From: Balanoglossus misakiensis
Lineage: Eukaryota; Animalia; Hemichordata
Length of the DNA: 64,000 nucleotides
Direction of reading: 5' to 3'
Assembly (NCBI GenBank): GCA_040954595.2
Contig: CM082578.2
Location: 6,495,519-6,559,518, forward strand
Shown here: piece by piece, positions 1 through 64,000 of the stretch
Layout: each line of letters begins with the position of its first letter
Position numbering within the stretch: position 1 is the first letter of the stretch
The notes under the pieces: model-generated
Seen by the model: the letters and a program-made list of their open reading frames with translations, nothing else
The model's database searches: none
What the model was told of the DNA's origin: nothing
Translations under genes and position numbers: made by a program

Positions 1-20
1 GAGCGAAGCAGTTTGAAAGA

Positions 21-3000
21 ATGGCCGGCCGGTTTCATTGCAAACTTGAAGTCTTTCTTTGCTTGACTATTTCGTGTGCAGTTATCATTCTTCTTATGGT
101 GTTTCCAGGACTTCCTAATGTCACGCAACACGTGTCGCCAAAACAGGTAAGAATACATGTGTATACTTTGACGTAGGCTTACTGACGCCCTTTTGACAGT
201 TCGTTAATACTAAAAAGGCTATATAAAAGTTGTAAAATATGTAAACGAATTAGTGTATGAATGCTTTCATAAAAAGATGGGTTTTAAGTTGGGATTTAAA
301 AGAAGACAGGGAAGGTGCATTTCTAATTGAAGCGTCAAGGGAATTCCATAGCCTGGGATAATGGGGAACGCGCCAAAAATTTGATAGAGAAACCTTGGAG
401 GTGAAAGGATAGTGTCCCAGATCCTAACAAATTCAAAAACACAAGACGATATACACACTTTGAACTCTCCTTATACCACCACCACCACCACCACCACCAC
501 CACCACCACCACCACCATTTGACTGTAAACAAAGGTATTAATCCCGGGGAAGTTAACCCAGTCTCTGTTACTTCACGAACTTCGCATCCGTCCCGATGTT
601 GTGATCTTAATGATTCAAATATTACAGACAGCAAAGACGGACACAAACCCGTCGTCACAGAGCCGTGGCAGGGACGTTAAAGAATCTGACCTGATGACGT
701 CACCGCCGACAATTCATGGTCACTTCGACGGTCAAAGATATCTGTTGCCTTTGATTGAGTACGACTGGAACGGGCCGGGATGGTGGATGAATCAGATGAG
801 ACACGCGATAGTATTAGCCATTCACTTCAACAGAACTATCGTGACGGTGCCACTCAAGACACATCACAGGGACGAGCCGCGTAACCAGTTGGTGCCGTTC
901 TCTTCCACATTCGATGAGCACGCTTTGAATCAAGTACTGCCCGTTGTCACATTAGACCGATTCAAACAGTTATGTGGAAACCGCATATCCGAGGAGGGTC
1001 TCATAGTCGATCCGTTTCGGCACAGGGACCTGGCTAAATCGAAGGGGGGATTTCTCGGCGTGTACAAGTGGTCTCGTCACTTCTACGAGAAGAATCTCGG
1101 AATCCTGCTGCCGGAAGCGAGCAGCATCCCGAAATCTGAGAGCGAGTACAGGGAACGTCTGGAATCTCTGAAGAGCGGGCGTTGCGTCGCTGTATATCAC
1201 CCAAACAGGGCCAAGATTGAAATCCCAGACAATCAAACTCTCCACAACCAAGCTGCTCTGGGGCTCCCCAAAGCTCCGTACATCCGGGAACTTGTAGACA
1301 GACTGGAGGAACATATGTGCGGAGGAGAACCATTTCTTGTGGTACACTGGCGAAACAAGACAGGAGAAAGGTTGGGAAAACGCCATGTATTTTCCAACGT
1401 CCTCGTTTACTGCAAATTCTTACATTAAAAGTAATTTCGTCAAAAATAAGGTATCCGTTTACCTTAAAAGTTCCTTAAGACGTGGAACTAAATGCACATC
1501 TTATTTTCAGGGTCTCGCATTTTCAAAGGACAAGATTTACTTGCGACCCACCCCACCCTGGCCCGACCCATTATGTCCAAAAAAACGCCCTCTATCGTGC
1601 GATTGCATTTTAGGTCGTGTCCCATAATTATCCCAATATCTATACCCATTTTGTTGGACTTTTATATCGTTAGGCATTAATATCTGATATACAGTCCCGT
1701 TGTTTACATCCCAAAAAACTTTTATTCATTACATTATATGTGCATGGTTCACCACTCCATATCCACGACCGTTTGGTGTTATGTTTTCTCTATACAGATG
1801 CATCGGACACAAAGCATGTAAAGGCGACCTGCAGGAAGATGTTCAAAAGTTGATCAGACTGTCGCCGAATATCTCTGACGTCATCGTCGCTCACATGAAG
1901 AGCATGAACTTGACCTGCGTGTACGTAGCGCACCCTACCTTCGAACAGGTAAACATTTGTCAGAATTCCGCATCATTTACACATCGACCCACGCCTGAAC
2001 CGATTTCTATTAAAATTTGGTAAAGGCACAATGGACTATGGCGTGCATGTCATTTTGTGTGGCGATGCGATCCAAGAATGTCCTCAGCCATTACTCGATG
2101 GTTGTCTGTCATCTGTTTTTATAATATTTTGAGGTGTTACTAGTAACATTTTTTTTTTCAAAATACGCGTTAATTGATTTCATTCCATTGATCCAGCGGT
2201 GGGTTGTCACTGACGATGGTTTGTCATAATGATTTATCGTGTATTTTTGCAGCAAATACTGGTTGACTTGAAATCTAAGCTATCTTCAGAGAAGATAATA
2301 ACTCAGGCAGATATCATGAAGATGAAAGAGATGACTCCGTATATTGGTAAAACTTATGAAATCTCGCTTATCGAGCAAGAAATATGTCTACGTAAGTTTC
2401 GGGCCCACAATCAATAAGGGAATGGCGTGGGATGTGGATGGGGTGTTTGGCTTGGTGAGGTCAGCCTTTGAAAAATCAATAGGATTCGCGGTGTTATTTC
2501 ATACCATACCATACCATACCATACCATACCATACCATACCATACCATACCATACCATACCATACCATACCATACCATACCATACCATACCATACCATACC
2601 ATACCATACCATACCATACCGCAATGCGCCGCACCACAGTACACCACACCACACCTTAGCGTGCCACACCGCACAGCACCACACTTCAGCTTTTGCGCGC
2701 TTCGTTGGATTTGTCGTCATGCTTGACACCGTTAAAACTCCATAATAGCTGTAACTTTTCGCTGTGATTTCATTACATGTATGTGTATCTACTGCAGTTT
2801 CTTGTTCAAATTCCTGAAGCGTGATGAAATATCCATTGTTATGGGATTACCCCCCCCCTTTTTTCAGAACCTTTTCAGGTAAAAATGTACATTGTTTAGT
2901 ATTTCTATGCTAAAACATTTCGAAAATATCTCGCAAACTCTAAAAATCATACTAGTATTTGGCGACACTCAGGCTATATAACATTTAAAAGATGCCGTTC

Positions 3001-3162
3001 AATTTTATATTTGCATATATAGGTGCCAAAATGTTCCTGCCTTGGTTCACGTACGGATCGTGGAGTGCATTTGTTGGCAGCGAGAGGAAAGCGCGCGGGC
3101 TGCTATCAAGAGGGCTCGCCGATCTACCCGGAATGCCTGAAGAAGCCCTTGTTTACAAATAA
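21..3162 (+). CDS. O-fucosyltransferase-family (GT-B, POFUT-like) type II membrane glycosyltransferase, 5 exons, ~432 aa
   Basis: Exons 21-146, 628-1370, 1798-1948, 2253-2391, 3023-3162; all introns GT-AG and phases join in frame to TAA at 3160-3162. N-terminal signal-anchor (VFLCLTISCAVIILLMVF), then O-FucT-type motifs 'NQMRHAIVLAIHFNRTIVTVP', 'PFLVVHWR', 'CVYVA' and the C-terminal 'SLIEQEICLRAKMFL..GSWSAFVGSER'. The frame is also open upstream of ATG 21, so the start could lie before the window. Confidence 0.8.
250..400 (-). mobile_element. 3' remnant of an L2/CR1-clade LINE (reverse transcriptase C-terminus)
   Basis: The minus strand translates as PRLWNSLDASIRNAPSLSSFKSQLKTHLFMKAFIH*, the typical C-terminal 'LWNSLP..IR...SL..FK..LKT.LF' signature of L2/CR1 ORF2. 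It lies in intron 1 of the glycosyltransferase gene. Confidence 0.75.
475..518. repeat. (CAC)n microsatellite
   Basis: Perfect ACC/CAC trinucleotide run; source of the poly-Trp ORF artefact. Confidence 0.95.
2500..2620. repeat. (CCATA)n pentanucleotide microsatellite
   Basis: About 24 perfect CATAC units followed by degenerate CACAC units. Confidence 0.95.
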
Positions 3163-4190
3163 CCCCTTGGATGACACGGGAAATCTTGAGGTCTTGTAAT
3201 ATGCACGTCTATGAACTTCGTATGGAATAACATGTTTCGAAATGGAGTATTCGATGCATCGAAAGAAACAATCTCTTTGCTTTTCTGTGACCGATGGCGT
3301 TGGAACTTGAAGCAGAAAAGATGGAGGAAGATTTTAAGAATGCTGACTTATTGTCATTTGTAAAAGGCCACGAAAAAAAGGAAAATTTTGAATTGAAAAG
3401 GGGAATTTTTCAAGATTTTATTGAAAATTGAAATACTCACGCAAACCTCACAAGCTGCCTTAATTCAATAAGCTTAAATTGATTGGCTGTCTCTTGGATT
3501 ACCGAGGTCTCATGGGCCCTTGGATTTTTTCTTAATTAATAGGCCATAGACAGTCTATGAATAGGCCTGCCATGAGCCGGGGGACCACAAGCACCCATGC
3601 CTCCAGATCGAAATCCCCCAGCATGCCGTTGAGGGCGTCAAGCAGAGTCGGCATCAGGCTCCCTTTCAATATTTTGAGGCTTCTCAAGCGAATTTTCCAC
3701 AAATTTTTGGGTGACGTCTAATTTTGAGTGTAGGACCAGCTAGCTTAAATAAAGAAAGTGATTCGTTGTAAATACAGATATGGACAGATAGCCTAAATTC
3801 TGAATGTTCTTCTTTGAATTAGATCTTTCAAAATAAATGAGAAGCCTTTTCTGTCATGCAACCCCCAATTGCCATTTTGCAATTAACAGGATTCGAATAT
3901 TCCAATTTTTGTGAGGCTTTTTTAACCATTACATGGCATGACTATCGACTGTTAGCGAATCTTTAGGCCTATAATCAAACCGAGACATATAAAGTCATCT
4001 GCTAGTATATCGAGTACATTATTTCTGAGTCATGACATCATGGAAGGGGGTGAACAAGCCGTTTAGGGAAAAGAACAAGAAACTGAAGTTAAACACAAAA
4101 GAAAAATTACTTATACAAGTACATTGTACACATAATACAAGTACAATATCCTTTATTATCACATTACATTGTCAATCATATAATTGTGTT

Positions 4191-4276
4191 AATTATCTCG
4201 CCTACCAACTTTAATCATATAGACCACGGTCACTCCATCGTGGTCTATATGATAAAAATTGGTAGGCGAGATAATT
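4191..4276. repeat. Near-perfect 38-bp-arm palindrome (hairpin / foldback MITE-like)
   Basis: aattatctcgcctaccaactttaatcatatagaccacg - 10 nt loop - cgtggtctatatgataaaaattggtaggcgagataatt; 2 mismatches between arms. Confidence 0.9.
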
Positions 4277-4658
4277 TTTCATGTGATTTATCGGCGTTTG
4301 TAACCTAGGCTTAAAATCTTTCGTTCAGTTCACACACATCTTTTTTCGTTGTGCAGGACATTGCATAAAATTAGCACTTGATCTATTTTGTGTAAATTGT
4401 CTGTGAACATGTTCCAAGAGCAGGCCACCATGTATTTGGCGACCCTACCCAAAAGACGCTTGTAAATCACTCTTATAGTTACATTCAAGGTCATTTCGGT
4501 TGAATAGTCAAGCATTACGTTGTTTCCAAACAAATGATAACCTCACAAAAAGTCAACAAGGACGATGAAGTGAAAGTGTAGTTGCTCATTTAAATAGATG
4601 TGGCTGCATACATTAGCATAACTTATGTAAATTAGTATAAACAAGCCAACATGGCAAT

Positions 4659-7600
4659 ATGGCGACCAAGTGGGATGAAACTACGTCGGAAACTTTGTGT
4701 GACGATACTGACGAGCTTGACGACGACATATTCTTTTCGTCGTCGCCGGTGAAGACGAGAAATGACACTGATTGGCCGGGCGATTCCCACGGGCTCGACA
4801 CGAGCGACATGAGGAAGAATTACATGGAGAGTGCGACAGGTGGCAGGGAACGAGCTCGGCACAATCGGAGTTCGATAGTGGACGGGTTGTTATGCGAAAT
4901 TTACGACAAGTATCACGGACACCGTTCTGACAGTTTCGACAGCGATGGCTTCACCGAGTGTTCAAGTAACTCCGATGCGGTCCATCTCACCGGCAGTCGG
5001 AGTGATACGATCCAACATCAGTTGGCCAACCGGCATACGACGAGACTCCATCGCGCATACCTAAACACGAAAAGTAAGTACCCTTTCGGGCCATCAATAG
5101 TCGTGTGTGCATTTATAATTCAAACAGTGTATATCCGTGAAAATAAGTGTAGATGCCGTGTTTTCATGTTTGACAACCTAGTCTACGGTTTTACGGCACC
5201 TGAAATACCAGTCACTCCCATATGTCACCAGAAAATGAGCTCTCAGTCTCAACCAAAGTTCAGTCTTGAGTCTTCAAGACAGTGGGAGGCGATGACCTTG
5301 TATCCTTTTTCATCCCTTTCGTTTTTGCTCTTGCATTATTCATTCTGAACAGACAGGCAGACTAGACGGACACGTTGCTGTAATCATTGCAGTCGCGTGT
5401 TCGTCACCCGTATCTAAGCAATAGACCCCCAATGGTCGAACTAAATTGTTTCGGTGAAATATTACTTCTTTCATTTCAAATACTGGTAGTGCATGGTGTA
5501 TATTTTGTACAACATGTTGTACAAAACAGTACACAGACATTATCACAGGATGTTGTTGCGTATGTGTACACACTAAAATCTAGTCAAATGTCACCGTGTA
5601 AGCTAGTATATTATACACATATGGGAGTTATAAGCTCCAGCTAGATCATTTGTATCAAAAAGACATTGCAAATGGCACTGTTAGTCCTAAAATGAAAAAC
5701 TAAAATTTGTAAACAAACATGTCCAATGCAGCACACGTATTGCATAGTCATATTATTTATGGGTGTACAGGAACAAAAATGTATTTGAAAGCATTTAAAA
5801 AAATACAAATATCAGAAGTAATGCAAAAATGATATGAAAATTATATTAAACATTTTCTCAACACTCAGTGGGTTTGAAATGTTAATGATGTACTTTATGT
5901 TTATCAATTTGTAAATTATAAATTTTTGACTGCCAGGTTGCAAATCTCCTGCTCCCATCTGACTGTGAGTCATCGTATTCATTCCACAAATTAATTCACT
6001 TGTTTTGAAAAGGTGACTCAAATTATGAAACATCACAACGACTTATTTATCCTGGTAGGACATTTTAAACACAGAAGTTTACGCACATTACTCCAAAAAC
6101 TCACCACAGGTCATCCAACAGCACACATGACAGTCCCATAAGACAAAAATCATCTTGTCATTTTGCAACATTGTAGCACATATCAGTGTTCTCCCCAGAG
6201 CAATTAAAGCATGGTGGCCACCACTCTTTACTTTGGAGAAAACAATAGAACTTAATTAACACAACAATTAATTATACTGTAATGCAAATTAGCCATTTTA
6301 CAAGATTTGGTAAATCCATTGCCCACTGGGTATTTTTACAAATGGACTGCAACTGCGAAGGTTTATGGGTAATAATTGGCTTTTTATGATTTCCTGCTCA
6401 CTGAAACATGCTAATGGCCATTTGTTACAACTCAGTCTCATCTTGTACATGAGTCACATAACTTGAGAATGCATGAACGTCTACAATATAATTTTTATTT
6501 TTGACCAAAAATAGGATGGAAGTATTCATGTGTAATGTCCATGTATAGGTTGTGAATTGAGCCATGGCAACAGGTTGTTGGCCAATCCTTCAGTGAGTAG
6601 AGCAACATAAATGGCCAATCAAAAAAAAAAATATAATGTTAGTCAGTGAATTTGTCCCTTATCTGACAATTTCTGACTGATATATGACACTGACTAAACA
6701 TCTCAGCAATAACTGATCTATCCTTTATGGTGTACATACAAAATGTAGTGTAAAGTCATTGTTTGCATGCTCTATCACTTACACTGCAACCTCAGCAACC
6801 TATAGTAGAGTAAACATAATTACAGAAAAACACATCCTGGATTAAAATTGCAAATGGAATTTTGGATTAGAAAGATATTTACAAGAGATACACTCCATTC
6901 CAGTAATATTTACACTTGGTAAATCTGACTGTCAACAACATATGGTGATGTGTACAGTGTATAAAAACTTATGAAATCTTGAAAAGTTCTTGCAGTTCCA
7001 ACACTGGGCCAACTTTTCATCATGGTAGAAAATTCGGCAGTGATAGCTAGAAATCTTCAGATATGGACATCAAAGTATGGATTTTTCATCTGGTAATCAT
7101 ATCAATAGTCTTCCTTTTTCTGCAAAATAAATGAACATGAGAAGTTTTGGACAATTAGGCGCATACAGACATGTGCTATGATTGGCACTAGATATGCTAA
7201 ATTGTAAATAAAAAGTATAGTATTGCAAACAGGTATCATATGTACATTGCAGGAAGCCAGAATTATTTTATAATGTGGTAATTATAATAAAAAGCAGACT
7301 ACATGTACACATATGACTTATAATGACAGGCTGTTTTTACTGACAAATATCAAAAAGGTTACGCTGGATTAGGACTGTATGTTAGTATTGGTTTGCTGGT
7401 CCAATATTATTATTAATTAATACTCACTGTGCACATGTGTGAAATGTACATTGTGTGAACAAAAAGGCTGATCACAACCAGTCTAATATTTAGTCACTAC
7501 AATGTATGATCACCTCAGCATCAATGAAATGGCCTACATGCAGTAAAATGATTATTCATTTCTCATATAGTTCATCTGTGTAATCAGCAGATTGACGTAC

Positions 7601-10600
7601 AGTACTTATGGTAATATGTGCTCACTTGAAGCCCATTTACTCATTGCAATGTACATGTACATGTAATCTACAGCTAGGTTATGGGTACATATGTGCAAGA
7701 CAGTATCAGCTTAGTGTGTTTATGATAGTTACATTTGAATTTAAAAATCAGCCAATTGACAAAACTGAGATGTATTTCTATAATACAATATTTAGTTTTC
7801 CAACATGTCATCACTTGTTCTTAGCTTCCATATTTTGAAATCTACAAGCAAGCTCTAACAATGCAAATTATGAAAACAAATTGCAGAGTGATAGTTTGGA
7901 GTACTACTGCTGCAAAAGCAATATTATACAAACATGTAATGACAATTTAATTTTGAAATGTACAATAAAAACAAATTTTACGATTGTTGAACTTGATCAC
8001 ATTGAAGCACCAAGGATCCAGTGTGCAGTCAATATTTAGTTAAAAAGCAAGCTGAATGGATTAGTCGCTGAAAATGTGGTCTGTGCTTTCTGTGAAAGAT
8101 GCAGGTAGAGGAGGAGGCCATTTTGCATCAGCTGATACAATGTAGTGAGACAATAAAAACGCAATTATGAATGGCACTGACTTCCTCAGCATGTGGCGCA
8201 TGCAAAGACGTAAATTTAATTTCAGTTTTATTTCATATGATCCATTGTTCGATATTACAGTCAGGGAGAACGAATAAAATGAAAATTGTTTTTAACTCCA
8301 TCTATTATTTACTCCAAAACGTTTGGGGTTTGGGATTAGGCGAGTCACGGCTTAGGGGTTCAAAGTGTCTCACAACCAAGTCGCAGTTGTCCGGTCCAAG
8401 CACCAGGTTTGTCTGCAATCTGAGCAATCTCGTCCAGACTCATTTGGGTCTGCTGCACAGACGTGTCATGCAAAGTTTACATATTTGCGAATGTCAATTC
8501 ATTTCCCGAGTTTTGAGTTGTTTTTGTGTGTAACAGTTGTCACTCACATGATACAGTTACATTTGTAAGGCCTGCATATGTTACATGATTGTGCAGTTTA
8601 CTCTCTGGAAATAATGAGCTTTTGATAGACCTGGCTGTGTGGGTGTGAGTCTAGCATTGTATCACCTCACCACATCTTAGGCTAGCCGACTGCAAGCCAG
8701 AACAGGTCATAGACTCATAGTTTCCGCTAGATGGTTCTGCTTCATACTGTACATGCATGCATTTATGAAAACATGTGAAAATATATAATAAAGATGCAGG
8801 TGTACTGTACATATGCATGTGACAAGTAAATACTGTAAAACGGGTTATTTTCGCCAGCAATAAATTTTTGCGAAATACGTGAGAGCCAAAAACATGAAAA
8901 TAAATAAGTCGCGTGAAATGTTTTTCGGATATAACGATGCAGTTAGTGAAATACGAGAACGCGAAAATTAATCCTCATGTTGATATCACGAAAATTTCCT
9001 GTTGCGAAAATAACCCGTTTTACAGTAAATGCATCACACATTTACCCTTTAACATTTGTGGAACAGGTGTTTTAGATTATCCACTGTTTTTTTTTAAATA
9101 TTATTTATTAAGATAAGATATGACCAACTGAAGATATAATTGATTTGCACATACATCAACATTTTTGTTTATGGTTTCCATCACACTGTATCATGTTCTT
9201 TCTGACCACAACCTGTAGAAAATCAAACTGCGATGAACAATTTTATCTCAAAAAACCTTGGATGCATCTGTAATTTGTACTTTTTTCTAGTTGCAAAAGA
9301 TGTGCATGCATAAAAGCAGTCTGTTTTGATTTGCCCTTGTTTGCAGTTGATGGGGGACACGGTTAAAATTTGGAGTGAGACCGGAAGAAAGTAATGGTTG
9401 TGTGAGCCACCAGAAACCAAGATGTCCGTGTACGAGTGTCATGACCCAATTTTGTGTATTTAACTCTTGTAACCTTTATAATAATCCACAAAATCTGAAT
9501 ATTTGTCTTAGGTGAAACTTCAAAAACAGTTTGTAATGAAGTAAAACTGAATGTGGCAGATCAGTGAGGGACAAATGGTGTTGCTACATGTATGTAGAAG
9601 TGGCTTCAACTCACGTTCAGTTTTTTCCTCATGATTTTAAAATGATGGTAATGAAATACATGTATATGTATGTTGCCAAATTCATCATCAATCACACTTA
9701 TGCTGATGTTGGGAATATTTTGCATTACGACATAGCTCACTGACAGGCCATTTGGATGCAGTGTACTTTAAGTGAATAGATTCAACGGCATCTGGCAACA
9801 GTGAATAAGCATCCATACAATAGGCTTTACCGGGAATTTAAATGCTTCATAGGTTAAGGTGCAAGCATAAAAGACATCCGTAAGTACATCCCTGGAATAC
9901 AGTGTACATGTGTACCTAAATCAGCTGACATTTCAATGTCACCTGTACTGTACACGTGTCTTCCGAGGTCACACGCACACCTTGGATCATTGTAGCGATT
10001 CACGGAAGTTAAGGATATATGTCTAGAAAACATGTAAAAAAAACCAAAAAAAAACTGACCCGGTATGTAGTGCAGAGTTGTGGTTTATGCATGATGATAA
10101 AACAGAAAAATCTTATCTGGAGCATACAATATTACGTCTCGGCATAGTCTAATGGTGGAAAATATTTCACCAATGTATGGCCGTACTTAGGCAAATTTTT
10201 GCATTCTAATTGTCAACTCTTAAAATATGGCAATAATAATACTAATACTAGTATTTAAAAAATAATATTAAATAGTTACATAATATAAATGAGAATTTGG
10301 TAATTTATTTTCTGTAGTTATTTTTAATAAAAATGTGGACATGATTTCTAAGCAACTATTTAGCAAATTGTGTGATTGCTGGGGTGTAATACATGCATGC
10401 GCAAAATCCAGTGAATGAACATATAAAAATAATTAAGTAAAGAATTATATACCGGTAATTTTCATAATTATAAAAAAAACATAATTTGTTGGACTTTGAT
10501 GAAAATTTCAGTCCAAGGTTAGTTTTGATCACAAAGAGTAATGTTGGGTTTATTTTCCCAATACACACTGAGTGGTCCAGTTTGTTGATCTCTTGGATGG

Positions 10601-13600
10601 GGACCACTCGTGGTTTTGGTTTTGTATTCATGTTTTTTGTCTTCCTTTACAAGTATGATCATTGTTTCTGTGTGTGCATGGGAATATTTTCTGCATTTAA
10701 TTCTCATGCTATGAGCTATTTTGTGCAATGCTCAAAGCAGAGCTTTCTTTGATGGAGAATTTTTTTCTTTTAAAATTAATAAAAAATCACAAGTGACAAT
10801 CTGTATTGCCAGAAACGGCACTGATTCTCAGGATGGTACATTGGGTCTTCACATCAATAAAATTCAGTTTTAAAATAAATTAAATGTGTGTGAAGAGGGG
10901 AAGCAATTCAAAGGACTTAGGTTGTGTAAAATAAAAATTATGGGAATAGTAAAATAATTTTCAGCTTGCTCAAATTAATTTTTAGTCATAAAGGGTGTAC
11001 AATTATAATCCCCTCTTAAAATTTTGACATCCTGCTTTTGTCGAGATTGTAAAATATGTTAATGATTACATGTAGCATTCAGTAAGCAAAAATATAAATA
11101 TACTGGTATATGAAACCAATTACATTACCACCCACAGGTTGTGCATACTGTGACTAATTTTAGATAAAAATGGGTCATTTTACTCTGATTGGAAGTACAG
11201 GTATATGTATATGTAATTCTTCATCCCAGCAAATTCTATGAAAGCTTGTTACAGGATTATTTCACCAAAATACTTAGATTCTGGATGAAAGGAATAAATA
11301 AGGAAATTGGTAGTAAATGATTTCAGATGAAACATATCTATCAGAAACTGCCAGATGCGTGTTTTTGATGAAATAAATACTCACAATCAATTCATTGTAT
11401 TTATTTCATCAAAAAACACTCATCTGGCAGTTTCCGATAGATATGTCTGTATCTCGTATCACATGGTGATGACAAATTTGATTCACCGTGGGATGGAAGT
11501 GGCTATTATGACCCTACACTGTGCATTTTGCAAACCACTGGAACATCATGGGCAACATGAGTGTATTGGTAAACAGACATGTCTACAGTTTTATGGCTGT
11601 AACCATATGCCTTCATGTACATCCTTGACATCTTTGTGACATACTTATCAAATCCATCGAATTTGATCAACTGCCTGGCAGTTTGTAATAGACAAAGTAA
11701 ATCTCGGCATATACAGTTTTGAAATAAAAAAGACTGAGTGATCATATTTTGTTGCTAATATAGTAAATACAAAAATGTAAATTTAAAACGTTGGCTAAAG
11801 AAGTTGAAAAAAAAACCACCTGGTGGAATCGGATGCATGTATCACTCATGATGAATCATTAGTGTGTTTGTTAATCGCCAACTGAGCATGAGATATGAGG
11901 GTTCCATTGGCAGGATATCGTACATGTAATGATGTGTAAAGAGAACTCAAGTTGGTCACGGAGGCAACCATGTGTACAGTACATATATATGTAGTGTGTA
12001 TACAGAAATTGACCCATGTGGTGTAAAACCTGTTTAAACCGGATACCAGGGCGATGTAAAAAAAAAATGTTCCACTCAGGTGTATAGAGGTCATAACATC
12101 GTGTGCTGCATTGGCTATGTGAAGAAGAAGACTGGGAAAGTAAAGGTGTTCAGTTTACAGAGGTTTCCAGTTTGGACTGTGTTTGGTGTAGTAGAGAGGT
12201 TTCACTGTATGAACACCTTTACGCATACTTCTAGACACCTTGAGTGTGAAGGGAATGGGTCGTCGCGCCGCATGGGTGTCCCCCTTGATGAGAATATGTC
12301 CTCCCATACAAACTCCCCACTGCAGTCGCCACGACCTACTAGGATCTTCAGTTGCTGTCATGCCCAGTCTACGCTACGGTTGGCTGCTTCGTTCATTCTA
12401 AGAATGATCTAATTTCCGGGATTTATGGATGAAACGCGGCGCGACAACGCCTTCACTTTAAGTAGCAAGCACCGAGAGCATACCCTTCCCTGCCATTTCG
12501 ACCTCACTCATCGGACCCCCCCCCCCCACCAGGCACCCTAGAACCTGTTTATCTTCCACATCCTCCATTCTCACAGAATTAAGGTCAAATATTTTCCAAA
12601 CAACAACCATAGGACCGTTCTCGCAAGCCATCAGCTGCACCCACCCTTGTCCCATTCCCATCATAATCATCAATCATAGATTATATGCCTGTTCATGTAC
12701 TCTGCAGCAGATGTCGACAACTGGAAATGTATCATCCTTTTGTGTTCCTGTAATAGATGTTTTCCAGCGCCGCTAATTCAATTTAAAAATAAATAAATAA
12801 ATTATCACTTTTGTTTCTTGTGAACATAAAACATGACAAAAAAAATTATGTCACAAGAATAAATGATACTCATTACTATCAAGAGATACCTAGGAATATC
12901 ATAATTCCACACCTTCATTGTACTGATATCCATACATTAAGACTTACGAGTTATTGTTTTACAATTGATCAGCAGCTGTGTATTATCGCTTGCTTTCATA
13001 TGCACATTAGGAGCACTATATTAAAATCTACTTGTCCGTTCCAGAACATATGGAATGAATGAAAAATCGCACTTGTATCCCATTTAAGTGTTTCTATGAA
13101 GTGTTTTATGTGTTTATTAACGCCTGGCCTTATATGTAAATTGATTTTAGCAGATGTCTGTTACATGTGAGCAGCTATAATGTAAAGGTATGCATACATG
13201 TATGTGTTTACAGCGTGTACTGGGGAGCCATGTGCTTGAACATGTGTTTTGGACACTAGCAATTGTTAGGCGTCTGTTGTATCTAAAAGAACTGATATGT
13301 GTACAGGAGTAATTTAAAAAGAATTCTATCTGATCAGTTCAGTTAGAGATGTTATTATAGTCACAGTTTTACCCACTGTCTAATGACACCAACCCAAACA
13401 CTTACAGGTACAGCCACCTCTAATTTACATATAGCCCATATATGGTCATGCCTAAGTCTTCAAATGACCAGGTGGTGGCACACTTATTTCCACGTCTGCC
13501 ACCTACTGTAAATCTGTGATTGGCTATACATGTATTCTGATTTTCCATGGTAACAGTGGTTAAATTTGCATAGGTGATAAATGATAGCTATGTTCATTTG

Positions 13601-16600
13601 TGTCACCAATATAAAGTGGTCAATTTCTTGTTTGTCAGTGGTTGTCATCACCACAGAATATACATAATGGATTCTGGCATTCCTGAATACATGTACCTAT
13701 ACATAATGTAACAGGTGATATTGGAGAATATATGATATGCAACCACCCTATACATGTACTCCAGTGTCAAGATTTTTGTTTGTTCTTGGTCTCAAGTACC
13801 TACACGTGTCCCTCTTTATTTGTTCCGATCTTTTCAAAATTTCAAATCATCAGGGAAATAAATTGCCTCATTAAAAATATTTAAGTACTTTATTTCCTTC
13901 CACATCACCAGTTAGCTTGTTAATAAGTTTAGCTTTGTTTAATAGTGTTGTTACATTGTGCAATAAAGTCTTACATGATATCATAGGAGATTTTAGTCCA
14001 GAATCTATCCTTCTGATTTCAGAATGTAGATTTCAGAAATCAGGGAGTGTGAAATCATGCACAGATTCAGAAACTACAAGAAAGAGGATTCTAGACCTTG
14101 GTACATATCTGCTTTTAACATTGTAGGTACATGTACATGTATGGGGTACACTTACTTGAGGTCTCATTTCAATTTTGTAATAATTGAATCTCACCGAGAT
14201 AAATGCATGTATAATATGCAAATTCAGATAATGGCTGGCAAACTATGGCATACATGTAGTGTAGGTCAGCAACGCCGGGTCACTAAATTGCCACCAATAC
14301 ACATGTACAGTTCATGTAACTTTCTCCCAGACTTTGTTTACATTATACTTGGGCTCGACTTTTACCAAAACGACTGAACTCTGGGTGACTTAATGTTTTC
14401 TTTCTTTCTTTCTTTCTTTCTTTCCATTACATACACGTACATGTTTGAATACCCTACATGTAACTTATATGTGTATGTTCTGCTTCATAGTAAATTTTCC
14501 CTACAGAATATCAGTTTTTGTGTCTTTTTTGATAAAAAAAAATGGAGAACCTCCTTATCTCTGCAGTGTGTTGTGTGCTTGCGGAAATATTTCATTGAAA
14601 GATAGATCGATTTCATTCAAGCAGTTAAAATTAGAATTTGTGTGTAACACATGTTAAATAGCCTCTCGTATAAAATACATCTGTCCCACACATTTGATAT
14701 TTGTATTGTGGGGCCCAGCTGCTTATTTTGGGACTATAAAAGAATCATTTACATACTGCACACGAGTTTGCCCATGTGCACTGGGCTTAACTCAGGCGCA
14801 TTTAATTGTATTTTTGAAACTGCATCGAATTGACAAATTCCAAAAGAGCCATCAAAATATGAATTGGGCCATCACTTGAAATAGAGTCACGCTTTTCAGC
14901 TCTTTAGGATTTGATTGACATGAACCAATTTGGCAACAAGTGTTCCCCCATGTCTGAGCTAATAAACAGTATTCAGTCATTATCTTAATTTTGGTGTAAT
15001 TGTTTAATTATGAAAATTAATCTATCAGAAATTCTTGGGAAGAACCTATAACACACCCTGAAATTTCACAGCTTTCACAGATTCTCGTTTGTACAAAACA
15101 ATGCAACCACTCATGGTTTCTTGTGTTGCTAAATTAAGACTCCAACAGGTGTCATATGAAAATTTTGCATCATGTCCATTTTCTGTCTTTTCAATTACTA
15201 GTATACGCTTATAAGAGGAAAAGTGAAGGAAGTTATAACCACATGCCAGAAACGTAAAGATCATTTGTGATTAGAAAAAATTAACTTCTCAGGAATTCAA
15301 GATAGAAAGCAATAAATAAGACCTTGCCCTGGCGTGGCAATGATTTCTGAAAAGGTGTTTGACAGAGCTGTTTCTCAGATATATATATGTGCAATATGGT
15401 AGTGCAGAATATGCTTTGTTTCAATTGTGCTTTGTATTTCTATGATATTTGCATGTAACGAATCCAAACCAATAAATAATGTTTGCTGTAAAACTGACAT
15501 TGAGAAAACAAATATGTTTGAACTGTGCTGCAATGGGGCTGTTTTACATTTGCACAGATGGTCAGTAGTTTCTTTTCATTCATTTGGCCTTTTTCATCTG
15601 ATGATGGATAAGGCCCGGAAAACAACTTCATTATTAAAACCTGTTTTCTTTTTTATTCTAATCAGGTGTTGAGGAATTGCGTGAAATGAAGAGAGACCTG
15701 CAGAGAGAAATTGCGCCGTTCTCGGCCCGTCTCGTGAAGCAGCTCAAGAGGAGGGAGAGGAGGATGGCCAAACTACAGAAGAATCAAGACGTGCTGACCG
15801 CCATATTGCAGGCCGTGTCACAAAAGAGACGTAAGTGTCCAGGTTTGGAAGTAAAGAATAAAGCATGTCCTCAGTAAATTAAAATTAGTTTTTTTAACAT
15901 GAAGGTCCTCTCTCTGCACTGGTCCCCCTTAAACACATCATTGTATTGATATTAATATTTGTACTGAACACACACTTCATGCAAAGTGCTTTACTCTATC
16001 CACAGTAGTGTGTGAAAATGAGTTGATTTTTTTGTGTGCAAACAGAACTTGTTAACAGCTAGCAAGTACTGTGGGATTCAAGTGTGCCAAATGAGTACAT
16101 GTACCACGGTTTAAAATAGCGCCCTCTGTATATTAAAATCGTAGAGGGCGCTATCCCCTCAACGGCGAATTCACACTTTAATTGTGGTATTCAAATATTG
16201 TGCAGTTTTGTTTCATAAAAGACATTATGTCTACAGCAAACTTTTTATAAAACTTATGGTTGATCTGTTAATTGAAATTTGTCAAACTGGTATCGATTTG
16301 CATGATGTCCTTTGGTACAGTTAGCAATGTGCGATAGCAGTCGGTGAATTCTGAAATGATCACTACGAATCGAATGTGTTGAACTGACACACCAGCAGAA
16401 GATAACTTATAAGATAGGGCATTTGGACTATTAAAAGTAAAAGTAAAGATCTGAAGAATCTTTTGTCCGAGTCACACTGAATGTGACTCGGTTACACATA
16501 AGTTGTATGTGTGTGTTCATTCACTAGTGTAGCAATTCGGAATGCACTGTGTTCAGAAATAAGATTCTCTAAGTCAAATGAAAAAGTGGCTGCCAACTAT

Positions 16601-19600
16601 ATGACACCAGGAAAGCTTTAAAAGCACAATGCTCAAAATACATTACATGTATGCCCTTTTCTAGCTTGAGTAAACCTTGCAAAGTGACATATATTTCTCC
16701 CTGCAACTTCGCAAACTTTGTTTTATTTTTGTGTATGGAAATGCATAGTGGTATATGTGGTATATGTAGCAAATACGTTACTAGTGTAACCACTAGTAAC
16801 ATATCCAGAGAAGCAACAGGTGGCTATATAGCGCCCTCTGTTGACAATAATGAAGGGATTGAGCATGTACTTGGTCTGGTTCAGTTTTGAGAGTCTTGCT
16901 TACCTTTACAAGTCTTTGTTTGCTCAGTACGTATCATACATCTTTGATCTCTGTCCAATCATCATAACCTACCAAAAGAGAATCGCATTAAAGTCACAGG
17001 ATTTTGGGTAGCCAATCTTATGTTACAAAATGACAGTATTGCCTATTAACCTGAAGGCTAATTCAGAATGATGCCCTTGCACTGCTTAGAACATTGTGGA
17101 CAATGTGATCAAGGAGGTCATTTTGTTCTCAGCAATCAAGTGCCTGAAGGCAAAATACTGTGCTTAAAAATCTCTGGTTGCTATGACTGCAGTATGGGTG
17201 TAATTTCTGATCAAATTAGTATACCGGTACCCAAAATAAATTTCACGAATTTTAGTTGATCATAACAACATTTAATCAGTTTTCAGAGTGATGGAGGAAT
17301 TGCCACCGAAAGTGTCTGAATTTACCCACAAATCACAGCCAGAGTTCAATGCAATCTGCATATAAAAACTTGACCTTGACCTTTTAGACTGTCACAGTTT
17401 TGCAGTATCAGGATTGGCATACTGGTAAATACTCGGTCATTGTGGGAAAATACTTCAAAAGACAAACAATAGTATTCTGAAGGTTTAAGTGGGCGATTGC
17501 AGAACGATATTGATAATTTGTCATGCAGGTGTGATTTTACCAGATTCGAAATATTTTTGATCAAAATGATATAAAATGTACTCTTCCAAAATATGCATCT
17601 CAAGGGATCGCAGTGAACATTTACGATCTTTCACTGCGTTTAAGTTTGCAATTTATGTTATTATTGGTATAAAAAAATATGAGCGACGTTCCGTAGGTAG
17701 AGTACATGTGCGTTTACGTTACATTGTAACAGTGTTAGTACCGTTACTGTCGTAGATAAAGCAAACGTATTGTATCTTGTGAAGCAGTAATTGTAATGCA
17801 GATCACGGATGATTTTCAGATTTGCAAGAAACATAAACTTTTTTTGTGCCGTTTTGCTATAAGTGGAAAACGCTTAGACTTTGTCATATACGTACCTCCC
17901 AATTGCACTGATTTTTCAGGCTCCAAGAGTTGTGGAGCTGTCCGCATCTTTTCTCAAGGAAATCCACACCTCAAAGACGCATAGGTCGCGGTCACCCGTG
18001 TCTCTCACGGCTTCGGAGAGACAAAAACAGACTGAGCGGTCTACTTCACTTGGCTATCACCGCATCGCATGTAATTTACCACGGCCGCTTCCATTGAAAT
18101 TGACATACACAGATTCATTAGAAATTGACCAGGGCGCGCTCATATCACTGCACGGTTCATAGCAACCGCCGGTGTCATCAAGACAATTTCGCCAAAGATT
18201 TTTTCCCACTCGTTCATCTTCCGCATCCGAGGATAAGTTTGACGGCGTGTGTAGTCCACCCATCTTTCTGACGACGCAGAACTATAGCGAACGTCAAGTC
18301 CGACTGAAACCGCGACTATCAGCATGATCAGAAACCGGGCGTGCGTTGATGTCGTCGCGCGTGCGACCCTTGCAATCAGTTGGGCCTCCGATTCAGGAAA
18401 TCGGAATACGGTTCTTTTGTGTATTCTGCATATATTACATCGGGAAAAAACTATCATGGAAACCAGGAAATGTAGTGACGCACGCAAGCGCCCTCCTTTA
18501 TCACTAGGCATTTCGCCAGTTTCCTGCAGTTTAGGACTGATTACCGTTGACGCGTGCGACGTATCGACGTCACTGGCCTGTTTAATAATTTACCATGGTT
18601 ATCCCAACTAATGCGCTCCGTTGAGAAACTCTTTGCGTTGCTAAGTGACGTGGGTTGAATGAAAGCCGAAGATAGCAAATCACCGCCATCTCTGGCTTCC
18701 CCGTCGGGGTTTTTCACTGCTTTGCTTCTTGTTCTGTCGCCCACGAGGACGGGAGGCCGCACTCACGCCGCGCCGTGCTTTTTTGCTTTCTCCAACCGAC
18801 GCCACAGCTTCGGCCAGCACCGTGTTTGTCTCTGACGCTTGACACCGGCCCTTCGTCTGTTCCTGTACGCTTTGATTTTCGTAGTATTCCTATTCCATGC
18901 TTGTGTGCCACGGTTTCAGAGCCTTGTTATTAGCCACCGGCAGCGTCCTCACGACGGGGAATTAACGAGTAGCGGCTTCAGCTTCTGACGACGGTGAGAG
19001 AACATCATTTGATGGCCGGATTCTTCGGAGTGGCAGTCTATACGTCTACGAAGAGATCGCCTAACTCGCTCGTCTGAAAATCGCGAAACAAACGAGGTGA
19101 GAAATGTTAATACAGCAGTATGAATGAATGTATGGCGTAGTGATGTATTACCAGTCATCGACGAATATCTTGACAGCTCTAGTCTAACGTGCGTGTCTGC
19201 GGGCGATCAGCTACTAAATGCGTAAAATGTTACATTTCTAATTGCAAAATCCCGTTATATTCGAAATATTGAAATAACAAAACTGCTACAGTAAACACAT
19301 TAGCGGAGAATCGGATTGCTCACAGTAATACAACTTCTGTAACATCCTTTTCCAATGAACGACCAAATTTTAGGATGACACTGCGTAGGTTATCTCGTCT
19401 CACCAACTTCACTCCCGTTTTTACGCTCATCTACGCCATGTGAAAGCGGAGTGGCTCAGCAAAAAAATCCAATTCATAAATCTGCGTGCTACGTCACGAC
19501 TGTTTATTGTTTCCGCAATTCCATTAACGGCGATGTCAAGTTTTGAAATCACCTTTCTTCGCACCTCTTCCCTCCAGTTTGCTCAACGCCAACGCAATTC

Positions 19601-22600
19601 CATTTTACATATAAATGTCACTGAGTGTATGCGTGCATGCGTATGTGTCTCAGAAAGCCCTCCTTTTTCATTAAAATTAAGTGTTATGTGCGATTGTGAT
19701 CATTCAGAAAAAATGTGTATAGAGTCCGTTATGTTGACTCTCATGAAAAAGTAGCATGTTCGTCCGATTCAGATGAAAGAAAAATATCCAGTGATGCACG
19801 CACCAATTTTCACTCCAATATCATTATTGGTGTTCAGCCAGAACCATTCATTTTTGCTAAAAATTTGCCCTCAAAAACCTACTGTTAAAATTATCAATGA
19901 TGTGGACGAGATTCAAGGAACCATTATCTCCCCCATCCATTAAAATATAATCATTAATCCAAGCATTTTTGAAATCAGAATTAGTGTATTTATAGAGTAG
20001 AAGTCTTACAACTGTGCGTTCACACACGCAAAAAAGCTGACTTTTTTTAAAGTGAGTGGTGTGAGATATCACAGCTGCTGGAGGGAAATAATTACTGCAT
20101 TAGATTAAATTTTAATGTGTATATTGATATCTAAATGGGTGTACATGTGGCTTCAAATGTTAATTCGGGTCCCATGTTAATTCATGACAATAAAATATTA
20201 CATGTATCACAATGAACTTCCATCTGTGGGAATGTGACATACATGTATATCCGAAAGAAACATGATTTGAAAGTGGGATCAGTGTTCTCTCCAGGATTTT
20301 GGGAAAGCATGGTGGCTAATTTGCTTAACAATATAATCAACTGTTATGTTAATTAAGTTCTATTGTCTTCTCAAAATTAAAGAGTGGTGGCCACCATGCT
20401 TTAATTGCTCTGGGGAGAACACTGAAATATGCAGTCAATGTCAACTTTATTAACACAGTCCCTCTACCCCTTATGGTTTCACTATTGAAATCACATAATA
20501 TGCAGTCATGGGAACGCACAAATATCAAATCCGTGCTTGAGTTCTGAAAATGGGAAGTGACAATGTAGCCAGACAACAATGTAATAACTCCTGAACAAAG
20601 AATTTTACATCACAGTCATCAGTATAGGATGTGTTATGTATTTTGGAATTTGCTATTCTTATATAATAGAGGAAATCAACCACATTCTTGCATGTCTCGC
20701 AATGATGGCTCTAGGGTTTTGGGTAAGTTTATATTTCGGTTCACTCTGTCGTAATCATCAACTTGTAACTCCCCTTTTTTGCCATGTTGTTAAAATTGTA
20801 GTAAAGATACCAAGGTTTGCTGGAATTAATTATTTTTCCCCCACAAATCTACTGTGGTCCCCGAGAAACCCTTCAAGTCTCAGAGTGTTAGCGGAGAAAT
20901 ATTCCACTTCATTTCCAGTAGGATTTATTACTTTGCAAAGCAGGTTGTGAAACATGACAAAAATGATCTCAATATTGACAAGGGGCAGTAAACACATGAC
21001 CCACAAATACCATTGTCAGGGAGTACACACCTCAAGTACATAAAAAAAGGATATTCGTTTTGATCCTGCAAGTGGTTGGACAAAATAAAAAAATATACAA
21101 GTACATTTGTATTGTCATTGTTGATTTTTTTTCATTGCACACATCATATAAATGCAAATGCATTGTACCGGTAATCTGTATAAGTGCTTGTTGACTGTTT
21201 GGACAGTAATCCTTTTGTCCTTAATTTAAATGGCCTTGCTCCTACATAGCTGTCCCTCATTGTATTCTTGAGCATGTTAATATTTAGATTCGGTGTGTAT
21301 TAATGATGGCAGGATCATTACATTTACACTCTAATACCATTAAATGTATATTGGAGTTCAGCCAGATATTGATCTTTGCCAATAAGCTGTAAGGTGGCTG
21401 AAATGTTACTTTGATTTTGAAGCCGCTATATGCTTATGGAGCTTTCTGTAGAAAAAAAAATGTTTAGAAATTAAATTTTAAAACTTGTCGTTGCTTTGAC
21501 CAATCACCGTTGTCTATTTTTATGGCAGTGTTATTGAAATGTGATCTAGCACAAGTTATTTCATCAATAGTGCCTTGAAATTATCACAGACTAATTTTAG
21601 ATGCACCCGTGGAAAGTCAGCCATTACTCCCACACCTGCAGGGCCTGGTTTAGAATCCCCTGCCAAGGACGGTGGTTGAGCCGACGACCTGTACGAGCGA
21701 GTGATGGGTTTAATACCTCTTTAATGATACCAGATTCATGTATAATTTATATATTCTGTTCAATATCAGTTTTGAATCTTATCAGTTGCCTCTCTTAGGA
21801 CTGTGATGCGTTATCTCAATAAATGCAGAAAATTTCATTTAACACACAAGCCAGTTAAAGCCCCAATAGGCATTTTTAGCATATTTTAATCAACGGCATA
21901 TTTCAACATCTTGCAATCTTCTCCTTATCCTAAGTCGACAGGCGACAACATTTTAGAATTTGTGGAGATTCTAAAACCCATGTGGACCTGCCACGATAGT
22001 TGTAAACTCTTGCAATTGGCGGATGAATAAACTGGTGTGGCACCTATTTATTATTTAACTTGTTTATATTTACATCCACAGGTATGATCATTCAGAGGTT
22101 ATGATATGTATGGGTTTGATATGTGTGTTGGATTGCTAGGCAAAAGAAACTGTATATTTGAACATTGATAAGAGTACGGCACACACTGCATCTAGAAAGT
22201 TCATGACTATATTGACCAAAATTTGACAAGTACCACCTACTGAACCAACAAGACTATGTGATTTGCATCATGTCCATGCCAAGTATTGCACAAGTCTTGG
22301 AGCTATTCTAGAGAGTACTGTTCAATAATACAAACTCAATCATCATAAACTTATATATTGATTTTACATGTGTATGTTCATGTTTGTACAATATCCACCA
22401 AGTAAACAATGTTTTCGCATGTGTTTGTCTTTCTCATATAATAATTACTGGTTTATGTTGATATGATCGCGTATTTTGACCCGGCTTAGTTTGATTTGTT
22501 AAAATCATCCCATGATTTCAGAGGGTACTAACATCAATGTGTCCTAACTGATGCTGTAGATACATCTGTATGTACCTGACACTCGGCAGAATAATCAATG

Positions 22601-25237
22601 TATTGTAGTTGGACGTCCCTATTGGTTTTGTTAATGGAAATTTTACACTCAAGTATAAAAAGTGTACTTATCTGGCACAGTCTATATGTACATGTACATA
22701 CACGTGTATTGATTTGTATGTTTGCCAGTCGGAGCAGCATTCACATGTGATATTTCACATCTGGGTTCTTTGTATTCTTCCTGCGCTGTGTGCGGTTTGT
22801 GTTGAAAACACATCAATCGTTCAGTATAATCTTTAATCGTACTCTCCAGTTCAGCAATTCTCTCGCCGTAACTGTGTCACTGTTTCTGTCACACACCAGT
22901 CATGTCACTTTGAGCTGTGAAAGAAGGGTGAAAATGATGTATTTTCAAGGGGGGGGGGGGGTGATGCAATAGCTGTTACATTTTGCTACTGTTTTAGAGG
23001 CAGTTTATGACATTAATGATTTTTTTATACATGTATAATTAAAAAAATTCCTTGTTCCAGAATGTTAACGTATATTGGTGTTTCATCTGCTGTATACTAT
23101 GGAATTATGGGATTTGAACAAGCCCAACCCCTTTAAAATTTCTCTTGACGTGCAATGCCCCTTTAATACATGTGCTGCATTATGAATGAAACATTACATC
23201 TATTTGATCATGGTATAGGAATAGCATTTACTTTTTTACAGTAATCAGTAATAAAAAAAATTATTCCAGGTGTGGTTTTTGACGTCTTCTTTGCTCTTTT
23301 TTATCATTTTCCTGTAGGTATCGACACCAGAATGCGTTTCAGTATAGAGCCTCTGCCTGGAAAGAATGGCTACCAACAGGTATTTACTTCATGTTTTTTT
23401 TTCTACTATATGCCTCCTTAGAAATTTTTTATGAATTATCGTGAAAGAACTCTCTCATGACCAAGACCAGATTTTAGATCCTCCAATCAGCACATTTTGT
23501 GAATTCAAATGCACCAATCTGTGAACTTGTAGGTGCTTATCTGTCCATTCTTCTTTTGAATCTTAAGTCAGCATACACATACAGGTGCAAAGCCTCAGAT
23601 TTGAGATCTACCTATCAGGACGTTTGTTACTTCAAGTGCTCAAATCAGTATACCGTTGCACCATATCCTTCCATGTGATTGATTATTTTGCTTAAAATCC
23701 GCTCCAAGTTGCTGACTTGAGTCCACTGTTGTGAGGCAAAGTCTCAAACTTTGGACCGCAGCGTGGGTCCTCCACAAGAACTTCAAAACTGTATGCATTC
23801 GTCTTTCGTTCACAGTGGTACGATGCCTTGAAGGCTGTAGTCCGCCTTCCCAAGGGAATTCCCGACTTCTTCCGACGTCAGATCTGGCTGGGCCTAGCGG
23901 ATAACCACATAAAGAGCATCCAGGTGGACTGGGAGAAGACGGTGAAGTTAGCCTTCAACGAGCGGAGTAACCCGGACGATGACAAACTGGGAATACAGAT
24001 TGTTAAGGTGAGTGCCCATTCCCCTTTGATGGATGACATTTATTTGCGAATTAGCCGTGGGAATAATGTGACCTTTAATATGCTAATTGCCCGGGAGATT
24101 TCATGAAATTGTAATCAATGTACACATGATATTAATGCTACCGTCGAGAACTGCTAACAGAGAAAGTGGATTATTTGACTTGGTTGAATCAGAGTGTCCA
24201 TAGAGTGATAATGGACAGGCGGCACTACAGATTACTGGAAAGCACTGTTTGTTGTAACCCAGAAAGCTTAGGATAATCTGCTGTGGTTCCCAGTCGAACT
24301 CAGAACGCTTACTGACTTCTGTCGAGCAGACTACAGAATGGCTCATTAAAAGAGTACATGCCAGTTTGTCAGGATCCTCCTTTCTTCTCAGTCGTGTTAA
24401 TTTTTCGCTCAGTGCCCCGTTTGGTCTGTTAGATCTAACGAAGGTCACCGTGTTTATTAACATCAGGCAATCACTTGTTCATTACAAGAAAGTGGGGAAA
24501 AAACATAAGTGGCTCCAAATTACATCATTTGCAGATTCATCATTTTGCAATTTCTTTCGGTAAACATTCAATTAAATGATGCCTTTGTGACCAATTTGTG
24601 TCTTCAATATTTGAGCTTCTATTGGAAAGGCAAAATGTACTTTTAATCAAAGCGCATGAATTACGGAGTGAAATCAGAGCATTATTTCTTCGAAAAATTA
24701 GAAATGAAGATACATGTAGAACGTAATCTTAGCAGATGTTCACTGTTTTGTATGTAATTATTGTACCCCTATGTGTACACTGTACTGTGTAATACTGTAT
24801 ATACACTGCACCCCCTCCCCCTCCTTGTTTCCATGCACGCATGTATGCGCATCAAATTCGTTTTCGAGTTCCTGAGGAGATGAAAATTGTATTTGTATTG
24901 TGTAGTGATCCTTCTGTGTACCATTGATTGATCTGATGGGAAGCGTATCGTATCACGTCAGGGTTGGAGTACACTGGAGGGCTGTTCATGCACTGTTGCA
25001 CGGCATCACTGTGTACTCCAGATTTCTGTCAATAGTTGGCATTGAAACGTGACCTTCCGATTTAATGAAAACAGCTGCATGATTGATTCTCAGAAGGCCG
25101 ACAGAACTGCGCAGGTGGATATAAAAAAACTGATGAGCATTTTCAATCAAACTTTCCGTATTAGAGAGTGTGATTTCAGTTTATTATGTGGCTTTTTTCT
25201 GCATTCTTCTCACAATGAAAAACAGAATGATTGATGT

Positions 25238-25273
<36 letters not shown>

Positions 25274-28200
25274 GTGTGATGATGATGATGATGATGATGA
25301 TGATGAGTGTGATGATGATGTTGATGATGATGGTGGTGGTGGTGGTGGTGGTGGTGGTGGTGGTGGTGGTGGTGGTGGTGGTGGTAATGATGATGATGAT
25401 GATGAGTGTGATGATGATGATGATGATGATGATGATGGTGGTGGTGATGATGATGATGATGATGATGATGATAATGACAATGATGACGATGATGATAATG
25501 ACGATAATGATAATGATGATTGCAGGATCTACATAGAACTGGCTGCAGCGGGTTTTGTGGACAAGAAGCGGAAGAAGATCGAATTGTCTTGAAGAGGGTG
25601 TTGCTGGCCTATGCCAGATGGAACAAGTCCGTGGGCTACTGTCAGGGCTTCAATGTGCTAGCGGCTCTTATCCTTGAAGTCATGGAGAGGAAAGAGGATG
25701 ATGCTTTAAAGGTATGTTGTAGATTGATGTGTCAAGTCTTGTGTCAGAAAATGAATCTTGTTTGTTATGTTTGTGTGTAAGTGTGTGGGCGTGCTCTCGG
25801 GATAATGTTCAATAAAGTATTAGCCCAAGATAGCGTCAATGTAACCACCAGAATGTACGCCAATATGCATTTGCAAAAAGTCATAGAATATTAATCTCCT
25901 TTCTTGTCAGTGTAACGAAACCTTCAGAAATTGAATCTTTGAAGAAAGGTGGTTTTTATTTATGGTAAAATTGTTTTTTTCCGTGCGACTTGTTTTATGG
26001 GAGAGAGGCGGGCAGAGAGATAGAGATTCCATGCTGTAATTTGTGTGTGTATACTCAAGAATATCAAACAAACTCAGTATCAGTCAAAGCACTTTCAAAG
26101 TAGAAGCTTCTTCAGGGGATAATTATGCCATCACGTTAATGAACAAATTGCAGTTTAATATTCAAGTAGACTCACCATCAGAATGACAAGTGCCGGTGGA
26201 GCCAAGCACAACCGTTATCTGTTCAAGGTCCGTACCGGCCAATTTATGACAGTAGCATTCTGTGGCTAAGTCCATCCAGCCCTCAAACTCGTCTTCAGAA
26301 ATGAAAGTGACATAACCAGAGTATTGCATGCAAGGGGCATAATGCCCAACAAATTTTAAGACGTACAAGTTATTTATAACATCACTGCTGTAAGGGGAGT
26401 TTTCATGCAAAATTACTATGAATTAATGACTCTTCCCATGAGTCCTGACATTTCCAAGAATCGTGTTTCTAATCCTCCTGAGTAAAAGCTTTGGCACAAA
26501 CCCAGACTGGTTGTCATACCTGCCACCAAATGCCATCACATGAATTTTTATTTTGGATTCTGTATTACCACAAATACGGGTACACACTTCTTTTTGTTGA
26601 TTTGTTCTTTAAAATTATTCCATGCGTAAAATTAACACCTAGCTTTGGCAGATTCCCTATCCTATTCAGAAAGTGCTGGAAGTGACAGATACTATCAAAA
26701 ATTCACTACACTCAAGTCATCCTTGTTCAGAAGTAGACAGCGGGCATGGAAAGTTGATTTTAAATTGTATCATGAAGAGATTCAAAAAATCAGATCCTAC
26801 TCCGAAAAAAAATAATGCAATTTGCATTCTGTGGAATTTGTACTTCTTCATTTTCAAGTTCTGTCTGTTTTTACTCTACACATGTATGTGTATCTACATG
26901 TGCCCCAATTCTGTTGGAATGAGCCTAGGATTATTGACTTCTTGGAGACAAGAAGGTTCGAGCAAGCTTCTGAAGTTTTCTGCAAACATCAGTTGGTGTG
27001 AGTGGCAGTCTGAATACGTAATGAAAGAATGGGAAACATGTCATGACGCTGACAGCATGGGAAATGAAGCCCGGTTTTTCGTCGGGAAGGAAGTTTTACA
27101 GTGATCGTGAATTGTGGGGTTCGTGACAGTGCAGGCATGCAGGCCTTTGTTTGAATAGTTTTGAGTGACATTTTGCTTTCAAAATATTGTTGTCGCTGAT
27201 TCTGTGGTGTTTCCGTCCGGACAAAGGGGGATGAGAATTGATTTAGGGGAAGACTGTGGCAGAGGCGATATCTGAATACGTAATGAAAGAATGGGAAATT
27301 ACACAACACTGACAGCATGGGAAATGAAGCCGGTTTCTCGTTGGGACGGATGTTTTGCAGTGAATGTGTTGTTGCCGCTGATTCAGAAGCATTTCCATCT
27401 GGAGAGAAGGTGATGAGAATTGATTAGGGGGAGGAGACAGCTGCAGGGATGATAGAATTCACAGCAGAAACATCTGAGAAGCCAGCTTCATTGAGAACCT
27501 GTCGCATATATTCCTGCAATGTGAGAGAGCAGCATTCGTAAAGTAACCAAGTAACATTGAAGGGGTGTGGATTTTTTCTTTGCTTGACAACAGCCAGAAT
27601 ACCATGAAAAATTGGTGTCTGAACAACTAGATATAGTGTTTAACTAACGTCGGTAATTGGACTGAAGTTGTGAGGGTCCTCTGCATACATGTACTACAGT
27701 ATTATGTACGTACAATGTAATTTGTACGTTTCTCATATATCAGTACAAAACACCAGCTGTGGGAATTATCGCAAACAAACCCAGAGGTCCAGGAAGTATT
27801 TCGGTCAATATTTGTTCGTAAAAAGAAATATTTGTTCTTTTATTGCAAATCCGGAAATTCGGAAGTATCAGATTCCAATGAATCAACAGATTGTATAATT
27901 AAATCGGAGTTTTGACACATACTTTGCTTCTCAATTGCAATGAAATTTCTCCCAGATGCCACCTCGCTTGTCATGATCAAATGTTGTTGTTTTTTGGTCC
28001 AACTCACATTTTCGGAAAAATGAGTGGAAAAAACATTTTCTAACTGTGATATTCTGTGGAGACTCAATCACAGCAATGTGTTAACGGCAACTAGACCATA
28101 TACATGTTGTGTAGTCCATCTTGGATTTTGCCTCCTAGGGTTTTTTCATGCTTAAACATGCGCGACCATGAATAACAATGACAAAATCAAACAAGTAATG

Positions 28201-31200
28201 CAAATGTAGCTGATTTAATTCTGATATTTCTGTTTTCCCTATTGATACAGTTCATGCGTGTTTTAAGCAGATGTTGAATCTTTCTACGACCAGTGTCCTT
28301 GTAAATAATGACAGCACAGCTTAAAACTTAGAGCTCATCAAAATGGAAACCTTGCATGCCCAGTGACAATTAACAGTAAACATCCACCTGCAGCAGGTGA
28401 ATCTGACTTGTGATGTGTCTCTGGTGTTTTGTTTCGGTTTGGTTTTGCCATCAGAATTTTAATTTTGTTTGTGTATATAACGTCTGTGCGATGGGTGGAC
28501 TTCATAGTTGAGGGTTTTAGAGTACAACATAACAATTAGAGTTAATGAGACCTTGAGTTATATATATACCGGTATATACATGGATATATATATCTGTGAT
28601 TTGTTGTCAGACACACAACATAAACAGAGCGGCAGTGATTATATGGCTCAATTCTAAAGATAGCGAACAAACATTAATGTCATTATCCTGATTTGTTCCA
28701 CCAGGCGGTTCTTATTGTACTCAAAGAGGAAAAAATATCCCTTATTTTGTTAAGATTCATCCCCCAAAAATCAACAACTCTGCTTGTAGTTGTAGGTATA
28801 TACATGTCCTTCAAAGTGCACTTTGTCCAGCTGACAATTAATAGCATTGGAAATGATGAAGCATTAGTTTTGATTTTAATAACGAACAGAAAGCAAAAAA
28901 ATGAAGAGCTGAGGCTGTAGCACGTACTGAAGAGCCAGCACGTATTGTAAAGACACCTTGAAGAAGTGATTAGCAGAGAGGGGTCGCGAGGGCCTTGACT
29001 CTAGTATTCATCAAAAAGCAACTGAGAAAAATTCAACTGGATAAGTTGTTTTCATTTGACAGATTGAAAATGTCGCTCAGAGGAGAATGAGCGCGCGGCG
29101 CAAATCAATTCTTCGATGGACTCCAGCCATCACTACATCTTATTACTTCTGTCGTCAGAATTGTATGTCGTGCGATGGCAACAGAAATATCTATGGCACT
29201 TCAAGATATATTCGTTTTGTACATTTTTTGTTCTTTCAGTCTTTTGTCTTAAATTCTTTTGTGAAAATATAATATGTGGCACAGATGTTACAAAAAGGGA
29301 ACTTAGGCACAGGATATTGTATATTGATTTTTTTTCTCCTGCAAATATGTACCTCACATTGACATTGTTCATATTTTAAGCTGGGAGAAAAGAAATATTT
29401 TTTAAGAATAGAATTGCTGCTTCTGTATTTTATTATATCTCTTAATGATGTTCAATTTACAACAAGTCTAAAAATGAGAATATGCATTGACACTGCTACT
29501 AGCCTAGAAAAAACCCAGGAATTACACCAAATTCTCAGTACAAAAACAAAACCTCCTGAATTAAATTATTTTTTAGTTGAAATACCATTAAATGTCACAA
29601 CTGAAGGCACACAGATGAAAGAGTTCGTTTTTGGATGCTGGGGGCATAAACAGTGTTCTGTATGGCCACCATTCTTGTGTTTTCTGCATCTTTCCAGTAC
29701 GTGTGGTTTCATCAAAAGCATATCAATGGCTTTAGCTTCATTCACTAAACCTTCAGTGCTCGTACTTCTTGTACGTACGCAGAGTAGATTGTGCTATTCA
29801 ATGCCTCTGGTACTGGACTGGAAAAAGAAACAACCTCAGTGGAGCCATTTTGAATGGTTGAATGGACAGTACGTGAAGAGACTCAAAGCTAAACTGAAGA
29901 TGCTTTCTTCTGAGCATGTTTCATCAACAATACAAAATGCCTTGGACAGATATTACAAATTTTTAATTCAAAATGAGAGATAAACTTTCAATATTTTGGG
30001 GGAAATTGGAACTTTATGATAGAAGTTGGGTTTTAAGCTTCTGTGGGCTTCAAATCTTGAACAGTTATCAGAATGACTGTCAGAATTGCATGAAACATAA
30101 AGAAACAACACATATGTATGTGCCTGTAGGTCTCAATCTTATATATTTAATTGTAGTAAACATTTTATTGTTAGGAGATCGATGTCGCCAAGCCCTAACC
30201 ATTATGCATATCTCTTGGTGTGCTTACTGTCTACTCTGGACTAAAACCTCATTTATATAATTATAATAATTTTAAAAAACTATGGCTCACTAACATTTAA
30301 TCCTTATCTGTTATCAAATGAAAATGCTTGAGTGGATTTGTGTGATATAGAAAAACAAAATGCTGATGGTGACTGATTTTGAGATAATGTAAAAGGGGCA
30401 CCACAGAGACTGGCGGCCATTTTGAATTTCAAATTTGCGACAAATACTGCTCTCTCATTCAAAATTTTGCACAGTGACTCCCTTCAATTTTTATTCTCAA
30501 TGTTAAGAGGAATAATTTCCAAGGCACATACTACATAACAGAAGCAAGTACAATGAGGGAATGAATATTTAATAAATCAAGAAGAAAAATTCTTGCTCAT
30601 TTTGACATGTCAAGCAAATTCATCAGAAAACATTAAATAAACCAGAAGCAAATAACTTTTCAGTGTCGGGTAGTTAAACTTTTAGCAAACAAGAATTCAA
30701 TGAAATTCAACCATCAATTCAAAACTCCCCCCCCCCCCCCCCCCCCCCAGCTGTAAATCAAGATTCCCACCAAAATCACCTAGCTTGGGTGAGCTGGTTC
30801 TTGTTCAATCAATTCTGTCTCATTGCCTATTCAATTCCACTGTTCCTTGATCCATGTCTGTTTTCCCCAGCAGCCTGCAATCAACAAAACCCCCAACAGC
30901 CTTATCCAACATAAATTCTACATAAAAAGTAAAAGTAATTGCAAATCCGCCGCAGCTGATAACACATATCTCCTCGTTTTGGAATGCACACAGTGTAAAA
31001 GCTATCGTAATTTATGGTCGCTGTGCATGTTGTTAGAATTCAGGAAAACATATCCCACCATTAGGGCAGTCCTGTGGGATCTAGTCCACATGGACATTGT
31101 TTCTATTTCAGGATTGGCAAATTGAGTTGTGGTGAAAATTATCAGAAATATAAGCCTGGCAAAATTGCACTCAACATTAATATGCTGTAATCATAACAGA

Positions 31201-34200
31201 TTTTTTTTCTTTTTATGTGATGTGTGTGTATATATGTGTGTGTATACTTAACACTTAAGCACTGCAAGAGATCTTTTTGAAAAGTGATTGTAAAAATTTC
31301 CTGCATTTGTTCCAATTATTCTGATGAATTATATTTTGTTCCTCGCATCTGATGATACATGTAGGTCGGAAGGACCATGAAATAATGTCCCTAGGTGTTT
31401 AATAAGTTTTCCTGATCATAACGTTCACCTTTAGCTTCAGGAGTAGACGATGTTTACAACAAAAATGTGCTCAAGAAAATACTGGATATAATTACATTGA
31501 CTACGTAGCTAAAGTAGAAATTTTACCGTGTTGAAAATGGCAACCGCTGTGTAATCTGCACCAAACATGCAATACTTAATGGAATTGATGTGAATTGATG
31601 TCAGCTTTGAAATAATAACACAGGCTCGCTCTCCAAATCAACACTTCCTACTTCCTGATTGGACTCTGTCGTGAGATTGGAGTATATTGCCATGTATTAA
31701 ACTTCTGTGGGTTTACTTTTTATGTTCATACGCCAAATCATAAAATCAGATAGTTATTTATCAATATTACCATTGTGAGGTGTCAATTATGACTACATTA
31801 CCCACAGTTTATGTAAATTTTTATTTTATGATTATATCGCTCAATGATATAAACTACGTTTTGGCTCGCAAAGCCTGTGTGTCATCCATAGGAATTTTTT
31901 TAAAGCGAACACTGAATCCCCGCTTGAGGGTTTTCTGAGACGTGATTGTACATGCAGCTCGTGTCGATATTTCTTAATCCACTGTTTTTAGGGGGTCTGC
32001 TTCCAAGAAGTGCTTCTGGTGATTGTCTGCGATCGAGCCAAATGGGGGAAAGATGATGAGCTTGGTTGCCAAGCAACAGCCGCTTTAAAGAGACCGTGGC
32101 TGCATGAAGATTGTGTACTTCAACCATGTTTTTTCCGCGACAGCTTTCTCTTGATTACCGAAGAAGTCTTGCTTGAGTTCTTCCCCTCCCCCTCAGTCAA
32201 TCTGAGTGCGTTCAAATTTAGTGCCTGCCCCCGCCTACAGCTGTGGAACTGTAATTGAAAACCAAAGAAGTGACGCATTTTGAGGCCCAGTAGCACCTTT
32301 CCTGCTAAATCAGACAACAGAGCCAATCTTGGCATACTTACCTTACGGCATGTCCAAGTATACAATGAAACACACTATCGCCAAGCCAAGGCATATTTTG
32401 AAGAAATTTCTGGCCATGTCAGCCATTCTAAATCTTGATGAATTAAATGCAAAAAATAACGTAAAATGTACAAACAAACGGAAAAAGTGAAAGTCATTTT
32501 TGGCGGAAATAAATATGGAATATGGGACAGTGTGACAAATCGGTAGGATTAGAGACACATTTTGTTGGAATTAATGTTTACAAAAAAAATTTCATTGTTG
32601 GCATGTGTCATCTACAGTCACGTCCAACATGAACAAAGAATTGACAGTCCTGAGTGTTGGCACGTACCGGTAGTACATTTTTAGTTCATATCGATTGAAA
32701 ACCGGCATTCAAAATAGAAAAGAGGAAATCTGTGTTTTCCGAAGTCATTATGTTGTCCAAGTGACGTCAATGGAAGTACTTACACATCGGCAGCGTGACG
32801 GATGACAGTGGTGGTTGCCAGGGCAACGGAGCGCGAGAGATGCGTGGATGCCCGTCGCATATTTTTGAAGTTGGCTACAGAGGAAGCACATAATGACCTA
32901 TTTAAAAATTTTGCCGCAGTCGGACGACCGATTCAATTTGTCCCCCTTCTGTTGTGGCACACTTTTGTGGTTTTCACACCGAATTGGAGTTTAATCCTGG
33001 TTTCAATGGATTTTTTTTCCCCACAGTGGACCGGAAGACTTAGTTCTTTATTTTATGAGTACATAAGACTTTGATCTCCTACTATAATACTTTGATCTCC
33101 TATTTTTTTATTTGCTATCATATGAACTGAACTGGTTTCAGCTGGGGGAAATACTTCCGCATCAGCTTGCCTATCCCAAATAGATGGACATTCTGTATGA
33201 GCCTAGGAACGTCAATCACTGTGTTTGCCCTATAAAACACAAGATCTATCAGATCTATAATATAAAATAATATTCTGGTCTATTTTCATTCAATTCACAA
33301 AATATGATACATTGCTGAAATCATCAATGCATTATCACAAAAGTTGTTTATTTTCTTAGTTTGAGTTATTAATATAATTTTGTTTTGCGTGAGATGGTAG
33401 ATCGTGCTGTGTTGATACTGAGACATGCTGGTATGATGGAAGTGTAACAGGCTGTTTTACAGAATTTCATGTGTGCTCTATCGTTTGGAAGAAGTAAAAA
33501 TCAGCATTTGTCAGCAAGGAGGATTTGTTTATGTCATTTTGGTGTGGTATAGACAGTCAGTTAATGTGGGGATGGAAGATGGTGGTATTTATGGGAAAAG
33601 TTAAAATAAAATTATAACAAAAAAGGGAAAGTGAACACCGCAATTCTGTATGAGTGTCAAATTCGTCAATAAAATGGGAAATAAAAGAACACCGCTTGAC
33701 ATGAATTCAAATCTATAGACACACCTGCAACCACTGTAAACCTTAACTGACATGTTTGGTATTTTTTGGACAAGATAGTAGTTCTGCTAAATTTAGAGAT
33801 GGAGAGTCATCAAAAAGTTAGAAAGAATTGTAGTAAAGTTATGCTTTTCTGCTTTAAAGGTACATGGTCACCTCCAATTTACATGTGTCCATAAATTGGT
33901 GTACCTGAGTTTTCTAAAGAACATATGGTGGCACTCGTTTTTTTCGCGTGTGTCACCCACTAAAACCTGTGATTGGCTGGATCTCAATTTGCCATGATAA
34001 CTGGCAATGTTCTGATAACTTTCATGGGTAGCCACGTGGATGTATAAATCTTTTATTTTCTCTATAAACATGGTGGAATATTGCGTCATGAAGAACATTG
34101 ATGCCAGCTGACACCTAAGTGATAGGTAAAAAACAATCAGAAAATTGTAAAAATAGCTGAATATTTATAGTAGCACTCCAAGGTTTTTTGTGGGACAGTA

Positions 34201-37200
34201 GGCACGTAATGCAACAATTCAAACTGCAGATACCTGGATGGGCATCGAACTCTCATTGGAAGTATAGCACTGTGAAATTTCCTAGGGAAAAAATAAAACA
34301 GTACTGTAGTGTAACTGGAAAGTAAAAGTTCATGTTGGTCTCCATGAAAGTGAAAGCCCTTCGATCAATGATAAAATTTATATGAACAACAATGTGCGAG
34401 TCTTCCTGGATGTCGATGAATTGGAAGGAGACACGCAAATTGGTGTTGACGTGCAGAATGAGAAAAGGGGATATCGTTCAATTGGAAAAAAATAATGACT
34501 CCCACAACTGCCAGAACGTAGGATTTGTCCTTTACGGATTTATTTTGTTTATGACGGTAACCTTCAATTATACAATAGCAATACTGGCATAAACATCGGG
34601 AATGTTCACTCGGGTCGAGGTGACAAGGTCTGTGTTTTGGTATCAGAATCCAATCTGGCCGTTAATTTGCGTAGGTAGTGGACGTGGATTGATTTAAGTG
34701 GAAACAAAGATGGACACACCCCCGCAATGCTCTTTCACAAAGTAACGTGGAACATATAAGAACTTAATCCCCGGATCAGCATGCAGTGCCTCAAGTTGAT
34801 TTTGTGTTATCGAACATCTAGAGAGTCTGGATAAATTAACTGCGCATGTACTGTTGTAACATCATTCAGTTCTCCCTTTCTACATGTATGATAACTGATG
34901 ATCAGTCCCCCAGTTCAGGAAGTAAAAGTCACTGATCTTCATCAAGGACCCTGGGTTTAATATAAACTGAGAAAAATTATTGCAGTTTGTGTTGGAAAGG
35001 TGGCGTCGTTTGAACCTTGGGATAAAATGATGACAGGTAGCGCAGAATTTATTCTAATCAAACAAGTTCAGCTTTGATGGCAAGATATCACAAGAATTTA
35101 ATTAAAGTTACACTGAGCCATACGCCTCTGCAGTTACATCTCTCGCACATCCCTCAAAAATGCCAAACCTCAAATGTAAGATGAAAATCTCTCTTGCTGG
35201 TGCAGTAATCATACACAGAGTTTGTCTGAGAACAGCATCTGACAATCTCTTGACTAAAATGTCACCAGATTTGGCCTTTTCTCTCCCTCCCACTCGTTTC
35301 GCTCTAAGGGCGATATTATCTTCTGAAATATTTCAGTCACGCATCTTGTACAGTAAATCCAGTCTGATTAAAGATGGATGGGGAAAATTGTCACGACCAT
35401 CACTTCTGAAACTCAAACATATCTGTTGGTGTCCAAAACAACCCCCGCAACACACCAGCAAGCTGTTGTTCACATTTGCCTTTTTCCTCAAACTGAAATG
35501 AAGTCAGCTAGGACACGTACGTAGCAGGGAATTTCCTTCCTCTTTCCTCCAGTGTAGTTTGAAAGTATTGTGAGACCTGTCATTACGGACACCTCACTAA
35601 TCAGGACACCTTTTGAAGACAAAAGTCACAGTTTGAATAGAATATTACCTGTCTATTAAGGACACCTCTCTATATTAAGGACATATTTTCTGGTCTCAGT
35701 GGTGTCCTCAATGGACAGGTTTCACTGTAAAATCATGAAAATAATGCAAGGAAGGGGCAGCTTGTGGGGCTCTTTTAATGTTTTAGCATGCAAGACAAAA
35801 ATAACAGTAACCGTAACACCTGGGATATGATTGAGAATGATACAAATTCTTGTTTGATAAAAATAAACAGAGAGAAAACTCGGCAAGCAGTGCATGAATT
35901 CAGAATAGGTATTATTTGGGGCAAATAGTGTCGTATATGCCTATAGGGTCCAGAGAGAGAGTGTTGTACACCAAAACATTTAGATCTCCCAAACATTATC
36001 CTGTGTCACGTTTTCTATTCAACCAAGCTAAAAATACTTTATTTTCATTTATTCATTTCGCTCTGAGTACAGTTTGAGAAAATCTGATTTCTTTTCTATA
36101 GGGAATGTCGATTTCACTGATTTCATAGGTATCAGCTGGACGGCCAATCTCTATAAAATTGCATCGCCATGGAAACTATGACATCAGTGTTAATATTTTG
36201 ATGACCGTATTTTGTTTGACACCCTTCATACTGTGAATTCCTTCAGTGTACATAGAGTGACATATTGGACCCGGCCTCAAATGGTATGCTTTGCCACTGA
36301 AATAAAAATTGTCTCTATTTGTTCCGCTGAAAGGCAGCATTTCACCACTTCACTGGTTGTAATTTAACGGCGGGAAAATGCATTTCGCCGGCATCTCGCT
36401 TTACTCGACTGTGCTTTGAGAGCAAACAAAAAGACATTTGCGATCTCCTTTTGATAACTGTTCAGTTGTTACAAACGGAATCAGGTTGCTTGGGTGTAAA
36501 GTTGGGAATTCAGCTCAGTTAAGTGGTTTGTTTGTGAATACGACGGCGTGTTAATTTGATGATGCACGTATTGGTCGAAAGACGAGCGAGTTATTCGGCT
36601 GTGTAGATGCTGTAGCTACAATTACCAATTTCGATCAAGTGGTCCGGTTACTTTTTATTGGAAAACTGCTTAATGTTGCTTTTCTATGTCGTTCTGAGCT
36701 TGAATTTCTTTCGTACGTTTCATCATCCATGACCTTACTGACCTTGTCAAAATTCTAATTATTATAAAGTTTTGGTAGAAAAAACACACGACAACTCCCT
36801 GAACCTACGCAAAGCATGATGGAATCACAGATTCCTCTGAGAAAAATATTTTAAAGCAAATTTAGGGTCGTGAGAATTTTCAAGCGTAAAGAAAAACATG
36901 TTGATCAAAAGACATCAAGCCTTGTTCAAGAAATCATTGGAATTAAAGTTCTCTGCACGTGTGTAAAATGACAGTGTTCGCTTAATCATACTGTATGCTC
37001 TCAATCTGTCTCCAACCTGGTGAAGGGGCAAATTGCTTGTGATTCCCATTGTGCAAATGAAAGCGGGTGTACCTGTGCTGGACACTTCGTCTTATATTCG
37101 ATGAATCTTCATCTGTGTTCATAGTGTGGGTGTATGTGACATTTTGCATCGTGTATCTCCAGAGACACTTTTATGAATAACGAAGATTATTCTGTCAGCT

Positions 37201-40200
37201 GAAAAAGTTCTTCTCACAGAAAAAAAACGTTTCACGTATATATGTCAAATGTAAAGAGACATTTTTCGCTTTCCTTGGGTTGTAATCCACTCCACAGACG
37301 TTAACTTTCGTTTGTGAATTACTGCCAAATGATTTCTGTCATATCTGTTCAACCAGGGGTGAGTGCGAGTGTAAATTTTCCCATAAATAAGCAAAAACGG
37401 TGACTTTATTTTGACCCTTTGTAACATTCTGCCCTTTTTTGACAGTTTCTCTTTCTGTGACGTGGATTTCCTTGCATTAGCAGCAACAGCGGGATGTCAG
37501 AATGGTGTACGGTGTATAATGATTCTGTTGAATGGGTATTTGAAAAAGTGTTTGGATGTGAAAGTTCATACAAAATATAGATCTTTTTACCGTGGGGAGT
37601 TTTTCACAAGCCAGCGGGACTGCACTACTAATCATCCAGTTTTGTGTACCTTTATGATGTCAAATTCTTATTTGGATTTATTTGCATCAGATTTATAATT
37701 GTATGTGTCAGCATACTTATGAAAACATACACCATTGCCAGTCAAATAATTTTCAAAATAAAATGATACGTTTGTGAGTGTAAATTGTAACAAAAACACC
37801 AACTTCAAATTCGTACATTCAAATTTTGCTATTTGTCCGACGAAGTCAGAGGTCAAGAAGCCTCAGTCATATACTTAAACATCCCATGATGCAATGTTTT
37901 GTTCAATTCAATGTAGTTCTAAAAAAAAACATGTAAAAGTCTTTTTCAATCTGTGAGTCGGCATACAGTCTTCATTAATCTGATCCTAGATTAAAATATT
38001 TTTGAGAAAATGCAATTCCACACGAATAATGGACATAGAAGACGATTGAAATAATTACAGAAAAATATAATACAAACCATAATCTATATGTTGCATATTT
38101 ATAAACGTATTCCTGGAATATTATCTTACACAAAAGTTGAAATGGAGACTGTATAGCTGCAACCAGAACTTCATTAATCCTAAGCCTGAGGGCTTCCTCG
38201 TTTCCAATCTCATACATTTATTCTTCAAGGATTAGTCACTCTGTTAGCATGTATTGCAATCCAGAATATAATGATGTACATGTATTTGTATTTCACAGTA
38301 TTTACAGGTCCATCAGTCCTAATGACGAGGGTGTGAAGCATTTTCAGATTGATCCAAAGAATATGGAAGTCAAATTTTGAAAAATTGAATTACATATTAC
38401 ACTGTTTCAACATAACGATATTTGCTACGGATTTTTTTTTTTCCGTTTATAAGAAATGCTGATTTTCACCCTTGTCGTGTTAGTCAGTTTTGCACCTTTG
38501 AATTAGAGAACCTCTTAATATTCCATAACTTCACTTTACAAAGCTCAAAAAATCTATCAATTTACTGCTTGGCTAAATTTCACTGTTTACATGCAGGAAG
38601 GACCATGTCTGATTCAGACGATACATCGCCAATCGTTGTTCGTGTTTTCACACTGCTTGTTGTCCGTTAAGTGCGGCGTGCTCATTAAAATACAAATCCA
38701 TTAAATATTATTATATTAATTGCGAAGGGAGGGCTTGTGGTCCCAGTAGTGTGCGTTGGAGGATATTTTGTAATCGTAATGAAGAAAAAATCCAATTTGA
38801 AATGTCAAATGCATCTTAATCCCACACTGACTACATGCGCATACATTAAATATATTGCTAGATTTTCATTATTAATTTCATTTTCAGGAAGTCTTTTTTC
38901 TTGCTTCGAGTTACAGTGAGCGATGGGCAAAGGTTGTAAACTGCACCATGATTAAAGCGTTTTGAATGGAATAATAAATAGCAATCAATTAGGCGCATGA
39001 AGTAAGACATGATTCGGCGGCCGAAAGCAACTCGCAGTCGCAGATGGACTGTCGCACTAATTGCCTTGGAAGCTTAAAGTTGCCACATCAATCACGCAAT
39101 AAAAAAATAAATCCGTCCGAAAGGGAGCCGGCTTCCCACGCAATTCTGTGACGTCAAATTGACTTTTTTCCTTTTAAAGTGAGCGTGCTACGATCCTGGC
39201 ATTTCTCGAGTCTTGCTGCGGGGCTGTACAGATGTAACCTGTATGTCGCGTCGGTTCAAAAGCTCAACATTATTAAACTGAAATTGGCAAGGTACATTTC
39301 AATCCCCATTTGGAATACATACAACTCAAAATTGGACATCAAAATTTTGAAATCCAACGGGAATCAAACTTTTTTGAAATATCATGTTTTTTATTGTAGT
39401 TTGGTGTTAATTTTGGATTGTAGCCCATGAATTCAATTTAAAATTATGACAAAAATGTCAATCGTTTCCATATTGTTGCAGTTGGTACCCCCCCCCCTCC
39501 CCCTGTTCCAAATGCAGTGGCCTTGATTGTGTTTCTTATTCAGGGGAACTATTTGTGACTTCTTTTCTTCACCTTCTGTACTCTTGCTCTGTGTATATCA
39601 TCCACACAGTCTTGTGCAGCATTGTTGTTGTTGATTTTAGATTGAACTTCAGTTTTCAGCCATACCAGTTATCCATGATCACACCCACACAGTCTCTGTT
39701 GACAAGATGAACCAGTCTTCCATCAGAATCTTCAACAACAATAAACAACTCATTTTTTTCACAAACAACCTACAGAGCAAATTATTAACCAAAGAACAGT
39801 AGCCAGGTGGCAGCTACGCGTTTGAAATTTGTGAAACTGATTTTTTTCCTTGTGTGCAATCTCATCACCATAGTACAAGGTCACATATAAAAAGAAATGT
39901 TAATTTGCATATGTATGAAGTGGTATAATATCATTTATGAGCAATGGTGATTGTTCAGTAATCTTATTTGCTCCAGGCATAGAGGGTCTGTGCTCATTCA
40001 AATAATTTGCTGTACTGGACTTGATTAGTATATTGAGTGTTCTTAGTGTGTTTGCGACGTGGACTTGCCATGTTAAGTCTGTAACACATATTGCCATGAC
40101 CTGGACCATAACTCCTCATCAAAATTGCATCTCTTATGTGATTTGGAGTGTAATTGTGTCGTGTACGTGTCTTGGAGGCATGGTCATATTGTTGTTGTGT

Positions 40201-43200
40201 TAAATTTACAGAGAAGAAAGAATACAGTGATTTACAAATTCATGTATGTGTTAATATTCCTTGAAAAAAAACATGTCAGTTATAAGCTTTTGAAAATTCT
40301 TCAGCAATTTGAAATTTTGTTCCAGCAAGACCAAATATTAAATTCTCTTGGAAGAATTGTGTTCTGTTAAACAGGAAATCAGGATTTTTACAATCATTTC
40401 AAAAGATTTATAAGTGAATAAAATTATAAGATTTGTAATAAAGCGTTAAAAATTAGAAGAGAAATCCATAACATGTGAGAGATAGCTTGCTAAAAATATG
40501 TGTTTTATTGTGGTCTTAAAACTTCATTATTATGAGCAGACATGTAATTGCTTCCTTAACATTAAAAGTAGAAGTGTATGCAAATGTCGGGGAAAATGAC
40601 CTAATTTATATTCCAGAGATGCCTGAGGCGCCAGGCAATCTCTGTTTCTCATCTTGCCTATATTGAGTTTGTACTCATGAACAGTTACCGTCTGTATCTA
40701 GGCCATCAATTGACAAATTTGAATTTGATTTGGTTAGGATTTCAACGAGGTGAATGCAGAATGGAATGAGAGAATGTCGAGTGTGGTGTGGGGCCACTAG
40801 GGAGCGTGGTACGTGTCGTGTGAGTTCTGCCACAGGGGATTGTGGGTGGGAGCGGGGCGTTGTGGAGTATGGTAATACTGGGTAGCCAATTAAGAAGTTT
40901 TGCATAAGGAGAGGTCTGGGCAAATGGTGGACTTTGGAACATGGGGAATGTAGTATTTTAGGGGGGGGGGGGTCACAGGAGTTTTTGATACTATTGTGAA
41001 GTCAGGATTGATGCTACACTTCTGAGTGGGGGCTATCACTGGGAGTTTTATTGCATGTAGTTTTTAACACCAGGGCCATTGTACATTGTACTTCTTTGTA
41101 ACTGAATTTCTCAGAACTGTAACTAAGCAACAGAACTGAGATGTATTGGCATTGAAAACCCAAACCCAAATCATCAATCTCACAATTTTCCTAGAAAATG
41201 TCACATTATCAACAAAATACATGAAATTGATACTAGTAAATATCAAAAGGAAATATTTTTCGGTGGATTCAAAGGCATGTCCATGCAGTCATGGACAATC
41301 ACGGTATATTTCATGACTTTTTCTCTTTGTCTCCTAGGTGATGATATACCTTATTGATCACGTGCTTCCAGACAGCTATTTTGCAAATAACCTACGGGCA
41401 TTATCCGTGGACATGGCAGTATTCCGACAGCTCCTACATATCAAGCTACCGGGTCTATCAAAGCACTTGGACAATTTACAACGCGCTGCCAATGATGATG
41501 GTTCTGGTAAGTGGACTCTAGAGGGCACTCTTTGCAGCCGTGGCTGGAATTTGATTGCGTGTGTATTTTCGTATCTGAGTTGTCCAATAGTATTTCTTTT
41601 GAGGAATACATGTGAACATGTACCAGGTAACTTAGCTACGAACCACTTAGAATACGGTTTCTCATGTATAAGCATTTGTGCCTGATGAATAAAGAGTGAC
41701 TCAAGACTCCTCTATCAAAGTTTTGTTTCAATGTTGACTTTCCATTCATTGAATTGCACATTTTGAAATCTTATATTTTTCTATATTGAATGACCCTTAC
41801 ACAATCAGGGGAAAAAACACGATTTTAACAGCATCTATTCTATTTTCTGCCCAGGTCACTACGAACCGCCTTTGACAAACGTCTTCACTATGCAATGGTT
41901 TTTGACTCTCTTTGCCACTTGTCTTCCAATACAAACCGTTCTGCGTGTGTGGGACTCTGTGTTCCTGGAGGGCAGTGAGATCCTCCTACGTACAGCACTA
42001 GCCATTTGGGCAAAACTCGGAGAGTAAGTCGCTTTCTTCGATTGTCTCTCGAATTTTCAGAAGTTTTTTTACCAAAGTCAAGAGAGGCTTTACATCCTAT
42101 CCTGTTGCAGCAATTATCTAAGCACTCCTGCCATCAAGGTTTTACCATTAAATTTCTAGGTTTTATGTCATTCTATTTAAATCGATTTTATGCCATGTAT
42201 ACTGATAAATGCAAGGTTGATGAAAGTCAAAATGTGTAGCACCACGTACTGCATACAAAGTAAAGTTGTACGAGTGTGGTACTGCAGGTTCTGTGCAATT
42301 GCTTTTCATTTCATCTTTCCTGACATAGACTTTGTTCACACAGTCCTTACACATTACGAAGCATTATCATACCCGCCTCAGCCTTTTCACAACCAGTGTC
42401 GCGCAAAAGCGACTGACCAAATCAGTCGAACTGCAGAATAGGAAGATTTGTTATGTTTTTGTTGAGATGCAAATCATTTAGCATGAACAACACTCTTCAT
42501 GATGTGTTATATAAGTTCCCTTTGCTTTTTTCCCCCTCATCAATTATTCTCTTGCTGCCACGTCAACCGGAATAGAATACAAGGCGAAAAGCCATGCGAG
42601 AGCACGGCCAATGAAACTAAACCAGTTGACAGTGCAATTGACAAAATCCAGTCAGAGTCATGTAGATCAGAGTTATGCAAATCGGATGATGATGATGATG
42701 ATGGTCACGCTGAGGTCCCCGTGTTAAGGTCTGAGTCACATGACCAACATTATGGTTGCTGCATTGTTTTTGTTTTCAATTGGCAGCGTATTAAAATATA
42801 TGTAGTTTGCGGTTTTGAGCGATGATCTTAGTACATAGATTCAAAGTTACTAATATCCCTACTGTTTGAATATCTATTCATAACACAAGTTGGTTTTAGA
42901 GCAGCTGGCTCTCACTTCGCAGTTTCTGTATAATATTTCTAATCACCATTCTGTTTCGTTCTTCTGTCTGTTTGACAAGTATTCAGAATTGCTGATTTTG
43001 GTGTGACGACTTTAATCATTCTAATCAAATGAAACATTTGATGAGCTACGTATAACACTGAAAAAACTCTTCCTATTAACAACCAAGTGAACTTTTTCTT
43101 GTGATACCTGTGTCTGTCAAGTACTCATCTTTTGTTTGCTGTTGACCTTTAATTGTAATTATAAATTTTTTGAAAATCACGTCATTTTGCAATCTGTGAT

Positions 43201-46200
43201 GATGCAGGTAAGAGCTGGTTGCTGATCAAAGACACACCCCACCTACGCATATCTTCTGTGTGTGTCAACATTTTGCTGTGTGTTTCAAGTAGAGCAGCAG
43301 CATTGCACCGTTAAATAGCTGTCGCGTAATTTCAAAGAACAGCCCGTGCAAAAATTTGACTGCAATGACAGTTTTTCCCCAGTTGATTTTGAGGCAGTCT
43401 GACATGAGACTGTTTCCAAAATTGCGATTTTTGGTTTGAAGAGAAAGCATGTGGGAAGTTGGTCTCAGACATGGTCAAGTGGTCACATGTCAGCCTGCTG
43501 TCCAACAGATATAATTTTGCCACAACGTTCTCTGGCAGTGAGTAATTGTTGTTCTTCTTCACATTGCAGTCGTATTGAGCAAGCCAAATCAGCCGACGAG
43601 TTCTACACGACCATGGGATTACTGACCAATGAAATGATGCAACACAACCTTGTTGACGGTGACGAACTTATACAGGTAATGGAGTGTTGAGGTATTATTC
43701 AAATTACCAAGCCAGTGATACACACCATTTAGACTTACTCATTTATCACATGAATTGCATGCCAATTAGAGTGTGGTTGTGGTCGCTTGTGTGGGTACAC
43801 CCATGACATGCTGTTCTTATCATAGGCACTGCAGATATTGCCTTGAGAATGTGGCATATCCTTACACCTTAAATTTCTAAAATTGTACTGAGACAATTTA
43901 CGTGCAAGTGTAGCACAGCGAAGCAGGAAACTAGTATGTTTCTCATGCAACCATGATTTATAGGATGACCACTCTCCATTCACAATGTGTCTATTCTCTC
44001 CCCCCCCCCCCCCCTTTCCCATTCCAGACTATTTACAACATGGCGCCGTTTCCATTCCCTCACCTGGATGAAATCCGGGAAAAGTACATGTACAGCATCA
44101 CTCCGTTCACACCCATCGGAGCCATGGAGAAGTCTGGCAAAGGCTCGGAAAAGTCCAAAGCGGGGACATCAACGTCGGCCAGTGACGAGGAGATCGATCT
44201 GGACGAGGACGACCTGCAGGCCATCAATTGTTTTGGTGTCTTTGCTGGTATGCCACCACCATCACCACAGAAAAGGATAGAAAACGGTAAATAGCTGCCT
44301 TTGAATTCTTCAACCCATTTAATACTGAGTGCCACATTTTGATATTGCATGTGAGTGGTCTGCAGAGAGACAGAGCATAGACTGTAATTTTTGCAGGTTA
44401 CAACATTTATGTACTTGACACAATGACAGGGATGTAGAACATTTACTTCATATTTTCAGAGCTTGCCAGTTGTTGGCTGTTTTCCTACATCAATGGCAAA
44501 TTGTACTAACTTTGCATGTTGGTGTAGGAAAGAAATAGAGATAAATTGACCAATCATAGACAGTCTTATGGGGCTGCTTTGTGTGAGTCCACATGGCTTC
44601 ATGCACAACCGTACATTTGCTTGTAAAAACATCTCAATAGCGATTTGACTTAATTGGCATTAAATTCAGACGTTTTTCCATATTCCACCACAGGTGATAG
44701 TTCAGACAGCAATGACATCACCAACGTGAGCCCCGGCGCGTTTTCCACCAGCATGGACATGAGTTGGAACCAGAAGATATCGTCGGCCATGTTGGAGAGA
44801 ATGTCCATGGATGTGTACGCCTTGAAGCGGCAGTATTGGAAAATCCAGACCCGGCAGCAACAGGCCCATGTTGTGTACGGTTCATCTGTGAAAACAGACG
44901 CCCCAGGTGAGGTTGTCATATGTTTGTGATTTCGAACACATTATCAAAGGAAGGCAGAGCTAGAATGATACTGTGCTGTACCTACCATTCAGTGACATTT
45001 GCTTTGATTAATGATAATACCTCGGTACATGTATCTCATGGCAGTCTCGATGCTTCTCTCGCTTTCAGACGGTGCGAAGAAGTTGGTGAGGAAAAACATA
45101 ACGCCACACATTGAGAAGCCGCCTGTTATGAATCATTTGTTCGTTGGCAAGAAAGGTGAGTGCACTACAGAGGGTCTCCGGGTGCAGAGAAACAACACTG
45201 TCAGTGGCAAGGAGGATCATGAGCTCCTATGTAACCATTAGAAACCAAAAATAAAAGGGTGCATTATAACATAATTCAAGCTTGTAGTGCTTTAGGTACT
45301 ATCACCTAAGTCTTGTAGTGAGCGCTACGTCCAATCACTGATCTGCCAAACGTTTCATGACAGTTACAGAAGCTGACCAGAACTATATTGGCTTTTAACG
45401 TTACATGCAATATTTGGTGAAAATATATATTAATTTGATCATCATGATCACGACCTAACAGTAAACATTTTCTATGTTTTCACAATTCAGGCCTGGGAAC
45501 AAGAAATAAACGCGTCACTGCGGGACCGAGGATCGCCTCACCCGCTCAGAGTCACGCCACAGCCATCAATCACCTGCGAATCAGGGCACACGTGAACGCG
45601 CATGTGGCCAAGGCGTCCGCGTCAAGTTCATCCCAAGAATCGCCGACAGAGACTGCCAAAGCTGACGCGGAGGAGCGACGCGTTGCCGGGGAAACAGAAA
45701 CGGGGGATGGGGAGATTGTGCAGAACGGCAGCGAGGAAAGGATGGAATCAGAGGGAGAAAACGGCAACGACAGCGAAAGCGATACAGTCAGCGATAACGT
45801 GTTCTCAGACTCGAACAGTACTCCGTCTGAGAATTCCCCGCACAGCTACGCGTCCACACCGTCAAGTGGTGCGGGAGATCATGTCGCCGCTGAAGACCCC
45901 ATGTGCAATGGACAGACAGACAGTTTGAACAGCGGAACTGAGGAAGCAGCGAATTGTGCAAGTGACGCAAACGGTTCAGAATCAGGCAGCGAAGCGCCGG
46001 TTGTTGATCACACGGAACCCAAATTAGCCGTACTGATTGATCTGGAGGATTCCCACGCAGGGTGCAGTAGGGCGGAGACACAGGACGGCAGGAGTAGTGA
46101 CAGTGACAGTGAGAGGAGGACAGTGCAGGGGGGTAAGGGGCACTTTAAATTTGACGTGTCATCAATCGCCGCAAAGCTGACAGAAGGTTCCAGCAAGCAG

Positions 46201-46944
46201 TCCGTTTCGCAACAACTGTCAGTGGCACGACAAAGTCATGCCAAGAATCACAAACAAAGCCAGAGCGTTGAAGACAAGGGAACCAAAAACGGGGGAGAGC
46301 GTGTGACCCACCAGGACCCATCACAGCACAGCAGGGCGCACGAACATGAACCCATTCCGGAACACAAACAAAACGGGCACGTGGCCACCCACCAGCCCTA
46401 CAGGAAGTCGTCCAACGCGACGTCGAATCAGCCCCAGCAGCAGCAACAGGAACAGAAGCCCAAGAAACCCATGACGCTTCTGGAGATGGCAACTCAGGCC
46501 ACCACCCTGAGCGCCCACCGGGCTCCCAACACGGCCAGCGTGCCGCCCACAGAGACGCAGCACCCCAGCGAGACCGCCGTGCTGCCGGTGCAGACGGTGG
46601 AGGAGAAGATCGCCGCTTTCTCGCTCAGCAGCAAGAAGAAGCGGCACCGCTCGGCCAGCAGCATACAGCAGTCACTGCCGCAGCAGACGGCGAACCCCAA
46701 AGTCAAGGCCTTCAACCCGTTCCCCCAGCGCTCGTTGAAAAGCGGACTGACGCAGGCCAAGTCGGGCAACAAGTTCGGCTTGTACGGATCGCACTCCGTC
46801 AGTAAGGCCCATCATCACCACCACCATCATCTTCACAATCATCATTATCATCACCACCACCCGAGGAATGTGCCAACGACCAAACTGAGCTCAAACCACA
46901 GCATGGTCTCCGAGTTGAAGTTTGTGAGAATGTCCTCCAGTTGA
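4659..46944 (+). CDS. TBC1D30: TBC1 domain family member 30 (Rab GTPase-activating protein), 12 exons, ~1158 aa
   Basis: Exons 4659-5073, 15666-15830, 23318-23379, 23816-24007, 25526-25711, 41338-41506, 41855-42023, 43570-43675, 44028-44286, 44694-44906, 45069-45155, 45491-46944; all GT-AG with matching phases (3477 nt). TBC motifs IVKDLHRTG (Arg finger) and GYCQGFN (Gln finger). TBC1D30-specific stretches include 'LQAVSQKRRIDT', 'FNERSNPDDD..GIQIVK', 'YEPPLTNVFTMQWFLTLFATCLP' and 'MAPFPFP'. Confidence 0.95.
6184..6296. mobile_element. Partial copy of the CAGTGTTCTC-ended (hAT-like) MITE family
   Basis: Reverse-orientation match to the copies at 20280-20424 and 53228-53372 (cagtgttctccccagagcaattaaagcatggtggccaccactc...). 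Confidence 0.75.
8833..9025. mobile_element. MITE with ~22-bp TIRs and TA target-site duplication (Tc1/mariner-like)
   Basis: ta|ctgtaaaacgggttattttcgc ... gcgaaaataacccgttttacag|ta. Confidence 0.85.
11332..11446. repeat. Long palindrome (~49-bp arms), foldback element
   Basis: acatatctatcagaaactgccagatgcgtgtttttgatgaaataaatac - 16 nt loop - gtatttatttcatcaaaaaacactcatctggcagtttccgatagatatgt; about 3 differences between arms. Confidence 0.9.
13472..13556. repeat. Diverged copy of the interspersed repeat also at 33913-34002 and 60006-60094
   Basis: Shared core ggtggcac...gtgtgccaccyactg.aaa.ctgtgattggct...ccatg.taac. Confidence 0.6.
20280..20424. mobile_element. MITE with CAGTGTTCTC(T/C)CCAG terminal inverted repeats (hAT-like ends)
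   Basis: cagtgttctctccag ... ctggggagaacactg; close match to the copy at 53228-53372. No clear target-site duplication here. Confidence 0.8.
25231..25520. repeat. Compound (GAT)n/(GGT)n microsatellite abutting a splice acceptor
   Basis: Runs of GAT, GGT and GAT/AAT directly upstream of TBC1D30 exon 5 (AG at 25524-25525). Confidence 0.95.
27007..27437. repeat. Diverged tandem duplication (two units, ~250 and ~170 bp)
   Basis: tctgaatacgtaatgaaagaatgggaaa...ctgacagcatgggaaatgaagcc...gatgagaattgatt.aggggg occurs at ~27007 and again at ~27270. Confidence 0.85.
32343..32426 (-). CDS. Candidate sarcolamban/sarcolipin/phospholamban-like 27-aa transmembrane micropeptide, nested antisense in TBC1D30 intron 5
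   Basis: MADMARNFFKICLGLAIVCFIVYLDMP*. The ATG is 1 nt after a TTTAG acceptor with an upstream T-rich tract, and the stop is followed 1 nt later by a consensus AG|GTAAGT donor (32341). An upstream non-coding exon ends at a GTAAGT donor (32783). Similarity to Drosophila sarcolamban is recalled from memory, not computed. Confidence 0.6.
   Translation of the reverse strand: MADMARNFFKICLGLAIVCFIVYLDMP
32762..32907. promoter_or_regulatory. CpG-rich internal promoter region: CRE, RFX X-box-like palindrome and TATA-like element
   Basis: TGACGTCA at 32762-32769; GTTGCCAGGGCAAC at 32814-32827; minus-strand TTTTAAATAGG at 32897-32907, about 115 bp upstream of the 32783 donor. Confidence 0.5.
33913..34002. 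repeat. Interspersed repeat (DNA-transposon-derived fragment)
   Basis: ctaaagaacatatggtggcactc...ctgtgattggctggatctcaatttgccatgataactg is nearly identical to 60006-60094. Confidence 0.75.
35566..35729. mobile_element. pogo/Tigger-like MITE (CAGTGAAACCTGTC-type TIR, left end decayed)
   Basis: Right end ...ggtgtcctcaatggacaggtttcactg|ta; left end gtgagacctgtcattacggacacc; internal repeated taaggacac units. Confidence 0.65.
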
Positions 46945-49900
46945 AACAACCCTGTGTAAGACAACCAGTCGTGCATTATTGCTAATTTATGTTAGCGATG
47001 AAACACGGTTACTTTTCTAGTAACCGTGGTTGAAACAACCCTGTCTGCAGACAGCGTCATGCGTTATGGCAAAATTATTTTTGTCATTGGCACATATTGC
47101 GAGTTTTGTTGATGTTGCAATGTTGAAATACCCTACTGTGTACTTCCTTTGTTCAGATTTATCCAGGAAAGTGATGTAGAATAGATATAAGTCAGTATTC
47201 TTAAAATATGGAGTTCTGAGATCTATTCCTGGTTACTGTTTATAATGAACAACGAATGTGAGATGTAGACATTGTGTGTATACTCTGCTAATGCTATGAT
47301 CACAATGGGTTCATTCATAAAAAAAAAAACATATTATAGAGTCTTAAAAAAAGATTTATATATATATTTATGTCGGCTATTCAGTTGCCAGGAAGGTTGA
47401 TTACACTTCAAACTTCAGAAACAGTTTCCTACAGGTCCCATGCTGGGAGATATTTACATATTGCATGCTGAAAATCAGTGTCACCTGGATGATGTGAGAG
47501 GGGGACTAAGTTTTTGTGTATGTAAATTTGTTTGGTCATTCATTCATTGAATCATTGATTCATTCCACTGTTTAGTTCATCCCACATAGTGGTACCATGC
47601 CAACCTATACCATGAATTGTTACTAGATGCTTTCATTCTGCGAGGGCTGTGTAGTTACAATTATACTGCACAGTCAATGTTAGTTATTAGTATAAGGAAA
47701 CACGTACACCATGACATGTCACCAACTTTTAGTAACTGCATAGTATTGATACATGTCTGTAGAAAGTCTCTTCGGGACTAGATAATTGTGACTGTTTGAA
47801 ATCAGGAATGACTGACCTTTGATTTTAGGTTGTAAAGAAAGGGTCATCGTCATTCCTATATGAAGTATGTGTGTACATATGTTTGGACAAAGCCTTTATC
47901 AATTAATATGCAAGTACTGTAGGTAAAAGAGTATTCAGAACACAAATTTTAAACCTTTACTTAAATTTGTAGTATACACATACGAATCTGTTTATACAAG
48001 GAAGAAATTTTGAAATAGAAGAGTGGGCATATTATGACAAAATGATGCAAATGACACATTTACTGAAATGATTTATTGCAAATTATACCATGCCAGGCAC
48101 TCATGCTGAATACAGCCTATATGCAGCCATAATAACAGTTATCATCATAGCAACCAGTGGAAAATGTGCAATTCTTTGCCGAGTACAAGTTTTTATTCAG
48201 AATTAGAATTTACGTCTTAACTTCTTTCGTTACTAATCATGTATGTACCCACTATTCTGTGGAGAGTTAAATTACTTTATAGAAATTTGGGAAAGTTCGC
48301 AAATTGATGGGTTTATTACAGTTAATGTTGAAGGAATCATGAAAGGCAAAGGATGGCAAGTCTACCTGAACCATCTTGTGAAGAGAAATGTTGTACATGT
48401 ACATTGTATTGAGTATTAAAGTTTCGGGTACAGTAATCCACCTTGCAATCAAAGAGTAACTCTGATTGGATAGCTCAGTCAAAATGTGGGTGTGATTTAA
48501 TCAAAAAGGGACTCTGATTGGTTGATTCAATCAAAGGGTGTCTATGTTTGGATAGTTAAGGCAAGAAAGACACCAAATGGCCAATCAGTAGGGGATTGCT
48601 CAATTGAAAAAATAATCATTGGCCAGATTTGGTATGAGAATCTTGTAGACAATACTAGAATGTATCCAGACTTTCCAGGGCATGTCTAAAGCCAGTTCTA
48701 TCACACTTTGTAACTAGCATTTATAACTTTCTTCGATGAAAGGAGCATTAATATATAAAATCAAAAGTTCTTCAATATATTTTTATCCGTCAAACAGTTT
48801 TTAAAACATCGCTATTATAAATTCTAGTGTTTAGTTGTGCCACAGAGTTTTCAATGGGCTGTGTGTCTGTTGATTTTGCATGCTTTAAAATTGTCTTGGA
48901 GTCTACAACTGATCTGTTTTTCAGGTATAGCCATACCACAACTTAACCAATGGATTTATTGTCCTGTTTCATAAAGAAAATCACCAAAAGTTACCCAATT
49001 GATCATTTGACTTTTGCGAGCATGTTATCCCTCTGTTAGATATCAAGAGTGAATTTTAGCAAGCATCGAATGGGCCTAAATGCATTGTGATCATCTGAAA
49101 TTATCTTTGCTGGAAGAGCAGACTTGATCTATTCCTTTCTGCGATTGTAATGTTTCACCTTGTTAGTTTTTCCTGATTTTACGAAACTACCTAGTAAATT
49201 TTAATGATAACTGCCAAGTACATGTTGAAATGGTGTATGTCTTCAATCGAATTCTCATAACACCAAACTTTTCCTTTGATTTATGCAATTCTTTGAATGC
49301 GTCATTAGTAATATTCCCATCCAAGATTGTGCACATTTATTAAAAATGATTTGATGAACAGTCAAACATTCAGTACCAAACAACAAAGCCTTTGAGGATA
49401 TCCCAAAATGTACGTTCGCTGTGCATTATATTTTTATAGCAAGACATTTGATAAGAGGACAAGGGAATAGGGTTCAATCATATTATTGGAAGTTTGGAGA
49501 ACTTTATTTCAGTTCTGTTCTGTTGATAAACAGAACCATCTGTAAACATAGGCACTGTACATGTAAGTGCTGTTATTGCACCATGACACCATTGTTTGTT
49601 TTATCTTAGAGCTTTGCTGACTGCCATGTCAGTGTAACAATCATTACAGTCTGATCTACAAAATGTAGATTGCTGGAACTTTCTCAGTTACATATATAAT
49701 TCATCTGTTATTAAGCAATTTTATGAAAGTGAGAAAAAGAATCAAACCAATAGCAGAGTAGATATCGTACAGTGCACGGCTGTATTTATCCCCGACATAA
49801 TTTGCCTGCCATGTGCCTGATGACAGTGCATCTTGTCATCATTTCCTTCTGTGTAGCTGATACAAGTTGTTGATGCCAACAGCAATGGCCAGCTGTGATT

Positions 49901-50942
49901 TACCTTGTCCCAACTGATTTCAAAAACTGGCAAATTTGCAGTTGTTCAGTATTTGCATTTACCTTGCATTTCCAATGTACATTAATTTTCAGTTTTAATA
50001 GTGTGAGCATTTCTCCTCTAGGGTACTATTTATTTAGCTTATGTCTTTTTTCAAGACAAGATTTTATTTCTTGGTTGTACATGTAATAGTCCTCCAGCCA
50101 GTACGTTGACTACAATAAAAAAAACTAACAGACTAAATGAATTTGTTTTATTGTGGTTGTTAATTCTGTGAAGTGTAATAGAATTGTGGTGTGCTTGTAT
50201 GTCAGTCGATGAGATGACATTTGGTAGTATGGATGAGTAAATGAATTTATATTGGCAGAACACACCATTGACTCGTGAAAGGGCGCCCTCTAGAGTACAT
50301 TAGCACCAAACAAGGGGAGACTGTATAGCTTGTGTGGTGTGTATGCTTTTAATGACTACAAAAATAGACTGGATTTCTCATTGGTTTCATTCTTAACCAA
50401 AAATTGTGCATTATAATACTCAACTTAAAAACTCAAATTTGTGTTACTACAGGGTAGTATTACCAAAGTGAAAATACCATTGGGATTACCAAATATTTAT
50501 ACCACCACCACACAACCAAGAAAACATCTGAAGCAACACAAACAATTCTCAAGTAATAATTGTATTTAATGATTCATTTGTTATCATAAACAGACTAATT
50601 TCACATATCATGTTGTATATCAACCTTACATAACAAAATGTTGTGGGGAGAAAAAATAAAATACACGAAGAGGAACCAATTGGTTCAAGAATTTTTTGTG
50701 TGAAAAAAGTGGGGGGACGTAAAGCAGTTGGGAGAGATGCAGTTTGCTCTGAGAAACTTTTGTCGGATACATGGTGTACAGGTATACCATTGTGTCCTAC
50801 TAACGCGCAACCTCCTGAAACTAACTACGACAAGAAGTCAAAATACTGCTTGCGTTGTTACTGGCACAGTCCGATTTCTGCCTATCGTGGAGCTTTTCCT
50901 AAATATGCATCTTTGCATCATTGCAGCGCTGACATGACAGTT

Positions 50943-54473
<3,531 letters not shown>

Positions 54474-54483
54474 GTTGTACACT

Positions 54484-54495
54484 AAAATGGCCGCC
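54484..54495. promoter_or_regulatory. YY1-like motif just upstream of the PSMD6 start codon
   Basis: AAAATGGCCGCC about 11 bp upstream of the ATG; typical of housekeeping promoters / 5' UTRs. Confidence 0.4.
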
Positions 54496-55611
54496 GACGA
54501 TTCGTTAGTTTGTTTTCCGGGAAGATCTTACCTCAAAGTAATACGAAGAGCGCCACTCCAAAAGCGATTGTTGTTGCTTTTGTTTTTTGTCTGCCTAAAT
54601 TATACATCATGCTCATAATCGCGGTGAATTCCTAAATACATACTAACTTTTAATCACTTATTGTGATGACATGTTGGTCATTGCAGTCCGTTTTCGTTAT
54701 CTGTTATAATTCCCCTTGAGATAACAATAGCATTAATTTTAAATATTCTGCATGGAAGTGGCGTATTCGTAGATGATCTTGTTAATATCATGGTTGAGCG
54801 GCTCAAACCTCGATTTCTTTTTTGTATATGTGTGTTCAAGGGTGCATGTTTGGTGTCGTTCAAGGGCAAATGTTGATATGTGGTCAGTACAGTTTGATGA
54901 TCGGAGCCGCAATCTATAGTGTCATCTATTCCCGTGTCGGGGGCAAAAATCACCACTTACATATTACATGCAATACCCTTGGCATATTTCTAGCTGATAA
55001 CTTCATCCATGGTATCGCCTGCACTGATATACTATGACCGCCGCTAATCACCACTACAACAGATAGATACCAATGATAAGTTGTACCTGTCTTGGGGATA
55101 AACATGGCACGGGACAGCACCACGCGATATCGCGCCGCGGCACCCGTCCCCGTGAGCTGCTCGATTACAACGTTATCAAAGAGAAATTTTCTTTGTCTGT
55201 GTCACAATCAAGTATCGGTCGTGATTTAGACAGGCAACCAACAAAGGATTCTGCCGGCATTCAGATAGTGATGACTCAAATGACTGCTCGGTATACGAAA
55301 CACAAGTTTTAGAAGTTTGAGAATTCTGTCAATAATCGAATTTCTGAACACCAATTTTTTGTTCAAGTCCGTTTCGAGTAGAGTGCATAAACCACTATTT
55401 ATAGAGTGGTCACTTGACATGCGTTTTCCGCCGCAGACCTTCTTTTACTCAGTTTTGCGACAACAAAAAAGCGACATGTCCTTCTGCATTCACAAGTCTT
55501 GGTAACACCCATCAAAAAGTGTCGGGGATGTAGACTAATGTCGGCCTTCCACTCGATTTTAATGACAACGAAGTCTCACTCCTTCAACAGCGCGTAACAA
55601 AACATGTATAA

Positions 55612-56417
55612 GGCTGCATTCACAAACACCTCTGGAGGGGGGGCGGGAGAATTGAGGGGGGGGATTTGAAAAAATTGAGGGTATGTAAGGGGGGGGATTT
55701 GAAATAATTTAGGGACTGAAAGGGGGGGACTTGAAAACTTTAACGACTAAATATTTATTTTGAGTCCACAAAAATGCAGTTTCGCGCCCTTTATTTTACA
55801 AAATTTTCTAATGTGGGAGGGGGACACCCCCTCCCACACCCACCCCCTCCATTCATCAACACCTTTCAATCATTGACTGGTTTATCTAGTATCCCAGGTC
55901 AGGGGACTTGCCCCCACCCCATGATAACTTTGAGCAGCGACGGTTAAATTTGTCCTCCCCAACATACCGGTAGTTGAGTTAATTTGCTTTTGCCGGGTTC
56001 ATTAAAATGCAGCTTTGAGCTCTGTATTTTAGAAAATTTTCTTACGTGGGAGGGGGACACCCCCTCCCAAACCCACCCCCTTCAATTCTCGGTTTACAAT
56101 GTCTCCCAACACAGAATACAAATATATGTACTTAAAAAATAAAAACAATGTTCAGTTTTAATACCCACTGATGAGGGAAAACATCAGTTTCAAATTCTTT
56201 TCATGGGAGCGCTGTTTTTCTTTTTACAAGATAGATAGGTGATGTGTTTTGCTCAGTGAAAGAAAATGGGGGGGGGGGGGGGATTTCAAAATTTTGGCAG
56301 TTCGGAAGGGGGGGATTTGAAAATATTGGCAGTTCGGAAGGGGGGCATGTGAAAATTAGCGGTAAAAAAATTTGAATTCTCCCGCCCCCCCCTCCAGAGG
56401 TGTTTGTGAATGCAGCC
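55612..56417. mobile_element. PIF/Harbinger (Tourist-like) non-autonomous element, ~42-bp TIRs, TAA target-site duplication
   Basis: taa|ggctgcattcacaaacacctctggagggggggcgggagaatt ... aattctcccgcccccccctccagaggtgtttgtgaatgcagcc|taa; TIRs differ only in G-run length. Confidence 0.9.
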
Positions 56418-56928
56418 TAAATTCGACATATATGAAAACATTCGGCCCATTCTCACGATTCTCATGGTTTTGAATGTACTAAGTTAAAAACGATGAAAGA
56501 GTGAGGAACTCCGCCAAAGTCGATTTCCATGTCATACAGCCACACATTGGCTAAATGCCTAGGCCCGGGAAGAAACGGGGTTCCTTTCGATTGCCTATAT
56601 GGTCGCTTTTATGTAGCTCCCTCGGGCGATGTTTGTGTGACACCGGTTCCCACAATACATGTGCACTGTAGTCCACTATAATAAAATATTTCGGTGGACA
56701 AATGATGATACAGAATGATACCCCTTGATACTCAAAACAAAGACTGAACCCTAAAACCTAAATTTATGGGATGTCGCAGTATGCCGAAGTTCGGTTGCTT
56801 TTATCTTATGCGCATCACATGATGTCAGAAATTCTTGGCACACAACTGCCTCGCTTACTAAATTGGCCCACGAGTTTTTTAGTTGCTTGGTGATGGGATT
56901 ACACAGCCAAGAAGATGATCAAGGTTAA

Positions 56929-57224
56929 GGCTGCGTTCACTAATAGTGTGCGGGGGAGGGGTGTATAGAAAATAAAGGGGTGGTAGAAGGGAGTGGGAAA
57001 TTATTGGAGTGTTAGGGGGTTCGGGGAATGATTTTGGGTCTCTGTACGTAGACAAGTGGACATTTTGGCATATTTCAGAAAATGACTAAAGAAAACAGTT
57101 GATGTACAGAACTATATGAATAATTCCTTGGTGAATATTTCAGCATGTGTGCGGTTCAGGCTGAAAACTGTGGGAATTATATTCCTCTGCCCCCCCCCCC
57201 CCCAACTTTTTTGTGAACGTCGCC
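56929..57224. mobile_element. Second Harbinger-type MITE with related termini, TAA target-site duplication
   Basis: taa|ggctgcgttcac ... gtgaacgtcgcc|taa; G-rich left and C-rich right subterminal tracts. Confidence 0.75.
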
Positions 57225-57550
57225 TAAATCGTTTTTCCCCTAGTATGTACCTAAACAAATCGTATCAGAACCGAGCTATTACAAAGGCAGACCCAGATAA
57301 TGGACGCTCCAGGTTTACGTTTATGCCGATGTTCAATAGTTCATCTATTTATACTCTATCACATGCTTTGTGCAAACAAAGAGCGATCAGAGATACCTTG
57401 TGTAGTCAGATACTCAGATATGTAAGTCGTAATATATGATACAGGTAAGCTAAGCGGTGGCGCATAGCTACTTAGCAGACACCGCCGGCCATTCCCAGGT
57501 CAACGCATTGTCACTTCGCCAGGGCTTGATCGCCGCGTTCACTTTCCAAG

Positions 57551-60500
57551 ATGATGAAATACGAGATGGAAGAGTCCATTGAAGGCGCGAAACCGAACGG
57601 ATACTACGTCTCCAAGAAGTGCTTGGCGTTAACCCTGACTCTGTTTGTCCTCCTTCTAGCCGGAGTCGCCGTGTTGTTTTACTTCATCCCCGGACCGTCC
57701 GATGAAGTTATCTGTGTTGAGCCGACTGAGCTCGAGTCTCCCGGGCTTTCGCCCACGCCCACCGGAGCCGATGCGCCCGGCGGCGACTGCCCGCCCATGC
57801 CCGCCGTCCCGGTCGACGAACCGGCCGAATCAGACCCCTTCTACGGACGCCTTTCTGGCGACATAATACCGAACCACTACACCGTCTGGATCAAGATATA
57901 CCTGGATCTCGCAGATGGGGCCCAACGATACTCGTTTGATGGGAATGTAAGCATCGATATGCACGTCTACCAGACCACAAGTACCATCAAGGTGCACGCA
58001 TCAGAAATGACAATCCACTACACCAATACATATTTGACAGACGGCCTCCAGAACACGATTGCCATCACAAGCCAAACCGAGGACTCACTCTATGAATTCT
58101 ACGTCATAGAAACAGCAACACCGCTAGAAGCTGGTAAAGATTACACTTTACATGTAAACTTCGAGGCGCCAATAACTCTGGATTTCCACGGTCTATACAG
58201 AAGTTTTTACGGTGAAGGTCTGAACACAGTGTAAGTCGAACGCCGTTTTCATCCCTATATGCAGGCCTGCGCATTCTTTCGATGCTTTGAAGCAAACGCG
58301 ATCCTCCTCTCAACTGCTCATTTTCAGTTCACAGACATGAAACTTTCAAAACTTTGAGGAAATAATGTTGCCCTGACTGCGGTGTTCCGCTTTTCACCGA
58401 GTGACTTGTGAATATTATATATTAAACTACAGAAGCAAAGTTGAACATTTCAGGACATGTTCTCTCTCAAAGCACCTAAGTCTGCCAATGGTTTGTCTGA
58501 TCTTGTCCTATGTTGTGCATGGATGCCCCAGGGCCTTCGTAGCTTTGCGTAGCAAAAGTTGACGTGACTGGCGGAGCTTTGCTTGGCGCATTCGCCATGA
58601 TAAGGCATTTTATTGGTCGGTGTGTGTTCTGGAGGGGGGGGGGCGGGGTGAGAGAGTCTACCGCACAATGCACTGATTTTATCCCGTTGGTTAAACATTC
58701 GATAATAATTGACAAGTCTATAAGTACATGTAGGCCTATATTCAAACCAATTTATGAACTCATTTCTAGATAAAATATTGCGTCATATTCGAACGATACT
58801 TTCACTGACATATTCACAAAATATCAAACTATGTTTGGTTTCTCTATACTCCTCAGCGACTTGGTGGCATCTCAATGCGAGGCCACCGCGGCGCGTACAA
58901 TATTCCCGTGTTTCGACGAACCGAGCTTCAAGGCGACCTTTGACATGACCATTGTCCATCGAGACAGAAGACATGCGCTGTTCAATATGCCGGCTATCAG
59001 CGAAACGCCACTCGAAGATGATTGGATGGAAACAAAGTTTGAGAAAACAGTCGTCATGCCAACCTACCTCTTGGCCGTGGTCGTGTCCGACTTTCCATAT
59101 TTGGAAATTGAGGATGACAATCTGACGGTAATGGCAACTCTTAACTTACTACACACTGCCTCCAATATAATATCCATCAACACCTCTGCGGTGCAAATCA
59201 GAAGGACCCCACCCCTCCTCGTACTCGTGTACAGTACATCTCACAAATTGTCCCTTCTTATGCAGTCTCTGTTCTGCCTCAAAAGGACAAAGTCTCTCTC
59301 TCGCTGCCCTTTTGCTATTAATTATGTTTGATACAAGACACCGTTTAGGTAATGTACATGTGGATATATAGAGAATCAACGTTCAACCACACAAAACTTC
59401 CATCCCACTTGAATCGTATGATATGAGAGTAAAAACGCGCCCAAAATGAATAAAATGGTAGAGAACGATTCATTTTGGCGCGTTTTTTCACTCTCGTGTC
59501 TACAAGCGGGATGGAAGGTGGGTGTGGTAGAACGCTCACTCACTTCATATCCACGTGTAGAATAACATAAACGGTGTCTTGTATCAAACATAAGTAATGG
59601 AAAAGGGACAGCGAGAGAGAGACTTTGTCCCTTTTATACTTCGAATGATACTTTACACTTTTTCTCTTTTTTCAGTTCCGTGTGTGGGCACAGCCTGACC
59701 TCATCGCGGCGGCCAATTACTCTCTCGAAGTTGGGCTGAAAATGCTTCGACACTTCGAAGAGCTTTACCAGATTCCATACCCGCTGTCGAAGATGGGTAC
59801 GTGATGCATGATGGGTATATAGGCTTGGTACCTACGCGACTGAACCGTTCCCATGTGTAACATTTAGAGCTCCGTGATAATTAGCTGTAACTTTTGGCTG
59901 TACTTTCAGCACTTTTTGTGTCGTTACTGCAGTTTCTGGATCGATCCCCCGGGAAATGATGATATGCCCGATATTCTGCTTGTCTTCACAGCACAATTAT
60001 TCTCTCTAAAGAACATATGGTGGCGCTCCTATTTCAGGTGTGCCACCCACTGAAAATCTGTGATTGGCTGGATCTCAGTTTGCCATGATAACTGTAGTTA
60101 AATTTTCAAAGGTGACCTATACAGCGAGCATGTTAAAATGGAACGTGAGTCAACCCCTATCATAATTGGATTTATCAATGTCTTTTTTTGACCCCGTGTA
60201 TATAGACATGGTTGCTGTTCCACAGTTCCTGGCTGGGGCCATGGAAAACTGGGGATTGATCCTGTACAGCGAAGGAGCAATGATATACGACCCGGATGTG
60301 AATACGCCGAGTAGACAACAAACGGTTGCTCTAGTTGTGGCGCATGAATTGGCCCATCAGGTATGGATGTCAATGTGTCTGAACTCCCCCCCCCCCCTCC
60401 AGTTCAAAATACTGTCAAACCTGCCCATAGTGGCCAGTCAAGGGACTTTCCTAAACTGGCCTCTATAGACAGGTGGCCATTATAGACAGGTCAGATAATG

Positions 60501-63500
60501 TAACAAAGTTGCCACTACATAGAGGTGGCCACTAACACAGGTTTGAATGTATCGCTGAAACGTTGATTCGATTCGGATCGGCAACCATCACCAGTCACTT
60601 CCGTCAGATTCGATGATTTCCCATTATGCCCAATCCAAATGAAGAGCTAGAATCATCAGAAAGCTCATAGAAAAAACGCCTGTTCAGTCGACGAGTTTGT
60701 TTCTTCCCCCCTCCCCCCATGTGACCAATCGCACATGTTCCACAGGCTACATCACCTTTTTCACTATTATAACATCCCTTTATGTGTGAAGCTAACCGAC
60801 ATCTGGCTAATTCCTGTTTTCCAGTGGTTTGGAAACCTGGTGTCTCCGCAGTGGTGGGAGCACATCTGGCTGAACGAAGGCTTTGCCACTTTTGTCACGT
60901 ACGTCGGAGTCGATCACGTGGAACCGGATTGGAAGTATGTAAGTATAGTCAAAGAGTACGCGACAGAATGGCCAACATCTGCTCTGGGTATACGTTTTGT
61001 GTCGTTTGGTATCTCTCATTCGCCAGATGCCTCTACAGACAGACGGTGAATACCTGTCATTTCAGGGTGTCACTGCAATGCACTGTCTACTTTCTCCTTC
61101 TTTTTTTTTGCAGTGGGAAACCTTTCATGTTTCTGACATGCAATCTGCATACACCGCCGATTCGAGATCCATATCGTCACGTCCGCTCATTAACCCCGTT
61201 GGATGGCCAGCCGAAATAACCAGGATGTTCGATACCATCACATACAGCAAGGTAAAAAAAAGCAATCTGTGTAGTTTTCAATCGAAAATAAGATTTACCG
61301 ATACATTTTCAATTTAATTCAGTAAAACTTTGAGTGTGCGCTGGCGTAGATATGCATCCAAGATATTATTTAGTTATATTATTCCTACCAATGGAAACTT
61401 AAGCTTTGGCATTGCGTCAACAATACAAACCAGGAGATCATGATACAAAGTGTTCATCAATGGGTTGGTGTGCCATTTGTGACCGAGAATATTACGCTGG
61501 GTTTGTTTTACGATACAAAAGTGGACATTGATCTAGCATCACTGACTGGTAACAATCGTTCAGTTTGATAAGCACATTGTACTTTTTGCGCTTCAAGACA
61601 GTGTGAATAACGTTTGTTTCAGGGTGGGGCAATATGTCGTCACTTCCGGTCAGTTCTGGACGACGCCGTCATCAATAACGGTCTCATAGATTACCTGACG
61701 ACCCATATATACGGCAATGCAGAGTCCGATGATCTGTGGGCTGCACTGACTCGGGTAAGTAGTCACCATACTTAGGATAAACTACGACATGTTGATATTA
61801 CATGACAGAATTCAAAACATCAATTTTATTATCATAGGCATTATTACTGTTTACTTGTGTCATTAATTCAACCTTCTCACAAAGTTTGTTCGTAATATCA
61901 GCAATTTCTCTGTCTTTGCACAAAGATCTCAATACACGGTTAGCTTTGGCCAAAAGACAACCAAGCACAAGTAAAAGTCTCACACTTTCACATGTCCGAT
62001 CATCGATAACACAAATGCAGCAAAACAACACAAGAAAACAAACAAACACAATTCGTATCCGTAAGAGAATAAGATACAAAACTAACAAACATGCCAATAA
62101 GAAACATCAAGTGTGAGTACACCCTGCCCATCTATCACTTTTCAATTCCAGAGACACTTTCTGTGCACTTCTGACATAAACTACACCCACAGTTCCTCAA
62201 TATGCGTTTTTGTGTGTAAAACAGGCTGACGTAGGCAACAAAGACACTGACGTCAAAGCAGTGATGGATTCCTACACTCTGATGGCGGGACACCCCATTG
62301 TGACCGTCAGTCGCACCAGCGCGACGACGGTGGTCGCCTCGCAGACCTACTTTCTGTTGGATCCCAACGACTACTACCAAGAACAATTTCCTAACAACGG
62401 GTAAAGTACCTATTGTTTTGCAATTGGGAAAACGCTTTAGCAATTATACAATTCAATAAATAGTTCAATATATCAACGCTCGTCTGTCGGTTCCAAAAAA
62501 GCATTTTTACGAGATAATTCAAATGTCGACGTAACGTCCTTCCGTACCCAGTAATATTTTTGCAAGAACGCTCTTGCCCCCGGGACATCGTGGTGGGTGT
62601 TTTTTCGATGTCTATAATGGCACGTGCGGGGAAACAATCTCGCATATACTTCGCAAATCACATATACATACCAAGCATAGTTGTATATGAAATAGTCCAG
62701 TCATAAGCAAATGTCAAAACTTCCACCTAGAGCTATGAAGTAAATGTGTATCGGCTTTGGTCCCTTCGTAGATACATTTGGACAGTTCCACTGACTTACA
62801 CGGTATCGTCTGATCCTAATTTTGTCGACCCACTTGAAGACTGGCTGTATACAGACCCAAGTAAGTGTAAAGACACCGTTCAGGAATTTCTACAACATTG
62901 TCAGATTCTTGATCATAATGTACTGGCAGCTTGTTGGTAAGCACAGTATACGAATCGAAGACAACACGCACTATCGATTAAAAAAATAACCCAAGCATTT
63001 GCTAATGCCGCACGTTGGTGCTATGTTAAAAGAGGTGTTTTGCGATGTGAGCTACAAGTCGAAGATGTTTGCTATATAATTTTAAAATTATCTGACCAAT
63101 AAACTTTCTCCTCGAATTTGTAGTTACCATAACACTAACAGGAGCTTCTGACCAGGACTGGGTGCTGTTCAACATCGACAAATGGGGATTTTACCGCGTC
63201 AATTACGACGACGACAACTGGCAGAAACTGGCGGATCAGTTCAACGCCGACCATACCGTAAGCGTTACTAGAATTTCGTCTGGTATATAATTACATATTG
63301 TAACAGCCAGTTTTGCAACATTTTTAAATGCAATTCCAATTCCCATTACGTCACAGGCAATCAGTGACCAATCACGTGCTTCCACCATCGATGACGCATT
63401 CAAGGCTTCTCAGCCGTTCCACACAGACAATGTCAATGCCCTCAGACTGACGGAATACTTGGACAAGGAGTTTTCATATATGATTTGGGAGACAGTTCTG

Positions 63501-63790
63501 GATAACCTTGGTTACACTCACAACATGCTGTTGAGAACATCAGAGTTCTATCTCTTTGAGGTAAGTATCTCTCCCCCTCTCTGTACTATTACATGTATAT
63601 GCGAATCGTTAGTGTCTTTGTTCAATAATGTAATATTCCAAAAAAGGTATGCTTTCCCTATTAACTCTTACCAGAAGATTACATTAGCCAGTGATTTTGT
63701 TCCTTTGTTGCAGCAATACTGGAGCATACAAGTAACTCCGCTATATGAGTCTTTAGGATGGGACTTCTCCCAGGGTGGCCATCTTGACTA
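57551..63790 (+). CDS. M1-family zinc aminopeptidase (aminopeptidase N-like), type II membrane protein; 3' end beyond window
   Basis: Exons 57551-58230, 58857-59127, 59676-59796, 60206-60360, 60825-60938, 61114-61251, 61623-61754, 62225-62400, 62772-62860, 63124-63257, 63357-63560, 63714-63790, in frame with GT-AG. N-terminal TM anchor and Pro-rich stalk; [24 protein letters not shown]+QWFGNLV, WLNEGFA, catalytic [13 protein letters not shown]. Confidence 0.93.
59281..59635. mobile_element. Foldback element (imperfect ~170-bp inverted arms, ~16-nt loop)
   Basis: aaaaggacaaagtctctctctcgctg...tatgtttgatacaagacaccgttta... pairs with ...taaacggtgtcttgtatcaaacataa...cagcgagagagagactttgtccctttt; inner arms aaaaacgcgcccaaaatgaat / attcattttggcgcgtttttt. 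Confidence 0.85.
60006..60094. repeat. Interspersed repeat copy (matches 33913-34002)
   Basis: ctaaagaacatatggtggcgctc...ctgtgattggctggatctcagtttgccatgataactg. Confidence 0.75.
60410..60551. mobile_element. pogo/Tc1-like MITE with TA ends
   Basis: tactgtcaaacctg...agtggcca ... tggccacta..acaggtttgaatgta; internal tatagacaggt repeats. Confidence 0.65.
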
Positions 63791-63915
63791 GTAAGTTCGT
63801 ATCTAGGAATAAAATTACGGAATGTCGGTAGCATAGACTAATATTTCAGGGGAAGTAGTACAATTCACTGTCGAGGGTGAATCGTAAAGCCATTGCTTTC
63901 GAGTATGTGACTGTG

Positions 63916-64000
63916 CAATACAATACAATACTGTAACAATACAATACAATACAATACAATACAATACAATACAATACAATACAATACAATACAATACAAT
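63916..64000. repeat. (CAATA)n pentanucleotide microsatellite
   Basis: Tandem CAATA running to the window end. Confidence 0.95.

Follow-up and report, generated by a model that had tools for sequence, protein, structure and literature searches.

Regulins have been described from vertebrates and arthropods. Members of this family of SERCA regulators include phospholamban (PLN), with 52 residues, and Drosophila sarcolamban A (SCLA), with 28 (PMC13240139), as well as sarcolipin (SLN, 31 residues), another-regulin (ALN, 65-66 residues) and myoregulin (MLN). Sequence kinship among them can be faint: sarcolamban and PLN are reported to share only 15.4% identity (PMC13240139), so missing residues in a new candidate are weak evidence against kinship. 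The family has been traced back to the rise of complex body plans (PMC4807881), and a hemichordate member is therefore to be expected.

In human PLN, which brakes the calcium pump of the heart, residues 11-17 read AIRRAST and are phosphorylated by PKA at Ser16 and by CaMKII at Thr17 (PMC8970585, PMC13368986). In the papers cited here, the PKA switch is tied to vertebrate PLN and ALN. Regulins as a class reside in the ER/SR, often in muscle, and bind the M2/M6/M9 groove of SERCA with a change in KCa or Vmax. On the side of the pump, Phe88 and Thr805 are named contact residues, and the residue that contacts Thr805, Asn34 of PLN or Asn11 of SLN, has been termed essential (PMC8396278). Here, we describe a hemichordate locus that is predicted to combine a regulin-like membrane helix with the PLN kinase motif. 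A hemichordate regulin as such would be expected; a PLN-type switch outside the vertebrates is the surprise.

A predicted antisense mini-gene within TBC1D30 intron 5

We analyzed a 64,000-nucleotide stretch of the genome of the enteropneust hemichordate Balanoglossus misakiensis (hereafter the window). As the initial annotation had proposed, the candidate gene lies on the minus strand, antisense within coding intron 5 of TBC1D30 (Table 1). We identified the host by spliced alignment to Ptychodera flava TBC1D30, to which the reconstructed protein is identical at 865 of 1121 residues, and found Pfam RabGAP-TBC in both exons flanking intron 5. The first coding exon of TBC1D30 was 83% identical to its counterpart in P. 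flava, 61% to that in Glandiceps talaboti and ~50% to those in three echinoderms, in a protein search that gave 5 matches out of 94 candidates. Such identities suggest a Ptychoderidae-like animal. The nesting had been likened to that of the PLN gene, which sits in an intron of CEP85L (PMC13619452). Residence in an intron of another gene is indeed common to both, but we reject synteny with PLN, as the two host genes are not the same.

Table 1. Coordinates in the window of the host intron and of the predicted features nested within it
Feature	Position	Strand	Remarks
TBC1D30 host intron 5	25712..41337	+	15,626 nt; placed by aligning TBC1D30 of Ptychodera flava (P0003) across the splice junctions
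Upstream exon	32784..32874	-	91 nt if acceptor 32876-32875 is used; alternatively a first exon
Upstream-exon coding part	ATG 32860 on	-	25 codons (P0002), M-RRAST start, plus 2 nt of the junction Val codon
RRAST codons	32843..32857	-	Predicted PKA site Ser5, predicted CaMKII site Thr6
Intron A	32428..32783	-	356 nt; contains a perfect CRE and rival donor 32667
Membrane exon	32342..32427	-	86 nt; 27-codon ORF (P0001) at 32426-32343; stop 1 nt before donor
Intron B	32249..32341	-	93 nt; joins best donor and best acceptor of the host intron's minus strand
Predicted non-coding 3' exon	31805..32248	-	~440 nt; AATAAA at 31825; 3' end approximate, inferred

The locus likely contains an unannotated, three-exon mini-gene, predicted from sequence. 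The signals originally claimed for it are all present: a GT/GTAAGT donor at 32784/32783, an intron that we measured at 356 nt (given as ~355) with AG at 32429-32428, an 86-nt exon with its 27-residue ORF, and an AG/GTAAGT donor 1 nt past the stop codon. A second in-frame AG, 6 nt upstream of the first, gives an alternative exon start at 32433. The eight-letter AG/GTAAGT donor occurs in one copy per strand across the 64 kb.

To score these signals, we trained matrices on three genes of the window, TBC1D30, PSMD6 and aminopeptidase, which supplied 27 donors and 25 acceptors; the exon joins of the latter two genes translate without stops. Donor 32341, at 12.9 bits, ranked first among the 784 minus-strand GT sites of the host intron and exceeded all 993 plus-strand sites, and acceptor 32248, at 10.5 bits, ranked first among 780 on the same strand. 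The 3' exon probably starts at 32248, and the AATAAA at 31825 is the only one between 32248 and 31790. Further upstream, donor 32783 scored 7.1 bits (rank 7 of 784) and the acceptor of the upstream exon 5.2 bits (rank 68 of 780). Weak acceptors precede the membrane exon, 32427 with 2.3 bits (rank 165 of 780) and 32433 with 2.5 bits (rank 153); they still fall within the range of the real acceptors of the window, whose lowest leave-one-out score was 1.9.

Predicted coding frame, membrane helix and likeness to known regulins

The initial annotation had taken the upstream exon to be non-coding, which implied a 27-residue product of sarcolipin length. We found, however, that the frame opened by ATG 32860 stays open across the junction into the 27-residue ORF, such that splicing of 32784 to 32427 joins 25 codons, a junction Val and 27 codons into a 53-residue product (55 residues via 32433). 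The upstream exon is thus most likely coding, and the product is most likely a peptide of PLN length rather than one of sarcolipin length. The predicted product starts M-RRAST, with RRAST at residues 2-6 identical to human PLN residues 13-17, and a PLN-type RRAS/T site is therefore present in its predicted cytosolic part, provided that donor 32783 is the one used. Because this exon had been chosen for its donor, with the motif unnoticed, RRAST serves as an independent, out-of-sample check of the regulin idea.

Codon usage is consistent with translation of both exons. With synonymous-codon scores learned from the three genes behind the splice matrices, the peptide frame of the upstream exon scored 6.4, compared to -0.15 and 1.3 for the other frames. 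Among 1232 intronic stretches free of stops, this score ranks in the top 0.8%, and an all-codon score puts the RRAST frame in the top 0.1% of intronic stretches; the high G+C of the exon inflates this comparison with intron DNA and leaves that between frames unaffected. In the membrane exon, the peptide frame scored 2.7, compared to -8.0 and -9.3, and ranked in the top 3.7% when set against 1101 intronic stretches free of stops. GC3 was 0.63 in the coding exons and 0.61 in the genes of the window. The upstream exon is also CpG-rich, as had been noted, with 9 CpG in 91 nt (observed/expected 1.3 versus 0.59 for the host intron), and the CpG peak at the locus, 15 per 200 nt, is the joint highest in the host intron (median 4).

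The peptide of the membrane exon, P0001, has one hydrophobic segment (Kyte-Doolittle 19-mer maximum 2.17, ending one residue short of the C-terminus), with a membrane helix from about Phe8 to Leu24 and then a short acidic C-terminal tail of Asp-Met-Pro at 25-27. Its predicted structure is one helix (pLDDT 89.8). Both the C-terminal single-pass helix and the length, at 27 or the predicted 53 residues, are of the regulin type, a class of ~28-66 residues.

To compare the helix with those of known regulins, we set its register from published correspondences (bioRxiv 2020.07.19.211243, PMC8396278, PMC13368986). In this register, the numbering of P0001 equals that of SLN: Arg6 occupies the slot of SLN Arg6, PLN Gln29 and the SLB Lys, Phe8 is a conservative change at the SLN Leu8/PLN Leu31 slot (correspondence from PMC13368986), Tyr23 places an aromatic residue at the SLN Trp23 slot, 17 residues past Arg6, and Leu24 is kept. 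Asp25 stands at the Leu25 slot, where Leu is lost, and Met26 at the SLN Val26/PLN Val49 slot. Ile11 stands at the SLN Asn11/PLN Asn34 slot, and thus Asn is lost in the Arg6/Tyr23 register; Lys10 adjoins this slot and would fill it only if the register were shifted by one. The regulin LFxxF motif, which had been read here as FFKIC, is on this evidence a partial failure.

Phospholamban is matched in overall layout: predicted length, a predicted cytosolic domain of ~32 residues followed by one C-terminal helix, the same RRAST, with Ser where PKA and Thr where CaMKII acts in PLN (PMC8970585, PMC13368986), and an intronic location. In contrast to PLN, the candidate carries its motif 27 residues, rather than 13, before the Gln29/Arg slot, has Ile and Phe at the Asn34 and Leu31 slots, and has an ORF that spans two exons, whereas the PLN coding region is described as confined to exon 2 (PMC13619452).

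The helix itself recalls sarcolamban, in that a basic residue at the helix start is followed 17 residues on by an aromatic residue and then Leu (SLB Lys9/Trp26; bioRxiv 2020.07.19.211243), and Tyr23-Leu24 matches the Tyr-Leu that begins the SCLA luminal peptide (PMC9338278), in a register that we infer. Checked by eye, the 10 of 20 identities claimed with SCLA were counted correctly against the sequence given in the initial annotation; of that sequence, only the last seven residues (PMC9338278) and the length of 28 (PMC13240139) were verified. Unlike sarcolamban, the candidate has Tyr-Leu-Asp-Met in place of Trp-Leu-Leu plus Tyr/Cys, Met at the Val49 slot, a shorter luminal tail and an exact PLN-type kinase motif on its own upstream exon. 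The luminal peptides of Drosophila SCLA and SCLB are reported to deviate from WLL as well (PMC9338278), and possible SLB phosphorylation sites are marked in bioRxiv 2020.07.19.211243.

With sarcolipin, the 27-residue ORF shares the numbering of Arg6, a hydrophobic residue 8, an aromatic residue 23 and Leu24; it differs in the Ile at the Asn11 slot, in having no Thr5 and in lacking the luminal Arg27-Ser-Tyr-Gln-Tyr31 tail, which SLN is reported to need (PMC8396278). ALN has an RRxS (Ser19) distant from its helix at 43-66, a spacing near that of the candidate (PMC8396278, PMC11588527), and is described as phosphorylated in cells mainly via PKC (PMC11588527). In MLN, a Lys lies close to the Asn34 slot and a one-shifted register has been modelled (PMC8396278); Lys10 of the candidate, the residue just before this slot, is comparable. 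For neither ALN nor MLN did any tool detect a sequence match to the candidate.

Given the Ile at the Asn34 slot and the absence of the sarcolipin tail, we do not file the peptide as PLN, SLN or sarcolamban, and treat it as a candidate regulin of mixed layout whose family membership is not established. The regulin-like reading first made of this locus gains support from RRAST and the sarcolipin register, but its gene model had to be revised and the Asn is lost.

Chance expectation and database searches

To gauge what chance would produce, we simulated 15.6-kb strands with an order-4 Markov model in two runs (n = 1845 and n = 1978); the thresholds were fixed after the feature had been seen, and the counts are guides rather than exact probabilities. 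In the first run, any spliced membrane-ORF chain arose in 678 strands and one with a summed splice score at least as high as observed in 131, a chain with RRxS/T arose in 11, one with both RRxS/T and the summed splice score in 2, and one with RRAST in none. The second run gave a loosely defined membrane-ORF exon in 803 strands, a membrane exon with a donor of at least 11 bits in 6, and none in which the stop also lay within 10 nt of that donor. The literature-based helix register pattern arose in 5 of these 1978 strands, an upstream in-frame exon with RRxS/T in 10, and the register together with RRxS/T in none. Among seven real control strands, four had a loose membrane exon, one had a chain, and none had the stricter features.

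The motif was also assessed by shuffling. Stop-free nucleotide shuffles of the upstream coding bases produced RRxS/T in 5484 of 127,334 cases (4.3%) and RRAST in 22, shuffles that preserved codon position in 2402 and 10 of 167,188, respectively, and residue shuffles of the upstream exon in 27,791 (14%) and 573 of 200,000. Together, these counts indicate that the splice architecture and a membrane ORF alone prove little, and that the combination is hard to reach by chance. For the likeness to SCLA as given in the initial annotation, residue composition gives at least 10 of 20 identities at ~1e-6 per register. Across the 424 registers that 20 further membrane ORFs of the window offer, the same identity is expected at ~4e-4, a figure that rests on this partly verified sequence and carries no correction for how many families might have been compared.

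Homology searches were run separately for each exon piece and were of low sensitivity, as the queries had 25-40 residues from one exon frame at a time, in some cases extended by intronic codons. For these pieces, we found no Pfam family for either exon peptide and no match among PDB sequences. In a set of 5.8 billion proteins, which includes P. flava and Glandiceps proteins, no homologue was found among those of 22-70 residues, a weak search at 27 residues, and those of 71-2000 residues gave 6 candidates, none at E <= 10. No homologue of the peptide appeared among 1.84 billion representative proteins. The ESM Atlas gave no match for either exon, with recognition values of 1641 and 1343, below 2300. 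Structural searches gave no match with Foldseek and generic helices only with VIA-align (best Z 4.3).

At the DNA level, a back-translated pattern of the peptide found no stretch in the metagenome DNA collection, and Rfam gave no match over 30000-41300. No paralogue or repeat copy was found in the 64-kb window, where blastn returned the self match alone and the best other tblastn match (E 0.074) lay in a stop-closed frame with no ATG ahead of it. Matches at loci L027 and L035 were rejected as out-of-frame chance matches inside SERCA genes; such six-residue matches arose out of frame, by chance, in 2 of 117 unrelated loci. A literature search found no report of a hemichordate regulin, and the family lists of Magny 2013 and Baena-Angulo 2025 may name deuterostome members.

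Proposed action on SERCA and competing readings

From these analyses, the gene is probably real, and the most likely role of its predicted product is to regulate SERCA under the control of phosphorylation. The specific reading that we favor, with some reserve, is a 53-residue tail-anchored peptide of the ER/SR that would act on SERCA as PLN does, as a brake released by PKA. Transcription and splicing of 32784 to 32427 and of 32342 to 32248 would be followed by translation from ATG 32860 and by tail-anchor insertion with the N-terminus cytosolic. In tail anchors, an acidic tail favors the ER rather than mitochondria, and the acidic three-residue tail would direct the candidate accordingly. The helix would then occupy the M2/M6/M9 groove of SERCA and slow the pump, with an effect more likely on turnover than on calcium affinity because the Asn34/Asn11 slot holds Ile; peptides that bind the groove have been proposed to affect turnover by default (PMC8396278). 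Phosphorylation of Ser5 by PKA, and of Thr6 by CaMKII, would lift this brake, and ATGs 32426 and 32417 could add forms of 27 or 24 residues without the switch.

Metagenome records yielded 32 SERCA sequences of full length; we judged them by sequence to be invertebrate, and one was confirmed against solved SERCA1/2 structures. Phe88 and Thr805 were invariant in all 32, which shows a groove shared across these pumps and is silent on binding of the candidate peptide. Viral contigs, scanned for a SERCA motif, gave no match. The groove has been reported to accept many non-specific peptides (bioRxiv 2020.07.19.211243), and thus binding alone would be no proof of kinship.

That permissiveness also lends something to a reading that we consider unlikely, namely that this is a real PKA-gated, tail-anchored micropeptide with another partner (a pump, channel or enzyme) and a convergent likeness to regulins. 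RRxS is a plain PKA consensus (PMC8970585), and neither Asn34/Asn11 nor the WLL motif is fully retained. Convergence would, however, have to account for two regulin likenesses, the helix register and an exact five-residue motif, on two separate exons, and the identity between sarcolamban and PLN themselves (PMC13240139) is low.

It is distinctly unlikely that the locus encodes only a short regulin of sarcolipin or sarcolamban type (27 or 24 residues, or 41 from ATG 32708), with the upstream exon as 5' UTR and RRAST either untranslated and coincidental or within a uORF. Against this reading, the RRAST frame outscores both other frames of its exon in codon use, whereas the frame from ATG 32708 scores near zero; likewise, the -3 position is A at ATG 32860 and T at ATG 32708. 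A short product is supported by the rival donor 32667, which is in frame too, scores 9.6 bits versus 7.1 for 32783, ranks second of 784 and belongs to the top-scoring chain; its use would leave RRAST in a 26-codon uORF. In addition, ATG 32426 falls exactly at the sarcolipin Met1 register (Arg6 = Arg6), and restriction of the coding region to a single exon has its precedent in PLN (PMC13619452).

We regard as highly improbable that the features are chance pseudo-exons or a dead relic, neither transcribed nor translated. Loose membrane-ORF exons are common in simulated and real control strands, the protein sets searched gave no homologue, short out-of-frame matches do arise by chance, and very many windows were scanned overall. 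Against these points stand the rank-1 donor with a stop 1 nt before it, an arrangement found in 0 of 1978 simulated strands, the rank-1 acceptor 93 nt on, the codon bias of both exons and the joint-highest CpG peak. Almost no weight falls on the helix being an internal anchor of a longer protein through donor 32346, located 5 nt upstream of donor 32341, which would drop the stop and read into the 3' exon: the 6.3 bits of donor 32346 fall among the scores of real donors in the window, and acceptor 32240 would give 39 further codons with a basic stretch at the end (read by eye), but the 12.9-bit donor competes with it, the best acceptor, 32248, adds only ~9 codons, and the extension had neither a Pfam match nor a match among proteins of 71-2000 residues.

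Returning to a PKA-released brake on SERCA, we tentatively raise the possibility, which we hold with less than even confidence, that this locus encodes the first PLN-type kinase-switched SERCA regulator outside the vertebrates, in which a sarcolamban-like membrane exon and a separate RRAST exon can yield long PLN-like and short SLN-like products. If so, cAMP control of calcium re-uptake would date to the deuterostome ancestor, and the locus would show a possible route by which PLN and SLN split from one gene. Judging from the predicted peptide, the RRAST kinase switch may predate the vertebrates. A sarcolamban-like helix joined to the exact PLN kinase motif in one hemichordate peptide would bridge the vertebrate and arthropod groups, and the origin of adrenergic SERCA control would become testable. 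It would also provide natural variation for a family nearly invariant in mammals, with one form that lacks the "essential" Asn, and the locus gives a concrete address, antisense in TBC1D30 intron 5, at which to search other hemichordates, echinoderms and amphioxus.

Two further sites were noted at the locus. A MEF2/TATA-like site at 32907 was dismissed as not significant, with 12 such sites in the host intron, and a perfect CRE, TGACGTCA, lies at 32769-32762 within intron A.

cAMP-response elements and a second CpG-rich island in TBC1D30 intron 5

The 64 kb window contains five perfect copies of the cAMP-response element (CRE; TGACGTCA), including one just inside the first intron of the candidate gene, the predicted minus-strand phospholamban-like micropeptide gene nested in TBC1D30 intron 5. 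This copy would suit cAMP control of the candidate gene at the level of transcription as well.

We observed another CpG-rich island in TBC1D30 intron 5, the second in this intron, with a CpG density (15 per 200 nt) that is the joint maximum of the intron. As no ATG in this island is open in frame through to TBC1D30 exon 6, the island might serve as an enhancer, as an alternative first exon without coding sequence, or as the far promoter of the nested gene.

Features of the window
Feature	Position	Strand	Remark
O-fucosyltransferase-like gene	21-1428	+	Pfam O-FucT, E 2e-7, just under curated cut-off
ATG/GAT triplet repeat	25227-25520	+	98 copies; abuts acceptor of TBC1D30 exon 5
Tandem donors	32346 and 32341	-	5 nt apart
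Perfect CRE	32762-32769		~15 nt inside candidate gene's first intron
Second CpG-rich island	38900-39290
Perfect CRE	39149		within second island
Splice donor	39292	+	7.5 bits; at second island
Gene presumed PSMD6-like	51784-54473	-	proteasome lid subunit
Gene presumed aminopeptidase N-like	57551-63561	+

Splice sites of the candidate gene and of TBC1D30 exon 5

The upstream member of the tandem donor pair is the weaker, and its use would remove the stop codon. Joining 32784 to 32427 also creates an ATG-TAA start-stop, out of frame, that overlaps the ATG of the 27-codon ORF. At TBC1D30 exon 5, the triplet repeat stands in place of a pyrimidine tract before the acceptor.

Neighbouring genes

The short first exon of the O-fucosyltransferase-like gene encodes an N-terminal membrane anchor. 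The PSMD6-like and aminopeptidase N-like genes, names suggested by their sequences, contributed exons to the training set of our splice and codon models, and the latter gene carries a GAMEN/HELAH signature.
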